Shown: positions 1-64,000 of the stretch, piece by piece
Layout: every line of letters starts with the position of its first letter
Position numbering within the stretch: the first letter of the stretch is position 1
Virus record (IMG/VR): IMGVR_UViG_3300040770_000162
DNA: 64,000 nt
Origin: a virus
Strand: one strand, 5' to 3'
Translations under genes and position numbers: made by a program
Notes under the pieces: model-generated
What the model saw: the letters and a program-made list of their open reading frames with translations, nothing else
Database searches by the model: none
Told to the model about the DNA's origin: nothing

Positions 1-87
1 ATTGACGGAGCAAGTACATTAGTTGTTAGCGGTCAATACTCAAAAACAACAATAGGATCAAATTTATCACAATATATAATTCTATAA
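1..87 (+). CDS. 3' end of an upstream late/structural gene (partial)
   Basis: Frame-1 ORF is open from the window edge (...SNLSQYIIL). TAA at 85-87 lies 2 nt before the next ATG. Confidence 0.35.
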   Translation: MDGASTLVVSGQYSKTTIGSNLSQYIIL

Positions 88-89
88 TT

Positions 90-626
90 ATGGCACAATC
101 AAGTCCAGACCCACGATTGATAGTAGTTAAGACTACGGCATTAAGCCTTTCAACATCTTGGCAGGAGTTAGTCTATAACGGCACTGAATCAGGTAAAACA
201 ATGAATACCTACGGAAAAGATCCTATAAGCGGTAAGTTTATGTTTAATTACAATTCAACAACAAATTTATTCACTTATAACGATGTTTACCCACATAACT
301 TTAATTTGTTATTTGAGTTCGAAACATTAAGTACAATTATAAGTACTAGGGCAACAATGCAGTTGAGGGTTCAAATACCAAACGGATTGGGTACAGGAGT
401 ACCTTTAAATTTCCCGTTTGAAAATCAAGGCGGTTTTACTGATGTTTACGATGTAACTTTGTTTAATACAAACTTTAAAAACAAACCTTTTACATTGCCT
501 CTTTATATTGGTGACGCATTAAAAGTAAATGGGTTTAAGATATTTGTAAGGTTAAGTAATGCTACATTAGGAGCAACATCAATAGAGTATTCATCATTAA
601 GTATTCAAGGAATAGCACGTAATTAA
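90..626 (+). CDS. hypothetical protein (late block)
   Basis: 178-aa ORF, co-oriented and tightly packed with the lysis and structural genes. No motif recognised. Confidence 0.55.
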   Translation: MAQSSPDPRLIVVKTTALSLSTSWQELVYNGTESGKTMNTYGKDPISGKFMFNYNSTTNLFTYNDVYPHNFNLLFEFETLSTIISTRATMQLRVQIPNGLGTGVPLNFPFENQGGFTDVYDVTLFNTNFKNKPFTLPLYIGDALKVNGFKIFVRLSNATLGATSIEYSSLSIQGIARN

Positions 627-662
627 TTAAATAAATATAAAATATAATAAAATATAACTAAA

Positions 663-1175
663 ATGACAAACATAATGGATTATTTAACACCTCGATCACT
701 TTCAATAATAACAGTTTTACCTGTAATTCCAATTGTAAATGTAGTAGACTTAGTAAAAGTTGTACATATATTAATAGCTTTGTGGATTATAGATTTAGGA
801 ACAGGTTTAATTGCGTCTTATTTTTCATGGTTAAAAAACGCTCCAAAAGGTAAATACTTTTTTAGTGTATCAGGAAGCATATCAGGTGGTTTTTCAAGTG
901 ATAAATTTAAAAAAAGTTTTGTAAAAGGTATTATATATGCCGCTTTCCCATTAATTGTTTTAAAATTTCAACAAACTTTTTTAATTAAAAATATTAGTTT
1001 TAAACAGATTACTGATTCACAAGTTGATATTACAACAATTTGTATCTTAATATTTTGTGCTAATGAAATATTTTCAATATTTTGGGAAAATTTACCTAAA
1101 TGTGGAGTGAACATACCCAAAACAATTAAAAATCTAATATTAGGTGTTAAAGATATATCTAAAGAAAAAGAATAA
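663..1175 (+). CDS. holin-like membrane protein
   Basis: Several hydrophobic helices. Has an IIDLGTGLIASY ... KFKKSFVKG pattern like Phage_holin_4-type holins. Sits immediately upstream of the muramidase. Confidence 0.55.
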   Translation: MTNIMDYLTPRSLSIITVLPVIPIVNVVDLVKVVHILIALWIIDLGTGLIASYFSWLKNAPKGKYFFSVSGSISGGFSSDKFKKSFVKGIIYAAFPLIVLKFQQTFLIKNISFKQITDSQVDITTICILIFCANEIFSIFWENLPKCGVNIPKTIKNLILGVKDISKEKE

Positions 1176-1177
1176 CT

Positions 1178-1714
1178 ATGATAACAGATAAACAATATTT
1201 AAAATTAGCATCTGAGTTTAAAGTAGATATGTCATCTATTAAAGCTATAGACTCTGTAGAAAGTAACGGTGAAGGATTTGATTCTAAAACTGGTAAAATA
1301 AAAATACAGTTTGAACCTCATTATTTTAAAAAACTATCTAAAATAATTACAGGTTTATGGTCTACAAATAAAGTAGACGTACAAAATAAAGAATGGGAAG
1401 CTTTTAACGATGCTTTTAAATTAAACCCTAACAACGCTATGGAATCAGCTTCAATTGGTAGAATGCAAGTAATGGGTGTTCATTGGAAACGATTAGGTTT
1501 TAAATCAGTAGGTGATATGTGGGATTTTGCTAAAAAATCTGAAGCTAATCAACTATGGTTAGGTTTACAATTTATTGCTACAGATAAACGTTTGTATACA
1601 GCTTTATTACAAAAAAATTGGAAAGAAGTTGCAAGGTTATATAATGGACCAAATTACTGGGTTAAAGGTTATGATAAAAAGTTACAGGAAGCTGAAATTA
1701 AATTTAGAAAATAA
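1178..1714 (+). CDS. endolysin, N-acetylmuramidase family
   Basis: GRMQVMGVHW...LGFKS...EANQL...F....LYTALLQKNWKEVARLYNGPNY...YDKKL matches the phage muramidase (former DUF3380) signature. Starts 3 nt after the holin stop. Confidence 0.75.
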   Translation: MITDKQYLKLASEFKVDMSSIKAIDSVESNGEGFDSKTGKIKIQFEPHYFKKLSKIITGLWSTNKVDVQNKEWEAFNDAFKLNPNNAMESASIGRMQVMGVHWKRLGFKSVGDMWDFAKKSEANQLWLGLQFIATDKRLYTALLQKNWKEVARLYNGPNYWVKGYDKKLQEAEIKFRK

Positions 1715-2343
1715 TGACAAATTTTAACAAACACATATCAACTCTATATATCATTATAGGGTTGTTATTGTTTGGTTTATTTATACAAAGTAAACCAAGT
1801 AAAGATAATATAGTTTATAAAACTATAACAGTACCTGCAAAAGATGGTACATTTGTAAAAACTAAACCTGCAGAAATTAAATATGATACAATTATAAGAG
1901 ATACTATTGTTTATAAAGATAAAAAAATAATTATTGATAATACTGATAAAAAAATAGTAAATGATTATTTAGAAGCTAAAGATAGTATTGCAAAGTTAAA
2001 TGTTGTAATTAATTCTTCTAAAATCAGAAGATATAAAGATCGTTTAGAAGATGATAGTATTGTAATAGATATTGAATCTGAAACAACTGGAACATTAAAT
2101 TGGATTAAACCTAGTTACAAAATTAAAGAACAAAAACTATCTATACCAGTAATTACTAAAAATACAGTATTTGCAGTATATGTAGGTGGTGGTATTTCAA
2201 ATAATTTACAATTTAACAATTTTGCTTTAGAAGGTAATTTAGGAATTCAAAATAAAAAAGGTGATATTATATCTGTAGGATATGATACTCAAAAGAATAT
2301 TTCATTAAAATATTCAGTAAGATTAATAAATATTAAAAAATAA
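1714..2343 (+). CDS. N-terminally membrane-anchored protein, possible spanin or lysis accessory
   Basis: N-terminal TM helix (LYIIIGLLLFGLFI). ATG overlaps the endolysin stop (TAATG). The lysis role is inferred from position only. Confidence 0.4.
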   Translation: MTNFNKHISTLYIIIGLLLFGLFIQSKPSKDNIVYKTITVPAKDGTFVKTKPAEIKYDTIIRDTIVYKDKKIIIDNTDKKIVNDYLEAKDSIAKLNVVINSSKIRRYKDRLEDDSIVIDIESETTGTLNWIKPSYKIKEQKLSIPVITKNTVFAVYVGGGISNNLQFNNFALEGNLGIQNKKGDIISVGYDTQKNISLKYSVRLINIKK

Positions 2344-2364
2344 TATAAAATAAAGTTACTTTTA

Positions 2365-2396
2365 TTTGGATTTAACAAATAAATTTATTATCTTTG
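2365..2396 (+). promoter_or_regulatory. Bacteroidota-type promoter (-33 TTTG, -7 TAnnTTTG)
   Basis: TTTG at 2365-2368 and TATCTTTG at 2389-2396, with 20-nt spacing. Lies 24 nt upstream of the ATG at 2420. Confidence 0.5.
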
Positions 2397-2419
2397 TATT
2401 ATTAATCAATATATTATAT

Positions 2420-3358
2420 ATGAAATTATTAGAAATTAAAGAATTTTTACGAAATAAAAAAGGTTATTTAAAATTTGGAAAACACGCATTAGCTAATCAA
2501 TTAAAGATTAAAGACTTTGATTTATGTGAACAAGCTATTCGAGAAGTTAAAGCTGAATTGAGAAGTTATATACCAGGTATTACTACGCAACCTAAACAAA
2601 CTAATTTTAATATGTCAAATCTTAATAGAAATGATGTATTTAAAAATGCATTTTTTGACAATAGTAATTATGAGCAAAAAGCAATTGATGTTTTTAAAAA
2701 AGCTAAAACTGGTAAAAATGTTTTAGTTATTGGTGATTTACATGAACCATTTTGTTTAGACGGTTATTTAGAACATTGTTTAGAAACTTATCATAAATAT
2801 AAATGTAATGAAGCTGTATTTATAGGCGATATAATAGACAACCATGCAAGTTCATATCACGAAACTGACCCTGATGGACATAGTGCAGGACAAGAACTTA
2901 AACTTGCAATACAACGTATTAAACAATGGTATAATGCTTTTCCAAAAGCAACTGTAATTATTGGTAATCACGATAGATTAATAATGCGTAAAGCTTATTC
3001 AAGTGGTTTATCTAAAATGTGGATTAAAGGTTATGCTGAAGTATTAGGTACACCAGGATGGACTTTTACAGAATCAATTGAAATTGATGATGTATTGTAT
3101 ATTCACGGTGAAGGTGGTACAGCAAGAGCTAGAGTTCGTAGAGATTTACAATCTGTAGTTCAAGGACATTTACATAGTCAAGCATATATTGATTGGTGTG
3201 TAGGAGCTAAATTTAAACTATTTGGAATGCAAGTTGGATGTGGAGTTGATAATAAAGCTTATGCTATGGCATATGGTAAAGAAGGTCCTAAACCTGCAAT
3301 AGCATGTGGTGTAGTACTTCAAGGAGAAGTTCCAATAAATATAATGATGAATTTGTAA
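2420..3358 (+). CDS. calcineurin-like metallophosphoesterase
   Basis: All MPP motifs are present: VIGDLHEP, GDIIDNH, GNHD, HGEGG, GHLH. I moved the start from the TTG at 2366 (it overlaps the promoter) to the ATG at 2420 (MKLLEIKEF). Confidence 0.75.
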   Translation: MKLLEIKEFLRNKKGYLKFGKHALANQLKIKDFDLCEQAIREVKAELRSYIPGITTQPKQTNFNMSNLNRNDVFKNAFFDNSNYEQKAIDVFKKAKTGKNVLVIGDLHEPFCLDGYLEHCLETYHKYKCNEAVFIGDIIDNHASSYHETDPDGHSAGQELKLAIQRIKQWYNAFPKATVIIGNHDRLIMRKAYSSGLSKMWIKGYAEVLGTPGWTFTESIEIDDVLYIHGEGGTARARVRRDLQSVVQGHLHSQAYIDWCVGAKFKLFGMQVGCGVDNKAYAMAYGKEGPKPAIACGVVLQGEVPINIMMNL

Positions 3359-3368
3359 TAACAAACAT

Positions 3369-3400
3369 AACCCCAGCCATAATGGTGTGGGGTTTTTTTA
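3369..3400 (+). terminator. rho-independent terminator
   Basis: AACCCCAGCCAT-A-ATGGTGTGGGGTT hairpin followed by TTTTTTT. Confidence 0.75.
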
Positions 3401-3411
3401 TACTAAATAAT

Positions 3412-4092
3412 ATGAAAATCTCAAAAATGATATACGACGTTAGAACAGCTATTCGAGATACTGTTGATGACAGTCGTTTTTCAGATAGATACATAATCTA
3501 TCTTTACAATTTAAAACGTAGTAAATATCTACGTAATGATGCAAATAATTTACAAAGATTAGTTGATACTTCTATCTTACAAAAATTTTGTATGGAAATG
3601 GAAGAAGTATCAGTCGATGAATGTAGTTTAGAGTACGATTGCGGGACAATAATGCGTACAAAAGGTATTATACCCATTCCATTAGAATTACATCTTAAAT
3701 CAGCTATAACAGAGGTTAAACCATCTGTTAAAATTACTAAACCTTTTAACTTTGTAAATAAAGAACGTGCTGTATGGAGTCAGTACTCACCATTTGGTGA
3801 TTCAATATATTCGTTTTTAGATGTAGATAACTACATTTATTTAATTAGTAAATCTGAAACAGTTAAATTAATTGATTGTATTACAGTTACTGGAATATTT
3901 GAAGACCCTTTAGAATTACAAAATTATAAAAATTGTTGTAACTGTAATGATGTAAAACCTTGTTTTGATGAAGATACTACAGAATATCCATTGCAAGCAC
4001 ATCACATTGACAACATACGTAACGAAATTATACAATCTCTTATTGGTTCATTAAATGTGCCAGAAGATAAAATAAATGATAGTAATGATTAA
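3412..4092 (+). CDS. hypothetical structural-module protein
   Basis: The ORF-track start at 3304 would read through the terminator hairpin. The first ATG after it is 3412 (MKISKMIYDV). Confidence 0.6.
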   Translation: MKISKMIYDVRTAIRDTVDDSRFSDRYIIYLYNLKRSKYLRNDANNLQRLVDTSILQKFCMEMEEVSVDECSLEYDCGTIMRTKGIIPIPLELHLKSAITEVKPSVKITKPFNFVNKERAVWSQYSPFGDSIYSFLDVDNYIYLISKSETVKLIDCITVTGIFEDPLELQNYKNCCNCNDVKPCFDEDTTEYPLQAHHIDNIRNEIIQSLIGSLNVPEDKINDSND

Positions 4093-4597
4093 CATTAGAT
4101 CTGAAGGTAAAATAAATAGTCATTTTGGTATTAAAGATTATTATGATTATTATAAATCTAAATCTAGAGAACCTAAATCTAAAACTTCATTTGACAAAGT
4201 AGTTTATGATTTTAACAAAAGAATCGTAGAAAGTATTATTAATGAAGGTTTAGAATTTACACCTGTTAAAGCTAAATTTACTTTTTGTATTCGTAAAAAT
4301 AAACGAGGTATTAAATTAGTAGATAATAAAGTTGTAAATACTCACCCAATTGATTGGAAAACTACTACTCAACTTTGGGAAAGCGATAAAGAAGCTAGAG
4401 ATAAGAAATTAATAATTAGATTTTTAAACAATCATACTTCTAAATATGTATTTAGAATATTAATGTTAAAGGGTAAAGGTGTTTATTTAAATAAAAAGTA
4501 TTTTAGATACAAACCACCAAGATCTTTTCAAAGAGCTTTAGCTAAAAGAATATTAAATCCAGATTTAGAAAATTATGAAGCATATAAACAATATTAA
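4076..4597 (+). CDS. hypothetical basic protein
   Basis: 173-aa Lys/Arg-rich ORF that overlaps the upstream stop. Confidence 0.55.
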   Translation: MIVMINIRSEGKINSHFGIKDYYDYYKSKSREPKSKTSFDKVVYDFNKRIVESIINEGLEFTPVKAKFTFCIRKNKRGIKLVDNKVVNTHPIDWKTTTQLWESDKEARDKKLIIRFLNNHTSKYVFRILMLKGKGVYLNKKYFRYKPPRSFQRALAKRILNPDLENYEAYKQY

Positions 4598-4606
4598 ATA
4601 TAAATA

Positions 4607-5317
4607 ATGATAACAGGAAAAACAGTAAGTGTTGGTAATATTTTATGGAAAGTATTAAAACAACCAATTGTTCAAGATTTAAAATACGAGGATGCTGCAG
4701 AATATGCTATTGAATATTTAAGACTAATTGGTTCAGCTTTATCATCTGAAGATAAAGTTGATAAAGTTCAATTAAATAATTATAAAGCAGTATTACCTGC
4801 AAATTTAATAAGTTTAAAAGGTATTAAATACTCACAAGAAGAATGTTCTAGCGGTATTGCAATGAGATACGCTAGTGATATATATCATACTAATATTGAT
4901 AATGATAACAATTGTGATTTTCAAGAATATACATATATTACTCAAAATAATGTAATAACTTCTTCTATTAAAGATGGTTGGTTAGAAATAGCATATAGTG
5001 GAATTGCGGTAGATGAATTTGGTTATCCATTAATACCTGATAATGAATCATTCAAAGTAGCTTTAGAATACTATATTATTCACAGAACTTTAGAAGGTTT
5101 ATGGTCAATGGGTAAAATTACAGATAAAGTATTTCAATATTATGAACAAAAACGTCATTTTTATTCTGCACAAGCTACAAATTCTATGCAAATTAAAAAT
5201 ATGGATCAAATGGAAACAATGTTTAACGCTATTAACCGTATGATTATAGATGTTAATCCACAACAAACTTTTTACAAAAACTTTGGAAATAAAGAAGTTA
5301 TAACAAGACATAATTAA
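4607..5317 (+). CDS. hypothetical structural-module protein
   Basis: 236-aa ORF in the co-oriented block. No motif recognised. Confidence 0.6.
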   Translation: MITGKTVSVGNILWKVLKQPIVQDLKYEDAAEYAIEYLRLIGSALSSEDKVDKVQLNNYKAVLPANLISLKGIKYSQEECSSGIAMRYASDIYHTNIDNDNNCDFQEYTYITQNNVITSSIKDGWLEIAYSGIAVDEFGYPLIPDNESFKVALEYYIIHRTLEGLWSMGKITDKVFQYYEQKRHFYSAQATNSMQIKNMDQMETMFNAINRMIIDVNPQQTFYKNFGNKEVITRHN

Positions 5318-5322
5318 AATAC

Positions 5323-8300
5323 ATGGAAAACAAAAATGTAAAACATTCTTATAATGGAATGCAACAAGATACTACACAATCTCAATTTCCACAAAACTTT
5401 TATTTTGAAGGTCGCAATATACGTATTAATTCTACAAATTTACAGAGTACTAATTCTGTAACAAATGAAAAGGGTAATAGTTTAATTTTAAAAATACCTA
5501 CACCTGTAATTAACAACGCAAATCCAAATCTAAAAAAGATAGTTTATAATAATAAAGAACTTGTTTATAAAAATATTGAAATAGATGATTTACCTGTAAG
5601 TGGGGAACAAGTGATTATTGGTAATTCTAATAGTAGAGATGCTTTAATTTTATTTACTACCGATAATAGTGGATTTGATTGTATTTGGAAAATGAATTAT
5701 GAAAGTTATGATTTAACTCTATTGTATGTCAGAAACATGCAATTTTCTAAAAATAATCCAATACAAACAATTAATAATTTTGAAAATAAAAATATTGATA
5801 AAGTATATTGGGTTGATTCAAATTCTCAAACAAGGTTTATTAACATAAATCATTCTATTGAAAATAAAGATTTTGAAGAATTAATAGACATTCCAGTAGG
5901 TGTTATAGATATGGTTGGTAAATATGATTTAAGTCAACCTATTATAACAGATATAACATCTGGCGGTAATCATACGTCTGGTATGATACAGTATGCTTAT
6001 AATTTGTATCGTTTAAACTCATTTCAGACAAAAATAAGTCCTTTAAGTAAGTTAGTACCACTGGCTAAAGGATCATCTGGTGGTGGAGCTTTAAATGAGT
6101 CAGTAGGATCATTACCAATTGTAAAAATTAATAATATTGATCCAAAATATACCAATATTAAAGTTTACGCTATAAAGTATACATCTTATAATGAAATACC
6201 GTCTATTGGTTTAATTGAAGATAAAATTATCCCTGATAATAAAAATATAGAAATATTTGATGACGGTTCTGTAATAAGTACTGTTTCATTAGAAGAATTT
6301 TTATTTTTAGGTTCTGATGTTGTGATACCTAGACATATTGAAAGTAAAGATAATAGATTGTTTTTAGCTAATTATAAAGAAATAAATTTTAATATAAATT
6401 TAGACACTAGAGCATATAGTTTTCCTTTATTTTCAAATTCAACACTTATTTATAAAGGTTTGTTTTTAGACGATAACTCACCAAGTGGAACACCTTTTAC
6501 TGTAGTTGGTGATTATAATGTAGAAGAAACTCACGATAGTGTAAATCTAAATTATAACATGAATAGATACCAATACAACAGTTCTGTTATTGGTGGAGAA
6601 GGTAAATATCTAAAATACACTTTACTTCAAAATAATGTATATAATCCAAATAACAAATATTTTAAAGATGATGAAATATATAGATTAGGTGTAGTTTTTT
6701 ACAATAAATATGGTCAAAAGTCGCTACCTAAATGGATTTCTGATTTTAAAAGTAATGCTGGTAATCTAAAAAATAATTATAATACTTTAAAAGTTGAATT
6801 TAAACCTGAATTTTTAGTTTGGTTGAATACAAGTTCTAATTTTGAAACAGAATATGATATACCAGTAGGTTATAAAATTGTAATTGCTGAAAGAACTATT
6901 CGCGATAAAACTATTGTTGCAAATGGTTTCATAACACCAATGATGGTTAATTATAAAACTACAAATCAAAATGCCAATTCAGTATTTGCAGCAGATAAAA
7001 CTATTGCAGATACATTACCTAAACTACCAAATATATTAGCTAGAAATTGTACAACAACTACAAATTTATACGGTAATACTAAACCGTTAAAAAGATGTAA
7101 ACATCTTGAAACTATTCAAGGTAATCCAAGAAACCCAGATTCGGAAATTCAATCAGCTTTTACTTTAGATAAAGATACTTCAGGTAAGTTTTTTCAGTAC
7201 AATTCAATGATGCAAATGTATTCACCAGAAGTTTTATTTGGAGAAAGTGTATCATTAACAGAAGGTTTAATATTTAAAGTAAAAGGTGCTATCACTAATA
7301 CTGATAATAATGCTTGGAGAAAAGTTTTAGATCCTGATGATTTAGGTATTTTTAATGAAGGTAAAGCTAAAGGAGGTTTGTCTTCATATTATTCTACATT
7401 TAAAGAATCTATTGTAAATGACGTAAATCAAGGGTTTGATCACGGATTGTTTGCTCATCCAAGTGGTGGAGATGTTAATAAAACAATGCATACAGTATTT
7501 TATAGAGTTTATTCAAACACTCCAAATAATTTTAGTAATAATAGTTTAATATTTAAAACACCTGTTAATTCTACAATAGATTATGAATTATATGGTAAAC
7601 CTGAATTTACTGAAAAAGGTCAATCATTTACAACTTATAATAATGACCCTAAATATAGATATACAAATTCTTTAGAGAGTTTCTATTCAGATGGGGATTC
7701 GGGTTTTAATGAAGATGGTTTATATGGTAGAAGAATAGTTTCTGTAAACAATTATGGAAATAGATGTTTAACATTTGTTTTGGGTAAAAATCCACAAATT
7801 GCTCATTTTAATAGAGTTAAATTAGAAAATCTTTTAACAAATTCTTCAATAACAGGTGATAATTACGGAATTATTGGCGAGTTTATTAAAACAAATGCTG
7901 AAATATATTTAGGTAACATTTATGGTGGAAATACTTTTGAAGATAAAAAACGAACTAACTATATTGAAATAGGTGATTATATAACTTTTAATACTAATTC
8001 TTTGATTTCAGATTTATCATTAACAATAGATTCTCCTGGAGATACATTTGTTAATAATTTTAAATTTTTAAGAATTACAAACACAGACATTGAAGGTATT
8101 AAACAAGGTGTTATTAAATACCAGGAAATTGTTGAAGTATTGTGTGAGACCACTGTAGATTTGAAAAATAGAAATGACATTAGTCCTAACAATTGGGACT
8201 CTAGGTTTTTATATCAAGATACAGATTATCATAAATATAACAGAGTTTATTCTCAAAACTCTAATTTAGTTAGAGTTAGAGATATTAATTATAATGTTAA

Positions 8301-9366
8301 AAAGTTAAATTTTTTCGATACTAACATTATTTCTAGTAAATTAAAATTACCAGGAGAGTTAATTGATAGTTGGACTGATATTTTACAAAACGAAGTATTA
8401 ACTTTAGATGGTAAATACGGCTCTATAAATAATTTAGTAAATTTTAACGATCAAATCTATGGTATTCAAGATAGAGCGTTCACTTTTATATCTATAAATC
8501 CCAGAATTCAAATACAAGGTGATGATGGTATATCTGTAGAATTAGGTACAGGTTCAGTCTTACAAGAGTATAAATATATAAATACTAAAAGTGGTTCTGT
8601 AAACAAATGGGGTACAGTATCTACATCTAACGGTATTTATTATTATGATTTGTTAAATAAATCTTTAATGGTGTTTAATGGTCAAATAAATAATCTTTCT
8701 AATTCTAAAGGTTTACATTCTTATTTTACTAATAATTCAGTATTACAGGATTTAAAGATAGACAACCCATTAATTAAAAAAGGAGTATCTTGTGGTTATG
8801 ACCAAATTAATAACGATGTGTTTATGACATTCCATCAAAATGCAAAGAATTTTACTATTTCATATAATCAAGATAGAAATCAATTTATATCATTTTATGA
8901 TTATTTACCAAGTATGTATATTAATAATGGTCAATACTTTATTACTACTAATCCAGACATAACTTCTGTATACAGACAGTATGATGGTGATTATAACAAA
9001 TTTTATGGTCAGAATTATCCATCATTAATTACTTTAAATGTTAATCCTGAGGCAAATCTAGATACCGTATTTGACAACATAATGTATAAATCGGAAATTT
9101 ATTTAAATGATATTGACCAGTCTGATAAAACATTAACTAAAGTTAGATTGTATAATGAATATCAAGATTCAGGTATAATACCTTTAGTAGTTGGTAGAAA
9201 TTCAAATCTTAGAAGAAAATTTAGAGATTGGAATGCTATCTTACCACGTAATCAAGGTTCTAGAGAAAGAATTAGAAATCCTTGGGTTAAATTAGTATTA
9301 CAGTTTGATAATACTTCTAATTATAAGTTAATACTTCACGATGTTTATGTAAATTATAGCGTATGA
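5323..9366 (+). CDS. large virion (tail-associated?) structural protein
   Basis: 1347-aa uninterrupted ORF, Asn/Ser/Thr/Gly/Tyr-rich as in beta-rich tail proteins. Function inferred from size and position only. Confidence 0.6.
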   Translation: MENKNVKHSYNGMQQDTTQSQFPQNFYFEGRNIRINSTNLQSTNSVTNEKGNSLILKIPTPVINNANPNLKKIVYNNKELVYKNIEIDDLPVSGEQVIIGNSNSRDALILFTTDNSGFDCIWKMNYESYDLTLLYVRNMQFSKNNPIQTINNFENKNIDKVYWVDSNSQTRFININHSIENKDFEELIDIPVGVIDMVGKYDLSQPIITDITSGGNHTSGMIQYAYNLYRLNSFQTKISPLSKLVPLAKGSSGGGALNESVGSLPIVKINNIDPKYTNIKVYAIKYTSYNEIPSIGLIEDKIIPDNKNIEIFDDGSVISTVSLEEFLFLGSDVVIPRHIESKDNRLFLANYKEINFNINLDTRAYSFPLFSNSTLIYKGLFLDDNSPSGTPFTVVGDYNVEETHDSVNLNYNMNRYQYNSSVIGGEGKYLKYTLLQNNVYNPNNKYFKDDEIYRLGVVFYNKYGQKSLPKWISDFKSNAGNLKNNYNTLKVEFKPEFLVWLNTSSNFETEYDIPVGYKIVIAERTIRDKTIVANGFITPMMVNYKTTNQNANSVFAADKTIADTLPKLPNILARNCTTTTNLYGNTKPLKRCKHLETIQGNPRNPDSEIQSAFTLDKDTSGKFFQYNSMMQMYSPEVLFGESVSLTEGLIFKVKGAITNTDNNAWRKVLDPDDLGIFNEGKAKGGLSSYYSTFKESIVNDVNQGFDHGLFAHPSGGDVNKTMHTVFYRVYSNTPNNFSNNSLIFKTPVNSTIDYELYGKPEFTEKGQSFTTYNNDPKYRYTNSLESFYSDGDSGFNEDGLYGRRIVSVNNYGNRCLTFVLGKNPQIAHFNRVKLENLLTNSSITGDNYGIIGEFIKTNAEIYLGNIYGGNTFEDKKRTNYIEIGDYITFNTNSLISDLSLTIDSPGDTFVNNFKFLRITNTDIEGIKQGVIKYQEIVEVLCETTVDLKNRNDISPNNWDSRFLYQDTDYHKYNRVYSQNSNLVRVRDINYNVKKLNFFDTNIISSKLKLPGELIDSWTDILQNEVLTLDGKYGSINNLVNFNDQIYGIQDRAFTFISINPRIQIQGDDGISVELGTGSVLQEYKYINTKSGSVNKWGTVSTSNGIYYYDLLNKSLMVFNGQINNLSNSKGLHSYFTNNSVLQDLKIDNPLIKKGVSCGYDQINNDVFMTFHQNAKNFTISYNQDRNQFISFYDYLPSMYINNGQYFITTNPDITSVYRQYDGDYNKFYGQNYPSLITLNVNPEANLDTVFDNIMYKSEIYLNDIDQSDKTLTKVRLYNEYQDSGIIPLVVGRNSNLRRKFRDWNAILPRNQGSRERIRNPWVKLVLQFDNTSNYKLILHDVYVNYSV

Positions 9367-10121
9367 AAAATAATATTTTAATTTATAGACATGTAAGACT
9401 TGACACAAGTCAAGTATTCTATATCGGAATAGGTAACGAAAAAAGACCTTATTCTAAACACAGAAGAAATAGATTTTGGAAAAATATTGTAAACAAAACA
9501 AAATACGAAATTCAAGTACTAAAATTTAATTTAACTTGGGAAGAAGCTGTTGAATTAGAAATAATATTAATTTCTTACTATGGTAGAAAAGACATTAAAA
9601 CTGGTATTTTATGTAATATGACTGGCGGTGGCGAAGGTTCTTATGGTCGAAAACAAACTCAAAATTGTAAAGATAAAATTTCTAAAGCAAATAAAGGGAA
9701 AATAGGATTTAATAAAGGTAAAACTTTTACAAAAGAACATTGTGAAAAAATTAGTAATTCTAAAAAAGGTAAGAGAATCTTAGGTAATAGTAAAAAAGTA
9801 ATTGATAAAAATACAGGTTTAATTTATGAATCTTTAATTGATGTTTCTAATATATTTAATATTAAATATTCAACACTTGCAGGATATTTAAATAAAAATA
9901 TTAAGACAAATATTACTAGTTTTGAATATATTGAAAATTATACAGTAGGTTTTGATAAAATTACAAACAACATTAAAATTACAGATCATTATAATTATTG
10001 TAATTTGTTAAAGAAATGGATTGTTACATATAATTCCGAAATTATTGCAAAATTCAAAACTGAAAAAGAAGCTGTAAGAATAGCTAAACACGTACAAGAT
10101 GAAATTTTAAATCAAAAATAA
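9363..10121 (+). CDS. freestanding GIY-YIG homing endonuclease
   Basis: LIYRH...VFYIGIG...R...E core, repeated NUMOD3-like K-x-S-x-x-x-KGK segments, and a C-terminal HTH-like IYESLIDVSNIFNIKYSTLAGYL. ATG overlaps the upstream stop (ATGA). Confidence 0.7.
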   Translation: MKNNILIYRHVRLDTSQVFYIGIGNEKRPYSKHRRNRFWKNIVNKTKYEIQVLKFNLTWEEAVELEIILISYYGRKDIKTGILCNMTGGGEGSYGRKQTQNCKDKISKANKGKIGFNKGKTFTKEHCEKISNSKKGKRILGNSKKVIDKNTGLIYESLIDVSNIFNIKYSTLAGYLNKNIKTNITSFEYIENYTVGFDKITNNIKITDHYNYCNLLKKWIVTYNSEIIAKFKTEKEAVRIAKHVQDEILNQK

Positions 10122-10147
10122 TCGTATTTTATAGCGTGTAAAAATAT

Positions 10148-10193
10148 AAAGGTATAGGTAATATTTTAATTAATATAATCTATACCTTTTTTT
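10148..10193 (+). terminator. rho-independent terminator
   Basis: AAAGGTATAG ... CTATACCTTT hairpin followed by a T-run. Confidence 0.7.
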
Positions 10194-10241
10194 AGTTATA
10201 AAATATACAATAAATTACTAGGAATAAAACAAAAAATTTAT

Positions 10242-10249
10242 TATCTTTG
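10242..10249 (+). promoter_or_regulatory. -7 box TATCTTTG (Bacteroidota-type promoter)
   Basis: Same extended string AAATTTATTATCTTTGTA as at 2381-2398. Lies 38 nt upstream of the ATG at 10288 and right after a terminator. No clear -33 TTTG. Confidence 0.45.
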
Positions 10250-10287
10250 TAGTATAACAAAGATAAGTTATAAAATAATATATAAAT

Positions 10288-12264
10288 ATGGATAAAAATA
10301 GCAGATTAACACAAATTAATTCAGGAGGATTACATGAAATGAATCCAAACGGAGGTGTAATGATTGGTCAAAACAATAGTGTGGAAGAAGGTGAAACTAT
10401 ATCTAATGATTTTGTTTACAGTAATAGAATAATGTTAGACGCAAACATTGTGTCTCAATATAATTTACCTAAATCTTTAGTTGGTAAATCAATAGCTGAC
10501 GCTACTAAAATGATTGACAGTAAATTTAAAGGTAGAAATGATAAAATTTCACAATCTACAAAAGATTTAATGTTATCTAAAATTGCTGAAGCTCAAGAAG
10601 CGATGAAACCGCAAGAACCTGAAATGGAACAACCACAAGAAGGTATGGAACAAGGTTATCCTCAAGAAATAATAGGTGATGGTCAAATGGCTTTTGGTGG
10701 ATTTAAAAATAGTGTTATAGGTCAAGGTTTTGGTGAAGATGCTACTTCTGAACAAAAATCAGCAGCTTTTGGTGCAGGTTTAAATACGTTAACAAGTACT
10801 TTAGATTTAGGTAGAACAGCTTTTGGAAAACCCATGCAAGATACTCGTGGTTTAGCCGCTTCAGAAGCAGTAAATACAGGTGGTATGATTACTAGTACTG
10901 CTATGAAAGGTGCTAGTGCTGGTTCCGCATTTGGACCACTAGGTGCAGGAATAGGTGCTGGGGTTGGAGCTATTGCTGGATTATTAGGTAGTGGAAAAGC
11001 TAAAAAAGCTGCTATGGAAAATACTAAAAATTTTGCAATGAATTCTAATAAACAATTTGTTGATACTTATGCGATGGGTGGACTAATGGAAGATATTGAT
11101 CCTAAAAAGAAAATTTTAACGTCTAACGCTACAGTAAACAGTTTGTTAAATTCAAAACCTTTAGATAATAACAGTCTTAATTTTGATACTAAAAAAATTG
11201 TTAAATATCAACCTGGTGTAATGAATGATAAAATGGGTTCAGGATTTTATTTATATAGTAAAGAACCTACTGAAGCAGGTTTTGATTACAAACGAGATCG
11301 AGAGTTTGTTAAACAAGCTGAAATGATGGCTGTTCAAAGAACACCTCAATGGCAAGATTATATGACATCTCAATCTTTAAAACCTGCACAATTAGCTAAA
11401 GGTGGTAAATTAAAACCACTTGAATCATTTTTAAAACCAACAACAAATTCTGATTTAAAAATGTCAACTAATGCTGCAAGTATTAATGATTTTAAATCAC
11501 CAGTAATTAATAACTTAAATACAACAAAACCAACATTTGGTCAAGAATTAAAATTATTTGGTAAAGATGCATTGAATACAACTGTTAATGCAATTAAAAA
11601 TGTAGACCTTGGGAATATTGCTAGATACGCACCAATTGCAATGAATGCTTATCAATTGTCAAAATTAGAAAAACCTCAAGGTGAGAGACTAGAACGTTTA
11701 ACAAATAGATATCGTCCTGAATATGTTGATGAAAAATCATTACAAAATATTGCAGATAACACAATGAATAATTCATTGAACGCAATATCTCAATCAGGTG
11801 CTTCTCAAGGACAACTTAGATCATCTTTAATAGGTTCTCAACTACAACGTACTAAAGCGTTATCAGATGCTTATATGAATGCGTCGTCTCAAAATAGAGC
11901 GACTAATGATAGATCACAAACTTTTAATCTAGGTGTAGATCAAGTTAATTTAAATCAATCTAACACTGAAAAAGATATTAATGCTAGAGATCAAGCAGCT
12001 TATCGTAATGAAAAATCTAAATATTTATCTGAAATAGGTAATAATATTGGAGATGTTGGTAAAGAAGAAGTTTATAAAAATATAATTTCTAAAAGTATAG
12101 GTTACAAATGGGATGGAGAATATGTTAAAACATCTAACGGAGATGTAGTTACTGATCCATCTACAGGTAAACCAATGACTCAGGAAAGATTGAAAGAAAT
12201 GCAATCTGCTGGTGGTAGTAAAAAAGCGTTAGGTGGATATTTAATTAAAAATAGAAAAAAATAG
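10288..12264 (+). CDS. virion/ejected protein with glycine-zipper segment
   Basis: 658-aa ORF. Has a Gly/Ala hydrophobic run GPLGAGIGAGVGAIAGLLGSG. First gene of the giant-ORF block. Confidence 0.6.
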   Translation: MDKNSRLTQINSGGLHEMNPNGGVMIGQNNSVEEGETISNDFVYSNRIMLDANIVSQYNLPKSLVGKSIADATKMIDSKFKGRNDKISQSTKDLMLSKIAEAQEAMKPQEPEMEQPQEGMEQGYPQEIIGDGQMAFGGFKNSVIGQGFGEDATSEQKSAAFGAGLNTLTSTLDLGRTAFGKPMQDTRGLAASEAVNTGGMITSTAMKGASAGSAFGPLGAGIGAGVGAIAGLLGSGKAKKAAMENTKNFAMNSNKQFVDTYAMGGLMEDIDPKKKILTSNATVNSLLNSKPLDNNSLNFDTKKIVKYQPGVMNDKMGSGFYLYSKEPTEAGFDYKRDREFVKQAEMMAVQRTPQWQDYMTSQSLKPAQLAKGGKLKPLESFLKPTTNSDLKMSTNAASINDFKSPVINNLNTTKPTFGQELKLFGKDALNTTVNAIKNVDLGNIARYAPIAMNAYQLSKLEKPQGERLERLTNRYRPEYVDEKSLQNIADNTMNNSLNAISQSGASQGQLRSSLIGSQLQRTKALSDAYMNASSQNRATNDRSQTFNLGVDQVNLNQSNTEKDINARDQAAYRNEKSKYLSEIGNNIGDVGKEEVYKNIISKSIGYKWDGEYVKTSNGDVVTDPSTGKPMTQERLKEMQSAGGSKKALGGYLIKNRKK

Positions 12265-12265
12265 T

Positions 12266-14074
12266 ATGGCAAATAGATACGATTCAGGAAGCGTTTCAAA
12301 ATTTAACCCTTTAAGCTTTCAAGAGTTATCTGCAGTTCCTTTAATGCAACGACAAAAACACGATCAACTAATAGCTCAACAAGAAATGTTAAGACAAGGT
12401 TTAGCTAAAGTTGATCCTTTAGATGTTCATATGAATGAAGCGATTAACTTGAAATCCCAAATTGAAAATAAATTGGTATCTCAAGCAGAATTGTTGTCTA
12501 GAGAAGGTGTTAATCCAAATACACAAGGTGATTTTTTAGCTTTAAATAGAGAATATCAAAATATGGTATCACCTACAGGTAAACTTGGTCAAATTAATGC
12601 TGCTAAACAAGTATATGCTAAAAACTTTAATGATTTTGTAGAAGATGCTCAAAAAAATAAAGGTTGGTCTAGGGAAAGAGCTTTAGCTAACTGGGATAGG
12701 TTTTCAAAACAATATACAGGGTTTGATAATGACAATATTACAAGTATTGGTCAATTAGGCGCACCTAAAAAAGTTGAAGTTATGGATGTGCTTAAAGATG
12801 TTAAAAGTTTATTAGGTGAACAAGTTGTAGGTGAAATGAGAGCTTCAGGATTTAATTTTAAACCAGGTCCTGACGGTAGTATGGTTATGGTCGATAGAAG
12901 TGGTAGAAGAATTGAAACTTCAAATAAACCTAACTTACAGGCTGCTCAAAATCTTATTAATCAAAAGTTAATGGGTAGAGAATGGCAAGATTCAATTAAA
13001 TTTGAAGGTGAAAATACTTTAAATGTTTACAATCAACTTAGCTCAGGTATTAATAGTATGTTATCTAATAAAGTTGTAGATAATAGAACTGAAAATGCAC
13101 AATATATTGCAGCTCCTAAACCAGCTAAAGGAGAAACAACTAAAGGGTTATTATTTAATGACGCAATACAAGACCCTACTACTATTAAAAATTTAGATAA
13201 AGATACTGGTGAAATTAATTTTAGTAAAATTGGTAGTAAATTAGGAAGTACTGGCGGCGTTGGTTCTTCATTTACAATGGGTACAAGTGGTGGTTATACT
13301 CCTGAAAAAGCAGGTATACAGACATATAAAGATGTTCTATCACCATTACAACAAAAATTTTATGAAACTGCTGCAAAAAGATTAACTACTTCGGGAAGAC
13401 TTTCTAAAGGTGCGGATTTAAATAATCCTACAAATGCTGAAAAAATTGGATTTTATATGAAAAATTATATGAAGTTTCCAACAGTTGCATCAGATATTAT
13501 TAGAGCAGATGTAGCTATTGATAATAATTTATTTTCAGGTAATTTAGCGTCTAAAGATGCTACTGCAAGAAATAGAACTTTAACACAAGATTTAAGACAA
13601 ACTGAAAATGGTGCACCACTTAGAACAATGATTGACGTAGAAAGCGGTAAAAAAATTAAGTTTGAAACAGGTGATAAAGTAGACTATTTAGGTGTAGAAT
13701 CTCCTATAAATTACAGTAATTACGGTTTTAAAAATAATTTTGAACAATCTACAATGGGTCATCGTGCTCAAATTTTAGATAAAAATGGTAATGTAAAAGC
13801 TAACGTAGTAATTAGTAGAACACCTAATGAAATGAAAGATCCTACATTTAAAAAGATGTATGAAATTAATCAATCTTATAAAACAGGACTTAATAATTTA
13901 GGAGAATGGGTTAAACTTAGTGGTAAATATTCAGGAAGTAAAGAATTATCCAAAACTAAAGTTAAGGTTAATGATGATAATACTTTTCAAATACAGGTTG
14001 ATGGTTATGAAACATCTCCAAAATTAAATAACGAACAGTTTATTCAACAAATGCAATCAATAATGGAATATTAA
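12266..14074 (+). CDS. hypothetical virion protein
   Basis: 602-aa ORF that starts 1 nt after the upstream stop. Confidence 0.6.
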   Translation: MANRYDSGSVSKFNPLSFQELSAVPLMQRQKHDQLIAQQEMLRQGLAKVDPLDVHMNEAINLKSQIENKLVSQAELLSREGVNPNTQGDFLALNREYQNMVSPTGKLGQINAAKQVYAKNFNDFVEDAQKNKGWSRERALANWDRFSKQYTGFDNDNITSIGQLGAPKKVEVMDVLKDVKSLLGEQVVGEMRASGFNFKPGPDGSMVMVDRSGRRIETSNKPNLQAAQNLINQKLMGREWQDSIKFEGENTLNVYNQLSSGINSMLSNKVVDNRTENAQYIAAPKPAKGETTKGLLFNDAIQDPTTIKNLDKDTGEINFSKIGSKLGSTGGVGSSFTMGTSGGYTPEKAGIQTYKDVLSPLQQKFYETAAKRLTTSGRLSKGADLNNPTNAEKIGFYMKNYMKFPTVASDIIRADVAIDNNLFSGNLASKDATARNRTLTQDLRQTENGAPLRTMIDVESGKKIKFETGDKVDYLGVESPINYSNYGFKNNFEQSTMGHRAQILDKNGNVKANVVISRTPNEMKDPTFKKMYEINQSYKTGLNNLGEWVKLSGKYSGSKELSKTKVKVNDDNTFQIQVDGYETSPKLNNEQFIQQMQSIMEY

Positions 14075-14075
14075 A

Positions 14076-17000
14076 ATGATAAACGGAAGAAAAACATACG
14101 ATGATTATTTTAAAGATCGTGATAAAAAAAACGGAACTGTTCAGAATAAACCAAATCCAACATCTGGAATGTTTAGTAGAAATACATCTGGAGTATTAGC
14201 TACTAATACTGATTATGGAAATTCTAAATATGATAAAAATTTAAACTGGGGTGCTGACATAAACCAAAACGATATTAGTGGATCTTTAAATGAATTTAGA
14301 TCTAAAGAACAAGGTATCTGGGATACTGCTGGCGCAGGCTTAGGTAGAATTGGTACTAAAGTAGGTGTTGAACTTGCTAAAACAGGAGCTGCAATTGTAG
14401 GTACACTTGTTGGTTTAGCTGGAAATACTTCAGATTTAATTACAGGTAATGATGATACAGACTTTTTAGAAGTAGCTTTTAATAATGATTTTATTAAAGC
14501 TGCTGAAAAAATACAACAATCTGTAAATGAAGAATTTTTACCAGTATATGTAAGTGATACAGTAACTAATGGAAATTTTTTAGATAAAGTTACAAGTTCT
14601 GAATTTTGGGCAACAGATGGAGCTGATGGTGTAGGGTATTTACTATCTGCTATGGCTCCTGGAGCTGCTTTTAAAGGTCTAGGATTAGGTAACAAAATAT
14701 TTGGTGGTGCTTCAAAATTAACAGCATTGAGATACGGTAAAAATGTTGAAACTGCTAGAAAGTTTTTAACTAAAGCTGGTTTAACAATCGATAAAATTGA
14801 TAGTTTTACAATACCTGCTGTTAATACTTATTTTGAAGCAGGAGCTGAAGCAAAAGGTGCGGGTGATGCAATTGAATCTAGAAAGCCTGAATTTTTAGAT
14901 AATTACAAAATGAATTTTGACCAAAAAAATCCTGAGTTTATTCAAAAAGTTTCTAGTAAAATGGAAGCTTTAGATTTAGATAGACGTTCAGGTGTAATAT
15001 CAGACATAGAATATAATTTGTTAAGTCAAAATATTGGTGAAGAAACAGTTAATGAAATGGCTGAATTTGCATTTAAAGAACAGAAAGGTAGAGCTATGAG
15101 AAATACTTTTCTTACTAATTTAGCTGTATTAGCTGGACCTAATTATATTCAAGCTAAACTACTATATGGTAAAAATCCATCTAAAATAATGTTAGATAAA
15201 ATTACAGGTCAAGCTGTTGAGAAATCTGTTAAGAACACTGCTAAACAAGGATTAAAACGAGTAGGTCAATCATTTTTATCTGAAGGTTCTGAAGAAGTTG
15301 CACAAACATCTACGGAACAAAGAAATGTTAATAACGCTTTAAAAAATAAATTAAGTGAATATGCAATTAATGATATTGACCCGTTTACATTTGGTAAAGA
15401 TTTTATTGAAACATTAAGTACTACAGAAGGTCAAGTTGCTGGGTTTTTAGGAGGTATGTTAGGAGCACCAATATCTATTGTAGGTGGTTATAAACAAGAT
15501 AAAGAAGATAGTGAACGTACAGAAAGATTACGTGCTAAAATTAATGGTCAATCTACTGCGTTAGACGATATTTATAATACTAATCTTTATGAACAAGAAG
15601 AATATGTAAATCCTGAAACTAATGAAACATTATTACGTGATAAAGAAGTTAATGGTAAAAAAGTATTAATACCTGAAAATGTAGCTAAAGTTAAAAAAGC
15701 TTTAGATTTACAAGAAGCTTTATCACAAGTATATGACCAAGCTGTACAAGATGCAGATACTGATATATTAGAATCTCTAAAAAAGCAAGCGGAGTTTAAT
15801 ATTATATCTAATTTTATTGGTGAGGAAGAAGTCACTTTAGATGCTTTAAACGAACATTTAAAAACTATATTTCCAGTAACTGAAAAAATGGAAGATGGTT
15901 CAGAACTATCCCAAGAACAAGTTAAACAAAATACAGAGAATAAAGATAGAATTAGTAATGTAATTACTAAAGCTAAAGTATTACAAAAAGATTTGTTATC
16001 TTTTAAAGATATGTCACAATCTCTTATTAGATTAAATAATAAAAATGCTACACCTAAACAAATTGAAGAATTTTTAAATGGTGTTGGAAATGCATTTTTA
16101 TCTGAAAGAGCTGAAGAATTTGATGTAAAACAAAAGCTAGCTAAACTTGAAAAAGATCGTGCTGAATTAATGAAAGATTTACCTTTGGAAAGTAAAGGAT
16201 TTTTTAAATCAAATTCTCAAACTTTAGAAGATTCTGAAAAATTAGCTAAAGTTAAAGAATCTAAAGTTAATGAAAATGGTTTTGCATTTTTAACTGACAA
16301 TGAAATTTATAAAAATAACCCAAGATTAAATTTTATTAATAAACAGATTGAGACAGCTAAAAATCAATTAGAAGAATATAATAAAACTACTAATGAGTTA
16401 ATTTGGAATAATGAATTTCTTAATAAACAATTTGATGCTAAAATCAAAGAAGATTCTGAAGTTAAAGAAGCGTTAAGTGAAGAAAATGTAGCTAAAAATG
16501 ATGAAGCTATTGTTAAAGTAAAAGAAGCTACTACAGTTGAAGAAGTTGAAGCTATTGAAAAAACTACAAAGAATCCAGTAGTTAAAGAAAGAGCTGCTAT
16601 TAAAAAAGCTGAAATTATTGAAGCTGAAAAATCTAAATCTGAACAAAAAATAGCTACTGCTACACAAGAAGATAATGACTTTAATAATCCAACAAATTAT
16701 GATGATTTAACAAGTACAGAAGGTTCAACTACTTCAGATGAACTTACACCTAAAGATAACGATAATAATTCAACAGAAGAACTTAAAAGTATTCAAAACA
16801 CTGAAGTAGATAATGGTAAGGGTGTTAGAGTAATAAGTACAAATAGTGAAACAGGTGAAAAGTTTAGTTTTGTATCTGAAGAATATTTAAGTTATGAAAG
16901 AAAACCTGTTGATAAAACAGGTAATGAAGTTAAATTTGAAATTAATCAAAATCCTGGTACAAATCCAAAAGTACTTGAAGCATTAGAAGCTTTTAATAAA

Positions 17001-18665
17001 AAAGACTTTTCTAATCCCAAATTATTAATAGATTATTTACCTATTAATATAAAATTTAATAAAGATATTAGTGCTCCAATTGATACACGAAAAATAACTG
17101 GTAAAATTAGTTCTTCTACTGAACTATTAAGAACAGAATTAATTAATAATTTAATTAATGGTGTAGATATTAAAAACATGTTTACAACTATTCAGGGTCA
17201 ATATAAGGGTCTGTTAAAAGTTGATGATAATAGATTAGCTAATAACAATATTCTTCAATTAGACGGTGTTAAAGACTTAAAATATGTCCGTGAAAATTTA
17301 CACGTAGTAAATTCTTTTGGTAAATTACAGAATGTTTTAACTGGTAAAACTTTAGATTTTAACGATGGTAAAGTTAAAGAAAATGCTAAAGGTGAAATTT
17401 ATTTAATGATTCCACAAGCTAACGGCACACCATTTCCTTTAAAGCTAAACATTAAAAAAATTAATGAAGCTGAAGCATCTTTACTTTATTATATTTATAG
17501 AGAAATCATAACTAATGATAAAGCTTTAAATACTACAGTTTCAGAAATTAGTAATGATTTAAAAGAGGCTATACAAACTAGTTTTAAAGCTGAATTAGAT
17601 ATTATTGGTGGTAATAAAAATGATATTAAATTGCAAGAAATTATAGATTTATTAATATATCAATCTGATAATGTTAAATCTAAAATGCAAATTAATAATG
17701 GTGTTTTATATTTTGGTGAAAATGAATCGACAATAGATACTATTGATAACGATATGAATAGTATTATTGAATACTTAGTTAATAGTAAAAGGCATCAAAT
17801 TAAAATTGATAAAAAATTTGATACCGATAATACTAAAACTAATTTAAAATCTAATTCTGCTGATTATCTTAAATATTTAATTGACAATTTAATATTATCT
17901 ACTAATGCTGTTGTTAATGAACCAACATTTCAAGGTTTTACTAATATTTATTTAAATACTAGTGTTGCTGTTTCTAATCAAATTAAAGCTGTTCAAACAA
18001 CTACTATTACTAAAACTAACGAAGAGAAAATTGTTGAATTAAGAGCTGAAGAACAAGTTAAGAAAGCTGAGATTGAAAAAAGAAGAGAAACTTCGTTATT
18101 TGAAGGACGTTCAAGATTACAAAGAGAAAACTTTAATGAATATTTTAATGAAGTAAATTCACAGTACGATGCTGAACAGAAACAACTTTATGATGAATAT
18201 GATAAGTTAATATCACCTTTATTAAATAAAAATACTAAAGTTTCAGAATCAGGGATTGAAGCTAATTCTGATAATTTTGAAGGTTTAGATTTTAATAAAC
18301 AACCTCAAACAACTACTGTTCAATTTCAACCTGTTGTATCAGAACAAGGTGTTGAAGTTAATGTAGAAGATACTGGTTTAAATAGTTTATTTGAAAATAA
18401 TTCAGAAAATGTTAGGAATTCTCAAGAAAGTTTTGTACCTTTGTCAGAAATACAAGGTACTATGGAAAATACAGAGTTAAAAGAAACTCAAACTGAAGTT
18501 TTTAAAGAAGTTACAAATATTCCTTCAGCTACAGAAATGAGATTGTTAAATAAAGCTGCGACTATTTTTAAAAATAATCCTGAAAATTTAACAGATTCTC
18601 AAAGAAAAAGACTTGAAGAAGCTGCGGTAAAATATCCAGAAACGTATAAAAAATTATGTAAATAA
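14076..18665 (+). CDS. giant virion/ejected protein
   Basis: 1529-aa ORF with an N-terminal Gly/Ala hydrophobic segment and long acidic coiled-coil-like stretches. Directly precedes the RNAP gene. Confidence 0.65.
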   Translation: MINGRKTYDDYFKDRDKKNGTVQNKPNPTSGMFSRNTSGVLATNTDYGNSKYDKNLNWGADINQNDISGSLNEFRSKEQGIWDTAGAGLGRIGTKVGVELAKTGAAIVGTLVGLAGNTSDLITGNDDTDFLEVAFNNDFIKAAEKIQQSVNEEFLPVYVSDTVTNGNFLDKVTSSEFWATDGADGVGYLLSAMAPGAAFKGLGLGNKIFGGASKLTALRYGKNVETARKFLTKAGLTIDKIDSFTIPAVNTYFEAGAEAKGAGDAIESRKPEFLDNYKMNFDQKNPEFIQKVSSKMEALDLDRRSGVISDIEYNLLSQNIGEETVNEMAEFAFKEQKGRAMRNTFLTNLAVLAGPNYIQAKLLYGKNPSKIMLDKITGQAVEKSVKNTAKQGLKRVGQSFLSEGSEEVAQTSTEQRNVNNALKNKLSEYAINDIDPFTFGKDFIETLSTTEGQVAGFLGGMLGAPISIVGGYKQDKEDSERTERLRAKINGQSTALDDIYNTNLYEQEEYVNPETNETLLRDKEVNGKKVLIPENVAKVKKALDLQEALSQVYDQAVQDADTDILESLKKQAEFNIISNFIGEEEVTLDALNEHLKTIFPVTEKMEDGSELSQEQVKQNTENKDRISNVITKAKVLQKDLLSFKDMSQSLIRLNNKNATPKQIEEFLNGVGNAFLSERAEEFDVKQKLAKLEKDRAELMKDLPLESKGFFKSNSQTLEDSEKLAKVKESKVNENGFAFLTDNEIYKNNPRLNFINKQIETAKNQLEEYNKTTNELIWNNEFLNKQFDAKIKEDSEVKEALSEENVAKNDEAIVKVKEATTVEEVEAIEKTTKNPVVKERAAIKKAEIIEAEKSKSEQKIATATQEDNDFNNPTNYDDLTSTEGSTTSDELTPKDNDNNSTEELKSIQNTEVDNGKGVRVISTNSETGEKFSFVSEEYLSYERKPVDKTGNEVKFEINQNPGTNPKVLEALEAFNKKDFSNPKLLIDYLPINIKFNKDISAPIDTRKITGKISSSTELLRTELINNLINGVDIKNMFTTIQGQYKGLLKVDDNRLANNNILQLDGVKDLKYVRENLHVVNSFGKLQNVLTGKTLDFNDGKVKENAKGEIYLMIPQANGTPFPLKLNIKKINEAEASLLYYIYREIITNDKALNTTVSEISNDLKEAIQTSFKAELDIIGGNKNDIKLQEIIDLLIYQSDNVKSKMQINNGVLYFGENESTIDTIDNDMNSIIEYLVNSKRHQIKIDKKFDTDNTKTNLKSNSADYLKYLIDNLILSTNAVVNEPTFQGFTNIYLNTSVAVSNQIKAVQTTTITKTNEEKIVELRAEEQVKKAEIEKRRETSLFEGRSRLQRENFNEYFNEVNSQYDAEQKQLYDEYDKLISPLLNKNTKVSESGIEANSDNFEGLDFNKQPQTTTVQFQPVVSEQGVEVNVEDTGLNSLFENNSENVRNSQESFVPLSEIQGTMENTELKETQTEVFKEVTNIPSATEMRLLNKAATIFKNNPENLTDSQRKRLEEAAVKYPETYKKLCK

Positions 18666-18666
18666 T

Positions 18667-21600
18667 ATGAGTAAAGAATGTGGATTTATAGTAAACGGTC
18701 AAAAATCACCGTTATATAATAAAATACTAGAAGGTTATAATGGAAATGAAGAGTTATCAATAATTCTTCATTCCCGTTTAAAAAGTGATGAACAATTTAT
18801 AAACGATTTTGGTGATTGGGTAAATGACTACGGTAAAGAACCTTCACAACAATCTGTAAATTATGAATATCAACCTGGTATTTTAAGAGTTGAAGAAAAT
18901 GGTGAACCTAAACTTTTTAAAAATGAAAAGAATGGTAATTACTATTACATAGACAAAGATTTAAACAAAGTTGAAATTATTGAAAATCAAACGTCTTTAA
19001 GTTCGTTATTTGATAATTCACAAATTGAGAGACTTACTGATGTTTTAGTTTATGATTTTTTTAAAAATAATTTAAATATTAATTTTGAAGAAATAGATTT
19101 AACTGGTAATTATACTTCAATTAGAGATCGTATTACTATTAAATTAAATGAAAGAATTAATACGTTTAATAAAAGTGGTAATGAAAATTTTGAAGTGACT
19201 GCAGAGTTGTTGGAAATTGCATTAGAAGAAAATTTAGATGAGTTAGTTAAAAATGTAACTAATGCTTTAGAATCGTATAAAATTAAATCTTCTAAAGCTT
19301 TTAACGATAATGATGAAGATACTGATTTAGCTGATACTGAAGATAATGAAAATTCTAGAGATGTTAGTTTTGGTAAAGCATCTTTTGAAATGTCAACTAA
19401 AGGTAATGTTTCAGCAAATGTTAAACTAAGATTATCATTAATTACAAATACATCATTTAAAGACACTTTTTTAAATGATAGTACATATCTAACTTTTGAT
19501 GAAGTTTATGCTTCTTTACTACCTTATTTGACTAATCAAGTATCTGTTATTAAAGATGATAAACAAGAAGATAAGTTTGAAATTTATAAATCTATAATTT
19601 TACAACTTCAAAATAAAAAACCTTATTTTGCAGAACTTTATCAATTGTTAAGTCAACCTACAATATCTGAAAATATTAAAAATGAATTTGTTCAAGCTTT
19701 TAGTTTAGACATAAACAACTTTAATACTTCAGAATACAGTTTTGAAGAATCTAAAGATGAAAAAACTTGGACTAAGTTAGAAGATGGTAAAATAGTTAAA
19801 CCATTTGTTAAAAGCTTTAAAACTATGAATATCTCTGAAACTGGTAAAAAAGAGACAGATGTATTTAATGAATGGAATAAAAATTTTAAAGAAAAGTTTG
19901 TAACTGAAGGTAAACAAGGTTTATTAATATCACAGGAAAATAAAGATAAACTATCTTTAGTAAAATCAAATTTAAATAAATTAAAGTATTCAGAACCTGA
20001 TGTAGTTAATAAAATAATTACAGAATTAAGAAACTTGGGTATTGAAACTACTATTAAAGGTTTTAATCACTTTTTAGATGACTTTAAGTTAATTAATAAC
20101 GATAATGAAATATCTAATAAAAAGTTTAATAAATTAATATCTGATTTAAATTATTTAGTAGATAGAATTAATACTAATGTAAATAAGAATTTTAATAGTA
20201 TATTATCAGATCAACCTATAACTAAACAATTAGCTAAAGCCGAATCTTTTTACATATCAGAAGGTTCTGATGCGTCTGTATTTACAGCAGGTAAACAAAA
20301 GTGGGTTTATTCATATCCGTCATATTTATCTAATACTATTAAATCTTGGAAAAAAGATAGAAATATTTTATCAAAACATTATGAAATATCTAAATACAAT
20401 TTAGGTTCAGATTGGATGCAATATTTACTAGCGTTAGGTGACACATATCAAGTTGATGAATTTGAAAGTGATGACGTTCAAGAAGCTTTAAGAATTGAAG
20501 AATCCAAAAAACGTATAGACGCTTTGGATTTATATACATTTAATACTTATCAATTGGAAGGTGATTCTAGAAATGGTAAAGACGGTAAAACAATTTCTAA
20601 AGAAGAATATATTTCTGATACAATTAATAAAGTATTAGGTTTTACTAAAAATGTTCAATCATACTACAGAACTACTACTCCTGCGGATAAAGGTACACAA
20701 TACGAAATAGCAATTGGTAGAAGCATTACAACTAACGCTAGATATGGTGACGGTAACCGTGATATTGTAATTGATGACAAAGCTGTAGATATTGTATTTA
20801 AATATTTTGATGCTGAATATCAACGTATGAAATTTGAACGTGAGTTTAAAAATGATGCTAAAAATGCAGATAAATTAAGAGTTTATTATCATTTAGGTGC
20901 GGGTCACGCTTTTAAATCACAATTGTTTCCAGCATTAAATTATGATAAAATTAAGGATACTTTAAAAGATTCAAATTTAGATTTTAAAGATATTTATAAT
21001 GAAAAAGGTGAAGCATATTTAAGTACTCTTAGAAATTCAATATTTGAAGATGCTATTAAAACTTACATTGTAAATGAACTATCTAATGGTATTCAAGAAA
21101 CTCTAGATAATTTAATTAAGACTAAAATATTTGAAGAAAATAGCGATGGAATTGCAAATAGAGAATTAGATAATGATATATGGAATTCTTATGGTACAAA
21201 TAATGCTTTAAAAGCCTCTGCAGATTTTTATATTAATTCTTTAATATCACATGTTGAATATTCTAAAATGTTTTCAGGTGATATTGCTTACTATAAAAAT
21301 GCAGTAGATTATAAAAAACGTGTACCAGCAACATACACTGATGGTTTATATCAAAGACTTGATGAAGAAAATAAAGATGTAAATATCGCAGTAATTGAAA
21401 GTGTTGAAATAAATGAACCATTTTTACCTGAATTAACAGAATTGTTAGGTGAAGACCTAGCTAATAAATATATTAGTGTAAATGCTGCAGATGCTCAGGC
21501 TTGGATTACACCTGCTAGATGGAAAATTCTAATGTCATCTATTGGAAAATGGAATGATACTTACGAATCAGCTTATCAAAAATTAATTGGTGAAAATACT

Positions 21601-22770
21601 GAACCATTTACAGAAAAAGAATTAAAAGCTGTTGCACCACCTGTAAAAGGAGTTTATTTTCAAACAATAGATGGTGTACCAACATTTCTTAAATATTCAC
21701 AAGCTGTATTAAGTCCTAGATTACGTAAAGGTAATAATCTTGAAAAGATTTATAATAAGATGGTTGCTCAAAATATTGATGAGTTAGTTACGTTTGACGC
21801 AATTAAAGTAGGTTCTAACAAACCGACTAAAATTCACGATGATAATGGTCAACTTTTAGATAATTTTGAATTTACACCGTTTACAATACCTTCTAGTGGT
21901 TGGAAATTACAACAAGATTTACCTGTTAAATTAATGCACGATACTGATGTGGGTTCTCAAATTCAGAAAAACATATTTCAAGGTTTAGCATTTAATTTAG
22001 ATAAAATGTTTGATTTAGATAATAGTGAAGTTGAGGGTAATCAAATAGTAGAAAATATTGCTAACACAATTGGTGAATTATCTAATAGAGGTTATGAATC
22101 ATTATTAAAAGAATTTAATATTGCACCTAACGGAACTATTACAAATGTTGAAGGATTTTATAATTCTATTATTGCAGAATTAAAATCAACAGGTGGTTCT
22201 CAAAATGTAATTGATGCTTTAGAATCAGAAATGAGTATCTACGGTGTTGCTCAAGCTAAAGAAAAACTTGAAAACATATTTAGTTCTATATTTACTAAAA
22301 GAATGCTTAAAATCAAAACTAATGGTGGTTCATTTATTCAAATGAGTAACTTTGGTTTTAATAAAGATGAAGCTAACGAGCAAAATGTAATTTGGAATCC
22401 TAGGTCATTAAAAACTACACATCCACCACAATTCCTTAAAGATGAAAACGGTGAGTTTGTATTATCTGAAAATGGTAAAAAAATTATTAGACCTGGTGGT
22501 ATATTAATATCAGGTAGTTTTATTGCTAAATATATTCCAGATTATGCTACTAAATATACACCAGAACAATTATTTGGTTATACTGATGAAAATGGTAAAT
22601 TTATAGAAGGGGTTATTGATAGAAAGATTCTTGAAAATATTATTGGATATAGAATTCCTAATCAAGGTTTGTCATCTAATGATGCTTTAGAAATAGTAGG
22701 TATTCTTCCTGAAGAAAATGGAGATACTGTTGTAGCTTATACAGGTATTACTACTAAAACTGGCTCTGAT
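18667..22770 (+). CDS. virion RNA polymerase, exon 1 (crAss-like two-barrel RNAP)
   Basis: 1368 codons ending ...TGITTKTGSD. Joining to exon 2 creates DFDID. Size and giant-ORF context match crAss-like virion RNAPs (from memory). Confidence 0.65.
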
Positions 22771-23730
22771 AAAATATCACTGTTTGAGCCAGTATAAAAA
22801 ATAAAAATATTGTTAATTGCTGGAAACTCCTAAAGCTTTGTAAACTACAACGTAATTTGAAAAAATAAACGTGAATGTTAAAAATTACAAAGATGGCGAA
22901 TGGACAATCAGCAGCCGAGTTCCTTTAAAATGGAAAGGGTTCAACGACTAATACTTAACTTAAAGATTCCTATATGGATATCACAATCATACAATGAAAA
23001 CAAAATTTAACAAAGAATCAAGAAATTTGATTATTGGAATGTTATTAGGAGACGGAACAATTTCTAATAATTACGTGTTTAAACTTTCACACGGATACAA
23101 ACAAAAAGAATATTTAGAATGGAAAATAAACCTTCTAAATAAATATGGAATAAAAAATAACGGTTTGAAAGAATATATTTCAACTTGTGGTTATAATTTA
23201 GGTTCTATAGTTTATTATAGTCAAATGAGTGTTATACCATTTATGAAAGTTCTTAGAAGAGTTATTTATAAACCTATTAAAAATTACGCTAATCGTAAAA
23301 TCTTAAATAGATTAAATCCTTTAGGTATTGCGATTTGGTATATGGATGATGGTCATATTAATATTAGAAAAACTGATGATAAAATTCACGGTTTCTATAT
23401 TAAAATAGCTACTTGTTTATATAAAGAACAAAATCAAGTTATTATAGATTACTTTAAAGAAGTTTGGGATATATCTTTTTATCAATTTAAAGAAGGTAAG
23501 CCTGGAAAAAATACTTATTCGCTTTGTTGTGGTACACAAGAAGGTGTTAAGTTTATAGAATTAATTAAACCTTATGTAGAATCTTGTCCGTCGATGATAT
23601 ATAAAATTCAGTATGATTTAAGTCAACGTAAAAATTGCGTTGCGTAGAGATTAAAATCTCGAAACACAATACACTAGAAATAGTGAAGATATAGTCTGAT
23701 CTCATATGAAAGTATGAGTTAACACAAATG
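22771..23730 (+). mobile_element. group I intron (960 nt)
   Basis: Exon 1 ends in U and the intron ends in G. Guide GTTTGAGCC (22782-22790) pairs with exon GGCTCTGAT, with U.G at the splice site. GAAGATATAGTCTGA (23685-23699) resembles the conserved P7/S element. A terminal hairpin CTCATA/TATGAG is present. Splicing restores the reading frame. Confidence 0.75.
22994..23647 (+). CDS. LAGLIDADG homing endonuclease (intron-encoded)
   Basis: Two LAGLIDADG motifs: LIIGMLLGDGTIS and LGIAIWYMDDGHI. Confidence 0.8.
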   Translation: MKTKFNKESRNLIIGMLLGDGTISNNYVFKLSHGYKQKEYLEWKINLLNKYGIKNNGLKEYISTCGYNLGSIVYYSQMSVIPFMKVLRRVIYKPIKNYANRKILNRLNPLGIAIWYMDDGHINIRKTDDKIHGFYIKIATCLYKEQNQVIIDYFKEVWDISFYQFKEGKPGKNTYSLCCGTQEGVKFIELIKPYVESCPSMIYKIQYDLSQRKNCVA

Positions 23731-26037
23731 TTTGATATTGATAAAATGTACATGATGTTTGCATCATACAGATTAGAAAATGATAAATTAATATATGAAA
23801 CTTTTGATAATTCTAAACCTGAATCAGAACAATCTGAGGAAGCTTTACAAAATAGATTAGTAGAATTATATAAATCTGTTTTAATTAACGAAAATGTTAT
23901 TGGTGAAGTAATGACACCTGTAGATTTTACACACGTTAAAGATGATATAATGCATTTTGGTGATAAAACATCTAGTGGTAATTTATCTACATTTGATCCA
24001 TTAAAAGATATTGATACTAAATACGATTTCTTATCAGGTAAAGCAGGTGTAGGTCAACAAGCTAATTCATTAATGGATTATGTGTTAGGTAGTATGGGTA
24101 ATTTAAGTATTACTAATTTTAATGTACCTAAAAGTAATTTAAGATTTGATCAAGAATATTCTGCAAAATTATCTAATGAAGATTTAGAATATTATGCTAA
24201 ACAATTAGATTTAAATCCTAATGAAGTTAAACAATTAGAATTTATTAAAATTGGACATTCTTTATCTGCAATTCTTAACGCATTTGTGGACATCGCTAAA
24301 GATCCATACATTACTAGAGGTAATTGGGTTACAATGACAACTAATACAGGTAATTTATTATTACGTAAAGGTGTACATCCATTTTATGTAAATGCTTTTT
24401 TAGCACAACCTATTATTAAAGAATATGTAGCATTTTCATCACAATATGAAGTTTCTGCGGGTCAAAGTTTAAGTACTGCTGATGAATTTATTAAACAAAG
24501 ATTTGGTAAAGACGTTTATGAAAATAGAAATAATTCTAATATATTTAATGAAAGTTTACAAACATTAAGAAGTGCTAAATTTTTAAGTAATACATCTTCA
24601 CAAATGAATGTATTTGCTACTTTTTTACAATACCAAGCTGCATCTAAAGCGATGAAAAAGAATATTGATGCTTCTAAATTTATGGTGAATGGTGTTGGAG
24701 GTAGTGTAAATTCATTAATAATTTCTAAAAATGCTGTAGATTCTATATTAGATGAAGAAGATAAATACAATCAATTAGAAGATAAAACAGAGTTTAAGAA
24801 AAATATTATATTAGGTTTTAAATCTAAATTTACAAACCCTAATGGTTCTGAAAGTATGTTTAGTAAATATTATAACAATGTTATTTTAAAATCTGAACAA
24901 ATTGTCAAAAGTAACCCTAAATTATTTTTTACAGGAAACAGTGTTATTCAAGAAACCTTTAATGAAATTTCAACTGATGTGAATAATGAACTATTATTAG
25001 ATAATGATTTTGGTAAAGATTTAAACAGAATGTTTTATAGTTATGTTATGTCAGGATTTAATTCTTTAAACATGTCTAGTGTTGAAAGAAAAGAATTGAC
25101 TTTAAAATTTAGTAATGAATTTGAGGCTTTTAAATTAGCAAATAAAGGTAAATATGCTATTATTGACGAACTTAATGTAAAACAAGGTGATAGTTTAGAA
25201 TTTATAGGTTTAAATAATAGAAAGAAATCTAAAGATTACGAAAGAAAGTTAACTAAATCATTTTTAGATTTGTTAAATAATGAAGAAGATTTTACTAACA
25301 AACTTATTAAATATTCTTATTTAACATCTGGATTTAATAATCACACTAGTCAATTTTTTACTATGATACCTACACAATGGTTTAATAGAAATAATATTAA
25401 CAGATATATTATTGACAAGTCTAAAGAATATGATAAATTAAATTTAGAAAATGATGATAACTTTATTGATCAATTTTATTTATCTAACTTAGAAAATACT
25501 AAATTTGTTAGACCTATTTCTCAAAAACAGGTATTACCAAAATCTGGAAGTCTTGAAGGATTTGTAATAAAAAATCCTGGTAAAGTAGGTTATTTTAGAG
25601 TTGGTAAAGATCCACAAGGTATTAATCCTGATACATATTATAAACTTATTGGATATAATAAAGATTATCAAGGTATTTATACTAGATTTATTTACAACAT
25701 TAATGATGAACTAACTCAAATTAAACCACTTAATGTTAAAGATAAAAAAGGTAATAGAATTATTAATTATGATGTAAACGGTATTAACCTTAAACCATTA
25801 ACTGAAACAGCACCTAAACTTGTTGAAAGCATTAATAAAGTTAAATTAGCTAATTTATATTCTAATGTAGTTTATAACAGAAATGTGTTTTACAGAGAAA
25901 ACGTTATTATTAAAAAAGAAGATGATGTTAAGATTATAGAGACACCTAAAGAAATTACAACTGAAACTAAACTTATTGTTGAAGAAAATAATGATTGGAC
26001 TAAAGAAGATAATAATGATACTTGTGTACCATTTTAA
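23731..26037 (+). CDS. virion RNA polymerase, exon 2
   Basis: 768 codons starting FDIDKMY, in frame with exon 1 after splicing. The ORF-track ATG at 23728 is made of the last three intron nucleotides. Confidence 0.65.
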   Translation, partial: FDIDKMYMMFASYRLENDKLIYETFDNSKPESEQSEEALQNRLVELYKSVLINENVIGEVMTPVDFTHVKDDIMHFGDKTSSGNLSTFDPLKDIDTKYDFLSGKAGVGQQANSLMDYVLGSMGNLSITNFNVPKSNLRFDQEYSAKLSNEDLEYYAKQLDLNPNEVKQLEFIKIGHSLSAILNAFVDIAKDPYITRGNWVTMTTNTGNLLLRKGVHPFYVNAFLAQPIIKEYVAFSSQYEVSAGQSLSTADEFIKQRFGKDVYENRNNSNIFNESLQTLRSAKFLSNTSSQMNVFATFLQYQAASKAMKKNIDASKFMVNGVGGSVNSLIISKNAVDSILDEEDKYNQLEDKTEFKKNIILGFKSKFTNPNGSESMFSKYYNNVILKSEQIVKSNPKLFFTGNSVIQETFNEISTDVNNELLLDNDFGKDLNRMFYSYVMSGFNSLNMSSVERKELTLKFSNEFEAFKLANKGKYAIIDELNVKQGDSLEFIGLNNRKKSKDYERKLTKSFLDLLNNEEDFTNKLIKYSYLTSGFNNHTSQFFTMIPTQWFNRNNINRYIIDKSKEYDKLNLENDDNFIDQFYLSNLENTKFVRPISQKQVLPKSGSLEGFVIKNPGKVGYFRVGKDPQGINPDTYYKLIGYNKDYQGIYTRFIYNINDELTQIKPLNVKDKKGNRIINYDVNGINLKPLTETAPKLVESINKVKLANLYSNVVYNRNVFYRENVIIKKEDDVKIIETPKEITTETKLIVEENNDWTKEDNNDTCVPF

Positions 26038-26046
26038 TAAAAAAAT

Positions 26047-29000
26047 ATGAATTGTAAAGATAAAAAGAAATTTAAAACTGCTGAAGCATCAAGTAAAGCC
26101 TCCTTACGTACTAAGGGGGCTATCGATGCTTTTTTAAACATATTAGATGTTAATAAGTTTAATAAACTTAATAAAGAATGGACTGTAGATGCTGTAAAAA
26201 GATTTGATATTACAGGTAAATTGTTTTATAATGAAAACGATAAAGCTGTTGCTAATAAGGAAGCTTTTAAACAAATAGATAACGCTAAAGGTGTTAATTA
26301 TTCTATAAATGAAAATAAGAGTATTTCAAATTCAATTTTTGAAAGTGATAATAAACAAATAATTAAAAGTTTACAAAAATTTGCAAAAGATAAAAAAGTA
26401 AATTTAAATTTTGTTGATTTTAAGGATGAAAAAGGGTTTACAACTTATGGTAGTTATGATAAGAAAACAAACTCTGTAAATTTAAATGAAAACAATATAG
26501 ATTCTTCTACATTTTTACATGAAATATCACATCCATTTGTTACTTATTTAAATTCAAAAAATCCTGAATTATTTAATAAAGTTTATAAAGAAGCTAAAAA
26601 GTTATATCCTGAAATAAGTTCATTTTTAGATATTGAAGCTTACTCAAACATGCCAGAATCTTGGAAACAAGAAGAGTATATTGTTAGAGCAATTGAAAAA
26701 GAATATAAAATTAAAGATTTAAAAGTAAGACGTTCAATATTAAATAAATTTTTAGATTTTATTAAAGAACTGTTTGGTATTGAAAATAATATTAAAATAT
26801 CTGAAGATGCTACAATTAAAGATTTATATCAAATAATTCTTTCTAATAATGTAGTAAAGTTAGATGTTAAAATGACAGATAATATTGCACGAAGAGAACT
26901 TGAAAATATTGAAAATTATTTTGATATTAAAATTAGTAATACAAATGAAAAATTATTAGCATTAAGAGGTAAGTTATCTAATTTTAAAGATAATGTTAAA
27001 ATTGGAGATTTTCAAATTGATAACAGTGTTCTTGAAGAAGTTGGACCTTTAGAATATGAAGTAACTAAAGAAATTTACGATAATCAGTTATTTAATATTA
27101 CAGACGCTATTGATAATTTAGAAACTCAAATTGAAGCTTTAGAATCATTAAAAAAGCAGAATCAAATTCAAATTAGAAAAAATATAAAAGGTTATTATAA
27201 TATTAAACCTGAAATTGATAGAGTAAATTTTAACGATCTTATAGGGTCTAAAAAAAACGAAGTTACTTCTAATGAATCACAAGAAAATAGTGAAACTAAT
27301 TCTAATTTAGATACAAATCAAACAATGTTGTTTGGTACTAAATCATTAAAAGATTCTTTTACATCAACTGAAGTATTACAAAACATTATAAATTCTAATT
27401 TAGATTTATCTGCATCAACTATTAATTTAATTGACAAAGCTACGAAACTTTTAAGAAATTCTAAAACCAGAGTTAAAGTAATTAGTCAAGAACAATTTGA
27501 TAAAATGACTACAAATTCTGAAGGTGAAGGCACTGCAGTAATGGCTTACAATTACGATTTAGGAAGTGTTATTTATATGCCAGAAAGTACATTAAGTAAT
27601 TTTTCAAATCTAGATATTGTTAGTTCATTTTTACACGAAGTTGCTCACGAATTAAGTTTAAAAGCTATTTTAAATCCTGAAACAATGTCTGAAATAGCAT
27701 TTAACGAGTTTATTACAAAAGCTTTTGAGCAATACAAATATTTAGGTAAAGGTTTAAACAATAGTAATAGTTATGGTTTTACAAATATTCAAGAATTTGT
27801 AGCTGAATTATATTCTAATGATAAGTTTCAAAATGAAATTAAAAGTTTAGATAAGAATTTCTGGCAACGATTTATATCTGAACTTAGAAGATTGTTAGGT
27901 TTACCAAAGTCTTTAAGAAACGATAATTTAATTGACAGTATATTATTAATAGAAAAGGTTAATGATTTTATAAATGAAAATGACTCTCAACTTGAAAATT
28001 ATAAATTAGCGGGTTTAAAAAGTAGTAGAATTTTAGCAAAACGTATTGAAGATGATTCTCAATATAGTAGTTTAGAATCTAAAATTGATAACTTTATTGC
28101 TAAAGCTAAAAAAGCTATGCAATCCATTCAAGAACGTACTATTAAATCTAATAGAAAAAAGTCTACTGAATCTAAAGAAGAAAACATTAGACGTAATAAA
28201 GAACTGTTAGATACTTTAACTAAGTATGAAACTTCTCAAAAATGGAAAGCTGTTGTGGGTTATACACAATCTTTTAATAATACAATTAATCAAGTAAATG
28301 ACTTATTAGATAAACTTTTAAATACTAAAAATATTTATGAAGATCAATTAGAAAGTACTATTAAACGTTATAAAGATTATCTATCTGCATATGATTTACT
28401 TCCTGAAATTAAAGAGTTAATGAGTCAAGCAGATTTAAAATTGTTTGAATTAACTGATGAAGAAAAAGAAGATTATCAACAGTTAAAAGATTTTTTATCT
28501 AAAGCTAAAGAAAAACATGATGCTATTGAAAGTAAATTTTTAGCAATTAGTAAAGCTCAGGTATTACAAGATTTTAGTAATCCATTATTCAATACAGAAG
28601 TTGAAACTAAACAACGTGAATTTCTAATTAGAGAATACAATAGTTTATCTGATAAAGGTGGTTTAAGTGTAGAACAATATGTTTCTAAAATGTTAACTAC
28701 TAGAGATAAAGATGATTATGAAGTGGATTTAAAAGCATCTGCTGAAAAAATTCTTAATGATCCATCACAAGATATTAGTGGATTTTCTGCTAAATTAGAC
28801 GACCAGTTAAATACTAAAAGTAAACTTATTCAAGTTGTTAACCAAATGTTAGGTGCATCATTTGACGCTGTTAAAACATTAACAGTTACTAAAATTAAAG
28901 AAATGTCTAAAACTTTTGAAAAATTTATTAAAGAAAAAGGTAATGTTAAATTATCTGTACTTAATAAAAATTTAATTGAAAAAGATAGTGAAGGTAACGT

Positions 29001-31164
29001 TTATTTAAAAGGTAAATACAGTTTAGCATTTAAAGAAGCTTTTGACAACGAATTAAGACCTGTTTTAAACGCTAGGAGAGATTATTATGAGTCTTCTATA
29101 GAATTAGGTCTTGAAGAAGGGGATATTCTCTCTAGTGACAAATATAAAGCTTTTAATTATCAAATTAGTCAATGGTATAAAAAATATACCACTAAAGATT
29201 CAAAACGTAAAACAATACCTAAAGCTGAATATTTAAATAAACCTTTAACTGGTACTGAAAAAGAAATATTAGACGGCTATATTAAAATTAATCAAGACAA
29301 CAATGAAATTGAAGGTTTTGATTCATTAATTACTAATATTGCAGGAGCTGAGTTTCATAAATTACCATCTCAAAGTAAATCTGATTTAGAAAGAGCTTTA
29401 GAAGCTGATTTCAAAGGTATTACTAAAGATAAATGGAATGATTTAACTAAAATTAGAACTGACGATATCGGTATAGATAGTGGTAGTGAAGAAAAGAATA
29501 GTCAAGGTGATATTTTAAGACGTGTTAAAACTGCTTATAGAGGTAAAATAGACGCTAACGAACAATCTTTAGATTTAGAAACAATGTTTAGGAATGAATA
29601 TTGGAATGGTCAAAATGTTAAAGAAAAACTTAGACTTGAACCTAAACTATTAATGATTACTGATATAGCTAAAGATAAAGAATACTATACTGGTAAAAAT
29701 AAAGAAGTTGTTGCTGGTTTAAGCAATACTTATAACAGATTGGTAGGTTTAATGGAACGTAACGTTTATGATGTTATGAGTAAAAGTGGTGGTACATTTG
29801 CAGGTGCAGATATTAATAAAGTAACAAGTGCTTTAAACGGATATGCAGCAGGTTTAGCTATGACATTTAACTTAGCATCAGGTGTTACCAACGTTGCAAA
29901 TGGTTTAACCCAAGTATTAATTGAATCAGTAGGTGGTAATAGATTTAATACTAAAACATTTTTAAAAGCAGAAGCTAGATATACTAAAGAAATGATGAAT
30001 GGTAATTTACTTAAAAATATGAGTAAATCTGTTAAAACTTCTTACTTTAATCAACTTCTTGAAATGTTTGATGTAATGGGTGGTCTCGGTCAAAATGAAC
30101 AGGAAGCCTTACGTAACACTATTCTTAGAAAATTTGGAACTACTAAATCTGGTAATTTTTTAAATGAATCTGGTGAACATGCAATGCACGCAATACTTAC
30201 AGAATCTATATTAGATGGTATTAAAGCAATGGATGTTAATAACAACTACTTAGATAAAGATGGTAATGTAACTACTGAAAATAAAGGTGCTTCGTTAGCA
30301 GACATGTTGTATTTTGATAATAATGGTCAACTGCAAATGAATTCTAAAGTTGCATATTCAGGATTTAATTTAACTACTAAATATCACGAAGGTGGTAAAT
30401 CTCAAATTAATTTATTAATTAAACACAAAGTATTTGATTTATTTGGTGTTTATGATATTAAATATAAAAATGAATTATCTAAAGCTTGGTGGGGTAAATC
30501 TATAATGATGTTTAAAAACTTCTTTATGGGTGCAGCTAATTACAGATATACAGGATTTGCTACATCTTATAAAAAGAAATCCGATTTATCAGAAGACGAT
30601 AAATTTTATAACTCTGCTGAAAAAGAATATATTGAAGGTACATATACAACACTTGTTAGATTTTTAAGAGAAACGGGTGTTCCAAATTTAAAAAGTTTGC
30701 AAACAATGTATATGAACTGGAATAATCTTACAGAGTATGAAAAGTCTAATGTTAAAAAAGCAACTATGGAAATAATGCTAACTGCTGTAATATTACCTTC
30801 AATTGGTTTATTAATGGCTGGTATGGATGATGACGATGATGAAAGCAATTTACTGTGGTTTGCAATGTATGTAAATAGACGTTTAACACGAGAACTTGCA
30901 CAGTTTAGAAATCCAATTGAGGCTTCTAAAATGATTCAAAACCCTGTTGCAGGTATTAGATTTATTCAAAACGGATTAAATTTTATATATGATGTTGCAA
31001 CACCTATTAACTTTGCACCAGTTGAAAATGAATCAATATTTGGATATTTAGATGAAAATTCTAAAGGTGAAAACAAAATGAGTAAACACTTAACTAAACT
31101 TATACCAATTATTCCTCAAATGGGAGTAGATTATAGACAGAGGTTTGGGTTAGAATTTAAATAA
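26047..31164 (+). CDS. giant virion/ejected protein with two zincin-like HExxH modules and C-terminal TM segment
   Basis: 1705-aa ORF. HEISH at 26518-26532 and HEVAH at 27634-27648 sit in similar contexts (SSTFLHE / VSSFLHE). A hydrophobic helix and a DDDDDE run lie near the C-terminus. Confidence 0.6.
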   Translation: MNCKDKKKFKTAEASSKASLRTKGAIDAFLNILDVNKFNKLNKEWTVDAVKRFDITGKLFYNENDKAVANKEAFKQIDNAKGVNYSINENKSISNSIFESDNKQIIKSLQKFAKDKKVNLNFVDFKDEKGFTTYGSYDKKTNSVNLNENNIDSSTFLHEISHPFVTYLNSKNPELFNKVYKEAKKLYPEISSFLDIEAYSNMPESWKQEEYIVRAIEKEYKIKDLKVRRSILNKFLDFIKELFGIENNIKISEDATIKDLYQIILSNNVVKLDVKMTDNIARRELENIENYFDIKISNTNEKLLALRGKLSNFKDNVKIGDFQIDNSVLEEVGPLEYEVTKEIYDNQLFNITDAIDNLETQIEALESLKKQNQIQIRKNIKGYYNIKPEIDRVNFNDLIGSKKNEVTSNESQENSETNSNLDTNQTMLFGTKSLKDSFTSTEVLQNIINSNLDLSASTINLIDKATKLLRNSKTRVKVISQEQFDKMTTNSEGEGTAVMAYNYDLGSVIYMPESTLSNFSNLDIVSSFLHEVAHELSLKAILNPETMSEIAFNEFITKAFEQYKYLGKGLNNSNSYGFTNIQEFVAELYSNDKFQNEIKSLDKNFWQRFISELRRLLGLPKSLRNDNLIDSILLIEKVNDFINENDSQLENYKLAGLKSSRILAKRIEDDSQYSSLESKIDNFIAKAKKAMQSIQERTIKSNRKKSTESKEENIRRNKELLDTLTKYETSQKWKAVVGYTQSFNNTINQVNDLLDKLLNTKNIYEDQLESTIKRYKDYLSAYDLLPEIKELMSQADLKLFELTDEEKEDYQQLKDFLSKAKEKHDAIESKFLAISKAQVLQDFSNPLFNTEVETKQREFLIREYNSLSDKGGLSVEQYVSKMLTTRDKDDYEVDLKASAEKILNDPSQDISGFSAKLDDQLNTKSKLIQVVNQMLGASFDAVKTLTVTKIKEMSKTFEKFIKEKGNVKLSVLNKNLIEKDSEGNVYLKGKYSLAFKEAFDNELRPVLNARRDYYESSIELGLEEGDILSSDKYKAFNYQISQWYKKYTTKDSKRKTIPKAEYLNKPLTGTEKEILDGYIKINQDNNEIEGFDSLITNIAGAEFHKLPSQSKSDLERALEADFKGITKDKWNDLTKIRTDDIGIDSGSEEKNSQGDILRRVKTAYRGKIDANEQSLDLETMFRNEYWNGQNVKEKLRLEPKLLMITDIAKDKEYYTGKNKEVVAGLSNTYNRLVGLMERNVYDVMSKSGGTFAGADINKVTSALNGYAAGLAMTFNLASGVTNVANGLTQVLIESVGGNRFNTKTFLKAEARYTKEMMNGNLLKNMSKSVKTSYFNQLLEMFDVMGGLGQNEQEALRNTILRKFGTTKSGNFLNESGEHAMHAILTESILDGIKAMDVNNNYLDKDGNVTTENKGASLADMLYFDNNGQLQMNSKVAYSGFNLTTKYHEGGKSQINLLIKHKVFDLFGVYDIKYKNELSKAWWGKSIMMFKNFFMGAANYRYTGFATSYKKKSDLSEDDKFYNSAEKEYIEGTYTTLVRFLRETGVPNLKSLQTMYMNWNNLTEYEKSNVKKATMEIMLTAVILPSIGLLMAGMDDDDDESNLLWFAMYVNRRLTRELAQFRNPIEASKMIQNPVAGIRFIQNGLNFIYDVATPINFAPVENESIFGYLDENSKGENKMSKHLTKLIPIIPQMGVDYRQRFGLEFK

Positions 31165-31171
31165 TTAAAGG

Positions 31172-31229
31172 GTCTAAAAAAAAATAAAGGCGATGTAAAA
31201 CCGTAATTGGTAATACATCGCCTTTTTGT
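31172..31229. terminator. bidirectional rho-independent terminator between convergent modules
   Basis: 12-bp stem AAAGGCGATGTA / TACATCGCCTTT flanked by an A-run on the left and a T-run on the right, so it works on both strands. Confidence 0.8.
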
Positions 31230-31231
31230 GT

Positions 31232-31447
31232 TTATTCAATATTTATGTGAAACGTTTTTAATAATTTACCATTTTCATCAATTTCTAGTTCAACTTCTTC
31301 AATTATTCCATCATCGTAATAGTTATCAATTTCATCTTCTGATTCTAAATTCAATGATTTTAAAGCTTCTTTTTTAGTATTATTTAGTTCTACAGTATTT
31401 GAACCGTCTCCACAATCCCAAGCAGATAACCATAATTTTATTTTCAT
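31232..31447 (-). CDS. hypothetical acidic protein
   Basis: 71-aa ORF, last gene of the minus-strand module. Confidence 0.45.
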   Translation of the reverse strand: MKIKLWLSAWDCGDGSNTVELNNTKKEALKSLNLESEDEIDNYYDDGIIEEVELEIDENGKLLKTFHINIE

Positions 31448-31722
31448 TACTTATTAATTTTAGGTTTTTCAAAATATTTCATTGCAATATAATGCATACT
31501 AATACTACCAATAACAGCACCTACAATGTAAGCAACCATTAGTATCCAATTATCAAAATTAGTTACTACGTGTCTAATTACTAATAACCAAATACCATTT
31601 GATAATACTGAAGCAATTGTATGATAAGCTAAGTTATCACTATTCCTAGCTCTACTTACTAAAGTAAAGCTTGCATTTTGTAAGATAGTTAATCCTAACA
31701 TTATTAAAATTTCTGAAATCAT
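31447..31722 (-). CDS. small integral membrane protein
   Basis: 91 aa with three predicted hydrophobic helices. Confidence 0.5.
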   Translation of the reverse strand: MISEILIMLGLTILQNASFTLVSRARNSDNLAYHTIASVLSNGIWLLVIRHVVTNFDNWILMVAYIVGAVIGSISMHYIAMKYFEKPKINK

Positions 31723-31723
31723 A

Positions 31724-31951
31724 TTATTTAATCAATTTTAAACAAGTTAAAGCTTCATTACTTCTAATATTCTTATTAAAGAATTTACCTTTACTTTCAG
31801 CATTTTGCAATTTATTAAAAAATTGTTGTGAAACAGGTGTGTAAACATAAAGTTTACCTGATTTAAAACTTACTGTTAAATCTTTTCTGTCATTATTGTA
31901 ATCTAAACTTTTAATTACAGAACTTTTTGGTGTATTTATTATATTATTCAT
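31724..31951 (-). CDS. KTSC-domain protein
   Basis: LDYNNDRKDLTVSFKSGKLYVYTPVSQQFFNKLQNAESKGKFFNKNIR fits the KTSC domain pattern. Confidence 0.5.
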   Translation of the reverse strand: MNNIINTPKSSVIKSLDYNNDRKDLTVSFKSGKLYVYTPVSQQFFNKLQNAESKGKFFNKNIRSNEALTCLKLIK

Positions 31952-32360
31952 TTAATTGTTTTTCTAATTTTAATATTGAACTTTTATGAGATTCTATTTT
32001 TTTCAAAATATTATTTCTAATTTCATTTTTAGATAGAATAATTTCTTCCAGTATAGAAATTTCTTCACCTAATTCTTCATCACATATTGATTGATCTTTT
32101 CTATAGGAAGATCCTCTCACATGATAAGTGTTTCCTAGTATTTCAGACGTATAATCACAATGAACATAGCTTGAATCAACTTTTTCACTATAGTCACCAG
32201 CATCTTTTATACACTCTCCTAATGGGATATGTAATAAATTGTCTTCATATTCTGTAAATTCATATGATTTATCCCAGTCAGGTAAATCTTTAAGAATTTT
32301 AGTTACTAATTCTTTAATTTCATTTTGAGTTAAAACTCTATATTTATATTTTTTACTCAT
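31944..32360 (-). CDS. hypothetical protein
   Basis: 138-aa ORF that overlaps both neighbours by 8 nt. Confidence 0.5.
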   Translation of the reverse strand: MSKKYKYRVLTQNEIKELVTKILKDLPDWDKSYEFTEYEDNLLHIPLGECIKDAGDYSEKVDSSYVHCDYTSEILGNTYHVRGSSYRKDQSICDEELGEEISILEEIILSKNEIRNNILKKIESHKSSILKLEKQLNE

Positions 32361-32690
32361 TTCTTTCTAACATTTTTACATTTATTGCAGGATATGATTT
32401 GTAATTTTCTAATTTAAAATCTTGAATTTCAATATTAGATAATAAATTACTTAAACTACAAGTTTCTAAACCATAAGTTTTAATTCTATAATATTCAGCT
32501 CTATCTTCAATATTTAGTTCACATTTATTATATTTATCAACATCTCTACTTAATTGTTCTTTAACAGCATTTAAACTATTATCATACAAATGAACCTTAT
32601 TTAAGTTACCTTGTATACCTAATGCTTTATAACCAGTTACCTTCTCTAAAATCAACGCTAATGTAGCGTAGGAAGCTATGTTATAAGGTA
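32353..32690 (-). CDS. thyA: thymidylate synthase, exon 2
   Basis: After splicing it reads (L)PYNIASYATLALILEKVTGYK...G..HLYDNS...DFKLENYKSYPAINVKM, the conserved ThyA C-terminal half. Confidence 0.8.
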
Positions 32691-32836
32691 CATTGTGTTT
32701 ATTATTAGACGCAACTCTAATAACCTGTGAGATACACAGCACTATATTACTATAGTGTTCAGACTATATCATCTAAGATCAGCTTTTCCAACACCATAAG
32801 CTTGTGTTGTACTCCTTTCGGATAGTCGTTAGGCAT

Positions 32837-33556
32837 TTATTTATAATTATAATTTATAAACTTTTTATTTGGACTGTTTATTCTAAAACATATAGTAGTA
32901 ACATGGATTCCTAATTGTCTACTAGCTTCAGATAATGAAGAATATTCCATATTTTCAATAATTACAATTTTTGATTGTATACCGTTAAATTTACCTAAAG
33001 AAGATACTCTCATTTTATCTTTAGATTCTTTACTATGTGTTTTATTATAAAATGGATTATTTATTCCAGTTCTATCTTTACATTTATTACACTCAATAGT
33101 ATTACTATTAATTCTATTTCCACATTTACAAAAAGTTTTCCCACCTTTCCAATTAGAATTATTTTCTTTAAATCTTGGAAGTCTTTTTACATTTTGCAAT
33201 CTTTGTGTTGCATTTTTAATTAATTGCTCTCTATTTGGATGATTAGAAATCATATCACCACCAGTTGCTGTTTTTGAAACATTATATAAATCGTTAAAAT
33301 CAAGAAAATCTAAAATTTGTTGCTCTCGTTTAATATAATTAAATGATGTTTCAATGCAAATATATTCAAAATTTTCAAGACCGTGTTTATTAACAGATCT
33401 TTGTAAATGAATACAGTGATGTGTATTATTTTTTAATTCTCGAAAATGTCTCAATTTTCTTTTATGTAAATCTTTTGTAGAACCAATATAAAATTTACCA
33501 TTAATTTTGTTCAGGATTATATAAATATAACCAAATTTTATTATACTATTTTTCAT
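32837..33556 (-). CDS. GIY-YIG homing endonuclease, I-TevI-like architecture (intron-encoded)
   Basis: GYIYIILN...KFYIGST...R...E core, Cys4 linker CKCG...CNKC, a NUMOD3-like helix, and a C-terminal HTH (YSSLSEASRQLGIHVTTI). Confidence 0.8.
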   Translation of the reverse strand: MKNSIIKFGYIYIILNKINGKFYIGSTKDLHKRKLRHFRELKNNTHHCIHLQRSVNKHGLENFEYICIETSFNYIKREQQILDFLDFNDLYNVSKTATGGDMISNHPNREQLIKNATQRLQNVKRLPRFKENNSNWKGGKTFCKCGNRINSNTIECNKCKDRTGINNPFYNKTHSKESKDKMRVSSLGKFNGIQSKIVIIENMEYSSLSEASRQLGIHVTTICFRINSPNKKFINYNYK

Positions 33557-33560
33557 AGTA

Positions 33561-33568
33561 CAAAGATA
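33561..33568 (-). promoter_or_regulatory. -7-box-like TATCTTTG inside the intron, upstream of the endonuclease ORF
   Basis: The minus strand reads GTTTATCTTTGTACTATG. The box ends 4 nt before the ATG, so a transcript from it would be leaderless or nearly so. Confidence 0.3.
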
Positions 33569-33696
33569 AACTAATTATATGGTAATTCCAAATAAATATC
33601 GATTTATTTTATATTTTTTTTAATTATAAAATTTAGCACGGGATTGTCCTCGCAGGATATCCCCCGTTTAACTGATTTTTACTTGGGCAACCTTTC

Positions 33697-34429
33697 ACCC
33701 AAGGAATGTGTCAACACTTCTTTGATTCCAATGAAGTTCAAATCCATATTCTGTTACTAAACTAGAATTTAGATACACATCAAGACGTTCTTGTTTATTT
33801 AGAGGTCTTACAACTACTTGAAATCCATAATGACATGGTGGTAAAGCCATATCTGGTAAATCACCAGGATTCCAAGCATTTACAATATGATCTGTAGCTA
33901 AAGGTTTTACTTTAAGATTATGAATTAGTCTTGCAATTTGATCTACTGAATTTGCAATCCAATTTCCGTTATTTTTATCATAATTATGTTTTGCTCCTAC
34001 AAAACTTCTCCATTGCTTACCATAAACAAGTCCTAAATCTCCAAGTTTATAATAACGAGTACTCATTGACAACTTGTCAGCTTTTATTCGTTCAATAAAC
34101 TCTTTAATATCCATTGGTATACCACCTATAAAATCTTTAGTTTTTACATAATAATTATAAGCATCTTTATTCCAAATATTGCAACCATTATCTACAAGAT
34201 ATTTAATATTTGTACCACCACGTAAAAACCATATTAACTCTGTTACAACATTTTTGTAATGGAGTTTTTTTGTAGTTATTGCTGGAAAACTATCTTTAAA
34301 TTCATGTTTAAAAGTATGTGATAATATTTCTAACCTGTTAACACCTTTTCTATTTGGGTCTTCATATGTATAACCTTCTAAAAGTATTTTTTTAAGAAGA
34401 TTATGATATGTTACATCTATTTTACTCAT
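33697..34429 (-). CDS. thyA: thymidylate synthase, exon 1
   Basis: Contains AWNPGDLPDMALPPCHYGFQV (catalytic Cys) and ...HWNQRSVDTFLG. The ORF stops at a TGA created by the intron's first two nucleotides. Confidence 0.85.
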
Positions 34430-34614
34430 AATTCAATAACTTTCCATTGTTCGTGAATAACACAATCATCATTAATTTCTAATTCTTCAAGACTAATACC
34501 TCTATCATCTGCAATATATTGTTTGACAATTTCTTCAGATTCAGCTTTATAAACACCCATTACACAATCCCATCCTAGTTCAGGGTTAGTTATTACATAT
34601 ATATTTTTACTCAT
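34426..34614 (-). CDS. hypothetical small protein
   Basis: 62-aa ORF whose stop/start overlaps both neighbours. Confidence 0.45.
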   Translation of the reverse strand: MSKNIYVITNPELGWDCVMGVYKAESEEIVKQYIADDRGISLEELEINDDCVIHEQWKVIEL

Positions 34615-35086
34615 TTAATAATTCTTCTAAAGTTTTAGGTTGATAATTTATTACTTCTGCAGATACGTTAATATAACGTTTATCTGGTAAAGTATTTTCA
34701 TGTACGTGAGCATGAATATTATATTTAAATCTATATTCTAGTTCACAAGGATGAATTGGACAATGTGTTAATATAAATTGTTTTTTATAATTAACCATTC
34801 CTGCAATTTTATTTACATATTGTTGCAAAACTTTTGTATGTTGACCTTCATCATAGTTACCTAATACTACATGTTTAATACCATTTAATTTATTAAGTAT
34901 TTCGTAACTAGCTTTTTCCATTGTAATATCACCGAGTAAATAAGTAGTATCTTTTTTATTTACAACAGAATTCCACTGTTTTATAAAAAATTCTTCATAT
35001 TCAAATTCATCTTTAAAACCACGTCTTATAGCCATATCTTTATGTCCAAAATGAGTACATCCTATAAATCTAACTACACTCATCAT
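34607..35086 (-). CDS. small metallophosphoesterase
   Basis: IGCTHFGH, LGDI, GNYD and HAHVHEN motifs. The first-motif Asp is replaced by Cys. Confidence 0.6.
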   Translation of the reverse strand: MMSVVRFIGCTHFGHKDMAIRRGFKDEFEYEEFFIKQWNSVVNKKDTTYLLGDITMEKASYEILNKLNGIKHVVLGNYDEGQHTKVLQQYVNKIAGMVNYKKQFILTHCPIHPCELEYRFKYNIHAHVHENTLPDKRYINVSAEVINYQPKTLEELLNE

Positions 35087-35505
35087 TTTCCAGTTGAGCC
35101 AAAACCACCTTCACCTCTTAAAGTTTCTGATAATTCATCAACTTCTTCAAATTTAATCTGTGGATACGGTATAATTAATAATTGTCCAACTCTATCTCCC
35201 ACATCATATACTAATCCTTCTTCAGAATATCTATATTTAAACATGATAGAACCTCTATAACCAGAATCAATTACTCCTACAGAATTAGATAATATTAATG
35301 TTGTTTTATTTATAGAACTTCTTGGAAATAGCAATCCTACATAACCTTCTGGTATTTCTACAGCTATTCCTGTATCATAAGTAACCATTGTATTATTATC
35401 ATTCCATTTTTCACTAATTGCTGTTAAATCAAGACCACCGTCACCTTTTTTTTGATAACTTGGTATAATAGCATTAATATTTAATTTTTTAATCTTAACT
35501 TTCAT
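35083..35505 (-). CDS. dut: dUTPase
   Basis: GDGGLDL, NSVGVIDSGYRGSI, GDRVGQL and RGEGGFGSTGK motifs. Confidence 0.9.
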   Translation of the reverse strand: MKVKIKKLNINAIIPSYQKKGDGGLDLTAISEKWNDNNTMVTYDTGIAVEIPEGYVGLLFPRSSINKTTLILSNSVGVIDSGYRGSIMFKYRYSEEGLVYDVGDRVGQLLIIPYPQIKFEEVDELSETLRGEGGFGSTGK

Positions 35506-35887
35506 TTTGATCTACTTTTAAAAATTCATTTGAAGACCAGTATTTTTGATGATCTTGTTCTTCACTGTATTGTTCAATTTTGTCAATAATAGATGCTTTT
35601 TTAATAAGAAGATAAATTAAATTATCATCAAATTTTTCATTAACTGTTGTAATTTTAGGTAAAATACCTTTTTCTAAATCATTTGTCATATCTGCAATAG
35701 ATATTTCATGTTTTAAAAGAAATCCATCTAGTACTTTTTCACGTATTAAACCACTTCTTTTACTTCCTTCATCAAAATTATGAAATACATTATTATTACG
35801 TCTATATTCTTTACCTTTTACAACTAAAAGATTTCTAAGATGTTCTAGTGTAGCTTCAATTGTTTCGTCAAATTTTTTTTCTGTCAT
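35495..35887 (-). CDS. all-alpha MazG/DUF1599-like nucleotide pyrophosphohydrolase (tentative)
   Basis: KGKEYRRNNNVFHNFDEG...LDGFLLKHEISIADM resembles the nucleotide-modification-associated domain 1 pattern. Weak call. Confidence 0.3.
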   Translation of the reverse strand: MTEKKFDETIEATLEHLRNLLVVKGKEYRRNNNVFHNFDEGSKRSGLIREKVLDGFLLKHEISIADMTNDLEKGILPKITTVNEKFDDNLIYLLIKKASIIDKIEQYSEEQDHQKYWSSNEFLKVDQNES

Positions 35888-36115
35888 TTATTCAAAAAAT
35901 TTATTAATATTAGTTAACATTTTTTGATTTTTATCTTTTTGAAATTCTAAAATATCTAACTCATCAGTTAACATTTTAATTTGATCTAATTTTTTTGTAG
36001 ATTCTATATTAATTTCATTGTTAATTTTAGAAATATCATTTTTAGTTTTTTCAAACACTGAAACAATACTTTCACTTTTTTCAATTAATGACTGTAATTT
36101 TGTTTTTCCTAACAT
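35888..36115 (-). CDS. hypothetical coiled-coil protein
   Basis: 75-aa ORF, heptad-like and Lys/Glu-rich. Confidence 0.45.
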   Translation of the reverse strand: MLGKTKLQSLIEKSESIVSVFEKTKNDISKINNEINIESTKKLDQIKMLTDELDILEFQKDKNQKMLTNINKFFE

Positions 36116-36124
36116 ATTTTTAAT

Positions 36125-36586
36125 TTAATTATTAATTCTTTTATTAAAGTATTCTAAATAATCTTTTGGTAATTGGTCAATTGATTTATATTTTTCAAAA
36201 AAGTTAATTATATTTTTAATATGATCTGTTTTTAAATCTTTTAATAAAACATGTTTAACTTTTTTACGTTTATTACCATTTTTATAGTAAAGAACTCCCC
36301 AAAACTTAACATCTTCAATTTTACAATAACCATTATTAATTAACCAATCACTTTCTTCTATATTCCAAATATGATTTTCAATATCCATATTTGGAATTAA
36401 TCTTAAATAACACAATAATTGACCAAATCTTGCATCTGGGTGTTTTAACCAAGTTTTTTTAATTTCATCACAATTTTCCATTACATTATCTAACAATTTA
36501 TTAGAAAAAGTGTTTAAAAATTTTTTTAAAATATCATCATTTAAAAGCAAATTTAAGCAAATTGGTATTCTTTTAGGATTTCTCAT
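36125..36586 (-). CDS. hypothetical protein
   Basis: 153-aa ORF. No motif recognised. Confidence 0.55.
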   Translation of the reverse strand: MRNPKRIPICLNLLLNDDILKKFLNTFSNKLLDNVMENCDEIKKTWLKHPDARFGQLLCYLRLIPNMDIENHIWNIEESDWLINNGYCKIEDVKFWGVLYYKNGNKRKKVKHVLLKDLKTDHIKNIINFFEKYKSIDQLPKDYLEYFNKRINN

Positions 36587-36750
36587 AAATGTATTTTAAA
36601 TTTATATTGAATATAATCTAGTTCTTTTAATTGACCTTCTAAAATAGCAACTTCTTCTTTATTTACAATCTTACTCAGTTTTTCACCTTTAGCAGATTTT
36701 AATTTACTTTTAAGATTATTTTTTCTATCGTTAAACCATTTTTCATTCAT
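36583..36750 (-). CDS. small basic protein (absent from the ORF track)
   Basis: Hand translation gives MNEKWFNDRKNNLKSKLKSAKGEKLSKIVNKEEVAILEGQLKELDYIQYKFKIHL (55 aa). Its TGA overlaps the next ATG (ATGA). It fills an otherwise empty 174-nt gap. Confidence 0.45.
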   Translation of the reverse strand: MNEKWFNDRKNNLKSKLKSAKGEKLSKIVNKEEVAILEGQLKELDYIQYKFKIHL

Positions 36751-36760
36751 AATAATGTAT

Positions 36761-37039
36761 TTACTTAGATTTTATTAAATACCATCTAATTTTAGCATTT
36801 TCTCTATTTTGATCACACCATTGACTTTCACCAATTTCACCTTTATATTTCAAACCAGTAGTTAAATCTTTAATTTTTACAAGTTTTTTAACACTACTTT
36901 TTTCTGAATCAAAATTAATTATCTTTTCACTAATGTGAGAATATTGAACTTTTTCATCATTATTTTCAAAAGTAGCATCTTTTTGAATATTTAATGAACA
37001 TACTTGATTTTCTGTTAATATTATATAATCTTTTTCCAT
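36761..37039 (-). CDS. hypothetical protein
   Basis: 92-aa ORF. Confidence 0.5.
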   Translation of the reverse strand: MEKDYIILTENQVCSLNIQKDATFENNDEKVQYSHISEKIINFDSEKSSVKKLVKIKDLTTGLKYKGEIGESQWCDQNRENAKIRWYLIKSK

Positions 37040-37044
37040 TTTAT

Positions 37045-37308
37045 TTATAATAAACTTTTTAATTTACTTTCTATTCTATCTGCAACTTGATCATGAATAT
37101 TTAGTTTTTCAAGTAATATTAAACTATTTAACGTTACGTCACCCAATTCTTCAATTAAATGTGGTATTCTATCTTCACTACCGTTAGGTTTAGTAACTTG
37201 CTTTATTAATATTTCACCTAATTCAAATAATTCTTCTGCTAATTTTAAATAGCAATATTCTAACGTTCTTTCTTTTGCTACAATTTCTATTATTACAGGT
37301 ATGTTCAT
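37045..37308 (-). CDS. MazG-like nucleotide pyrophosphohydrolase
   Basis: LAEELFELGE (ExxE) and LIEELGDV (ExxD) metal-binding helices in an 87-aa all-alpha protein. Confidence 0.6.
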   Translation of the reverse strand: MNIPVIIEIVAKERTLEYCYLKLAEELFELGEILIKQVTKPNGSEDRIPHLIEELGDVTLNSLILLEKLNIHDQVADRIESKLKSLL

Positions 37309-37578
37309 TTATTTAATATTTTCTAATGGATATATATCCGTTTCAACATTTATTTCGTTTTCTGGAATTAGATAAACATCATAATTTATTTCATAATATT
37401 CACGAGTCGCTTTTAAAGCTGCTTCTACATGAAGTTTAGTAAATTCAATCATAACAATAGCTATTTCATCAGCATATATTGATAAATTTCCATAATCATC
37501 TTTTTCTTTTAAAAATTCTTCTGCTGTTAGTATTTTACTCATATTATTTAATTTTATTAATAAATCCACTAATTCCAA
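37309..37578 (-). CDS. hypothetical protein
   Basis: 89-aa ORF. Confidence 0.5.
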   Translation of the reverse strand: MELVDLLIKLNNMSKILTAEEFLKEKDDYGNLSIYADEIAIVMIEFTKLHVEAALKATREYYEINYDVYLIPENEINVETDIYPLENIK

Positions 37579-38266
37579 AATTATGAATTAAACCAGGGTT
37601 ACCTTCTTTTACTAAATCATAGCTGCTGTAATTAGGATTAATAAATTTATCTTTATTTTTTAAATACAATTCATAAAAACTAATACATGGTTGTTTCATC
37701 ATTGAGTCAGCAGTAATGAAAGGTTTATTACTTTTAAGAATATCTATAATAGGTTTAGGTTCTAATAAATTAACATTAAAATAACATCTAATCAATAATG
37801 TATAAACACTTACTAATGGTGTTGATTTAACCCAAAATTTAGAACATTTAATAATTAAAGTTTCTTCATCTAATTCTATAGAGGTTTTAATTTTAATACC
37901 TAAATCAAGTTCTATTCTATTTAAAAAATCTTGAAGATTTTTATAGTTTTCAATTAGTCTTTTTTGAAGTTCGTCAAATTTATCATAATTACTACCAGAT
38001 TTTTTATGTAATGTTTTTACACCAAAATAAACTATATTTTTGTTATGAAAACAATTTAATAATTTATGGTCGTAACCATATATTTTACCAATTTCTTTTT
38101 TAGTAGATTCTACATAAGCAAAATCATTTAAATAATCTCTACAAGCTGTAAATGGTAAAAAGGTTTCAAATTTACTACCTTTTTTATTTAAGATAGTAAA
38201 TCCTACACCAAAATCTCTACCTTCAGCAAGCGTAGATCTTTTTTGTAATTCTTTAATTTTTTTCAT
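37544..38266 (-). CDS. hypothetical protein
   Basis: 240-aa ORF. No motif recognised. Confidence 0.6.
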   Translation of the reverse strand: MKKIKELQKRSTLAEGRDFGVGFTILNKKGSKFETFLPFTACRDYLNDFAYVESTKKEIGKIYGYDHKLLNCFHNKNIVYFGVKTLHKKSGSNYDKFDELQKRLIENYKNLQDFLNRIELDLGIKIKTSIELDEETLIIKCSKFWVKSTPLVSVYTLLIRCYFNVNLLEPKPIIDILKSNKPFITADSMMKQPCISFYELYLKNKDKFINPNYSSYDLVKEGNPGLIHNFGISGFINKIK

Positions 38267-38278
38267 ATATATTTATGA

Positions 38279-38638
38279 TTATTTCCACCAAACTAATTTT
38301 ACCCACCATTTATCTTGATAATCTCTTTCTTGCTTTAATAAATCTAAAGTTTTTTCCAACTCTTTCTTTCTATTAATAATTTCAATAAATTTATCACTAT
38401 ATAATAATACAGATTTAGCTACAATTTCTTTAATTTCATTTTCGTAACGACTGTATTCAATATCCATACATCTTCTCCAACTGTGATTTTCAAAAATATA
38501 ATTTTGAATTGTAACAGAAAAATTATTTAAAGTTCTTTCTATTTGTTGAATGTCTATTCTTAAATTAGATTTTTCACATTCTTTTTCAGTTTTATGAAAT
38601 TTATTGTTTTTATCTAAAAATCCACATATTTTTTCCAT
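38279..38638 (-). CDS. hypothetical protein
   Basis: 119-aa ORF. Confidence 0.5.
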   Translation of the reverse strand: MEKICGFLDKNNKFHKTEKECEKSNLRIDIQQIERTLNNFSVTIQNYIFENHSWRRCMDIEYSRYENEIKEIVAKSVLLYSDKFIEIINRKKELEKTLDLLKQERDYQDKWWVKLVWWK

Positions 38639-38639
38639 T

Positions 38640-39725
38640 TTATATATATTTGTAATTTACTCTACTTGGATTAATAGATTTTAAACTTTTTATTAACCAT
38701 TTCATTTGAAATTCTTCTGTACTACAAAATATGTGTACAACAGATTCTTTACCTTCTTCAAATAATAGACTTCTACCACATCTTTGCTCTAATGTTTCAG
38801 AGTTAGAGTTAATATCTGTAATTAATATAGTGTCTAGACCTTCATATGTCACTCCTGTTCCACCTTTTTTAATAAGACATAAACTATTACTACGGTACTC
38901 CTGAAAGTCCTTTAAAACATCGTTATTTTTACTTTTAGAATTAAACATTGAAATACCATAATTCATTCCAACTTTTTCATCTGCTGTAAACAATATGAAA
39001 CGTTTATCTTTATTATCTTCAATCCATTGTTTAACAACTCTTATTAATGATTGACAACTGTTTATCATTTTCATTCTAAACAAAGCTGCTACCATTTTAT
39101 CTTGACCAAAAGATTCATCTACTTTTTTAGACATTCTTTTACATTCTTTAAAATCTGTAGAATACCATTTTTTTAAACCACCAAACTGTACAGATTTAGC
39201 ATTGTCTAATTCAAATAAATGTACTTCTACTTTAAATTTATTTACAATACCGTCTTTAATTGCATCATCGGTACTATAATTTACAATTTGTTGTAAACCT
39301 GTAGTAAATTGTAAATTTGATAAAGTATCTTCACTATATGTACCAGACGCCAATATAACTTTATCGTTATTTTTAGTAATTTTAGCTACAATTGGTAATA
39401 TATTATCAGGTGGAATAGCATGTGCTTCATCAAATACTATAAAATCATATTTATTATCTTGAATTTTATGTAAAGATTTAAAATTACAATATTCAATTTT
39501 AGGATAATAATCTAGTTTTTGGCATTCTTGAATCCAACTATGCATTATATCAACTTGTGGAGTACTTACTAATACATTAATATCTAAATCATTATTAGAC
39601 ATTTCTCTAATTGCAGTAAGTAATTGTCTAGTTTTACCACTACGAACAGACGCTAATACAATTCCTCTAAATAATGCGTTTTTAATTTTGTCAATTATTA
39701 CTCTTTGAATTTCATTCTTTGTCAT
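38640..39725 (-). CDS. SF2 DEAH-box helicase
   Basis: Walker A RSGKTR, DEAH box FDEAH, SGT, and motif VI QRCGRS. Confidence 0.7.
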   Translation of the reverse strand: MTKNEIQRVIIDKIKNALFRGIVLASVRSGKTRQLLTAIREMSNNDLDINVLVSTPQVDIMHSWIQECQKLDYYPKIEYCNFKSLHKIQDNKYDFIVFDEAHAIPPDNILPIVAKITKNNDKVILASGTYSEDTLSNLQFTTGLQQIVNYSTDDAIKDGIVNKFKVEVHLFELDNAKSVQFGGLKKWYSTDFKECKRMSKKVDESFGQDKMVAALFRMKMINSCQSLIRVVKQWIEDNKDKRFILFTADEKVGMNYGISMFNSKSKNNDVLKDFQEYRSNSLCLIKKGGTGVTYEGLDTILITDINSNSETLEQRCGRSLLFEEGKESVVHIFCSTEEFQMKWLIKSLKSINPSRVNYKYI

Positions 39726-39921
39726 TTAATTTTCTTTCTCTGTTTATAATATAAACATCCATTTCAGATTTAGTTCCTTTATATCCTGTAACAGGATGAT
39801 AAAATGATTCTTCTTTTTCTTTATAATCTTCACGCCAATTTATATCATTATTTTCTGAATCTGTATTATCTTTACTAAAAGCTATCAAAAATACAAAAAA
39901 TAATATAATTAGTATTTCCAT
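39712..39921 (-). CDS. small membrane-anchored protein
   Basis: 69 aa with an N-terminal hydrophobic helix ILIILFFVFLIAF. Confidence 0.45.
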   Translation of the reverse strand: MEILIILFFVFLIAFSKDNTDSENNDINWREDYKEKEESFYHPVTGYKGTKSEMDVYIINRERKLNDKE

Positions 39922-39922
39922 T

Positions 39923-40390
39923 TCATTTAATAATTTTAATTAAAGCTTGTTTTAATGTATCACGATATTTATTTAAATCTTCTTTAGATATTTTACTACC
40001 TCTGTTTCCAGCAATATTTAATATTACAGAACTATCTTTAGTTAATTGTTTTAAATCATTAACATAATTAACAATTTTTTCAAAAGTAGGATTAATAATA
40101 AATGGGCAAAAGAATTCTGTAGAATATTTAATTAATAATTTTGAACCTAAAGAATTTGTATTTCCAAATAAAATACTACCTGAAGCAGATTTTATGTTTT
40201 TTTTAGTTCTTTCAGGATAATTTACAGTTTCCATTTCAATTAATCCAAATTCTTTTAAACTAAAATCAGAGCCATTTTCTGTTTTATAATCTTTTACAAT
40301 ATATCCACCAGTTTTAATTTCTAATTCTCTAGCAACTTCTAAAGCCGTTCTATCGATTCCAGTTTGACCTCCTGATATAATTTTTATCAT
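39923..40390 (-). CDS. SLOG-superfamily (MoCo-carrier-like / YpsA-like) Rossmannoid protein
   Basis: N-terminal ISGGQTGIDRTALEVA...GGY signature. Confidence 0.5.
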   Translation of the reverse strand: MIKIISGGQTGIDRTALEVARELEIKTGGYIVKDYKTENGSDFSLKEFGLIEMETVNYPERTKKNIKSASGSILFGNTNSLGSKLLIKYSTEFFCPFIINPTFEKIVNYVNDLKQLTKDSSVILNIAGNRGSKISKEDLNKYRDTLKQALIKIIK

Positions 40391-40410
40391 AATTTTACTT
40401 ATTAAAATAA

Positions 40411-40483
40411 AGAGATGGTTTAAGGAATCGAACCTTAATTCTCAGCTAGGCTTGGCGTATTACCATTCAGACCAACCATCTCT
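40411..40483 (-). tRNA. tRNA-like element, isotype unresolved, non-canonical core
   Basis: T arm TAAGG-TTCGATT-CCTTA, acceptor GATGGTT/AACCATC (the helix extends to 10 bp), and a D-loop-like AATGGTAA. I could not form a 5-bp anticodon stem by hand. Confidence 0.45.
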
Positions 40484-40694
40484 ATTATTAAAAATACCTT
40501 ACAGTTTCACTATAAAATTTGTGGTCACTAATCCACATTATACGTTTAAATTAAGGTTTAATTCTGTTACCAGAATACAGCACATGTATTACCTTAGCCG
40601 ACAAGTGTTTTTAACTTATTTTACTTTGAGTCTCTCAAGCATTCTGAGGTATTTTAATTTGTGCTACTACAATGCTTTTTTCACACTTTGTTAA

Positions 40695-40856
40695 TTAATC
40701 TTTATAATCTTCAGGATATAATTCACTCATTTCATCGTGAGCATAATCAAAACCTTCCCAATTATCAACTCCTGCATTTTCTAAACAAATTAACCAACTT
40801 AATTTCTTTATCATTGAGATATATTCTGATTTTTTGATAGTAATAGTTTCTTCCAT
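40695..40856 (-). CDS. small acidic protein (absent from the ORF track)
   Basis: Hand translation gives MEETITIKKSEYISMIKKLSWLICLENAGVDNWEGFDYAHDEMSELYPEDYKD (53 aa). Its ATG overlaps the nrdA stop (TAATG). Confidence 0.45.
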   Translation of the reverse strand: MEETITIKKSEYISMIKKLSWLICLENAGVDNWEGFDYAHDEMSELYPEDYKD

Positions 40857-42478
40857 TATTGACATGTGTTACACTCATTAATTTCCCTTGCAAACGATTG
40901 TGCTGCATTTTGACTAAACTGATAATAAAGTGTTTTAACACCTTCTTGCCAAGCATAAATATATAATTTATTAATTTCCTTAGTTTCTACAGAAGGATGT
41001 ATTGTTAAATTTACACTTTGAGATTGGTCAATAAATTGTTGTCTTTGAGCTGCTTGTAATACAATTTCTTTTGGTGAAATTTCAATAAATGATTTAAAAA
41101 CTTCTTTAGTTGGGAAATCTAGATGTTGAACAGAACCATCATTTTTAAGAATAGATTCCCATATAGAAGGTGTATCTAATTCGTATTTTTGAAGTTCCGC
41201 AATCAATGCTGGGTTTTTATAAACAGTTTTAATTTTAGCTAAATCTTTAATAAAATAATTAGATTTAATTGGTTCAATTCCCATTGAAACTTGACCTAAA
41301 ATAAAACTACTAGATTTTGTAGGTGCAATTGCTAACAATGTAGTATTTGCAAAACCTTCACGTAAAGATGTAATACCTAAATAATCGTGACACCATTTAG
41401 AAGCATTATCACTTCTTTCGTTTAAAGTTTTAAATATTTTGTAATTAGCTTGCTTAGCTTCTAAACTTTCAAACTCAATAAGTTTTGACTGTAAATAACT
41501 ATGATAACCTAATACACCTAAACCAATAGCTCTATGATCTTTAGCAAATCTCCAAGCACGTTTCATTCCTGGTAATGTTTCAGATTTAGTAACAAAATCT
41601 GTCATTACAGCATTTAAAAATGTAACATATGTTTCAATAGCATCAGTTTTTTCAATTTCATCCCAATAAAGTAAATTAATTGAACCTAAACAACATACAA
41701 ATGAATTATATGTATCGTTAGGTAATGCTATTTCAGAACATAAATTACTATGTGTAATTTCTAATCCTAATTTGTTATACGGACTGTTTCTATTTACAGT
41801 ATCTTTAAACATTAAATACGGAAATCCAAATTCACTTCTTCTTTGAATAACTTTTGCCCAAGTAACTCTTTTTTGAGAATTACCAGCAATCATTTCTTCC
41901 ATGAATTTATCAGTAATAGTTACACCATACTGTAAATTTTGAATAGGATTACCTTCAACACCAATGTCTAAAAATTCATTAATATCTGGATGTTCAATAG
42001 GTAAATAAACGGCACAAGAACCTCTACGAGTTTCTGATTGTTTAAATACATCAACAATACTATCATAAATTTTAGCATAATGAACAGGTCCATCAGCATA
42101 ACCACCAATAGATATTTTACTACCTCTTGGTCTAATATTTCCTAAATAGGCAGATGTTCCACCACCATATTTAGACATCATTCCGATTTCTCTACCTGCA
42201 TTTAAAATACTATCTGAAGAATCATCTATGTTTGTTCCAAAACACGAAATAGCTAAACCTTTTTCTTTACCAAAATTAACCCATACTGGTGTTGATAATG
42301 AATAATAACCTTTTTTCATGTAAGATTCAAACTTAAAAGCAAAATCTTTAATTCCTAGTATTTTTTCCGCATGATTTGCAATTTCTTTTATCCTTTGCTC
42401 AGGACTAACTCCTTCATTTAAATAACCTCTAGATAAGAATGTTCTAGAGTCATTGTTCAACCATTTGTAATCACTCAT
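40856..42478 (-). CDS. nrdA: ribonucleotide reductase class I alpha subunit (short form, no ATP cone)
   Basis: SNLCSEI (Asn-Cys-Glu active site), CCLGSINL, YYQ radical-transfer pair, and a C-terminal CNTCQ redox pair. Confidence 0.85.
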   Translation of the reverse strand: MSDYKWLNNDSRTFLSRGYLNEGVSPEQRIKEIANHAEKILGIKDFAFKFESYMKKGYYSLSTPVWVNFGKEKGLAISCFGTNIDDSSDSILNAGREIGMMSKYGGGTSAYLGNIRPRGSKISIGGYADGPVHYAKIYDSIVDVFKQSETRRGSCAVYLPIEHPDINEFLDIGVEGNPIQNLQYGVTITDKFMEEMIAGNSQKRVTWAKVIQRRSEFGFPYLMFKDTVNRNSPYNKLGLEITHSNLCSEIALPNDTYNSFVCCLGSINLLYWDEIEKTDAIETYVTFLNAVMTDFVTKSETLPGMKRAWRFAKDHRAIGLGVLGYHSYLQSKLIEFESLEAKQANYKIFKTLNERSDNASKWCHDYLGITSLREGFANTTLLAIAPTKSSSFILGQVSMGIEPIKSNYFIKDLAKIKTVYKNPALIAELQKYELDTPSIWESILKNDGSVQHLDFPTKEVFKSFIEISPKEIVLQAAQRQQFIDQSQSVNLTIHPSVETKEINKLYIYAWQEGVKTLYYQFSQNAAQSFAREINECNTCQ

Positions 42479-43452
42479 TAAAATAAATCGTTTTCTGTTA
42501 TACTTTTGCTTTTTTTGTTGTAATCAATAGATTTTTTATAGAAAAAATCACCTTCTTTTGTAGAACTTATTTCAATATCAAACCATAAAGTTGGTTCAAG
42601 TAGTTCTATATTAATTTCAAAAGCGTTTTTCAAATCTATTTTATTTAAAGAATTATTAAATCTATTTTTAATAAATTCTTTAATTTGATTTTTTGATAAG
42701 AATGGTAATTCACCTTTCTCAAATATCCAATCTAATATGTCACATTCTGCAGCGTAAGCTTTATGACATGCTGAATATATTAAATCTTCAAATTCTTTAT
42801 CAAACCATTCAGGAAACTCATGTTTAATAATATTAATTATCTCAACACCAAAATTACCATGACAATCTTCTTCTTTACTTGTAGATTCTACAACATTTGA
42901 AATACCTTTAAATAAATTTTTGTCTTTATTAAAAGACATCATTATTAAAAATTGACTAAATAGTGATACATGTTCTATAAATAATGAAAATAGTAATACA
43001 CTTTTTGTATACATTTTATTATCTACACTTCTAGAACCGTTTAAATACTTTTCTAAATATTTAATTCTATTTTGTATTGCGGGTACTTCAATAATATGTT
43101 TAAAATCTTCTTCAAGATTAAGTATTGTTAGTAATTTAGCATAAGCTTCTGAATGTCTACATTCACTTTCAGCAAAAGTCATTCCAACATCAGCAATTTC
43201 TGAAATAGGCATTCGTTTATACATATCTGCCCAAAACGTTTTAACACTTACTTCAATTTGAGCAATAGCAAGCATTGTTTTTTTGATAATATCTTTTTCT
43301 ACATCAGTTGTTTTTGTGTAGAAATCTGAAATATCTGTTGTAAAATTATATTCTGAAGCTAGCCAATACGAATGTCTAATTGCATCACGATATTTAATTA
43401 GTTCAGGGTATTCATACGGTATTAAATTTATTCTTTTATCGAATATACTCAT
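42478..43452 (-). CDS. nrdB: ribonucleotide reductase class I beta subunit
   Basis: Di-iron ligand motifs ESECRHSEAY and EEDCHGNF. ATG overlaps the nrdA start region (ATGA-type coupling). Confidence 0.85.
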   Translation of the reverse strand: MSIFDKRINLIPYEYPELIKYRDAIRHSYWLASEYNFTTDISDFYTKTTDVEKDIIKKTMLAIAQIEVSVKTFWADMYKRMPISEIADVGMTFAESECRHSEAYAKLLTILNLEEDFKHIIEVPAIQNRIKYLEKYLNGSRSVDNKMYTKSVLLFSLFIEHVSLFSQFLIMMSFNKDKNLFKGISNVVESTSKEEDCHGNFGVEIINIIKHEFPEWFDKEFEDLIYSACHKAYAAECDILDWIFEKGELPFLSKNQIKEFIKNRFNNSLNKIDLKNAFEINIELLEPTLWFDIEISSTKEGDFFYKKSIDYNKKSKSITENDLF

Positions 43453-43472
43453 TTATTGTTTTGATTTATTAT

Positions 43473-44039
43473 TTATCTCCATACTGTCCCTCTAACTTCT
43501 GTTAGTATTAGTACTTCATTATGAGGATCTACATAAGTTCCTAATTCTTGGTTATCTGGTATAATAACTCCTAATTCTTTTTGTAAACTCTCTTTTAATT
43601 TTTGATCTTTGTATAATATTTGTTTTACTTTTAATAGAAAGTTCACACCTGCTGGATTTCCAGAATATACTTCTGCCCAAAATCTTAATATTAATTTTTT
43701 AGCATCATCTCCAAATTTGGAATATTGACTACTAAGCAAATAATTATATTCATTAAGATATTCTTCAGGAAATTTAAATACATAAACAGCTTTATCATTT
43801 ATATCTATACATTTTACAAACAATTCATTATTTGTAAGTTTATGTTCATATTTAGTAAATTCAGGATTTTTAAAATCAAATTTATGTAATATAAATATAC
43901 AGTTTTCATACTCATTGTTTTCATCAAACAAGTAAGTATTTAATAGATTTGGTAAAAATTTTATGTTTAAATCTAGTATTTCTGACATTAGCGGTAATAA
44001 ATACGATTTTGATTTATTGTAGTGAGGTTTATTTATCAT
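43473..44039 (-). CDS. hypothetical protein
   Basis: I chose the start at ATG 44039 (MINKPHY). The upstream ATG at 44075 would overlap 47 nt of the endonuclease gene. Confidence 0.55.
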   Translation of the reverse strand: MINKPHYNKSKSYLLPLMSEILDLNIKFLPNLLNTYLFDENNEYENCIFILHKFDFKNPEFTKYEHKLTNNELFVKCIDINDKAVYVFKFPEEYLNEYNYLLSSQYSKFGDDAKKLILRFWAEVYSGNPAGVNFLLKVKQILYKDQKLKESLQKELGVIIPDNQELGTYVDPHNEVLILTEVRGTVWR

Positions 44040-44748
44040 AATAAAGTTTAAAATTAGATTTATTCTTAACCTCATTTCGTAACCAACTCCCTAAAGTTTG
44101 ATATTTAATACTAAATATTTCAGAAACTTCTTTAATAGAATTGTAAATAATTCCACTTTTTGTATCAATTACTTTTTTTTGTAATTTATAATTAGGAATT
44201 CCTAATTTAGCAATTCTCATTTTTTTTATTGCTTCTTGAGATTTTGGTTTATTGACATTACCTTTACTAATATTATTTCTCCATTCTTCTGAAATTTTTC
44301 TACCTTTTCTAGAATTTGACATTTTTTTACGAGTTTCTTCTGAAGCAACTTTACCTATGTTTTTAAAACCCATAGACTGACGAACTTTTTCTGAGTGAAC
44401 TCTACCTGTATTTGCCAAACTTATTTTATTTTTAGTTTCTTGAGATAATTCTCCAGAACTATATGTAGATTGTACTAATGTACAATTCAAACCATCAGTT
44501 ACAACATTATAAAAATCTTGATAATATCTTTCTTTATCGTTTAATAATAAAGTATCACATTCTTCTAATATTTCAAATTTGTGATTTTCTATTCCATATT
44601 TATTAAAAGATCGATTTAATTTTATTTGTAATTTACTTTTTTTTATATTTTTATATTCTTTGAATCGTCTAGTAATATCTACAGCTTGTCCTATATAAAT
44701 TCGTCCAGGCGGACTTTCTATTTTGTATATACCTGTAATTTTACTCAT
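44029..44748 (-). CDS. freestanding GIY-YIG homing endonuclease
   Basis: GIYKIESPPGRIYIGQA...R...Y...E core, four NUMOD3-like repeats (S.ETK.KIS / SEKVRQSM / SEETRKKMS / SEEWRNNIS), and a C-terminal HTH. Confidence 0.75.
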   Translation of the reverse strand: MSKITGIYKIESPPGRIYIGQAVDITRRFKEYKNIKKSKLQIKLNRSFNKYGIENHKFEILEECDTLLLNDKERYYQDFYNVVTDGLNCTLVQSTYSSGELSQETKNKISLANTGRVHSEKVRQSMGFKNIGKVASEETRKKMSNSRKGRKISEEWRNNISKGNVNKPKSQEAIKKMRIAKLGIPNYKLQKKVIDTKSGIIYNSIKEVSEIFSIKYQTLGSWLRNEVKNKSNFKLYYDK

Positions 44749-44752
44749 TAAC

Positions 44753-45787
44753 TTAATTAACTTCTATAAAGTCATCATTTAACATTAAACTTCCGTTATT
44801 TTCATAAACTTCTTGACTAAAATCATAAAGTTTATTTTTCCAGTGGTAATAAATTAAGTCTAAATTTTCATTTAAACCTGTATATTTATAACCAGCTTTT
44901 GTTGTAAAACCATTAATTGCAGCATTATGCCATTTATCACTTATTTCAAATACGTGAGGAACTTTTTCACCTCTACCTATAAAAATAAATTTAAACGGTG
45001 CTAATGCATAATCTTGTAATCCTAATTGTTTACAAATAGTATCGAATGCTCTTGTATAAACAGATTCTTGAAAATAGTAACAGTATTTAATAAAACTTTT
45101 TGAAAAATCTTCAGCTTTAGAAGAACCTGTTTTAATATCTTCCATGTAAACAATCTTACTTTTGTGGTCAATTGACATTTTATCAATTATTCCACGTAAA
45201 GTAAATCCTTTATAATTATATTCAAACTTAAATTGATAGTGGTTCTCAAAGTCATTATTAAACAAATGATGAGTGTGTTTATGATTCAGTAATAAATTCA
45301 CACATTCTTTAGCATCATCGTTTTCTTTTTGAGTTACTACAATTTTATCTTTTGTTTGAATTTTAATATTAACATAATTCCAAAACTCGTCTTTATCAAA
45401 GTTAGCAATTAATTTATCTTCAACTTTAACATTACTCCAAAATCCATTATGTCTTACAATTTTTAATACTGTATTTTTATCAGGTACTGTGTCATAATTA
45501 TCTATAATAATATCACACAACGTACCTAATGTTGCAGTTGGTTTATTATCATCGTAAACAACATATAATGATTTACATATATTATTACCTGTTACAGTAT
45601 CTAATAATAAGTCATCTACTAATGAACCAAATTTTAGACCATCACTTTCTGGATTTGATGGTCTAATTAAAGCTTTTGGTCCATTTCTATCAAAATCACT
45701 TATTCGTGAATATGATAATTTTAAATCTATAATTTCTTCATTATTTAGCAATTGATCTAACTTGCTCTCTTTCGTTTTCTCCTTCAT
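44753..45787 (-). CDS. PD-(D/E)XK (RecB/Cas4-like) exonuclease
   Basis: GSLVDD, IIDKMSID...MEDIKTGS (D...ExK) and YYFQESVY (QxxxY). Confidence 0.6.
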   Translation of the reverse strand: MKEKTKESKLDQLLNNEEIIDLKLSYSRISDFDRNGPKALIRPSNPESDGLKFGSLVDDLLLDTVTGNNICKSLYVVYDDNKPTATLGTLCDIIIDNYDTVPDKNTVLKIVRHNGFWSNVKVEDKLIANFDKDEFWNYVNIKIQTKDKIVVTQKENDDAKECVNLLLNHKHTHHLFNNDFENHYQFKFEYNYKGFTLRGIIDKMSIDHKSKIVYMEDIKTGSSKAEDFSKSFIKYCYYFQESVYTRAFDTICKQLGLQDYALAPFKFIFIGRGEKVPHVFEISDKWHNAAINGFTTKAGYKYTGLNENLDLIYYHWKNKLYDFSQEVYENNGSLMLNDDFIEVN

Positions 45788-46031
45788 TTATAATTGTTAG
45801 CTCTATTACTAAATCAATTAGTTTGTTAGAATGTTTCAGTTGTAATTTTAAATCTTCATTATCTTCATCAAAGGCTAATGTCCATTCTACATTTTCAATA
45901 ACTTTATCTAAATATAATCTAGCTGAAGTATAATCTTCTAAAATTAAATACATTTGTAATTTAATACATTCTTTGTCGCTTAATGCAAAACGGCATGACT
46001 CACTAATTTTTTGTAATAGGTTTTTTTTCAT
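45741..46031 (-). CDS. hypothetical protein
   Basis: 96-aa ORF. Confidence 0.5.
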   Translation of the reverse strand: MKKNLLQKISESCRFALSDKECIKLQMYLILEDYTSARLYLDKVIENVEWTLAFDEDNEDLKLQLKHSNKLIDLVIELTIINEGENEREQVRSIAK

Positions 46032-46040
46032 TTTATTAAA

Positions 46041-46481
46041 TTAAGTTATTTTTATCCATACTCCTGGATTTTCTTTATCTACACTATAAAACTTATTGTC
46101 TATTTTTAAAGCAAAAGGTATAACACAATCCATATTGTCATCAACAATAATATCGTGTGCTGTTAATAAATCTAAACTTACTTGAACAATATTGTGAAAA
46201 TCAAATTTCCTTTTACTATCTCTTACAAAATGAAATCCTATTTCTAGTGGTAATTTTTTACCTTTAATTTGTTTAGCAAAATCTTCTCTTAATTGCTCAA
46301 TTAAATTAGGTTTATTTACATAACTTTTAACTAATTTTTTACCTGATGAATACGTTTGTATTCCTAAATTGTTTAAATATGCTTTTGTTGTTTTACTTGC
46401 AAAACTTCCTTTACTTGTATTTATACGTGAATTTTTTGAACTCGGTACGTTATAAGGGATAAAAATAAGATTGTCATTCAT
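46041..46481 (-). CDS. RusA-like Holliday junction resolvase
   Basis: IPYNVPSSKNSR and DFHNIVQVSLDLLTAHDIIVDDN parallel the RusA segments PPSNNRYYR and DLDN...DAL....DD. Confidence 0.5.
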   Translation of the reverse strand: MNDNLIFIPYNVPSSKNSRINTSKGSFASKTTKAYLNNLGIQTYSSGKKLVKSYVNKPNLIEQLREDFAKQIKGKKLPLEIGFHFVRDSKRKFDFHNIVQVSLDLLTAHDIIVDDNMDCVIPFALKIDNKFYSVDKENPGVWIKIT

Positions 46482-46503
46482 AATTATGTATATTTGTTAA
46501 TTG

Positions 46504-46511
46504 CAAATATA
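46504..46511 (-). promoter_or_regulatory. -7 box TATATTTG (minus strand) within a palindrome
   Basis: The minus strand reads TATATTTG 22 nt upstream of the ATG at 46481. It is one arm of TATATTTG-N7-CAAATATA (46489-46511). Confidence 0.4.
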
Positions 46512-46559
46512 ATAAAAATAAATGACAAATCCTATTAAAACAATATTTATTTTATATAA

Positions 46560-47237
46560 TTACCATAAATTATAGTTTTTTATAATTAACGTGTCATAAA
46601 GATATTCATTACAATCAAGAAAGATATCAGAGTTATTACTTAGTTTAGCATCTGTATTTACAATAATTTTATTATTATCTTTATCAATATATTTACATAA
46701 ATCTAAATGGTCATCTGTTAAAAATAAATAAACAATATTTTTTTTATTATTAATTTCTTTAATAACACATCTAATAAAGTTTTTCCAAACATCAGTATAA
46801 TCTTTATTTTCTTCAACACACATTGACACATTTAAAAATAAGAACCCGTTTTCAGAATAATCATATAAAGAATTATCAAAATCTGATAATTTCATTTGAT
46901 TACCGTAAACACTACTTAAAATACAATCTCTAAATTCTCTTAATTCTATAGGTATGTCAGAGTTTAAGGTGGAGGTTGTTAAAATACCTCTACCTACACC
47001 TGACGATCTTAAATCTTTTACAGGCTTATTGTCAATTATTACAACTTGTAAGTCATCGTAACTACAATCTTTAAAAGGTTGAAACAATCTTTGTTGTTTT
47101 GGATATACTGATTTACCTGATAAATAAACTTGATTTATAAAATTTTCAAGATGTGTAAAATATTCACTTTCATAAAAATCGTAAAGAATAGTCGCCCAGT
47201 CTAAACCTAATTCTTTTTCTATTTTAAATACACTCAT
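46560..47237 (-). CDS. divergent uracil-DNA glycosylase-like protein
   Basis: UDG-like order VYPKQQRLFQPF...LQVVIID..., FLFLNVSMCV, W.NFIRCVI.EIN...IVYLFL. The canonical GQDPYH water-activating loop is replaced by IDNKPV. Confidence 0.4.
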   Translation of the reverse strand: MSVFKIEKELGLDWATILYDFYESEYFTHLENFINQVYLSGKSVYPKQQRLFQPFKDCSYDDLQVVIIDNKPVKDLRSSGVGRGILTTSTLNSDIPIELREFRDCILSSVYGNQMKLSDFDNSLYDYSENGFLFLNVSMCVEENKDYTDVWKNFIRCVIKEINNKKNIVYLFLTDDHLDLCKYIDKDNNKIIVNTDAKLSNNSDIFLDCNEYLYDTLIIKNYNLW

Positions 47238-48960
47238 CTTTTTTTTCTTTAATTTCTAAATCAGCTTTTAATGAAGTTGGAGTATAGTAGTAAGGATCTG
47301 AAAAAGTTGAATAATTTTTTAATGAACTTAATGAATCTAACAATTCTTTAGTTATAAATTTAGTATTTTTTACAACATACTGATTTTTTTTTAAACCATT
47401 ATTTTCTCTTGGTTTAAGAGGTTGATAATTAATTTTTAATTTTGAAAAATCAATATCTTTTTCCCAAGATATACTATGATCTGTTCTAATTTTACTTTCA
47501 GTACCTAAAATATTACCATTTAAAGTTTGATATTGAATATTTTCTTTTCTATTGTAAACATAATCTGTAATATAATCTTGAAATAAATCTAAATCTTGAA
47601 TTTTATTTTTATAAGTATAAACTTGATTACGTAAAATATCGACTAAAGATAAGTTATTTAAATATCCAGGATTTTGTAAAATATTATCTTGATTTTTTAC
47701 TACAAAATTTACAACTAACGCGTTCATCAAAACAAACGGAATTATTTTGTTAGATTCATACGTAGGTGTGTGTATTCTAAATTCAATAGTTTGTTTATTA
47801 CCAAACAATAAAGGTATCATATTATATAACAAATATCTTGGTTTTATTAACCATTTTTGATTACAATTTGGATCTGCAGGGTGTGACACAACATTATCAA
47901 GGTTGTTACCTATTGCTTCAAAACGGTGACCCATTGATAAGTACTCGTAAATAACACCAAAATTGTAATCAATATTAGAACTATCGATAACTCTGTCTAA
48001 TTTTGAGAGTATTTCAAAAGTAGGTAATGGTGCCGAATAGTTTTTATTTTTAATGTTGTAGTTATACTTTTTATATAATGGAAACATTGCAAACACTTCA
48101 TCTTGAATCATCATTCCTACCTTAAAAAAAGCAAGCATAAATTCCTTTGTTCTAGGTAAGTTACCTAAGTGTAAATGCATCGAACAAGTTTTATCATCAT
48201 ATTCTGTACGTTTTTTTAAAACATTAGTAATATCACATATTGCTTGCAAACCTTTTTCACCACCCATTGGTACAGTAACATATTCAATACCTGATATAGA
48301 ACCATCTCGTAATGGAATTAAACCATATTGACTTAGAGTTTTTTTAGAAACAAAACCTTTGGTTGTCTCAAATTCTAAACCAAATGTTAAATCTTCTAAA
48401 ATAGGAGCATAACTTTTAATTGATGAAGAGATTATTGGATTGTAATTTAAGTTATAACTTTCCAAATAGCTATCTAGAATTCCTTTTGAGTCATATGGAA
48501 GACTAGTTTTATAACCTTGACTTGGTACAATTATTTTTGAAAATTCTAAAGCTGGTAATTTTGAAATATGGTAATAATTACCATTTGAAAATCTTTCACG
48601 ATATACTTTACTATTGTTAAAAATATTATTATCAAATATTAAATATTTTTTTCCATATTTATTTATAACTACAGAATGTATTTCTGAATTATTAAAATAT
48701 CCAAAAATTAATTCATCATCAACAACTTCTACAACTCCTTCAACAATATTAAAATCAAGATGTACATATTTATTTACGCTATGGTTAAACACTATTAATT
48801 TTGTTTCTTCTCTGTAGTATTTGTCACCAATTAAATAACAATCTCCAGAATTTTTAATTTCTGGATTACCAATCTTATAATATTCTTTATTGAATTTTTT
48901 ACATTGAGAAATAGGTAATTCTTCTCCTTTTATTGTAATTACTTTTTTTTGAGCACTCAT
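47224..48960 (-). CDS. amidoligase (Amidoligase_2 / glutamine-synthetase-like) with N-terminal extension
   Basis: FGLEFETTKG, LRDGSISGIEYVTVP and CSMHLHLG are arranged as in the amidoligase family. About 170 aa at the N-terminus are unassigned. Confidence 0.55.
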   Translation of the reverse strand: MSAQKKVITIKGEELPISQCKKFNKEYYKIGNPEIKNSGDCYLIGDKYYREETKLIVFNHSVNKYVHLDFNIVEGVVEVVDDELIFGYFNNSEIHSVVINKYGKKYLIFDNNIFNNSKVYRERFSNGNYYHISKLPALEFSKIIVPSQGYKTSLPYDSKGILDSYLESYNLNYNPIISSSIKSYAPILEDLTFGLEFETTKGFVSKKTLSQYGLIPLRDGSISGIEYVTVPMGGEKGLQAICDITNVLKKRTEYDDKTCSMHLHLGNLPRTKEFMLAFFKVGMMIQDEVFAMFPLYKKYNYNIKNKNYSAPLPTFEILSKLDRVIDSSNIDYNFGVIYEYLSMGHRFEAIGNNLDNVVSHPADPNCNQKWLIKPRYLLYNMIPLLFGNKQTIEFRIHTPTYESNKIIPFVLMNALVVNFVVKNQDNILQNPGYLNNLSLVDILRNQVYTYKNKIQDLDLFQDYITDYVYNRKENIQYQTLNGNILGTESKIRTDHSISWEKDIDFSKLKINYQPLKPRENNGLKKNQYVVKNTKFITKELLDSLSSLKNYSTFSDPYYYTPTSLKADLEIKEKKDECI

Positions 48961-48963
48961 ATT

Positions 48964-50874
48964 TTATTTTTTAACAGGTTTTTCAATAAAATCTTTTAAT
49001 GTGTGATTTATCAAACTTAGTGTATTTAAAGCACTTTTTATATCTTCATTACTTGCCCAATCAGCAAATTCCAAAATAGTTCCATCTATATCTTCAGCAT
49101 GTTTTTCAAAAGATTCAGCAATTAATTCTTTTACAAATATTTCGTCAGCTTCTAAATCTGTAATTTTACTTTCTAATTTTTCAGAATCTACTATATCTTT
49201 TTCAATTTTTGAAATAGCTTCAACTGAACTATCAAACAAAACTTTATTAAATTTAGAATTAATTTTAGCTTCTGGTAAAATAATGACAGATGTTTCTGAT
49301 TTTACAGGTTGTAAATCTTCTCTTTTAGACCATTTAACTAATATTCCGTTATTAAAAGAATATGTTTTTTCAAAACCAAGTTCTGTAAATGTACCAGTAT
49401 ATCTTTTACCATCTAACATTGCAATACTAGGTGTGTTTTCAGTTGCTAGGTTTATTACAGGATGTTTAGACATATGTGATAATGCTTCAAAATCAACATA
49501 TTTAATACCATATTTTAAGTTGTTTTTAAGATTTAAAGCCATTGAATAATCTGCAAAATTTTTTAATAAAACCCCATCTACAAAATAATAAAATGGAACT
49601 GTTGATAGATCTTCATCAAATATAATGTCACCAACTTGTGCAGATAAATTATAAATAAAATAACCTGTATCGTAGTTAAAAGTTAAACCTTTAAAACCAT
49701 TAAACATACTTTGAGCTCCAGCTGTTGCTAACGATACAAATTTAAAACCATAGTTTTTAATATATACAAATACTCCTGAAATTAAAGCACCTCTACTCCA
49801 GTATCTTAAACTTTTATTGTAAACTTTATCTTTATAAAATGAAATTGGGTTAACAGTTAAATCATTGTGTAAATTAGTTAATACAGAAACTGTTGGGGAA
49901 GTGTTAACTGAAGGTTTTGTATCATATATATCATAATAATCATCAGAAAAAGTTTTTTTATAATTTTGACTATATACAATTGCTTCGTTTTGACCTGCGT
50001 TCCTCCGACTTATCTTATGTTTTTCAGCATTTGCAAAATCACCATCAGTAATAATATATACTGTGTTATAGTCAATTTGTGTTTTATCTTTAGCTGTAGC
50101 ACCTAAAACCATTAATCCATTTTTTAGTGATGAAAAAAACATGCTGTTTTCATTTTTACAATAAACATTCATAGGTCTCTCTTCTGTTTCAATAGAAACT
50201 GTTGTACCTTGAGTATGTTTAGATGCTCCAGACCATAAATATAATTTGTTTGGTTCATCAATCCATGTCCAAGCTAGAGCTGCTGCTCCAACATATTCAC
50301 TTAAAACTTTAAAATTTTTAGTCTTGTAAAGTATTTCACCTAATATTTCACTATCAATTTTAGTTCTTGTTATTTCATATGGATGACCACTAGGATAGTG
50401 TTCAGTATATGTAACTTTAGTTTCAATACCATATTTTTTAGCTAAATCTTCATGATTTCTTAAAGTACCATTATGACAAAATATCATACCGTAACTATCA
50501 TTAGCTTTATTAGCACCAAATCCAAATGGATGAGCATTATGTTCATTTATTGCCATACCTTGACTAGGTTGTCTTGTATGACCAATCATAATAGGTGTCT
50601 GTATAGGTTTAATTTCTCTATCAACAATAAAATCTGTATATAGTTTGTCAAAACCGATACCATATTGTACATCACCATCCCAAGATAAACCACAAGACAT
50701 TTTACCACGTTCAATATTATAAATTCCTAAAATATGAACACCATTAACATCTAAGTTTTCAGGTGTATTTGTGGCTTGACCAAAAATACCACAGTTTAAA
50801 GAATTAGATTTGTAACCAAATATAAAATTACTAATGTATTGTAATAATGTTAATATTAAAATTATTTTTACCAT
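48964..50874 (-). CDS. class-II (Ntn) glutamine amidotransferase-like protein with propeptide and C-terminal extension
   Basis: NCGIFG nucleophile motif after 27 hydrophobic residues, then GHTRQPSQG, NAHPF, CHNGTLRNH and DSEILGE. About 350 aa at the C-terminus are unassigned. Confidence 0.6.
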   Translation of the reverse strand: MVKIILILTLLQYISNFIFGYKSNSLNCGIFGQATNTPENLDVNGVHILGIYNIERGKMSCGLSWDGDVQYGIGFDKLYTDFIVDREIKPIQTPIMIGHTRQPSQGMAINEHNAHPFGFGANKANDSYGMIFCHNGTLRNHEDLAKKYGIETKVTYTEHYPSGHPYEITRTKIDSEILGEILYKTKNFKVLSEYVGAAALAWTWIDEPNKLYLWSGASKHTQGTTVSIETEERPMNVYCKNENSMFFSSLKNGLMVLGATAKDKTQIDYNTVYIITDGDFANAEKHKISRRNAGQNEAIVYSQNYKKTFSDDYYDIYDTKPSVNTSPTVSVLTNLHNDLTVNPISFYKDKVYNKSLRYWSRGALISGVFVYIKNYGFKFVSLATAGAQSMFNGFKGLTFNYDTGYFIYNLSAQVGDIIFDEDLSTVPFYYFVDGVLLKNFADYSMALNLKNNLKYGIKYVDFEALSHMSKHPVINLATENTPSIAMLDGKRYTGTFTELGFEKTYSFNNGILVKWSKREDLQPVKSETSVIILPEAKINSKFNKVLFDSSVEAISKIEKDIVDSEKLESKITDLEADEIFVKELIAESFEKHAEDIDGTILEFADWASNEDIKSALNTLSLINHTLKDFIEKPVKK

Positions 50875-50881
50875 TTTTTTA

Positions 50882-51694
50882 TTATTTATTTAAAATTTTT
50901 ACTTGTGAATTAGTTATTACTTTAATTTTGTTAAGTAATTCTTGAGCCAATTGTTTATTGTTAGTATTAATTGCTTCTACAATATAATCACCTAATTCTT
51001 TAACTTCATCAATTTTGTTTGTATTTAACAAATCAATTGCTTTTAATGTAGTATTCCAAGCCCATTTTAATGATTCATCAGATCTAATCCAAAAGTTTGA
51101 AAGACTACGATATTCAATACCATAATCTCTAAATCTAAAACAACCTGCTTTACCATAAAGTTTTTTACGTTCTGTATCAGGATCTAACAATATAGATTCT
51201 AGTCCTATAGTCGCATCCATAGCTTTAACCATGTCAATTTGTTGTTCTTGTGTAGGATTATCCCAACCAATACTAATATGACCCCCACACACTCTTAAAT
51301 TAGTAGTGCTCAAATCTGCAGGTGTGTTCATACCTTCTTTCCATACATCAAAATCTGGTTCACAACCTGCAAGCCGCGCAATATCATTGTCTAACTCAGA
51401 TTCATCTAATGTAGCAGAAGCATTTATTGCTAATGTACAACCCATTCCAGAAACTAGTACTTCTAAATAATCTTTTACAAAATTATTATGAAATACCCAA
51501 TCACTTACATTCAAACAGGGTGGAATATTGTATTCAATAGCAACATTGTCTTCTTGAATAAAGTGACCATCATCTGAAATCGGTTGGGGTTCCGATTTAG
51601 AACCCCCTATTTTACCAATTGCTGAAATAATTTTACCGTCTTTTTGTAGAAATAATTCTGGATCTGTACCTAAGCTAATATTTTGAATTTTCAT
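50882..51694 (-). CDS. COOH-NH2 ligase type 2-like (phiEco32-like) protein, tentative
   Basis: The N-terminal LGTDPELFL motif and the size fit my recollection of that family. Context with other amide-bond ligases supports it. Confidence 0.4.
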   Translation of the reverse strand: MKIQNISLGTDPELFLQKDGKIISAIGKIGGSKSEPQPISDDGHFIQEDNVAIEYNIPPCLNVSDWVFHNNFVKDYLEVLVSGMGCTLAINASATLDESELDNDIARLAGCEPDFDVWKEGMNTPADLSTTNLRVCGGHISIGWDNPTQEQQIDMVKAMDATIGLESILLDPDTERKKLYGKAGCFRFRDYGIEYRSLSNFWIRSDESLKWAWNTTLKAIDLLNTNKIDEVKELGDYIVEAINTNNKQLAQELLNKIKVITNSQVKILNK

Positions 51695-51700
51695 ATATTT

Positions 51701-52549
51701 TTATTTATTTTTTAAATATCTACTAATTAAATTTAAACACATCATAGACGTATTTTTTTCACAATAACTCCATTCAGGATGTCCTTGAATACATAAAGCC
51801 TTTGTATTTTTATAATACACTATTTCAGGTTCAAGAAAATCAATTGGTAAATCAACTTCTTCATTATCACCGTTTAAATATGTAGTACTTTGAAAAAATT
51901 CTGAATGAGCAATTAATTCATAGTCATTTTTAGGTAAATTAAATGGAAATAACATTTGATGATGTGAGGAAGTCATTACATATTTACTGCCTGTACTGTT
52001 TATAATAATACTATGATCTCTACCATGACCTTCAACGTGTTGAATTAGTTTACCACCACTTAATGCTGTAAGCATTTGGGAACCTCGACATATTCCTAAG
52101 AATAACACTTTACCATAAAAATAGTCATATACTTCACTTTCAATAGTGTCTCTATAACCATTTATACTAGTATATTTACCAACTTTTTCATTATAAAATT
52201 CGGGACTAATATCTTCACCACCTGTAAATAAAACTAAATCTATTTTTACCTCAGTTGGTAATTCTCTAAAATTGTGAACTGTAACTTCAAATTTATTTTC
52301 TAAAAATTTAACATATTCTAAAGATGAACTTCTATCAGCAATTATTATATTTAATTTTTCTTTAATAATTACAAATGATTCATCTAAATATTGAAACACT
52401 GTATTTATTTTATCTTCCATCAAGTCACCTTCAATTTCATCATACATTTTAGCGGTTATACAGCCATTTAAAAGTGATTTTACTATTGATCTATTACTGT
52501 CTTTAGTTATACTGTAATTGTTTAGTATTTCTATTAATTTTGGATTCAT
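51701..52549 (-). CDS. peptidase C26 / class-I amidotransferase-like gamma-glutamyl hydrolase
   Basis: GICRGSQML (Cys nucleophile), SSHHQ, and IQGHPEW (His/Glu). Confidence 0.7.
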   Translation of the reverse strand: MNPKLIEILNNYSITKDSNRSIVKSLLNGCITAKMYDEIEGDLMEDKINTVFQYLDESFVIIKEKLNIIIADRSSSLEYVKFLENKFEVTVHNFRELPTEVKIDLVLFTGGEDISPEFYNEKVGKYTSINGYRDTIESEVYDYFYGKVLFLGICRGSQMLTALSGGKLIQHVEGHGRDHSIIINSTGSKYVMTSSHHQMLFPFNLPKNDYELIAHSEFFQSTTYLNGDNEEVDLPIDFLEPEIVYYKNTKALCIQGHPEWSYCEKNTSMMCLNLISRYLKNK

Positions 52550-53412
52550 TTGTTATTGTTTTTATCAATTAATAATTGTGGTAAAATTTCTGCATATTTT
52601 TTACCTGTAATTTCACCAAAACTTGGTGCAGAACAGCTTTCAAAAATAATCCATTCAGGATTTTCTCTTTCAACACCGTCTTTAGCTCCCTGAACACCTA
52701 CGTCAAATGCGCAAATGTCTAAACCTAAGGCATCTTTAGCTTTAATACAGTCTGCAACAATGTCATCCCAATTTCTAGGTTTTTTAAAAGACGGGTTTTC
52801 TTCTAATATCCAATTACAAACATCATCGTGACGTTGCCAAGTATTTTCTGGAGCATCATTTCTAACTAATTTTCTACAAGAATAAAAACAACCAAATTTA
52901 GTTACGTGTAATCTATATTCTCTAGTCATTTTTACAAACTGTTCAAATATATAACTATTAAGATTTTTATTTGGTAACCAAGCTTCCAATTCTTCTTTAT
53001 TATTAAATTTAGTATTACCAGTACCTCTTGAACCAAAATGAGATTTAGCTACAATGGGATATAAAAATTTAGATAGAGGATCATTACTAGGCTCTTCATT
53101 ATTAAATTTACAACTTAATAAAATACCTTTAAATTCTACATCTTCTCCATAATATAAAGTCCACCAATCAGCAGTTTTAACACTAGCTTGAGTAAACCTC
53201 TCTTTCATTAGCAATTTAGAAGCAGAATTTTTAACAGCTTGTATTGTATTAATTTCAACTCTATCATCCGATTCTGTTGACGATCCAAGTCTTATAACAG
53301 ATCTAAACGGTAATAAAGGTAATGTTTTATTATTAGCTCTCAACACTGAGTGCGAAGGATGACGTGATAAAATCAGGGGTCTAAATAACTTATATTTTTT
53401 TAATTTATTCAT
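52546..53412 (-). CDS. ATP-grasp ligase (RimK-like)
   Basis: KLLMKERF, IVAKSHFGSRGTGN, IFEQFVKMTREYRLHV, and ICAFDVGV...IFESCSAPSFG. Confidence 0.65.
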   Translation of the reverse strand: MNKLKKYKLFRPLILSRHPSHSVLRANNKTLPLLPFRSVIRLGSSTESDDRVEINTIQAVKNSASKLLMKERFTQASVKTADWWTLYYGEDVEFKGILLSCKFNNEEPSNDPLSKFLYPIVAKSHFGSRGTGNTKFNNKEELEAWLPNKNLNSYIFEQFVKMTREYRLHVTKFGCFYSCRKLVRNDAPENTWQRHDDVCNWILEENPSFKKPRNWDDIVADCIKAKDALGLDICAFDVGVQGAKDGVERENPEWIIFESCSAPSFGEITGKKYAEILPQLLIDKNNNK

Positions 53413-54100
53413 TGTTTAAATTTAATAAATGGTTAATTAAAAATATTGAAGCGGGATCTCTACTGTCTTCAACGTGATGTTGTGTCATGTGACATGGATA
53501 AAATGGAAATGTAGTAGCCATTTCAATTTCAAAATCTTTATCGTGTTTTGCAAGAATTGTAACCATGTGAGGTTTAGTTTCTTCATTTATAGTTTGATGA
53601 TGCCTACTGTTAATTTTGTATTCACCTGGTTTATGTTGTGTAATTTCAGAAAATCCTGGAACAATTTCTTGGTTTTCAAATGTAATACCATGCATTAGTT
53701 TACCACCATCATGTGAAGGATTTGTTTCATGCGACATATGTTGATTAAGTTTACCACCTAATGTAACATACATTGATTGCATACCACGGCAAGTACAAAA
53801 GATTGGAATATTTGCAGCCATATATTTAGGTAACAAAATTCTGTCAAATCTTTCTTTTTGCATACAAGGTGTACCTGTAAATATATGAGTATCTTCTTCA
53901 GGTGTTAAATATCTATAAGGATCTACATCTTGACCACCTGGCATTACTAACAAATCTACATCTCTTACGTGATTTTCAAATGGTGAAATTAAAGATACTT
54001 CTCCAAATTGTTGCCAAAAGAATAAATATGATTTAGAAATTCCAAAACTATTTTCACCCGTGAAATGTCCAACTATTGCTATTTTTTTTATATTATTCAT
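53405..54100 (-). CDS. peptidase C26 / class-I amidotransferase-like protein (second copy)
   Basis: VMPGGQDVDPYRY, TCRGMQSM and SRHHQ. The C-terminal His/Glu motif is less clear. Confidence 0.6.
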   Translation of the reverse strand: MNNIKKIAIVGHFTGENSFGISKSYLFFWQQFGEVSLISPFENHVRDVDLLVMPGGQDVDPYRYLTPEEDTHIFTGTPCMQKERFDRILLPKYMAANIPIFCTCRGMQSMYVTLGGKLNQHMSHETNPSHDGGKLMHGITFENQEIVPGFSEITQHKPGEYKINSRHHQTINEETKPHMVTILAKHDKDFEIEMATTFPFYPCHMTQHHVEDSRDPASIFLINHLLNLNNE

Positions 54101-54114
54101 TATTTTTATTTATT

Positions 54115-55113
54115 TTATAAATTGTTAAAAAACCAAGCTCTAGATTTATTTGCAATTAAACTTGCTACTTTTTTCCACTCAATTTGATTTTTAATTAACA
54201 CGTCAGATTCTTCTTTTAATATATCATTACAAATGTATTTTAAAAATTCACATGTTAATTTTTGATTAACTTCTACATTATTATCTTTAATATTTTGTAA
54301 AGCTTGATTTAATCTATTTTCTGTTACTGAATATTCTACAAATTCATTTAAAGAATTTAATTCTTCTTCATTTACAGAGTTTAGAACTTTAACTTTTGAA
54401 ACAGAATGTTTCTCACCTTTAGATTTAAATTTTAAATCTGGATAATCTATTGAAGTAAATACAATTCCTTCACCAATTCCAGAAATATTAAAATATTTAC
54501 CTACAGGACATTCTTCTTCAACTTTAATAGTTAAATCGATTAATTTATTTTGAATTAATTCTGGATTTTCAAAATCAATTTCAACATTATAAGTTGGAAA
54601 TTGTTCAATAATATAAACATTTTGTTTATTAAATAATTCTGAATTAAAATTTAAATTTTCTAAATTAATCCATTTATCATCAATTTTAATTCCAAAAATT
54701 ACAAATATTTTAGGTAATTCTGTTAAAGCAACTCCTTTTTGAATATTACTTCCACACCATTCTCCATAAATAGCAATATATTCTTTAAATTTAAATTTAT
54801 CAAATATTTCACTAAAATCAACGTTACTCATATTTAACATAAATCCAGCATTATCTTGCTGTAAAGATAATTCTCTTTCTCTGGATTGATAAATAATGAA
54901 GTTATTAATATATTTTACTATTCCAGCATTTGTACCATGTAATTTAACAGTTCCTTTAAATTGTAATTTTGGATAATTTGTTAAATGTTGATAAATTGGA
55001 TTTCCTTGCTCATCATTTCCTTGATAATCATGATCAATTTTAACTTTTTTAATAATATTTCTATATTGTTCTATACTTGGATATTTTTTCATATTTTTAA
55101 TTATTTGTAGCAC
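54115..55113 (-). CDS. ATP-dependent RNA ligase (Rnl2-like nucleotidyltransferase)
   Basis: Motif I KLHGTN, motif III-like IYGEWCG, motif IV GEGIVF, motif V KFKSKGEKH. Confidence 0.65.
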   Translation of the reverse strand: MLQIIKNMKKYPSIEQYRNIIKKVKIDHDYQGNDEQGNPIYQHLTNYPKLQFKGTVKLHGTNAGIVKYINNFIIYQSRERELSLQQDNAGFMLNMSNVDFSEIFDKFKFKEYIAIYGEWCGSNIQKGVALTELPKIFVIFGIKIDDKWINLENLNFNSELFNKQNVYIIEQFPTYNVEIDFENPELIQNKLIDLTIKVEEECPVGKYFNISGIGEGIVFTSIDYPDLKFKSKGEKHSVSKVKVLNSVNEEELNSLNEFVEYSVTENRLNQALQNIKDNNVEVNQKLTCEFLKYICNDILKEESDVLIKNQIEWKKVASLIANKSRAWFFNNL

Positions 55114-55507
55114 TTAAATAAAATTTTTCTGTATTCTTAAAATCTACCCAGTCACCTGATTCAACAATAGAATCTTTTAACAATTCATTTACATAAATAT
55201 ATGTAAAAGCTTTACCCCAAGGTGTATCAATTTCAATTCTATCATAAAATGTAGGTTTTCTATCAGCACTATAACCTTCTAAAGTATTTAAATTATTTAA
55301 TACGTTTTCAGTTACTTCATAAACTTCCATTACAACAGAAGTGTTACCGTTTAATTTTAATCCTGGATACGCACTTAAACTATGTAATGTATATTCTGGT
55401 TCTGTTGAAAATATACCTTTATAATCTGAATTAGATAAATAGTAATTATGATTACCCATTGTTTTACGAAGACTGCCATATACAGCCACTAAATATTTTT
55501 TACGCAT
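55097..55507 (-). CDS. gamma-glutamylcyclotransferase (AIG2/GGACT-like)
   Basis: VAVYGSLRKTMGNHNYYL and MEVYEV...LNTLEGY. Confidence 0.65.
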   Translation of the reverse strand: MRKKYLVAVYGSLRKTMGNHNYYLSNSDYKGIFSTEPEYTLHSLSAYPGLKLNGNTSVVMEVYEVTENVLNNLNTLEGYSADRKPTFYDRIEIDTPWGKAFTYIYVNELLKDSIVESGDWVDFKNTEKFYLSATNN

Positions 55508-55508
55508 A

Positions 55509-55940
55509 TTATTTTATTAATTTTAATCCTTCTTGTAGTCCTTCTTCTAAAACTTTTTCGTAAGACTCATCTGTAAGGTTTCCTTTTGTGTTTATGTATC
55601 TTGAAAACTTATCCCTTGATAGAGACCAACCTTTGGTAGGAGGATACAGTACTGTATAGGAGTATTTTGCATTTACCTCGGTATGTGTAGTTACAAAAAC
55701 TTTAATGTTATGAATTTCTCTTAACCATTTTTGAAGCAGGGTTTGAGTTGGTCGTGAATAAAATTTAACAGTTGAATTTTTTCCAAAGTTGTTAAAATCA
55801 AATTCACTTAATGATTTGCTATATTGTTTTATTTCTGTTTTACAAGAAATTGTAGTAGCTATTGAGCAAGATACTTCGCAGTCAAACTCTTTTTCTTTAG
55901 CTAATTTAGCTGTTTCAAATGTTATTAATTGTTCTTTCAT
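55509..55940 (-). CDS. hypothetical protein
   Basis: 143-aa ORF lying between the two GGCT-like genes. Confidence 0.55.
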   Translation of the reverse strand: MKEQLITFETAKLAKEKEFDCEVSCSIATTISCKTEIKQYSKSLSEFDFNNFGKNSTVKFYSRPTQTLLQKWLREIHNIKVFVTTHTEVNAKYSYTVLYPPTKGWSLSRDKFSRYINTKGNLTDESYEKVLEEGLQEGLKLIK

Positions 55941-55942
55941 TT

Positions 55943-56434
55943 TTAAACTTTTAAACTGTTAATATGCTCAATCCAATCACCATCAATTATTAATTCTTTT
56001 GAATCTTGTTCAGTAATTGATATATAAAGTGTAATATTACCAAATGGTGAAACTAAAGTTTTTTTTGTATATTCTTGAGGATAATCTTCAAATTCTGCAT
56101 AATAACAGTATTCTTTTTCAATTTTAATTAAAGAAGATTCATTAACTTCCCACACTTCAATTTTAATGGAAGAATTACCATTTTCTTGAATAACACAATT
56201 GTTATCATTTTCTACATAATACATGTTATAAATAGGTTCTGTTGAAAATGTACCTATTAATTTACATGTAGGTTCTGGTAACAAACTATTTAATATGCCA
56301 TCTTTTCTAAAATGATCGTAAATACCTACTAAATGTTTTTTTTCCATTTTTGATTGTTTTGTTAATTCTCTGCGTTCTTTTTTTAACTCCGCTTTTGTTT
56401 TATAACCTGGAGATCTTTTATTAGTTTTTCTCAT
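55943..56434 (-). CDS. degenerate GGCT-like paralog with basic N-terminal tail
   Basis: LVGIYDHFRKDGILNSLL and IKIEVWEV...IEKEYCY parallel 55097-55507, but YGSL and EGY are altered. It has a 30-aa Lys/Arg-rich N-terminus. Confidence 0.4.
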   Translation of the reverse strand: MRKTNKRSPGYKTKAELKKERRELTKQSKMEKKHLVGIYDHFRKDGILNSLLPEPTCKLIGTFSTEPIYNMYYVENDNNCVIQENGNSSIKIEVWEVNESSLIKIEKEYCYYAEFEDYPQEYTKKTLVSPFGNITLYISITEQDSKELIIDGDWIEHINSLKV

Positions 56435-56446
56435 TTATAATTATTT

Positions 56447-57472
56447 TTAAAAAGGTAATAATGTTTCACGAAATAGTATTTCATTTGCGATTTCTTTACC
56501 AAAATTCTTTACTAGATCTGAAAAGTCTTTAGATTCATATTTACTTGGTATAAAACTATCAACTAATCCAAATTCTGTAGCAAATTTATCTGCAAATATT
56601 CTACCCCAATTAGGGTTTTTATCAAAATCATTATCATATAATAATTCAATATCTGTGAACCTTGATTTTAATTGTTCAAATATATGTCTTTTTGGCAAAA
56701 CATTTTCAGATTGCATTGCAATAGCTGGTAATTTAGCAACTTCATATAAACACATTACATCTTTTAAAGATTTAGTTATAATTAAAGTTTCACCTTTCTC
56801 AGGCAATTGTGTCCAACCTTGCCATACTGAATTATTGTGATTGTTAATCCATTTGTAATTTTCATTAAATGGTTGATATATTTTATAAGTTTCAATACCG
56901 TCTTTCATTTCAATAAAGCAATATGTGTATTTATCTGCAGGGAAACATTTGTCACCTATAAATATAAAACTTATTGGTTGTACATTAAAAAATTCTAAGG
57001 TTTGTTTACCAATACCGTATTGTCTCCAAAATAATACATCGTGTGATTGCCATTCTCTAGCTTTTTTACCAAGATAATAACCTGTATATTTAGACAACAT
57101 ATCATCTTTGACAATTCTAACTTTATCTTTATCACTAGCACTTTTAGGATATATTTTACAAACATAGTCATCTTGAAGATTAAAATCATTTGCTACTTTA
57201 CTTAAAGCTTCAAAATATGTCAAACCATCACGTAGTCTTAAAAATTGTATAAAATCACCTTTTCCAAGCTTAAAATCATTAAAACATACTTCATTACCTT
57301 CTCCAACAAAAAATCCAAATGAAGGGTTCTTTTCACGTCTTAAAGGAGATAATATTAACTTACCTAGACTAACTTCATCTTCTATATAATGCTGAAATAT
57401 TTCTAATTCATTAAAGTATTTTAATATTTCAGATTTAGATATTAATTGTTTTTCTTTATTTAAATCAAACAT
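56447..57472 (-). CDS. DnaG/TOPRIM-type DNA primase with degenerate zinc-binding region
   Basis: REKNPSFGFF...CFNDFKLGKGDFIQFL aligns to the primase zinc ribbon but keeps only one Cys. TOPRIM-like LIITKSLKD and LYDNDFD follow. Confidence 0.6.
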   Translation of the reverse strand: MFDLNKEKQLISKSEILKYFNELEIFQHYIEDEVSLGKLILSPLRREKNPSFGFFVGEGNEVCFNDFKLGKGDFIQFLRLRDGLTYFEALSKVANDFNLQDDYVCKIYPKSASDKDKVRIVKDDMLSKYTGYYLGKKAREWQSHDVLFWRQYGIGKQTLEFFNVQPISFIFIGDKCFPADKYTYCFIEMKDGIETYKIYQPFNENYKWINNHNNSVWQGWTQLPEKGETLIITKSLKDVMCLYEVAKLPAIAMQSENVLPKRHIFEQLKSRFTDIELLYDNDFDKNPNWGRIFADKFATEFGLVDSFIPSKYESKDFSDLVKNFGKEIANEILFRETLLPF

Positions 57473-57473
57473 T

Positions 57474-57668
57474 TTATTCGTTAATTAAAGTTAATGTTTT
57501 TTTAACTGTTTTATTTTTATAAACAGAACATTGAAAATTATTAGTTTGACCTTTACAAAATATATGTGTACAATTTTTAACTAACATTGATTCAGTAAAA
57601 TCTTCTGGCTTTTCACAAACATTACAATATTCTTGAATTTCTTCTTTTATTATTTTATTTGATTCCAT
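57474..57668 (-). CDS. small Cys-rich zinc-ribbon-like protein
   Basis: CNVC-x14-CTHIFC plus one more Cys, 64 aa. It ends 1 nt before the primase ATG. Confidence 0.45.
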   Translation of the reverse strand: MESNKIIKEEIQEYCNVCEKPEDFTESMLVKNCTHIFCKGQTNNFQCSVYKNKTVKKTLTLINE

Positions 57669-57693
57669 AATTTTTTAATTTTAGTTAATATTG

Positions 57694-57762
57694 AGGTTGA
57701 GGTGGGAATCGAACCCACCACTAACTCCATTACAGAGCCTGTTAACCTACTTCCACTCAACC
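57694..57762 (-). tRNA. tRNA-like element, isotype unresolved (Leu-UAA or Tyr-GUA registers possible)
   Basis: Acceptor GGTTGAG/CTCAACC, U8, T arm GTGGG-TTCGATT-CCCAC, and stem GGCTC/GAGTT closing loop TGTAATG. I could not fold the D arm by hand. Confidence 0.5.
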
Positions 57763-57789
57763 ACCAGAGATTAAATCCCTAATTTATTA

Positions 57790-58350
57790 TTACCAAATAT
57801 CAGCACTTGGTTTAGTTTCTGTACCTGGATTATCTGCTTTTGGAGCATCTGCTTCAGGGCGTTCTAAAACATCTGTATTTGTAGGTTTCAATCTATCAAA
57901 TTTAACATCTTGTTTTTGAATGAAATTAAACATTCTAAGTCCAAGATATTTAGAAGGTTTAGCTGTGTAACCGTAAGTTACAAATACATCTACTTTTTTA
58001 CCTTCAGAGTTTTCTTTAATGACTTTGAACAATGTATTCATTGCGTCCATATATCCATTTACTGCAGGATATACAAAGTCTTCAGGTACTAATGCTTCAG
58101 CAATAGATTTAACCCTTTGATAAGTCATATTTTGACGCTTTTCATCGTCTTCAGTACTAAAGTAAAAACCTTGGTTAATTCCAGGAGCACCAGATTCATC
58201 GGTAACTACAATTTTATAATCTGGGTAACTATCTGGTTCGTCAACTTTTCTTTTTTCAACTGTTACACTAACATTTTCAACTTTTCCTGCATTTCCGTTA
58301 TTAAACACTGCACTAGTTGTCACTTTCTCATTTAAATTGAATGTACTCAT
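57790..58350 (-). CDS. possible single-stranded DNA-binding protein
   Basis: 186 aa in the replication module, with a flexible acidic/Pro-rich C-terminal tail ending ...SADIW (gp2.5-like logic). No diagnostic motif. Confidence 0.3.
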   Translation of the reverse strand: MSTFNLNEKVTTSAVFNNGNAGKVENVSVTVEKRKVDEPDSYPDYKIVVTDESGAPGINQGFYFSTEDDEKRQNMTYQRVKSIAEALVPEDFVYPAVNGYMDAMNTLFKVIKENSEGKKVDVFVTYGYTAKPSKYLGLRMFNFIQKQDVKFDRLKPTNTDVLERPEADAPKADNPGTETKPSADIW

Positions 58351-58388
58351 CTTTATTTTATTTTTGGCTTATATAATTATTATTGTTT

Positions 58389-58421
58389 AAAAAATAAGGG
58401 GTTTATACCGCAAGTACCCTT
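58389..58421 (-). terminator. rho-independent terminator (minus strand)
   Basis: The minus strand reads AAGGGTAC-TTGCG-GTA..CCCCTT followed by ATTTTTT. Confidence 0.55.
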
Positions 58422-58543
58422 CCAATTACTGACTTGCTAACCAACGATTTAGATGACCTCCACGCCAACATATAATGTCTGTAATTCATCGGCTTCGATA
58501 CCTATCATTTGCAACTGAATCAGTCTGTGATGTTTTAATATTT

Positions 58544-59305
58544 TTATATAAAAATCTTACTCCAATCAACAGTTAGTTTACCTGTTTCATCAGACTCAAC
58601 CACTGTAATTTTTTGGTTTTTTAAATGTTCACTACGACTTCCACAAATAAGTGAATCTGAAGGTTGAAAATTAACAATAGTTTTATTATCTTCACGATAG
58701 GCATAACCAATTGCATCAACTTGTGAACAGAGAATTGCTGCAGATTTACCTATCAAGTCCAATCCTCTTTCAGTCATTTCTTTACCTTCTTTTTCTACAA
58801 ACTTATCTTTTAAATGTCCTAGAATAATTAATGTTTCAAAACATTCTTCCAATTCTTCTAAAACTAACCATAATGCTTTACGAGTATATTGGTAACCTGC
58901 ACCATTTGGTAGCGTTGTAACGTCATCCCCTTGCCAGTTACGACCTTGTGGAGTTTGTTGATACAGTTTATTAGCTAACAATAAAACGTGATCTTCTAAA
59001 GCAGTAACTGTGTCAATAGCACCATATTTGTAAATAAATTTTCCAGCTTTTGCGTTTTCTTCTTTTATTTTGGAAATGACTTGTTTTAACGCAGATATTG
59101 GAGAAGTATTATTCTTTTTTGCAACATCAAGGACATTGATTTTCATTGCACTAACAAATTCAGAACCGTCTTCTAAATCGATAAGTAGACAATTATCTAA
59201 TCCACTAATCATTTCTGTTTTACCTACTTTAGGTTTACTAAACAATATTAATTTTTTAGGATTTACTCTTGTTGCTTTAATTTTTGAACTAGGTAGTTCT
59301 ATCAT
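58544..59305 (-). CDS. Sak4-like / AAA_24 RecA-fold ATPase
   Basis: KLILFSKPKVGKTEM (Walker A) followed by LLIDLEDG, typical of phage AAA_24 proteins. Confidence 0.55.
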   Translation of the reverse strand: MIELPSSKIKATRVNPKKLILFSKPKVGKTEMISGLDNCLLIDLEDGSEFVSAMKINVLDVAKKNNTSPISALKQVISKIKEENAKAGKFIYKYGAIDTVTALEDHVLLLANKLYQQTPQGRNWQGDDVTTLPNGAGYQYTRKALWLVLEELEECFETLIILGHLKDKFVEKEGKEMTERGLDLIGKSAAILCSQVDAIGYAYREDNKTIVNFQPSDSLICGSRSEHLKNQKITVVESDETGKLTVDWSKIFI

Positions 59306-59354
59306 ATTTAATTTATTTAAATTTATTAATTTTTTTATTAATAAAGATATAAAT

Positions 59355-59393
59355 TATTTTTAGATATTTTTTACTATTTTTAGATATTTTTTA
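59355..59393. repeat. tandem direct repeat, two 19-nt units at a 20-nt period
   Basis: TATTTTTAGATATTTTTTA occurs at 59355-59373 and again at 59375-59393, spanning the stop codon of ORF 59391-59963. Confidence 0.7.
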
Positions 59394-59963
59394 ATTTATA
59401 TCTTCTATTTTACTTTGCAAAAAACTTTGCATTACGACACCTTTGTATTTTAATAACATTTCTTTAGTTTTAGGTACTATATCAGGGTATACAAAACTGT
59501 GACTACCATAATTCCAACTATTTCCAGTTAATACATTATTTTTAACACAAGTCATCATAAATTCTAGATAATCTAAACCTCTTGTTTTGGGTTTACAAAT
59601 ATCTGTAAAAAAATTTTCATTGTTAAAACTACCATTTTTATACCATAATATTCTAATAAAGTTTAATAACAATAAATTTGAATAATGATTATCTAATAAT
59701 TTATATTTGATATAAATCTTATCTTCAATTAATACAAACTTGCAAAGTGTTATTTTATTTACTAAATAAACAATTCGTTTACGTTGAATATCTGTAATTT
59801 TAGGTTGAATATATTTATCAATATATATGTCTTTTTTAGTTTTAACATCTATGTCTAATTCAGACATTCTTGATTTAATTAACCCTGCCCAACAAGCTTC
59901 GATTGGATTATTAATTAATTTTCCATTTTTAAGATGGTATATATAACAGCTATAATCTCTCAT
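59391..59963 (-). CDS. hypothetical protein
   Basis: 190-aa ORF. Confidence 0.55.
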   Translation of the reverse strand: MRDYSCYIYHLKNGKLINNPIEACWAGLIKSRMSELDIDVKTKKDIYIDKYIQPKITDIQRKRIVYLVNKITLCKFVLIEDKIYIKYKLLDNHYSNLLLLNFIRILWYKNGSFNNENFFTDICKPKTRGLDYLEFMMTCVKNNVLTGNSWNYGSHSFVYPDIVPKTKEMLLKYKGVVMQSFLQSKIEDIN

Positions 59964-59971
59964 TTTTTTTA

Positions 59972-61084
59972 CTATTTTTTACTATTTTTTATAAATTCAT
60001 ATACTTGTTTTATTGCATCATTATTGTTTGGTAATGGAAGTTCGCGAAAATAATTTACGGCACCGTCAAAATATAATGGACATATTGTACCTGCACCACC
60101 ATCACGAGAAATAATAATTTCTATAAATCTAATATTATCTTTAAATTGAGTAATATCATAACCTAAATATTCTGGTATTTCGTGTTTAAATGGACTAAAT
60201 ATACCAATCATCATATTACAATCACGAGCAATTAATTTGTTATCACCAAGATTTGCAACAGAAGGTCTTAATGCACCAGCTTTTTTGTGTTCAATATTTT
60301 CACCAGCAATTGCTTGTTGAATAACTACTACAGGTATATAATTAAATCTATTTCTAAGTTTAATTAAATAGTCTGAAGACAGTAAAGATATACTTTCATG
60401 TAAAGATAGTTGAGTTCCGTTAAGTTTTTGTGGACTAATTAATCCAATATGATCTACAATTACCATTACATATTCTTCTGGATCATTTGCATCATATCTG
60501 TCTTCAACTTTAGTTACTTCACCCTTTATTACAATTTCACGATAATGAATAGTACCATTAGCTACAGCATATTTACGAACTAAATCGTAAATACCTGTTG
60601 CGTGACGAATATCGTCGACAAATTCTACAATTTCTTCAATTTTATCAAAATACTTTTGATATTTAGATATTGTTTCTAAAACTTCTAAAGTTAAGACTTT
60701 TTTAGCGTGTGTAGATTTTAAATCTGTTGGTGCAATTCTTAAACCTTCTTTAATAAATAGTATATTTGCAAAACAAGCTAACATTTTTTCTTCTTTAGAA
60801 AGTTCTAATGTAAAGTAAAATATTTTTAATCGTATATCAAGATCACCATCAACTATTTGTTTAATTGTATTAAACACAAATAACCAATCTGTAAGTTGTG
60901 TTTTACCAGCTTTACTCTGGGCAGTAACTTGGTAATATTTACCTTGTTCAATTCCTGGAGAATTTTCTTCAAATCTTGGTAAATTCCAAGGTATGCAGTT
61001 TACTTTACCAGATAATATTCGATTTCTTTTGTTTACAATATTTTCATATACTCTAGAAAATAAAGAAGGTTTTTTTTCATCCAT
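59972..61084 (-). CDS. DnaB-like replicative helicase (RecA-fold C-terminal domain)
   Basis: Walker A AQSKAGKTQL and Walker B MVIVDHIGLI. Size and position next to the primase module fit. Confidence 0.6.
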   Translation of the reverse strand: MDEKKPSLFSRVYENIVNKRNRILSGKVNCIPWNLPRFEENSPGIEQGKYYQVTAQSKAGKTQLTDWLFVFNTIKQIVDGDLDIRLKIFYFTLELSKEEKMLACFANILFIKEGLRIAPTDLKSTHAKKVLTLEVLETISKYQKYFDKIEEIVEFVDDIRHATGIYDLVRKYAVANGTIHYREIVIKGEVTKVEDRYDANDPEEYVMVIVDHIGLISPQKLNGTQLSLHESISLLSSDYLIKLRNRFNYIPVVVIQQAIAGENIEHKKAGALRPSVANLGDNKLIARDCNMMIGIFSPFKHEIPEYLGYDITQFKDNIRFIEIIISRDGGAGTICPLYFDGAVNYFRELPLPNNNDAIKQVYEFIKNSKK

Positions 61085-61086
61085 TA

Positions 61087-61566
61087 TTATAATTTAATAT
61101 TTTCTTCTGTTAAACCCATTAATTTAATAATACCCATAAAAGAATAAATGTCATTTTTACCAATATCATTTATTTTTTGATAAGATTTATTATAGCTTCC
61201 ACAATATTTAACATTATTACTTCTACTTAAACCATATTGAAAAATCCATTTATCAGCATCATCACATAATAATATAACAGTTTTGTCATTTTCATCTAAA
61301 AATCTTTTAATAGTTTTAGCCACATGTTTATCTGAAACTTTAAAATATGTTTTACTAATTAAAACTATATCTTGAAAACTTCTATACTTACCTGACATAC
61401 ACTGTAATGAAGTATATTGTGAATCAAAATATGTAGCACTTTTTAAACAACCTTTTGTCCATATATTAATATCATCTAATTTTAATATTCTTTTTAAAAA
61501 AGTATATAACGTATCGGTAGGTTTTCGAGATTCATCTTTTACATAAATTTTTATTATTTCTTTCAT
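61087..61566 (-). CDS. hypothetical protein, paralog of 62339-62767
   Basis: Shares the IYVK-(D/E)ES..P, QC, (L/W)CD..(D/I)K and Y..L landmarks in the same order. Confidence 0.5.
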   Translation of the reverse strand: MKEIIKIYVKDESRKPTDTLYTFLKRILKLDDINIWTKGCLKSATYFDSQYTSLQCMSGKYRSFQDIVLISKTYFKVSDKHVAKTIKRFLDENDKTVILLCDDADKWIFQYGLSRSNNVKYCGSYNKSYQKINDIGKNDIYSFMGIIKLMGLTEENIKL

Positions 61567-62339
61567 TACAAATTAGATTTATAAAATCCCCAAACTTTAA
61601 TTTCATTATTACTGTTTGGATTTAGTTCAGGTTCACTTTTAAAATCAGACATTTCATCAAATATCTCAAATGTTTCTTCGTCAATATATTCGTTATTCGT
61701 AACATTTGTAGACATTAAATAAATTCCAGCATTATAACCGTTATTTAATTTATGTCTCATGTAATTTTTAAAATGAGCAATAATTAATGCTTTATGTAAC
61801 AATGGTAAATCTTCTTCAGAATCAACTTCTAAGTTTTCAACAATGTTGTTGATAACATTTACTTGTGAACCAATGTTCATAAGGTTTTTTACACCACAAC
61901 TAAAACTATCTGAATTTCTTAAAATATTTAATGAATTATTAATAACAATTTCTTCATTATCAAATCCAATAAATTTTGTAATAGCATCAATATGTGTGAT
62001 ACTATCAATTAAATCTTGTTCAGTTCTAGCAATTACTTCAGGTTCTGGTTCAGGAATAACTTCTTCTTCTTCAACGACTTCTTCAAATAAATCTTTGTAA
62101 TATCTTACAGTTTTATTATTGTCATTAACAATTTTTACAGTTTCACCTTCGTCAATAACGATTGGATATTCTTTATTTAACGTTAAATTATAATTTTTTG
62201 GGTTTGTACAAACTAATTTTTCCATTTTTACTTTAATTTTATTGTTTTTAAATATTTTATTATTGGCATTATTCCAATATAATTCTTCATCTTCATCATA
62301 TTCATTCCAAAATGTTTCATCAAAATTATAATCAAACAT
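61566..62339 (-). CDS. hypothetical acidic protein
   Basis: 257-aa ORF with the acidic tract EEVVEEEEVIPEPEPE. Confidence 0.55.
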   Translation of the reverse strand: MFDYNFDETFWNEYDEDEELYWNNANNKIFKNNKIKVKMEKLVCTNPKNYNLTLNKEYPIVIDEGETVKIVNDNNKTVRYYKDLFEEVVEEEEVIPEPEPEVIARTEQDLIDSITHIDAITKFIGFDNEEIVINNSLNILRNSDSFSCGVKNLMNIGSQVNVINNIVENLEVDSEEDLPLLHKALIIAHFKNYMRHKLNNGYNAGIYLMSTNVTNNEYIDEETFEIFDEMSDFKSEPELNPNSNNEIKVWGFYKSNL

Positions 62340-62767
62340 TACATATTATTTTTAATTTCATCGTAGTCAGCTAGACTATAACCGTCAACACCTTTTTTAT
62401 TGTAGTGATTTTTTACACTGTAATTAGTAATCCATTGTGCAGAAGTATTTAGGACATATTTTACAACTACTTTTTGAATTTTATCACACCATACTAAAAC
62501 AACTGATTGATCTTCTTGAATAATTTCAAATAAGATTTTAACCATTGCTTTCATAGAAGTAGCAGGAAATCTAGATTTAGTTAGTTCCCACAATTCTGTA
62601 ATACTACGACTAGCACCGTCTACGTTTTCACCTTTACCGTCACATTGAATAATAGTAAATTCTGGATTTTCATAAGACGATATTTTTTTACCCATTAAAA
62701 ACTTTTTAATAAAACTTTTACGAGTTCTAGTTTTAGGAACGTCTGATTCTTTTACGTATATTGCCAT
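62339..62767 (-). CDS. hypothetical protein, paralog of 61087-61566
   Basis: See 61087-61566. Confidence 0.5.
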   Translation of the reverse strand: MAIYVKESDVPKTRTRKSFIKKFLMGKKISSYENPEFTIIQCDGKGENVDGASRSITELWELTKSRFPATSMKAMVKILFEIIQEDQSVVLVWCDKIQKVVVKYVLNTSAQWITNYSVKNHYNKKGVDGYSLADYDEIKNNM

Positions 62768-62779
62768 TTTTCATTATTT

Positions 62780-62989
62780 TTATTGTTTTAATTTATTAAG
62801 TTTTTCCCATAAAATTTCAGAACCTTTAAAAGGTGTATCTGTATATTTAATGTCAAATAAATATTCATAAAAGAATATTATTGACATTAACGATAATACT
62901 ATTGTAAAACATTCAATAATACCTAAAATAATTACAATTATGTAAAATGGTATTAATATTATTCTTAATAAAAATTTAAGTATTACCAT
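62780..62989 (-). CDS. small membrane protein
   Basis: 69 aa with two hydrophobic helices. Confidence 0.45.
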   Translation of the reverse strand: MVILKFLLRIILIPFYIIVIILGIIECFTIVLSLMSIIFFYEYLFDIKYTDTPFKGSEILWEKLNKLKQ

Positions 62990-63165
62990 TATTTTTTAAT
63001 TTTTTCTTCATACACTTCCATTAATTTATTTCTAAGTTTATCATTATCAAGTTTACCTTTAGTCATAAATTCTAATTTATTAACTTTTATTCTATCAATT
63101 AAAGGTATCACAATATGGTATTGTGTATGATAACAAGTTTTTTCAAATTCTTCAAATGTTATCAT
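62989..63165 (-). CDS. small protein (absent from the ORF track)
   Basis: Hand translation gives MITFEEFEKTCYHTQYHIVIPLIDRIKVNKLEFMTKGKLDNDKLRNKLMEVYEEKIKK (58 aa). ATGA overlap upstream and TAATG overlap downstream. Confidence 0.45.
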   Translation of the reverse strand: MITFEEFEKTCYHTQYHIVIPLIDRIKVNKLEFMTKGKLDNDKLRNKLMEVYEEKIKK

Positions 63166-63398
63166 TTTGTATTATTTAAACCATTTAAGAAAATTTTACC
63201 AATTTCTGTAGGTTTAAATCTTCTTTCATCACTAGGAAAACCTTTAAATATAGTATTTACTAATGGTGTCCAATTACTATTCCAAACAGATCCAGCATAC
63301 ATTTCTTCTAATTTATTATAAATTATAAGACAATTTTCAGCATCTTCTTTATATTCAGTTTTTAATTGTTTTTGTAATCTATCATATAATTTTCCCAT
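63162..63398 (-). CDS. hypothetical protein
   Basis: 78-aa ORF. Confidence 0.5.
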   Translation of the reverse strand: MGKLYDRLQKQLKTEYKEDAENCLIIYNKLEEMYAGSVWNSNWTPLVNTIFKGFPSDERRFKPTEIGKIFLNGLNNTK

Positions 63399-63410
63399 TA
63401 TTATTTATTT

Positions 63411-64000
63411 TTAAATTAATTTTGTAGTCCAATCAGTATTATCAATTTCTTTTTCCTCTATAAAAGCAGATAATCTAGAATCTTCTTCTTTACCATTATC
63501 TTTTTTATAAATAAAATAGTGAGCAGCTTGAAGATATTGATAATCATTTACAGATTTTATATAAATTCTAGCTGCTTTAAGAATATCTTCTTTAGAATAA
63601 CTAGGATTTTCTTTCATCCATCTAATCATCTTTTCTTTACAAGCCATTGGCGAACCCATAGAACCTACTTTAAGACCTTTCCATAGATTTCTGTATTCTT
63701 CTATAAATTGATCAATTTCACTGTTAATAACGCGACTAGATTGTTTGGATGTTTTCTTTTCTTTATAATTGGAAATACTATTTTCTATAGATACAAAATT
63801 TAATAGTAACTTAGCTTTTTCACGAACAATCGTAATAGTTCCTTCAATATCAACAACTAGTTTAACAAATTGTTTATCTTGTAAACAATGTAAAATATCT
63901 AATTCTACAACTTCTAAACCTACATCAACTTCAAGTAAATGTAAAAGAGTTATAAATTCTACAACTGAAAGATTTTGTTCTTTTAAAAAATTTAAGTCTA
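63411..64000 (-). CDS. hypothetical protein, 5'-truncated by the window edge
   Basis: I checked this frame codon by codon from 63659 to 64000 and found no stop. The 82-aa ORF in the track is therefore probably only the C-terminus of a longer gene. Confidence 0.55.
   Translation of the reverse strand, partial: DLNFLKEQNLSVVEFITLLHLLEVDVGLEVVELDILHCLQDKQFVKLVVDIEGTITIVREKAKLLLNFVSIENSISNYKEKKTSKQSSRVINSEIDQFIEEYRNLWKGLKVGSMGSPMACKEKMIRWMKENPSYSKEDILKAARIYIKSVNDYQYLQAAHYFIYKKDNGKEEDSRLSAFIEEKEIDNTDWTTKLI

Follow-up and report, generated by a model that had tools for sequence, protein, structure and literature searches.

Background

LAGLIDADG introns are already known from crAss-like phages, and Yutin et al. 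(2021, Nat Commun) drew one in the crAss transcription block (PMC7886860, Fig. 3 legend). In that study introns were recognised by their endonuclease domains only, neither the ribozyme fold nor the splice sites nor the point of insertion being described, and Zeta-group disruptions were placed "within ... the DxDxD motif" with a mention of possible "yet unknown expression mechanisms" (PMC7886860). The giant polymerase concerned is known from Cellulophaga phage phi14:2, the phage in which its packaging in the virion and its injection for early-gene transcription were demonstrated (bioRxiv 10.1101/2020.03.07.982082; MS/MS note in the NC_021806 annotation) and where DFDID of gp66 was published as catalytic, every single D-to-A substitution killing activity (bioRxiv 10.1101/2020.03.07.982082).

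The locus described here lies in a 64,000-nt stretch of viral DNA (IMG/VR record IMGVR_UViG_3300040770_000162), referred to throughout as the window. It shares with the introns of Yutin et al. the phage order, gene block and endonuclease family, and differs from them in having a junction mapped to the nucleotide. Like the T4 introns td, nrdB and nrdD (sunY) and the SPO1/Twort-type IA2 introns, it has a predicted self-splicing architecture in which further elements probably lie between P7 and P3', an ORF looped out of the core and a sporadic distribution, and it sits among the most conserved codons of a gene for an essential enzyme. The intron endonucleases of T4 and SPO1 are of the GIY-YIG or HNH types, whereas the one encoded here is a LAGLIDADG protein; the host gene also differs, encoding a single-chain two-barrel RNA polymerase that is probably packaged in the virion, and the intron family is spread over four staggered sites no more than 9 nt apart. 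There is precedent for self-splicing introns in phage RNA polymerase genes in jumbo phage AR9, whose RNA polymerase subunit genes reportedly contain group I introns (Lavysh et al., 2016), although the AR9 enzymes are multisubunit, beta/beta'-like and from a Bacillus jumbo phage whereas the present one is a crAss single-chain virion enzyme. What is new is a well-supported member of the crAss introns and the staggered, apparently retargeted sites of its family. Our reading is that positions 22771-23730 are very probably a mobile, self-splicing IA-like group I intron in the virion polymerase gene of a crAss-like (Crassvirales) phage, with the anatomy visible in the DNA and the chemistry predicted from it.

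A virion RNA polymerase gene interrupted at its catalytic motif

At 26% GC the window is very rich in AT; it is related to Cellulophaga phage phi14:2 and is no gut Delta/Zeta phage, and megablast of the window against GenBank phages returned no close genome. The gene-level features are as follows.

18667..22770, + strand: exon 1 of the virion RNA polymerase gene, 1368 codons, ending ...TKTGSD (first catalytic Asp); ORF list, translation, homology to gp66/6VR4
22771..23730, + strand: predicted group I intron, 960 nt, phase 0; in-frame join, continuous intron-less alleles, Rfam half-hits, covariation
22994..23647, + strand: putative homing endonuclease ORF, 217 aa, double-motif LAGLIDADG, I-SceI-like, between P7 and P3' (putative P7.1/P7.2 region); Pfam, PHROG, I-SceI
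23730..23730, + strand: terminal G (omega-G), predicted 3' splice site; G last in 68/68 resolved relatives
23731..26037, + strand: exon 2 of the virion RNA polymerase gene, starting FDIDKMY (second and third catalytic Asp); ORF list, translation, homology to gp66/6VR4

The ORF list contains ORF 18667-22797 (1376 aa), with the C-terminal end ...TKTGSDKISLFEPV-stop in which read-through past exon 1 adds KISLFEPV, and ORF 23728-26037 (769 aa), whose first residues are M-FDIDKMY; ORF 22994-23647 (217 aa) sits between the two. As proposed in a preliminary description of this DNA, whose sequence observations all held when checked, joining T22770 to T23731 removes 960 nt, keeps the frame, introduces no stop and gives a 2136-aa product reading TKTGS-DFDID-KMY across the junction. 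This joined protein matched the phi14:2 gp66 crystal-structure sequence (PDB 6VR4) with E=1.2e-210 in a single domain (query 37-1431) that spans the junction uninterrupted, and blastp against gp66 gave one HSP (residues 40-1984 vs 41-2036, 29% identity). The junction DFDID aligns with gp66 1361-DFDID-1365, and TKTGSDFDIDKMY of the spliced protein is identical to gp66 residues 1356-1368. The gene is flanked by giant ORFs at 14076-18665 and 26047-31164, an order that matches phi14:2 g067-g066-g065. The identity suggested earlier, a giant crAss-like polymerase, is borne out by this homology, by which the host gene is a crAss-type giant virion RNA polymerase of the phi14:2 gp66 type whose own product is presumably packaged in the virion.

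The insertion point falls between the codons for the first Asp (D1) and F of DFDID. Intron-less close relatives read ...TCTGAT|TTTGATATTGAT... without a break, the empty-site sequence of alleles of the L088/L090 type being GGTTCTGATTTTGATATTGATAAAATGTA, and the position equivalent to 22770|23731 is continuous in 10 related intron-less IMG/VR contigs and in phi14:2, so that the boundaries are firm to a single nucleotide. They agree with the group I pattern noted previously of an exon 1 ending in U (22770) and an intron ending in G (23730), and the predicted ligated exons would read ...GGCUCUGAU|UUUGAUAUUGAU. An artefact, be it contig chimerism or an endonuclease gene standing free between unrelated ORFs, is effectively refuted already as an explanation: the flanking ORFs together make up a single gp66 homologue whose parts meet exactly, to the base, and the same arrangement recurs on 68 independent contigs and in the GenBank genomes cr131_1 and cr116_1. 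All that speaks for an artefact is the possibly metagenomic origin of the window and the lack of any exact match in IMG/VR to a 44-mer taken from it.

Ribozyme structure

The RNA elements assigned to the intron and its exon borders are listed below.

22760..22770, + strand: exon strand of P1, CUGGCUCUGAU, predicted 5' splice site after U22770; 10/11 pairs with 22782-22792, family covariation
22773..22779, + strand: intron strand of P10, AAUAUCA; partner strand exon 2 nt 23733-23739, same register as P1
22782..22792, + strand: internal guide sequence forming the 3' strand of P1, GUUUGAGCCAG; G22782 opposite U22770
22808..22813, + strand: P3 5' strand, UAUUGU; pairs with 23666-23671, family covariation
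22818..22913, + strand: P4 (22818-23 / 22908-13) enclosing P5 (22828-30 / 22902-04) and P5a; Rfam alignment, MFE fold
within 22818..22913, + strand: long P5a extension, stem 22836-43 / 22885-92; compensatory changes relative to Flavobacterium phage FPSV-D18
22914..22940, + strand: P6 (22914-16 / 22938-40) and P6a (22920-23 / 22932-35); Rfam alignment, covariation
22946..22950, + strand: P7 5' strand, GACUA, presumed guanosine-binding helix; pairs with 23692-23696, Rfam consensus match
23666..23671, + strand: P3 3' strand, ACAAUA, directly 5' of P8; covariation
23672..23685, + strand: P8 hairpin, CACUA-GAAA-UAGUG; hairpin here in every relative
23686..23696, + strand: J8/7 (AAGAUA) and P7 3' strand (UAGUC); Rfam match 23684-23716
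23701..23718, + strand: P9 terminal hairpin, CUCAUAU-GAAA-GUAUGAG; Rfam alignment, compensatory variants among aligned relatives

The guide GUUUGAGCC (22782-22790) had been described as complementary to exon GGCUCUGAU (22762-22770) in 8 of 9 nucleotides, the splice-site pair being U22770.G22782; this pairing held and extends to a P1 of 10/11 pairs (22760-70 / 22782-92), an extent reached in 26/20,000 shuffles of the intron 5' end (p ~1e-3). P10 has 7 contiguous pairs (790/20000 shuffles, p ~0.04). Minimum free energy folding returned P1, P4, P5, P5a and P6, while P2 is weak or absent and the window's P5 proper has just 3 bp. The P5a extension is 82% identical to that of FPSV-D18, with the compensatory changes falling in the P5a stem. 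What had been noticed as a P7/S-like sequence and a terminal hairpin are J8/7 with the P7 3' strand and P9, respectively; the former, GAAGATATAGTCTGA (23685-23699), is a near-perfect fit to the Rfam group I consensus, and the J8/7 and P7 3' strand sequence (23686-23696) has a single exact match in the 64-kb window.

A local 1.3-kb scan with Rfam RF00028 gave two half-hits, one covering P4-P6/J6-7/P7 (33.4 bits, E=2e-6) and one covering J8/7-P7'-P9 (25.2 bits, E=6e-4), collinear on one strand and lying either side of the endonuclease ORF. At the gathering threshold (50 bits) there was no match in the window, both half-hits falling below it, and an E-value scan of the whole window, for which the filters are stricter on long input, found nothing. 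The Infernal scan suggested in the preliminary description was thus productive as to the two collinear half-hits and fell short as to the gathering score. The half-hits are sub-threshold because the match to the model is interrupted by the ORF, 654 nt in length, and by the long extension of P5, and the missed score is a technical shortfall and no argument against group I membership. Rfam's placement of P3' right after P7 was rejected, with covariation putting this strand beyond the ORF at 23666-71.

Covariation was assessed in 38 unique relatives by comparing observed pairing with permutations. P1 was 97% paired vs 61% when permuted, its compensatory changes falling on codon positions that are synonymous, and the splice-site pair was U.G in 38/38. 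P3 was 96% paired vs 64% (for example UAUUG/CAAUA, UCGUG/CACGA and CUCCU/GGGAG) and P6a 98% vs 54%; P6 was 96% paired and, like P4 with its U-A/G-C exchanges, showed compensatory pairs. P7 was invariant and 100% paired and J8/7 was likewise invariant, and P8 was present as a hairpin in all relatives with about 30 different stem sequences. Ribozyme helices kept by compensatory changes, with P1 tracking synonymous changes in the exon, are expected only if splicing is selected. Anatomy and covariation together support the assignment of the insert as a group I intron.

From P7 to P3' there are 715 nt, which hold the ORF and two predicted hairpins (22964-81 and 23648-61). Extra P7.1/P7.2 helices between P7 and P3' are said to mark subgroup IA in the classification of Michel and Westhof. 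In blastn, over 300 phage genomes (Staphylococcus, Bacillus, Enterococcus, Vibrio, Serratia) contained unannotated stretches that matched the core (22800-22950) at 72-82% identity. The placement of the ORF and of these hairpins, together with the resemblance of the core to introns found in Staphylococcus, Bacillus and Enterococcus phages, suggests an IA-like (IA/IA2) intron.

Expression of the polymerase

In the window the intron closes with an AUG that shares the reading frame of exon 2, which makes separate translation of exon 2 formally possible. The insert might then be a dead intron relic in a split gene, whose two chains (1376 aa with KISLFEPV at the C-terminus, and 769 aa from the ATG at 23728) assemble non-covalently. 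That the in-frame ATG consists of the last three bases of the intron, that the intron ends in AUG in 20/51 unique relatives too and that some crAss-like lineages have fragmented RNAP modules (PMC7886860) all fit such an arrangement. It would, however, divide the Asp triad over two chains though each Asp is essential, and exon 2 is without an in-frame ATG, GTG or TTG start in 26/51 unique relatives, including contig L007, which is among the window's closest. The retention of all ribozyme helices by compensatory changes, the way P1 follows synonymous exon changes and the invariance of P7 and J8/7 also argue against a relic, and we regard two separate chains as very improbable. The earlier claim that the enzyme cannot be made without splicing gains backing from an exon 1 that holds the first Asp only and from the 26 relatives with no exon 2 start, and on these grounds we infer that polymerase production requires splicing of the intron.

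If so, the late transcript would fold such that the guide (22782-92) binds the final 11 nt of exon 1 to form P1 with U22770.G22782, and an external guanosine bound at P7 would attack after U22770. P10 (22773-79 with 23733-39) would position exon 2, and attack of the exon 1 3'-OH after G23730 would ligate the exons. The spliced mRNA would then encode the 2136-aa polymerase with its Mg-binding Asp triad whole.

A putative homing endonuclease

The double-motif LAGLIDADG ORF of the preliminary description matched Pfam PF03161 (LAGLIDADG_2) at 5e-24 and 85.5 bits (cut-off 25) over model positions 2-166/168, and PHROG 11023 at 8e-23. The closest solved structure by sequence is I-SceI (PDB 1R7M), from the omega intron of the yeast mitochondrial LSU rRNA, which shares the monomeric double-motif form, a similar length and a location in a group I intron; the end-to-end alignment of the two is weak (E=1e-4, 25 bits), and the enzyme of the window differs in its presumed target and in its phage host. 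Motifs LIIGMLLGDG (D20) and IAIWYMDDG (D119) align with the catalytic D44 and D145 of I-SceI. The ORF is intact and appears to encode a monomeric I-SceI-type LAGLIDADG homing endonuclease with putative cleavage activity. During co-infection this enzyme would most likely cut intron-less polymerase alleles at the conserved DxDxD-coding DNA, and repair would copy the intron into the cut allele (homing).

LAGLIDADG proteins can also serve as maturases in organelles. The protein could be inactive as an endonuclease or kept as a maturase, with the intron now inherited only vertically, a reading that accords with the label "endonuclease maturase" used by Yutin et al. (PMC7886860) and with cleavage being predicted here from sequence. 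The ORF is, however, intact and full length against I-SceI with both catalytic Asp present. Intron presence is moreover sporadic among close relatives, polymerases of 71-81% identity occurring with or without it, and introns that are 88-93% identical lie between exons of only 54-57% identity, a disparity that demands recent horizontal transfer. Purely vertical inheritance is therefore unlikely, and a mobile intron remains our preferred interpretation. Examples of the disparity are contigs L010 and L011 (intron 93% identical, exons 56-57%) and the window and L005 (intron 88%, exons 77%/57%).

An intron family confined to the DxDxD motif

The intron is no one-off and belongs to a large and widespread family, found with its endonuclease on at least 68 IMG/VR crAss-type contigs and always inside the DxDxD-coding stretch. 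Homologous introns of 65-70% identity occur at the same motif in the GenBank genomes cr131_1 and cr116_1, which stem from related crAss collections. As coding logic alone is ambiguous for each locus, junctions were resolved by the G-S/G/A/T-D context and the U...G rule. The 68 resolved loci were inserted after D1 (21), D1-x (24), D2 (22) and D2-x (1), that is at four codon boundaries spaced 3 nt apart within 9 nt, with guide sequence and 3' terminus fitted anew to each. All 68 are in phase 0 with U before the intron and G last, most have their own P1 of 6-13 bp, and P10 in the relatives has 4-10 bp. Endonuclease relatives of at least 52% identity all lie in the same 12-nt stretch. This distribution and the empty sites support the proposal made earlier that the endonuclease is aimed at the most conserved codons of the gene, its target being a predicted one.

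Comparison of L011 with L012 showed a core 95-100% identical and both ends only 61-68% identical. One possibility, which we put forward tentatively and rate at somewhat less than even, is that a single lineage is a dedicated DxDxD parasite of crAss-type polymerases and has repeatedly been retargeted over the four codon boundaries by swapping only its termini (the P1-P2 guide region and the P9/3' end) while the core and endonuclease stay nearly identical. If general, this would provide a natural system for insertion-site change, via recombination between competing introns or reverse splicing, and would explain at least part of the Zeta-group DxDxD disruptions.

Elsewhere in the window, a search with the P7 and J8/7 motifs for further copies of this intron type found none beyond a matching P7/J8/7-type motif carried by an intron in thyA. 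In blastn against phages the thyA intron gave short matches only, mostly in its endonuclease, leaving kinship with T4 td unconfirmed. A second split gene considered at the helicase ORF 38640-39725 (- strand) was rejected, ORF 38279-38638 filling the gap and Rfam finding nothing there.

Conclusions

The finding of an intron in the polymerase gene does not overturn current understanding. It does bear on annotation, as related GenBank genomes, cr131_1 and cr116_1 among them, at present list the two polymerase ORFs and the endonuclease separately, as three "hypothetical proteins", and it supplies an exact splice rule for rebuilding crAss-type polymerases, in which exon 1 is ended at the U opposite the guide G and exon 2 is begun at the first base past the terminal G. 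With their re-matched guides, the four staggered sites offer a compact set of natural cases in which to study how introns are retargeted. The endonucleases are candidate new rare cutters, and the sequence at which they are aimed is common to many abundant gut and marine phages. For the phages themselves, the intron family marks the most constrained DNA of the polymerase, and production of an essential injected enzyme would depend on RNA splicing late in infection.

The polymerase gene is interrupted at its catalytic motif

The three ORFs on which the preliminary description was built were all found where it had placed them:

18667-22797, plus strand: 1376 aa, ending ...TKTGSD and then KISLFEPV-stop
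22994-23647, plus strand: 217 aa, endonuclease, between the polymerase ORFs
23728-26037, plus strand: 769 aa, beginning M-FDIDKMY

The join it proposed, 22770 to 23731, is in frame and stop-free, removes 960 nt and gives a 2136-aa protein with TKTGS-DFDID-KMY; a U ends exon 1 and a G ends the insert, also as described. Its identification of the product as a giant virion RNA polymerase was borne out by alignment with Cellulophaga phage phi14:2 gp66, a DNA-dependent RNA polymerase and the sole PDB sequence matched (6VR4 chain A, E=1.2e-210), in which one alignment domain (query 37-1431) crosses the junction. With blastp a single HSP spans residues 40-1984 at 29% identity and sets the junction region against ...TKTGSDFDIDKMY... 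of gp66, with Asp at 1361, 1363 and 1365. In gp66 1361-DFDID-1365 has been named the catalytic motif and Ala at any one of the three Asp abolishes RNA synthesis, in a paper that makes no mention of introns (bioRxiv 10.1101/2020.03.07.982082). Giant ORFs at 14076-18665 and 26047-31164 flank the gene in the order of phi14:2 g067-g066-g065, and the remaining window (GC 26%) holds crAss-like virion and replication genes; no close genome was found among the GenBank phages searched or in IMG/VR.

The polymerase gene is unbroken in phi14:2 and in ten related IMG/VR contigs (L085-L095), with up to 76-81% amino-acid identity to the window around the insertion region. Intron-less DNA reads ...ACTGGTTCTGAT followed directly by TTTGATATTGATAAAATGTA..., and the joined window exons line up with it base by base; of 90 positions around the junction, 58-78 are identical. 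By this comparison the predicted intron boundaries are exact, and the intron-less alleles would be empty sites of the type usable by a homing endonuclease.

Ribozyme structure and covariation

No Rfam match to the insert was obtained at the curated threshold. A local scan, bearing on the group I assignment made earlier, gave two collinear plus-strand matches to RF00028, both below that threshold, with the ORF between them:

22815-22952, plus strand: J3/4, P4, P5, P6, J6/7, P7; 33.4 bits, E=2e-6
23684-23716, plus strand: J8/7, P7', P9; 25.2 bits, E=6e-4

MFE folding recovered P1, P4, P6/P6a and a P5 prolonged by a long P5a extension. The pairing first described between guide GUUUGAGCC and exon GGCUCUGAU holds at 8 of 9 positions, and P1 proved longer than claimed, with 10 of 11 pairs; when the first 60 nt of the intron were shuffled 20,000 times, only 26 shuffles reached this value. 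P2 is weak or absent. The model's expectation that P3' adjoins P7 was rejected, as comparison with relatives places P3' after the ORF and directly 5' of P8, which puts the ORF and two hairpins between P7 and P3', where subgroup IA introns have P7.1/P7.2.

Elements of the intron model (window coordinates)
P1: 22760-70 / 22782-92
P10: 22773-79 / 23733-39
P3: 22808-13 / 23666-71
P4: 22818-23 / 22908-13
P5: 22828-30 / 22902-04
P5a: 22836-43 / 22885-92
P6: 22914-16 / 22938-40
P6a: 22920-23 / 22932-35
P7: 22946-50 / 23692-96
P8: 23672-85
J8/7: 23686-91
P9: 23701-18
omega-G: 23730

Using the endonuclease protein as query we found 139 relatives in IMG/VR and retrieved 80 of them for comparison. Helix strands were taken at fixed offsets from invariant anchors, making the helix definitions mutually independent, and the control permuted strands between sequences.

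Covariation among 38 unique sequences
P1: 0.97 paired; permutation mean 0.61 (max 0.74)
P3: 0.96 paired; permutation mean 0.64 (max 0.73)
P6a: 0.98 paired; permutation mean 0.54 (max 0.66)
P4: 0.95 paired; U-A/G-C exchange at one position (30 vs 8)
P6: 0.96 paired; C-G, U-A and G-C at one position
P7: 1.00 paired; invariant
P8: hairpin in 38/38; about 30 different stems

Across relatives the P1 guide tracks synonymous exon changes, with GGC UCU facing GAGCC in the window, GGU UCG facing CGAACC in the GenBank phage cr131_1 and GGU AGU facing CUACC in locus L021, a pattern that would be expected only with the pairing in use.

More than 300 phage genomes from many hosts contain stretches with 72-82% identity to the ribozyme core (22800-22950). 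In the Flavobacterium phage FPSV-D18 (L003, MW442830, an unannotated record) positions 5990-6300 match it at 82%, covering the ribozyme 5' half including P5a, where comparison with the window reveals compensatory changes (CUUUGUAA/UUACAAAG vs CUCUAUAA/UUAUAGAG); a GIY-YIG-like ORF follows in place of the LAGLIDADG ORF.

Probable requirement for splicing

An unspliced message would yield a 1376-aa product holding the first Asp only. The two polymerase halves might instead be made separately, since the last three intron bases of the window form an in-frame ATG that could, in principle, start translation of exon 2 by itself. However, in 26 of 51 unique relatives exon 2 and the stop that precedes it have no ATG, GTG or TTG between them; L007, among the closest to the window, has no exon 2 start codon and its intron ends in ACG. 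The terminal ATG is not shared across the family. Because of these missing starts and the signs that P1 and P10 are under selection, we consider a split gene very improbable and favour splicing.

Probable homing endonuclease and intron family

The ORF within the predicted intron, described earlier as a double-motif LAGLIDADG protein, matches Pfam LAGLIDADG_2 (85.5 bits) and the PHROG 'homing endonuclease with LAGLIDADG motif'; its PDB relatives are I-SceI entries only (E=1e-4, residues 6-210 aligned). Both motifs (LIIGMLLGDG and IAIWYMDDG) are kept and D20 and D119 align with I-SceI D44 and D145, so the ORF encodes an intact monomeric double-motif enzyme.

Among the 80 relatives examined, those with at least 52% endonuclease identity (L005-L074, L081) all lie in the DxDxD-coding stretch on crAss-size contigs, and distant ones (32-39%) lie in other genes. 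The GenBank phages cr131_1 (L002, NC_055902) and cr116_1 (L004, MT774389) share the window's layout; their exons and endonuclease are annotated as three 'hypothetical proteins' and their introns are unannotated. Junctions had to restore G-S/G/A/T-D-x-D-x-D, with U before the intron and G at its end, and candidates were ranked by P1 pairing, resolving 68 loci.

Insertion sites (D1 and D2, first and second Asp; x, the residue after each)
After D1: 21 loci, including the window and cr131_1
After D1-x: 24 loci
After D2: 22 loci, including cr116_1
After D2-x: 1 locus

All 68 insertions are in phase 0; in most, the intron has a P1 of its own with 6-13 contiguous pairs, and P10 usually has 4-10.

The introns are far more similar than their host genes: loci L010 and L011 share 93% identity in the intron and 56-57% in flanking exons, and the window and L005 share 88% in the intron and 77% and 57% in exons. 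L011 (after D2) and L012 (after D1) are 95-100% identical in core and endonuclease gene, but their introns share only 68% over the first 60 nt and 61% over the last 60 nt, and their host exons only about 54%. Such near-identical cores with divergent ends at two sites suggest that the element was retargeted by swapping its P1-P2 and P9 ends. Near-identical cores and endonuclease genes at different sites also occur among L010-L017 and L036-L045.

Several after-D1-x loci are on contigs of 140-180 kb, the genome-size range reported for Zeta-group crAss phages. Polymerase ORFs are fragmented under the standard code in L023, L025, L026, L029, L030, L033, L035, L047 and others, sometimes together with the endonuclease ORF, in keeping with the reassignment of stop codons reported in Delta/Zeta crAss-like phages; the junction rules still work in these loci.

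Other putative mobile elements and genes in the window

A putative second group I intron (33696..32691) lies in the thymidylate synthase gene (32353-34429, minus strand). Pfam PF00303 positions 2-175 fall in ORF 33695-34429(-) and 176-264 in ORF 32353-32742(-); joining 33697 to 32690 removes 1006 nt and gives 356 aa (...QRSVDTFLG/LPYNIASYA). A U stands at the end of exon 1 and a G at the end of the insert, CUUGGGU pairs with GCCCAAG in P1, and 32772-32762 holds the J8/7-P7' motif GATGATATAGTC; Rfam gave no match to this region even at E<=1. Its I-TevI-like endonuclease ORF (32837-33556, minus strand; GIY-YIG, I-TevI zinc finger and NUMOD3) is reminiscent of the T4 td intron.

A third homing-endonuclease-like ORF (9363-10121, plus strand, 252 aa; NUMOD3, PHROG 314 'homing endonuclease') has a 4-nt overlap with the stop of a virion structural gene (5323-9366, 1347 aa). 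Because the PHROG profile match of that gene runs to the end, the endonuclease looks free-standing and not intron-encoded. The window also carries an amidoligase, glutamine amidotransferase, COOH-NH2 ligase and RimK-like (S6 glutaminyl transferase) cluster (47224-53412, minus strand) adjoined by an RNA ligase gene (54115-55113), and Class I ribonucleotide reductase genes (40856-43452); no tRNA genes were found in it.

Significance

Mobile group I introns that carry a homing endonuclease and sit in the most conserved, active-site codons of an essential phage gene are a textbook pattern, as in T4 td, nrdB and nrdD and the SPO1 and Twort-type introns. The observation is real, the interpretation in the preliminary description is supported, and the element is a well-documented case of an already known kind. 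Group I introns and inteins, detected via endonuclease domains, were reported to be densely distributed in Delta and Zeta crAss-like phages by Yutin et al. 2021 (PMC7886860), whose Fig. 3 shows a LAGLIDADG intron in the transcription block, and a 2023 review repeats this; our literature search found no paper giving splice sites, ribozyme structure or staggered sites. The case is clean, corrects annotation and would not greatly surprise a specialist. Modestly new is the four-site family with swapped termini, which may account for at least part of the DxDxD disruptions in Zeta-group crAss phages ascribed to 'yet unknown expression mechanisms' (Yutin et al. 2021).

Follow-up and report, generated by a model that had tools for sequence, protein, structure and literature searches.

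In the classic td system of bacteriophage T4, a group I intron of the thymidylate synthase gene carries the gene of the homing endonuclease I-TevI, which cleaves according to the rule CNNNG and is subject to three known layers of regulation (PMC2988022). Bacillus mojavensis likewise has a thyA group I intron that encodes a GIY-YIG endonuclease, I-BmoI. For crAss-like phages of the gut, introns have been described in the genes of MCP, PolB, primase and ATPase, together with a LAGLIDADG ORF in the transcription block (Yutin et al. 2021, PMC7886860); in the part of that paper drawn on here, an intron in the thymidylate synthase gene is not mentioned.

The window analysed in this study is the whole stretch of 64,000 nucleotides of IMG/VR virus record IMGVR_UViG_3300040770_000162. 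Its thyA gene very probably carries a mobile IA2 group I intron with an endonuclease of the I-TevI family; the phage itself is a relative of Cellulophaga phage phi14:2 in the Crassvirales. The sequence-only reading of this DNA had proposed that thyA is split at FLG/LP, 1 nt off the T4 site, by a group I intron of the td type whose endonuclease is I-TevI-like, and this proposal was supported. The gene and its insert were arranged as follows.

33697..34429, minus strand: thyA exon 1, comprising 244 codons and base 1 of Leu245, 3' end CTT GGG T (from the ORF list, the spliced translation and Pfam PF00303)
32691..33696, minus strand: group I (IA2) intron of 1006 nt, 5' end GAAAGG, 3' end CACAATG (from the covariation count in alignment A1)
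32353..32690, minus strand: thyA exon 2, TA CCT TAT AAC ... through the stop codon (from its intact ORF in 10 intron-bearing relatives)

Exon 1 ends with the residues ...NQRSVDTFLG, and its CTT GGG T is followed by GA of the intron, which gives a TGA stop codon. Past the insert the ThyA sequence picks up again as (L)PYNIASY (TA CCT TAT AAC ATA GCT TCC TAC). When T at 33697 is joined to TA at 32690 the Leu245 codon is formed, and the predicted ligated junction is GGGT/TACC (...TTCCTTGGGT/TACCTTATAAC). The spliced gene is in frame over 1071 nt and encodes 356 aa, which PF00303 covers from end to end (residues 7-351 corresponding to profile positions 2-264 of 266, E 2.7e-72), and the PCH, RSxD, NIASY and H.Y motifs are present with the full-length domain. 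All observations of the sequence-only reading were confirmed. The other splice register (GGG/...U/GUA, with a Val codon) was ruled out because it requires G at position -1 and would make U the final base of the intron, so that both group I rules would be broken. For exon 2, only ORF intactness and motif conservation were used; its dN/dS was set aside because synonymous sites were near saturation and dN was inflated by a hypervariable middle segment. With the spliced structure the gene calls are corrected, as thyA would otherwise appear as two fragments and a "hypothetical" ORF.

Among isolated phages, phi14:2 (Steigviridae) gave the only nucleotide match to the window, and a split ORF at 18667-26037 matched proteins of uncultured crAss-like phages as well as the catalytic subunit of the phi14:2 RNA polymerase. 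Judged from these matches, which were the genes checked for this assignment, the host phage is a member of the Crassvirales related to phi14:2. Together with other thyA introns from metagenomes, the intron forms a clade whose carriers are phi14:2 relatives (Crassvirales) of about 95-102 kb. About 100 homologues were found, and all 11 for which contigs were read sit inside thyA, four of them on contigs of 95-100 kb. Relatives with intronless thyA exist and one ORF-less intron was also found, which fits a homing life cycle. A scan of bacterial genomes gave no Bacteroidota copy above 40% identity over part of the protein, and the best bacterial match (52%) lay on a gammaproteobacterial MAG contig of 3.3 kb.

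In its layout the insert conforms to the group I introns of subgroup IA2, the type of T4 td, and has the following parts.

33682..33703, minus strand: P1, exon CUUGGGU (33703..33697) paired with guide GCCCAAG (33688..33682)
33694..33690 and 32689..32685, minus strand: P10, loop AAGGU inside P1 paired with ACCUU of exon 2
33638..33675, minus strand: P3 5' strand UCAGU (33675..33671), then P4 (ACGGGG/UCCCGU) and P5 (UCCU/AGGA) at 33667..33638
32762..32849, minus strand: 3' core with the P6a/P6 3' strands 32849..32833, P7 GACUAU 32827..32822, P7.1 32821..32814, P7.2 32809..32789, P3 3' strand GCUGA 32783..32779, mini-P8 UC-UUA-GA 32778..32772, J8/7, and P7' AUAGUC 32767..32762
32691..32757, minus strand: P9 32757..32740, P9.1 32739..32725, P9.2 32723..32702, and the 3' tail to the terminal G at 32691

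P1 has 7 bp with a U.G pair at the splice site (U33697 opposite G33688), and the last intron nucleotide is G, both as read earlier from the letters. In alignment A1, which comprises 12 related td-site thyA introns and was the basis of the covariation count, the splice-site pair is U.G in 11. The helices P3, P4, P5, P6, P6a, P9 and P9.2 covaried, as did P7.1 (CCGAAAGG) and P7.2 (CAACAC...GUGUUG), and P7 was invariant. Over the 12 introns 88% of the helix cells were paired, compared with 35-44% when the partners were slid, and 37 pairs were altered on both sides. The covariation score was 0.432 versus about 0.1, and none of 500 shuffles reached the observed score; the helix structure is not due to chance. 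P1 also tracked the exon codons in relatives (CUUGGGU/GCCCAAG, UUUGGGU/GCUCAAG, CCUCGGU/GCUGAGG), and P10 changed together with the exon 2 sequence. From this anatomy, the pre-mRNA would fold into the ribozyme core, guanosine would attack after the U of the P1 U.G pair, and the 3' splice site would be set by the terminal G together with P10; ligation of T to TA would then yield the 356-aa ThyA.

The core helices P3 to P9 stand in canonical order, P2 is missing between P1 and P3, and P8 consists of only 2 bp with a UUA loop, which is far under the usual size. With such a P8 and no P2, the ribozyme activity may be weak or protein-dependent. The P7.2 hairpin was ruled out as P8 because P3' (GCUGA) comes after it, the order P7-P7.1-P7.2-P3'-P8-P7' being that of T4 and all relatives. 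A literature search for P8-less group I introns gave nothing relevant, and the feature may still be described. The loss of P2 and near-loss of P8 could also be signs of a decayed intron that does not splice, leaving thyA as a split pseudogene or the endonuclease alone under selection; a phage thyA may be dispensable, and the Rfam model RF00028 gave no group I match in the window, either at the gathering score or at E<=10. This search is uninformative and cannot exclude membership, as T4 td itself scored 40 bits where the cut-off is 50, and the model missed an ORF-less member of the same clade. The same mini-P8 is present in the relatives L151, L243, L240 and L152, with endonucleases 60-65% identical and a differing splice phase, and the remaining helices still covary. 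In addition, P1 and P10 follow the exon sequence, and exon 2 was an intact ORF with conserved ThyA motifs in 10 of 10 intron-bearing genomes read. Decay is considered very unlikely in view of these features, and the mobile, splicing intron remains the preferred reading.

The endonuclease gene and the signals around it were located as follows.

32837..33556, minus strand: homing endonuclease ORF of 239 aa in the P6a loop, with a GIY-YIG domain, linker, Cys4 finger, minor-groove helix and HTH
33720..33724, minus strand: predicted cleavage motif CAAAG (CNNNG), at -28..-24 in exon 1 on Gln-Arg codons
33561..33592, minus strand: promoter-like site TTTG-N20-TAnnTTTG of the Bacteroidota type, just 5' of the endonuclease ATG
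overlapping 33561..33592, minus strand: homing-site mimic TTGGAATTACCATATAATTAG, which resembles the intronless thyA junction and is operator-like
33541..33563, minus strand: start-codon hairpin UUGUACUAU-GAAAA-AUAGUAUAA, which contains the endonuclease AUG and whose 5' strand overlaps the -7 box

The domains named earlier for this protein (GIY-YIG, Cys4 finger, NUMOD3-like helix and HTH) were recovered with Pfam (PF01541 GIY-YIG, E 5e-10; PF22635 I-TevI_ZnF, E 1.8e-8; NUMOD3, E 2.4e-6) and with the solved domains of I-TevI (1mk0, E 2e-11; 1i3j, E 9e-11), residues 133-230 aligning to the DNA-binding domain 1i3j. Identity to I-TevI was 33% over the whole length (E 2e-32), and by this alignment the ORF is classed as an I-TevI homologue along its entire length. 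In 16 aligned sequences including I-TevI the catalytic residues Tyr12, Tyr23, Arg33, His37, Glu78 and Asn92 were invariant, as were Cys145, 156 and 159 of the finger, and Cys143 was nearly so. Cleavage of the I-TevI type was defined as remote cutting of intronless thyA at a CNNNG motif about 23-25 nt upstream of the insertion site, and the predicted intronless thyA target of the endonuclease is CTTGGGTTACC. By homology, the endonuclease would bind intronless thyA across the junction and cut about 24-28 bp upstream at CAAAG, after which repair would copy the intron to the empty allele. The I-TevI motif of T4 td, CAACG, lies on the same Gln-Arg codons. I-TevI nuclease domains are in use in genome editors, for which diverged homologues of known target are of practical value.

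The position of the promoter-like site and its 20-nt spacer were kept in 10 of 13 introns of the clade. The pattern was not enriched window-wide (6 matches versus 3.4 expected), and the site was retained because of this conservation; a transcript initiated there is predicted to start just 3' of TATCTTTG. Compared with shuffled sequences, the homing-site mimic had a z of 3.4 in the window and reached 8.4 in relatives, and it was weak or absent in some of them (L240 and L235 without it; L245-247 with z 0.2-1.6). The hairpin had a predicted energy of -7.4 kcal/mol (z -4.6), and equivalent start-codon hairpins were found in four relatives, one with compensatory changes. The promoter, mimic and hairpin appear to match the three regulation layers described for I-TevI (PMC2988022). 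Control would resemble that of T4 with the host's own signals: the endonuclease would be transcribed from its own Bacteroidota-type promoter, its binding to the mimic, which has no cleavage motif, would cause autorepression, and the hairpin would hide the AUG in read-through pre-mRNA and be truncated in promoter-initiated transcripts.

The same gene, a site within 1 nt, the same endonuclease architecture in the same loop, and identical strings such as AAATGCCTAACGACTATCC and GACAATCCCGTGCTAAAT would be expected if the intron were a copy of the td intron that passed recently and directly between T4-like coliphages and the present lineage. The sequence-only reading had found the core strings very close to T4 td and had left open a horizontal move or an independent invasion. 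The string TAAACGGGG...GACAATCCCGTGCTAAAT was indeed exact in T4 td, and GATATAGTCTG was present there followed by CTC instead of AAC, but such shared strings belong to the conserved core of the whole IA2 family and are not specific to td. The second intron of the window was also said to share sequences with this one; both carry GATATAGTCTGA and a 3' end of ...ACA(A)ATG, but these are generic core motifs that indicate no special relationship, GATATAGTCTGA occurring in 34 of 122 IA2 family members sampled. When each ribozyme half was used as a blastn query on the full set of collected loci, T4 td came 25th with the 5' half (77% over 44 nt) and gave no match with the 3' half; higher places were taken by introns that interrupt unrelated genes in Aeromonas phages, Vibrio phages and IMG/VR contigs. 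The whole intron compared with isolated phages gave short family-level matches only, with T4 absent among the matches listed. As far as these alignments tell, the resemblance to T4 td is at the family level, since IA2 introns of unrelated genes match the ribozyme equally well or better. The endonuclease resembled I-TevI no more closely than it did the thyA-associated relatives from Klebsiella, Bacillus and T5-like phages. The identity of just 33% to I-TevI and the rank of T4 td do not support a recent transfer from T4 to crAss-like phages, and P2, P8, promoter type and insertion phase also differ, so that such a transfer is extremely improbable. An old composite element tied to thyA fits these comparisons better.

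In a sub-clade comprising the window, L150, L242 and L152, the intron lies 1 nt further 3' than in T4 and in every other relative read. P1 finds its target CUUGGGU unchanged at the shifted site, where the codon register differs (TTC CTT GGG T/TA versus TTC TTG GGT/TTA), and the intronless relative L009 has exactly the shifted target (CAAAGAAGTGTTGACACATTCCTTGGGTTACCTTATAAC). The internal homing-site mimic keeps the spacing of the unshifted site. In endonuclease-driven homing the flanking exons are copied along, and a one-base displacement of an intron cannot arise in this way, so the shift could record an RNA-guided relocation. It is conceivable, though rather unlikely, that it is a natural record of reverse splicing of an endonuclease-bearing phage intron into a synonymously changed allele, in which case the clade would also show that an IA2 ribozyme needs neither P2 nor a P8 of more than 2 bp. 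The shift and the minimal P8 are natural variants that bear on how introns choose and change sites and on the smallest size of the core. The sequences CUUGGGUUACCU and UUGGGUUUACCU are candidate RNA targets for reverse splicing of the excised intron.

Introns at other sites of thyA were found in an SPbeta-like Bacillus phage, the Klebsiella jumbo phage RCIP0023, and IMG/VR L096 and L019/L020. They share with the window intron the host gene, a homologous endonuclease (36-38% identity in the two isolated phages) and the ribozyme family, but their insertion points lie upstream of the SxDxFLG motif or close to codon 72 and not at FLG/LP. Free-standing homologues adjoin thyA in T5-like phages. Endonuclease genes beside thyA or at other sites within it suggest that this lineage follows the gene and not one intron, and an IA2 intron might accordingly have invaded thyA independently and received an I-TevI-like gene in its P6a loop later, the likeness to T4 being convergence on a conserved target. 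In both T4 and the clade of the window, the ORF sits in the same loop, the P6-J6/7 sequence into which its 3' end extends is the same, and a homing-site mimic lies 5' of it. Shared composite ancestry is the simpler account of these common features, and separate arrival is regarded as unlikely.

On the reading of a shared, old element, the intron of the window has in common with T4 td the thymidylate synthase host gene and the Gly-Leu junction, a stop codon directly after the 5' splice site, an IA2 ribozyme with P7.1, P7.2 and P9.1-9.2 in the same helix order and with identical P4, J6/7 and P7 strings, an endonuclease with the same domain order in the P6a loop, and a predicted internal promoter, homing-site mimic and start-codon hairpin. 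The earlier placement of T4 td between the same Gly and Leu codons was correct, T4 having TTG GGT/CTA, one base upstream in codon terms of the GGG T/TA used here. The intron of the window differs from T4 td by the lack of P2, by a P8 of 2 bp where T4 has 8 bp, by the insertion 1 nt further 3', by a Bacteroidota-type promoter in place of a T4 late promoter, and by its Crassvirales host and the 33% identity of the endonuclease. The element is real and of a well-known selfish kind, in a new phage lineage and with a shift of one base. The composite element, with its ribozyme, its endonuclease and three layers of self-control, seems to be old and to remain linked to a single conserved segment of thymidylate synthase, and the classic T4 td/I-TevI system is thereby extended to Crassvirales phages of Bacteroidota.

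The thyA gene on the minus strand had been read from the sequence as split by a td-like group I intron with an I-TevI-like endonuclease gene. This interpretation proved to be real and correct, and the items it reported as seen, including the ORF, the junction, the 356-aa ThyA, P1 and the terminal G, were all confirmed. The features of the window are as follows.

34429..33695, minus strand: ORF of 244 codons (thyA exon 1, to 33697), terminating ...NQRSVDTFLG-TGA
33696..32691, minus strand: intron of 1006 nt
33592..33561, minus strand: promoter-like TTTG-N20-TATCTTTG upstream of the endonuclease ATG
33563..33541, minus strand: 9-bp hairpin enclosing the endonuclease AUG
33556..32837, minus strand: endonuclease ORF, 239 aa
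18667-26037: large split ORF matching the RNA polymerase catalytic subunit of Cellulophaga phage phi14:2 and proteins of uncultured crAss-like phages
~22780-23730, plus strand: second group I intron, with a LAGLIDADG ORF at 22994-23647

ThyA-like sequence was picked up 1006 nt downstream of exon 1 with TA CCT TAT AAC ATA GCT TCC TAC. Joining T33697 to TA32690 without the insert gave 1071 nt encoding 356 aa, and this product gave a full-length match to Pfam Thymidylat_synt (residues 7-351, E 2.7e-72). The insert starts with GAAAGGUUGCCCAAG and its last base is G. The final seven exon bases, CUUGGGU, form P1 with GCCCAAG, with a U.G pair at the splice site, and P10 is formed by insert bases 3-7 (AAGGU) and ACCUU in exon 2. 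In all 10 intron-bearing genomes read, exon 2 was an uninterrupted reading frame of 100-121 codons that kept the conserved ThyA motifs and lay in the predicted splice frame.

The elements of the intron occurred in the same order as in T4 td (locus L003, 2001-3016), except that T4 td has a P2 after P1 while the window intron has none. The shared order is P1, P3, P4 (ACGGGG/UCCCGU), P5, P6/P6a with the ORF in the loop, J6/7 plus P7 (AAAUGCCUAACGACUAUCC, identical in both), P7.1, P7.2, P3', P8, J8/7, P7' (GAUAUAGUC), P9, P9.1 and P9.2. Relatives were gathered from IMG/VR, JGI metagenomes and other assemblies, and 12 introns at this thyA site, including T4, were aligned after deletion of the ORFs in silico. 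The structure scored was drawn by hand and projected from the window sequence; shuffles and 3' partners slid by 1-3 columns served as controls. Standard pairs filled 88% of the cells, compared with 35-44% for slid partners. Both sides had changed in 37 of 77 pairs (shuffle mean 27.3), and the covariation score of 0.432 was reached by none of 500 shuffles, slid partners giving 0.08-0.12. Compensatory changes were many in P3, P6a, P7.2, P9 and P9.2, while P7 was invariant. P1 tracked the codon usage of the exon (CUUGGGU/GCCCAAG in the window, UUUGGGU/GCUCAAG in locus L021, CCUCGGU/GCUGAGG in L245). The suggested Rfam search with Intron_gpI (RF00028) gave no match in the window. As T4 td itself, with 40 bits, fell short of the 50-bit cut-off, and L232, an ORF-less member of the clade, was missed too, this result is uninformative; the ORF-less intron of Aeromonas phage phiA047 scored 68 bits.

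The core is minimal. P2 was absent throughout the clade, and only UAAAAA links P1 to P3. P8 was UC-UUA-GA or UC-AUA-GA in the window, L150, L151, L243, L240 and L152, which leaves the two basal pairs of a helix that measures 4-8 bp in L021, L235, L245-247, L248 and T4. The span from P7 to P7' was 69 nt in the window and 73-85 nt in most family members having P7.1 and P7.2. Lineages with only 60-65% identity between their endonucleases share this mini-P8, which marks it as stable rather than as recent damage. Docking of the P2 loop on P8 occurs in some group I introns and might connect the loss of P2 with the reduction of P8. Tiny P8s were also found in other IA2 introns (L107, L165, L182, L183, L160, L192) and in introns of another type, on contigs of jumbo phages. 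Such jumbo-phage contigs (L155, L157, L161, L173, L185 and L215; IMG/VR, ~250-380 kb) hold numerous short group I introns that have neither P7.1 nor P7.2, some with only 33-34 nt from AACGACUA to AUAGUC and almost no space for P8. A tiny or absent P8 seems common among phage introns. Splicing of the window intron is predicted, with indirect support from the intact exon 2, from P1 and P10 tracking the exons and from the conserved, not sporadic, mini-P8.

The endonuclease matched GIY-YIG, I-TevI_ZnF and NUMOD3, and was 33% identical to I-TevI over the full length (E 2e-32). Among 15 clade members and I-TevI, Tyr12, Tyr23, Arg33, His37, Glu78, Asn92 and Cys145, 156 and 159 were invariant, and Cys143 nearly so. 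I-TevI binds DNA over ~20 bp with the insertion site at the centre, and its cuts fall 23/25 nt upstream, at CNNNG (PMC2988022). This motif is CAACG at -27..-23 in T4, and the window has a candidate counterpart, CAAAG at -28..-24, in the same Gln-Arg codons; relatives with the T4-like insertion phase (phase 0) have CAACG or CAGAG at -27..-23.

The intron of the window sits one base further 3' than that of T4 (slash, intron position):

T4: TTG GGT/CTA
L021, L235, L245-248: GGT/TTA
L151, L243: GGT/ATC
L240: GGT/CTT
Window, L150, L242, L152: CTT GGG T/TA

The final seven exon bases are identical in T4 and the window, but the reading frame differs. The intronless relative L009 reads exactly TTC CTT GGG TTA CCT TAT. 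An alternative register, GGG/...U/GUA, was rejected, as it breaks both splice-site rules. Because homing takes the donor's flanking exons along, it cannot alone bring about a one-base shift. The shift could have come from reverse splicing into an allele in which synonymous codons had displaced the P1 target, or from repair out of register and the later loss of one T. A homing-site mimic inside the window intron is still spaced as at the unshifted site (TTGG-NN-TTACC), which suggests that phase 0 is ancestral.

About 100 homologues of the endonuclease were found in metagenomes at E<=1e-10. The gene lay inside thyA on all 11 homologue contigs read, four of them 95-100 kb long. Phage phi14:2 (Crassvirales, Steigviridae) was the only nucleotide match of the window among isolated phages. 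Its g032 (L229 2496-3572), homologous to the window ThyA, is named 'flavin-dependent thymidylate synthase, ThyX' in RefSeq while its own note cites PF00303 (ThyA); the ThyX name looks wrong. ThyA relatives in IMG/VR were mostly intronless. L232 (JGI Ga0307963_1022822) has a 270-nt thyA intron of the L021 type with the endonuclease gene cleanly gone from the P6a loop. The introns of L244-L247 (1204-1299 nt) carry a second small ORF (59-90 aa) within the P9.1 loop, besides the P6a endonuclease (e.g. L247 2338-2610), with a weak or faint DUF7205 match in two. Intronless, ORF-less and second-ORF forms are what would be expected of a homing element that is gained, decays and is lost in cycles. The best match in a bacterial genome (52% identity) was on L249 (CAUYTX010000195.1), a very short contig (3.3 kb) of a 'Gammaproteobacteria' MAG, which may stem from a phage and have been binned with the MAG. 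The LAGLIDADG intron of the window splits a gene of 1376 + 769 aa matching phi14:2 gp66, the polymerase subunit, and crAss-like phage proteins. When its 5' splice site was sought by eye, exon ACTGGCTC was fully paired with GAGCCAGT, with no obvious U.G to place the site.

The core strings said to look very close to T4 td were indeed present there, but these motifs are family-wide and not td-specific. When the two ribozyme halves were compared with all collected loci by blastn, crAss-like thyA introns were nearest; T4 td ranked 25th for the 5' half and gave no match to the 3' half. Introns in unrelated genes (phiA047, a Vibrio phage, L113, L104 and L107) ranked above it. The endonuclease was 33-35% identical to I-TevI, about as far as from three other thyA-linked groups: that of a Klebsiella jumbo phage (38%) and that of an SPbeta-like phage (36%), both with introns at another thyA site, and the free-standing homologues of T5-like phages. 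The closest phage-database proteins (36-38%) were those of L147 (Klebsiella phage RCIP0023) and L148 (Bacillus phage SPbetaL1). Other phages have at least two further thyA intron sites (L019/L020, codon ~72; L096, L147 and L148). The free-standing homologues of T5-like phages adjoin thyA; in L149 (Salmonella phage SP01, 1495-2268) a GIY-YIG homologue, ~35% identical, lies directly downstream of uninterrupted thyA. From these similar distances, the endonuclease lineage appears to follow thyA across very different phages, staying beside it even without an intron, as in L149. These comparisons lend no support to the idea that the element passed recently from T4-like phages. For the composite element, the ORF position, the overlap of the ORF with the P6-J6/7 sequence and the regulatory features favour common descent over independent assembly.

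These regulatory features are predictions from sequence. The promoter-like site fits the Bacteroidota sigma-A consensus, TTTG / TAnnTTTG. The bare pattern was not enriched across the window; 10 of 13 clade introns had the site at the same position and with a spacer of 20 nt, and T4 lacks it. The mimic, TTGGAATTACCATATAATTAG, overlaps the -33 box and spacer and resembles the intronless junction TTGGGTTACCTTATAACATAG. Scored against shuffles, mimics gave z values of 3.4 (window), 8.4 (L151), 4.7 (L243) and 4.9 (L248), and the same method gave 2.3 on T4, where the operator was established by experiment; the mimic was absent in L240 and L235 and weak in L245-247. No CNNNG was read at cleavage distance upstream of the window mimic. 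In L248 the mimic is so close to the junction sequence that the gene caller ran the endonuclease ORF (P0040) through it; the initial MDTFLGLPF (2001-2030) is translated mimic, not ThyA, and probably lies outside the endonuclease proper, the real start most likely being the ATG at 2049. The AUG hairpin (-7.4 kcal/mol, z -4.6) overlaps the -7 box with its 5' strand. Comparable hairpins were present in L242 (with compensatory changes), L152, L151 and L245, and among the relatives compared L021 had none.

Three features, all deduced from sequence, merit specialist attention: insertion in phase +1, the minimal core, and a regulation of I-TevI style that has been re-tooled. The window intron with its endonuclease is a further example of a well-known kind of element: the thyA insertion site is a classic target (PMC2853131), and introns have already been described in other genes of this phage order (PMC7886860). 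I-TevI is controlled by an internal late promoter, by a homing-site-mimic operator without cleavage motif, and by an RNA hairpin on read-through transcripts only (PMC2988022), and the promoter-like site, mimic and hairpin of the window parallel these three controls.

Follow-up and report, generated by a model that had tools for sequence, protein, structure and literature searches.

A phage cassette of amide-bond ligases and gamma-glutamyl-handling enzymes was first described by comparative genomics in 2009 (Iyer et al. 2009), as the first-pass annotation of the locus studied here had correctly stated in citing work by Iyer, Aravind and colleagues. The Pfam family PF14395 is named for this core cassette, which is present in 306 sequenced phage records, including PaP3/LUZ24-like and phiEco32/SU10-like phages and Cellulophaga phage phi14:2. 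Proteomics of SU10 classed the ATP-grasp protein, the amidotransferase and a YtfP/GGCT-like protein as 'early gene products', and in a Pseudomonas phage each of two evolved lines carried missense SNPs in both the amidoligase and amidotransferase genes. The literature searched for an experimental function of cassette members offered speculation only, in agreement with the earlier statement that there is no known product or target. The novelty suggested there was overstated, since Pfam and PHROG families are already named for the cassette and hundreds of cultured phages have it annotated.

Organization of the gene block

The window analysed is a stretch of 64,000 nucleotides from the IMG/VR virus record IMGVR_UViG_3300040770_000162. 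Ten back-to-back ORFs, all on the minus strand, occupy positions 47224-56434. Judged by its gene families, this block is an expanded copy of the known phage-specific phiEco32-type amidoligase cassette, whose conserved core comprises six families: GGCT, ATP-grasp, peptidase C26, COOH-NH2 ligase, Ntn glutamine amidotransferase and Amidoligase_2. Members of the block and its neighbours are listed below in the 5' to 3' order of the minus strand.

56447..57472, minus strand: DNA primase, upstream neighbour outside the cassette (phrog_12622 1e-59)
55943-56434, minus strand: GGCT-like paralog with a K/R-rich N-terminal tail (phrog_2520 2.4e-8; Pfam match sub-threshold only)
55509-55940, minus strand: 143-aa protein of unknown function (phrog_12005, unknown function, 1e-24)
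55097-55507, minus strand: gamma-glutamyl(amine) cyclotransferase, AIG2/GGACT family, core (PF06094 6.5e-18, above cutoff; phrog_2520 1.9e-23)
54115-55113, minus strand: Rnl2-like RNA ligase (RNA_ligase PF09414 1.8e-11; phrog_548 1e-55)
53405-54100, minus strand: Peptidase_C26 copy a, class-I GATase fold, core (PF07722 2.4e-23 vs PF00117 5e-9)
52546-53412, minus strand: ATP-grasp ligase, closest to the RimK type, core (phrog_2599 1.2e-22)
51701-52549, minus strand: Peptidase_C26 copy b, class-I GATase fold, core (PF07722 5.7e-13; phrog_7218 5e-32)
50882-51694, minus strand: phiEco32-type COOH-NH2 ligase type 2, core (PF14395 28.7 bits, cutoff 25; phrog_3815 7.4e-71)
48964-50874, minus strand: class-II (Ntn) glutamine amidotransferase, core (family profile matches PurF/GlmS glutaminase domains, 1.6e-23)
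50794..50874, minus strand: hydrophobic leader peptide MVKIILILTLLQYISNFIFGYKSNSLN ahead of catalytic Cys28 of the amidotransferase, helix predicted at residues 2-19
47224-48960, minus strand: Amidoligase_2, GS/GCL-like carboxylate-amine ligase, core (PF12224 23.1 bits, cutoff 22; phrog_2443 1.6e-27)
46560..47237, minus strand: UNG-fold protein, downstream neighbour (PDB UNG 8ail 5e-10)

Nine of the ten products fall into the family named in the first-pass annotation, and the tenth, listed there as unknown, matches phrog_12005. The three overlaps it quoted (55113/55097, 53412/53405 and 52549/52546) are likewise present, amounting to 17 nt between the GGACT/AIG2 and RNA ligase genes (55097-55113), 8 nt between C26 copy a and the ATP-grasp gene (53405-53412), and 4 nt between the latter and C26 copy b (52546-52549), with gaps of 1-14 nt at each remaining junction inside the block. 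Spacing is equally tight at both ends of the block, where 12 nt separate it from the primase gene and 14 nt overlap with the UNG-like gene. The block lies within a longer minus-strand array from ~31.9 to 62.8 kb and is not a delimited operon. Promoter-like and terminator-like sites were no commoner than in shuffled sequence. That the block follows the primase within a crAss-like replication module, as proposed, is borne out by synteny of the region with the Crassvirales phages phi14:2 and cr108_1. In the neighbouring UNG-fold protein the catalytic Asp and His are missing (in the alignment, DNKPVK stands in place of GQDPYH, and NTDAKLS in place of HPSPLS).

Conservation and spread of the cassette

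The window was compared with 84 related phage loci (85 loci in total), picked by similarity of the COOH-NH2 ligase and consisting mostly of crAss-like contigs, so that the co-occurrence counts are not an unbiased survey. Of the related loci, 63 have 6 kb or more of flanking sequence on either side; in 40 of these all six core families occur in conserved order, and 12 more lack GGCT only. The core is thus co-conserved as a gene neighbourhood, and its order is maintained more than chance grouping would explain. Adjacent pairs are Amidoligase_2 and the amidotransferase (77 loci), C26 and the COOH-NH2 ligase (59) and GGCT and ATP-grasp (28). The GGCT family is found in 53/85 loci, usually next to a primase or an ATP-grasp gene.

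The same six-family set is carried by PaP3, UFV-P2, the phiEco32-like Bas90, phi14:2 and cr108_1, and in phi14:2 it occupies the same primase-to-UDG position. In crAss-like, PaP3 and Bas90 architectures, a primase or primase/helicase gene adjoins the GGCT/ATP-grasp end or lies one small gene from it, and in a fourth architecture a replicative helicase is located two or three genes downstream. Accessory genes vary, and include an additional Ntn-like gene as well as GNAT-like genes, which in three cases are fused to the COOH-NH2 ligase. At 50% identity the COOH-NH2 ligase family forms 4,718 clusters. Bacterial chromosomes are virtually without it, with only 12 loci found in 185,579 species genomes, all of them on MAG contigs or tiny scaffolds.

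Instead of the ten-gene functional unit proposed earlier, the block consists of the six-family cassette, with C26 and GGCT duplicated, and two passengers, which are present in 1/85 (RNA ligase) and 10/85 loci (143-aa gene) and are not co-conserved with the rest. The RNA ligase, which contains VKLHGTN, presumably Rnl2 motif I, is restricted to this window and missing from relatives at 80-87% identity. Its GC content (21.4%) is the lowest of the block, and its best relatives are stand-alone RnlB genes in unrelated phages. Because of this single occurrence, low GC and stand-alone kinship, it is regarded as an insertion unrelated to the cassette. The 143-aa gene varies in position, within or outside the cassette, and is by its distribution an accessory passenger outside the core, inserted independently.

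Core enzymes

The COOH-NH2 ligase, the marker gene of the cassette, belongs to the GCS2/GS-like superfamily, and its invariant residues are D11, E13, E54, H139, R187, E194 and R196. Those of Amidoligase_2, which has an additional N-terminal domain of ~170 aa, are E196, E198, D219, E226, H262, H264, E393 and R395; its AF2 model, of low confidence, gave E. coli gamma-glutamylcysteine synthetase (E 3.8e-3) and glutamine synthetases as best Foldseek matches. The two ligases have an HxH motif in common, and each keeps invariant GS-like residues (E, H, R) for metal and ATP binding. When searched singly against Pfam, the ATP-grasp protein had no match, and its match to TIGR00768 rimK_fam (1.9e-5) is below cutoff. 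The family profile matches PurD (1e-9), cyanophycin synthase and RimK-type ligases, including a full-length match to the alpha-L-glutamate ligase 7qyr (7e-7) and a match to RimK 5zct; K66, E165, R167, H169, K181, D237 and E258 are invariant.

Both C26 copies have their triads (C104, H209, E211 in copy a; C154, H257, E259 in copy b, which adjoins the COOH-NH2 ligase). Since PF07722 scores well above PF00117, a gamma-glutamyl hydrolase is favoured over a glutaminase subunit.

The amidotransferase is composed of a 27-aa hydrophobic leader, an Ntn domain, a beta-rich middle domain and a C-terminal coiled coil. The match to PurF/GlmS begins at the catalytic Cys, the invariant residues are C28, R101, N135-G136 and D174, and Foldseek matches of the AF2 model (pLDDT 82) are confined to the Ntn domain. 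In this window there is no start codon beside the catalytic Cys, and the enzyme would have to shed its 27-residue leader to expose it. Such a hydrophobic leader is found in 27/78 homologs, while 49/78 begin with MCG. No hydrophobic segment or signal peptide was detected in the other nine proteins of the block.

Two cyclotransferases had been annotated. Both copies are GGCT-like, and YGSLR and LEGY motifs are intact in the 55097-55507 copy, but in the 55943-56434 paralog the motifs have degenerated to IYDHFR and IEKEY, and this paralog is probably not a canonical cyclotransferase. It has 14 K/R among its first 34 residues, and basic-tailed GGCT paralogs recur across related crAss-like loci. Judged by their conserved catalytic residues, the ligases, the amidotransferase, both C26 copies and one GGCT look active.

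Possible function of the cassette

From family chemistry and gene pairing, we consider the chance about even that the cassette builds an amide- or peptide-type group on a low-molecular-weight acceptor by ATP-dependent ligation, glutamine-dependent amidation and gamma-glutamyl removal. The earlier proposal, a gamma-glutamyl-type tag or metabolite that the phage makes and trims, still accounts most economically for the enzyme set. We lean towards a small molecule because the C26 and GGCT enzymes characterised so far use free gamma-glutamyl compounds as substrates, the compared loci showed no small ORF that recurs from lineage to lineage and could be a protein substrate, and the accessory genes vary as in biosynthetic clusters.

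Some features sit less easily with this reading. C26 beside the COOH-NH2 ligase (59 loci) fits a GatD/MurT-type two-subunit glutamine-dependent amidotransferase as well as it fits a hydrolase. Large non-catalytic domains, namely the N-terminus of the amidoligase (~170 aa), the beta-rich and coiled-coil parts of the amidotransferase, and the poly-basic tail of the GGCT paralog, suit recognition of a macromolecule better than of a metabolite, and a metabolite role does not account for the repeated placement by primase or replication genes.

Protein tagging, in the manner of RimK on S6, LysX on LysW or PafA with Pup, appears rather unlikely. Here a host or phage protein would receive glutamate or a different amino acid from the ligases, at its C-terminus or on an acidic side chain, the amidotransferase pair would turn Glu of the tag to Gln, and C26 and GGCT would trim or reverse it. 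The nearest full-length structural relatives of the ATP-grasp protein are RimK-type alpha-L-glutamate ligases, GS-like ligases include Pup ligase, and the extra domains, coiled coil and basic tail point the same way. Furthermore, the ATP-grasp gene of LUZ24-like loci is followed by that of a small zinc-ribbon protein whose acidic tail ends in E or DE, and in PaP3 it is preceded by ORF44 (72 aa, ending ...YYFE). Iyer et al. are said to have raised peptide tagging for related systems in 2009. However, a candidate substrate ORF common to the crAss-like, LUZ24-like and phiEco32-like versions was not found, and the RimK equivalog score is 24 bits against a cutoff of 143. Moreover, the known GGCT and C26 enzymes that have been characterised depend on a gamma-glutamyl group whose alpha-amine is free, or on a small substrate. 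An amino-acid-derived adduct on DNA or a dNTP, or another form of genome protection against restriction, would account for the placement with replication genes, a primase or helicase being nearby in four gene orders. At ~9 kb in Bas90 and roughly 6-8 kb out of 45.5 kb in PaP3, the cassette has a size typical of DNA-modification pathways. Every Gordonclarkvirinae phage among those listed carries it, and both the poly-basic tail and the loss of catalytic residues from the neighbouring UNG-fold gene in this clade agree with such a role. In some viral contigs, amidoligase and amidotransferase genes co-occur with thymidine-hypermodification genes (PMC8989533). Nucleic-acid modification is nevertheless improbable: DNA of the carrier phage tf was cut by RsaI, HpaI, EcoRV, SmaI and HaeIII, cloned and Sanger-sequenced, the window has an ordinary dTTP route (thymidylate synthase, dUTPase, RNR), and neither a 5-hmU kinase nor a glycosylase-like transferase or hydroxymethylase turned up when the replication module was scanned with PHROG. 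We know of no characterised member of the six core families that acts on DNA, and the BASEL authors point elsewhere, to a dCTP deaminase and nucleotidyltransferase locus.

Peptidoglycan side-chain synthesis and amidation use comparable enzymes, Aslfm with AsnH (ATP-grasp and Ntn-amidotransferase) and the amidotransferase pair MurT/GatD. Remodelling of the cell envelope for superinfection exclusion, with carboxylates of stem-peptide precursors or another envelope component extended or amidated, is credited in passages of later papers to Iyer et al. 2009. The TM-like leader in 27/78 amidotransferase homologs would fit, as would the named hosts, all Gram-negative among the 95 COOH-NH2 ligase phage records listed. 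We hold this to be quite improbable, as the leader is missing from two thirds of amidotransferase homologs, the other nine proteins of the block have no hydrophobic segment or signal peptide, amidoligase and GGCT pairs occur in Clostridium prophages too, and the stem peptide offers no obvious GGCT substrate because the alpha-amine of D-Glu is blocked. By our own reasoning, slow wall remodelling is also hard to fit into the lytic cycle of these virulent carriers. If the acceptor were a soluble precursor, envelope remodelling would merge partly with the small-molecule reading. A generic auxiliary module boosting host nitrogen assimilation or the glutathione/gamma-glutamyl cycle, as proposed for 'Phage-ZRK32', is very improbable, even though a GCL-like ligase, an ATP-grasp enzyme and GGCT resemble three steps of that cycle. 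Bacteroidota hosts generally lack glutathione, and none of the proteins attains the equivalog score of any housekeeping enzyme. The near-absence of the COOH-NH2 ligase from cellular genomes tells against a borrowed host pathway. For Phage-ZRK32 the same genes were annotated as amidoligase, glutamine amidotransferase, glutathione synthase and gamma-glutamylcyclotransferase, and growth was stimulated with nitrate or ammonium (eLife 2024), which is indirect support from growth rather than from an enzyme assay.

In the favoured small-molecule chemistry, three putative ATP-dependent carboxylate-amine ligases (RimK-like ATP-grasp, COOH-NH2 ligase type 2 and Amidoligase_2) would cooperate with three glutamine- or gamma-glutamyl-handling enzymes, the Ntn amidotransferase, the C26 hydrolases in two copies and the AIG2-type GGCT, one intact with a degenerate paralog. 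One GS/GCL-like ligase would phosphorylate a glutamate-type carboxylate and couple an amine to give a gamma-glutamyl-X intermediate, and ATP-grasp would join a further amino acid to the free carboxylate, as GshB or RimK does. The amidotransferase would hydrolyse glutamine and hand ammonia to the neighbour-encoded Amidoligase_2, converting the activated carboxylate to a carboxamide, and C26 and GGCT would take off gamma-glutamyl groups as glutamate or 5-oxoproline, so that gamma-glutamate may serve as a building block or a temporary protecting group. The cassette would be expressed together with early/middle replication genes and would act on an acceptor that it does not itself encode, for which protein or DNA is less likely, and a cytoplasmic amine, a small peptide or a cell-envelope precursor is favoured.

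Organization of the gene block and its genomic setting

Ten ORFs at 47224-56434 are part of a minus-strand gene array that extends in the window from about 31.9 to 62.8 kb. All of them were recovered exactly at the coordinates proposed in the first-pass annotation, and each family label assigned there is supported by Pfam, PHROGs and NCBIfam profile searches.

Genes of the block in order of transcription, the amidotransferase leader and the downstream neighbour
55943-56434, minus strand: GGCT-like, first gene, weak (phrog_2520, 2e-8; no PF06094 match)
55509-55940, minus strand: 143-aa gene with no named function (phrog_12005)
55097-55507, minus strand: second GGCT (GGACT/AIG2; 6.5e-18, 65.9 bits, cutoff 22.8)
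54115-55113, minus strand: RNA ligase (PF09414, 1.8e-11, above cutoff)
53405-54100, minus strand: peptidase C26 (2e-23)
52546-53412, minus strand: ATP-grasp ligase, sixth gene (without Pfam match by itself)
51701-52549, minus strand: peptidase C26 (6e-13)
50882-51694, minus strand: COOH-NH2 ligase type 2 (PF14395, 28.7 bits, cutoff 25; phrog_3815, 7.4e-71)
48964-50874, minus strand: class-II (Ntn) glutamine amidotransferase (PurF/GlmS profile match)
50794-50874, minus strand: amidotransferase leader, 27 residues, hydrophobic and TM-like, ahead of catalytic Cys28
47224-48960, minus strand: Amidoligase_2 (PF12224, 23.1 bits, cutoff 22; phrog_2443, 1.6e-27)
46560-47237, minus strand: UNG-fold gene downstream of the cassette (family-1 UNG, PDB 8ail, 5e-10)

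The three overlaps quoted previously are genuine (17, 8 and 4 nt), and the other junctions among the ten genes are gaps of 1-14 nt. The block is separated from the upstream primase by 12 nt and overlaps the downstream UNG-like gene by 14 nt. Promoter-like and terminator-like sites were not more frequent than in shuffled sequence, in a scan made uninformative by AT-richness. Since the same tight spacing continues into both neighbours and no excess of sites was observed, the ten genes do not constitute a delimited operon, as had been suggested, but a part of a longer co-directional array.

According to profile scans, the upstream flank encodes DnaB, a Sak4-like ATPase and primase. The UNG-like gene, RusA, exonuclease, RNR, dUTPase and thymidylate synthase follow downstream. 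The flanks match two phages of the Crassvirales in order and sequence, namely Cellulophaga phage phi14:2 and the uncultured phage cr108_1. A nucleotide search with the region gave no match among 50,697 phage records, and an amidoligase identical to that of the window was found on a 102-kb JGI metagenome contig. The window phage is an uncultured crAss-like phage of about 26% GC.

In the split thymidylate synthase gene (32353-34429, minus strand), an ORF for a GIY-YIG homing endonuclease (32837-33556) separates the N-terminal part (33695-34429) from the C-terminal part (32353-32742), an arrangement that looks like a td-type intron or split gene. A second GIY-YIG homing endonuclease is located at 44029-44748 (minus strand), between the exonuclease and the next gene.

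Core families and inserted genes

For comparison, 84 related loci were fetched, and their ORFs were called and clustered; with the window, the set comprises 85 loci. In this set, which is dominated by crAss-like contigs, was chosen on the COOH-NH2 ligase and is not an unbiased census, the amidotransferase is present in 81 loci, the COOH-NH2 ligase (by construction, as the selection protein) in 80, the amidoligase in 79, ATP-grasp in 73, C26 in 71 (112 copies) and GGCT in 53 (70 copies). Flanks of 6 kb or more on both sides are available for 63 loci, of which 40 carry all six families and another 12 lack GGCT alone. Amidoligase and amidotransferase genes adjoin in 77 of the 79 loci bearing the amidoligase, C26 and COOH-NH2 ligase in 59 loci, and GGCT and ATP-grasp in 28.

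The proposed ten-gene unit therefore holds for six families, which are co-conserved, and fails for the remaining two genes: the RNA ligase is present in 1/85 loci and the 143-aa gene in 10/85, at varying positions. Based on family counts and adjacent pairs across the 85 loci, the functional unit is the six-family cassette, with the RNA ligase and the 143-aa gene as insertions.

The only locus with the RNA ligase is the window itself, and relatives at 80-87% protein identity do not have it. Its GC content of 21.4% is the lowest within the block. The KLHGTN sequence is presumably motif I with the nucleotidyltransferase lysine. The protein scores 15 bits against TIGR02307 (Rnl2 equivalog, cutoff 197), and a PDB sequence search with it gave no match. 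Its nearest homologs are stand-alone RnlB-type genes of unrelated phages, and in Leptolyngbya phage Lbo-JY46 a homolog lies 15 kb away from the amidoligase. Participation of the RNA ligase in the pathway, for example in tRNA or RNA-linked chemistry, was considered and rejected in view of conservation and GC content.

ATP-grasp and GS-like ligases

A profile built from 52 homologs of the ATP-grasp protein matches PurD, cyanophycin synthase and PurK, and aligns along its full length with RimK-type alpha-L-glutamate ligases, while the score against the RimK family model TIGR00768 (24.1 bits) does not reach the cutoff of 143.4. Judged by these profiles, the sixth gene is an ATP-grasp enzyme to which the RimK type is the closest.

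Invariant acidic, His and Arg residues are kept in both COOH-NH2 ligase and Amidoligase_2, including the catalytic E/H/R residues of the latter, and an HxH motif is common to these two GS-like ligases. PDB searches, both single-sequence and family-profile, retrieved nothing for either of them, so there is no solved structure from which a substrate could be borrowed. The AlphaFold model of the amidoligase is poor (pLDDT 57), with an uninterpretable N-terminal domain; in structure it comes closest, with weak matches, to the gamma-glutamylcysteine synthetase of E. coli and to glutamine synthetases.

Many relatives (L012-L015 and L039-L054 of the compared loci; ORF families f23, f63 and f101), but not the window, encode between ATP-grasp and C26 a small GNAT-like domain that bears an NC(C/Q)G motif. 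In three independent clusters at 50% identity (P0263, P0315, P0359), the COOH-NH2 ligase carries this domain as an N-terminal fusion, suggesting that a fourth type of ligase or transferase is associated with the cassette. A fusion of C26 with the ligase was also sought as support for coupling, but the fused N-terminal domains proved to be GNAT-like.

The amidotransferase and its leader

The residues C28, R101, N135-G136 and D174 of the amidotransferase are all invariant, preserving the glutamine-binding Arg, the oxyanion Asn-Gly and the Asp. Its profile aligns to PurF and GlmS starting at the catalytic Cys (1.6e-23). This Cys is residue 28, and the preceding segment, MVKIILILTLLQYISNFIFGYKSNSLN, is hydrophobic and predicted to be helical. 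There is no start codon adjoining Cys28. The leader occurs in 27 of 78 homologs, including that of phi14:2, and 49 of the 78 start with MCG, some close relatives of the window among them. Leader removal would be needed for Ntn catalysis; the leader would imply autoprocessing, and perhaps a transient tethering of the enzyme to the membrane.

The AlphaFold model of the amidotransferase is good. Beyond the Ntn domain, a linker modelled as disordered is followed by a domain rich in beta structure (about residues 340-520) and a long coiled coil. A Foldseek search with the model detected the Ntn domain only, and the linker, the 340-520 domain and the coiled coil gave no structural match.

C26 and GGCT genes

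Both C26 copies score above the PF07722 cutoff and keep their Cys-His-Glu triads (C104/H209/E211 and C154/H257/E259, respectively). The YGSLR and LEGY motifs are intact in the second GGCT (55097-55507). In the GGCT-like first gene (55943-56434), YGSL and LEGY are degenerate and read IYDHFR and IEKEY, and a long basic tail contains 14 K/R within the first 34 residues. Such basic-tailed GGCT paralogs, likewise with degenerate motifs, are seen repeatedly among related crAss-like loci, and the layout with two C26 and two GGCT genes is common to close relatives of the window.

In five loci (L006, L008, L015, L025, L037), an opposite-strand ORF of the unannotated family f16, possibly a candidate homing endonuclease, splits one C26 gene in two. 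Seven gut crAss-like cassettes (L001, L064, L065, L077, L079, L081, L084) are without GGCT. The same loci carry two tandem paralogs of family f40 (about 300-335 aa) between ATP-grasp and C26, for which no Pfam or PHROG match was obtained.

Distribution of the cassette in other phages

The cassette is already known and widely annotated, and the window adds another example. The amidoligase cassette of phiEco32-type phages was reportedly described by Iyer, Abhiman, Burroughs and Aravind in 2009, and the Pfam title of PF14395 is ‘Phage phiEco32-like COOH.NH2 ligase-type 2’. Annotations of PaP3, UFV-P2, Bas90 and phi14:2 list this gene set, which is also seen in cr108_1. All its features are found in the window: the PF14395 and PF12224 ligases, Ntn amidotransferase and ATP-grasp, in one co-directional cluster.

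Cassette genes are co-conserved across unrelated phage lineages. Cassettes of phiEco32-like (SU10, Bas90) and PaP3/LUZ24-like phages share five families with the window, and some also have a C26/GATase-like gene; in many LUZ24-like contigs of the set, a C26-family gene lies a few genes upstream of the ligase. As in the window, they are co-directional, tightly packed and located beside primase or primase/helicase genes. The order in the window, primase-GGCT-GRASP-C26-CNL-GAT2-AML (GRASP, ATP-grasp; CNL, COOH-NH2 ligase; GAT2, Ntn amidotransferase; AML, amidoligase), is reversed with respect to PaP3 (CNL-x-AML-GAT2-...-ATP-grasp-GGCT-x-primase/helicase) and Bas90 (CNL-x-AML-GAT2-GRASP-GGCT-primase). 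The window copy also differs from these phiEco32-like and PaP3/LUZ24-like cassettes in having two C26 and two GGCT genes, the amidotransferase leader and the inserted RNA ligase. Its amidotransferase (636 aa) and amidoligase (578 aa) are longer than those of LUZ24-like contigs (about 420-540 and 310-440 aa).

The nearest cultured relative is Cellulophaga phage phi14:2 (Crassvirales, Steigviridae), with genes g037-g041 at 28-49% amino-acid identity. The order in this phage is the same as in the window (primase, GGCT, ATP-grasp, COOH-NH2 ligase, amidotransferase, amidoligase, UDG-like, RusA, exonuclease), and its amidotransferase of 638 aa also has a hydrophobic leader, whereas C26, the second GGCT, the 143-aa gene and the RNA ligase are absent.

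The COOH-NH2 ligase occurs in 306 phage records, among them 121 for Pseudomonas, 93 for Escherichia, 19 for Vibrio and 11 for Aeromonas, with Bacteroidota and cyanobacteria also among the hosts; all named hosts among the records listed are Gram-negative. Two short peptide patterns retrieved 423 confirmed loci in IMG/VR, and an exhaustive search for the ligase gave 4,718 clusters at 50% identity. Cellular genomes contributed just 12 loci in 185,579 species genomes, all of them on MAG contigs or tiny scaffolds. The cassette is thus essentially phage-restricted. Partial versions, consisting of amidoligase plus GGCT, have been reported in Clostridium prophages.

Proposed chemistry and related pathways

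The cassette is conserved, placed among replication genes and restricted to phages; its catalytic residues are intact, and its three pairings of a ligase gene with a glutamyl-enzyme gene are conserved as well. Following the chemistry of the families, the GS/GCL-like ligases would activate a glutamate-type carboxylate and couple it to an amine, and ATP-grasp would extend a free carboxylate. The amidotransferase would deliver ammonia to the neighbouring amidoligase for conversion of a carboxylate into an amide, and C26 and GGCT would take off gamma-glutamyl groups as glutamate or 5-oxoproline. The earlier suggestion that the phage builds and trims a gamma-glutamyl-type tag or small peptide-like metabolite is reasonable as chemistry, with six families rather than ten genes as its unit.

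These steps share their logic with glutathione synthesis, the Puu/Pau amine pathways and the gamma-glutamyl protecting groups of butirosin synthesis. The gamma-glutamyl cycle and glutathione synthesis (GshA/GCL, GshB, GGCT) likewise employ a GCL/GS-fold ligase, a RimK/GshB-clade ATP-grasp and GGCT, but the cassette has in addition the amidotransferase-amidoligase pair and is restricted to phages. None of the ten proteins reached the GshA or GshB models of NCBIfam, and neither gamma-glutamyl transpeptidase nor 5-oxoprolinase turned up when the block and its neighbouring genes were scanned. In amine gamma-glutamylation (PuuA/PuuD, PauA/PauD, IpuC/IpuF), a GS-like ligase is paired with a C26 hydrolase, and in butirosin synthesis the ATP-grasp BtrJ is paired with the GGCT BtrG for the gamma-glutamyl protecting group. 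The same pairs adjoin in the cassette, which nevertheless is without the oxidase, dehydrogenase, decarboxylase or carrier protein of these pathways, and the likeness is at the family level only (PuuD model, 18.7 bits vs cutoff 266). In two-component glutamine-dependent amidation by MurT/GatD, and by AsnB-like LtsA and AsnH, a glutaminase operates with an ATP-dependent carboxylate-amidating ligase. The cassette resembles such systems in the glutaminase gene beside the ligase gene; its synthetase partner is a GS-like amidoligase instead of a Mur-ligase or PP-loop domain.

In agreement with the first-pass annotation, which assigned no product or target, the searched literature (with the 2009 analysis covered through citing papers) contains no experiment naming a substrate or product of the cassette. 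Among the ‘early gene products’ listed by SU10 proteomics are ATP-grasp, amidotransferase and a YtfP-like protein. When a Pseudomonas phage was subjected to directed evolution, the amidoligase and amidotransferase genes gained missense changes in both of the resulting lines.

Acceptor and alternative explanations

The cassette does not itself encode the acceptor. An encoded tag or carrier substrate was considered and rejected: lineage-specific small proteins exist, but no small ORF is common across lineages. In LUZ24-like versions (L058, L069, L074, L075), a 54-77-aa zinc-ribbon protein of family f69 follows the ATP-grasp gene. It has a CxxC...CxxC pattern and a strongly acidic C-terminal tail, ending in E or DE in three of the four. 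The 72-aa ORF44 of PaP3 (10129-10347 in L003) ends in ...YYFE. Such ends resemble the acceptor tails of LysW or the S6 type; small acceptor-like proteins of either type were not found in crAss-like versions. A 64-aa Cys-rich protein is encoded in the window upstream of the primase (57474-57668, minus strand). It ends in ...TLTLINE, and its sole homolog in the set (L053) in ...TLTLIKQ, with E versus Q as the last residue.

We lean towards an acceptor of low molecular weight, because the C26 and GGCT enzymes characterised to our knowledge act on free gamma-glutamyl compounds, and because accessory genes, including the ligase-fused GNAT-like genes, vary as they do in biosynthetic clusters. We give a small-molecule acceptor, soluble envelope precursors included, about an even chance. 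Some features argue instead for a macromolecular target, namely the large extra domains with the coiled coil, the basic-tailed GGCT paralog and the persistent linkage to primase genes; tagging of proteins by the cassette is considered rather unlikely. Papers published in 2023-2025 still refer to the 2009 analysis for the idea that the cassette modifies the cell wall, excludes superinfecting phages or makes a secondary metabolite; remodelling of the envelope for the purpose of exclusion appears quite improbable. In a 2024 eLife paper, these genes are interpreted as auxiliary genes of nitrogen metabolism from indirect growth data, and generic nitrogen metabolism is the explanation to which we give the least credence.

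Modification of nucleic acids or anti-restriction is improbable as well, although it would account for several features at once. The cassette could, as a long shot, represent an unrecognised pathway of genome protection, placing an amino-acid-derived amide adduct on phage DNA, a nucleotide precursor or a replisome component and maturing it by means of C26 and GGCT. Genome protection would explain why the cassette always travels with primase or helicase genes, why small podoviruses spend roughly 6-9 kb on it, and how the phiEco32-like phages examined, all of them cassette carriers, resist restriction-modification (RM) without a known modification pathway. In Bas90 (L097), the cassette lies directly upstream of primase/helicase, the exonuclease subunit of DNA polymerase, and the genes for a ‘nucleotidyltransferase’ and dCTP deaminase. 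It is to the ‘nucleotidyltransferase’/dCTP deaminase locus that the BASEL authors tentatively ascribe the RM resistance of the phiEco32-like group, for which the cassette is an alternative candidate. DNA of phage tf, a cassette carrier, was cut by five restriction enzymes and then cloned. PHROG scans of 30 neighbouring ORFs, about half of which remained without assignment or matched only families of unknown function, revealed thymidylate synthase, dUTPase and RNR, and no 5-hmU DNA kinase, glycosylase-like transferase or dUMP hydroxymethylase.

In the UNG-fold gene downstream of the cassette, GQDPYH is replaced by DNKPVK and the His motif HPSPLS by NTDAKLS. The DN[KR]PVK form is common to the genes of close relatives, and gut crAss-like L001, L064 and L077 keep GQDPY...HP. 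Judged by its motifs, this gene probably does not encode an active uracil glycosylase and may have been repurposed.

Significance of the cassette

The question about the cassette product predates the window and is real and probably important. As a clean crAss-like example, the window contributes testable details, which are leads and not an answer: the distinction between core and passenger genes, the three ligase/glutamyl-enzyme gene pairs, a putatively cleavable amidotransferase leader and a degenerate, basic-tailed GGCT paralog. It also connects, through the literature, with the unexplained resistance of phiEco32-like phages to RM. Cultured carriers suit further work on the cassette better than the uncultured window phage. 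Described more than 15 years ago, the cassette ranks with the largest of those multi-enzyme pathways that are almost confined to phages. Identification of its product would bring to light a new phage metabolite, a new modification of proteins or of the envelope, or a new chemistry of DNA protection.
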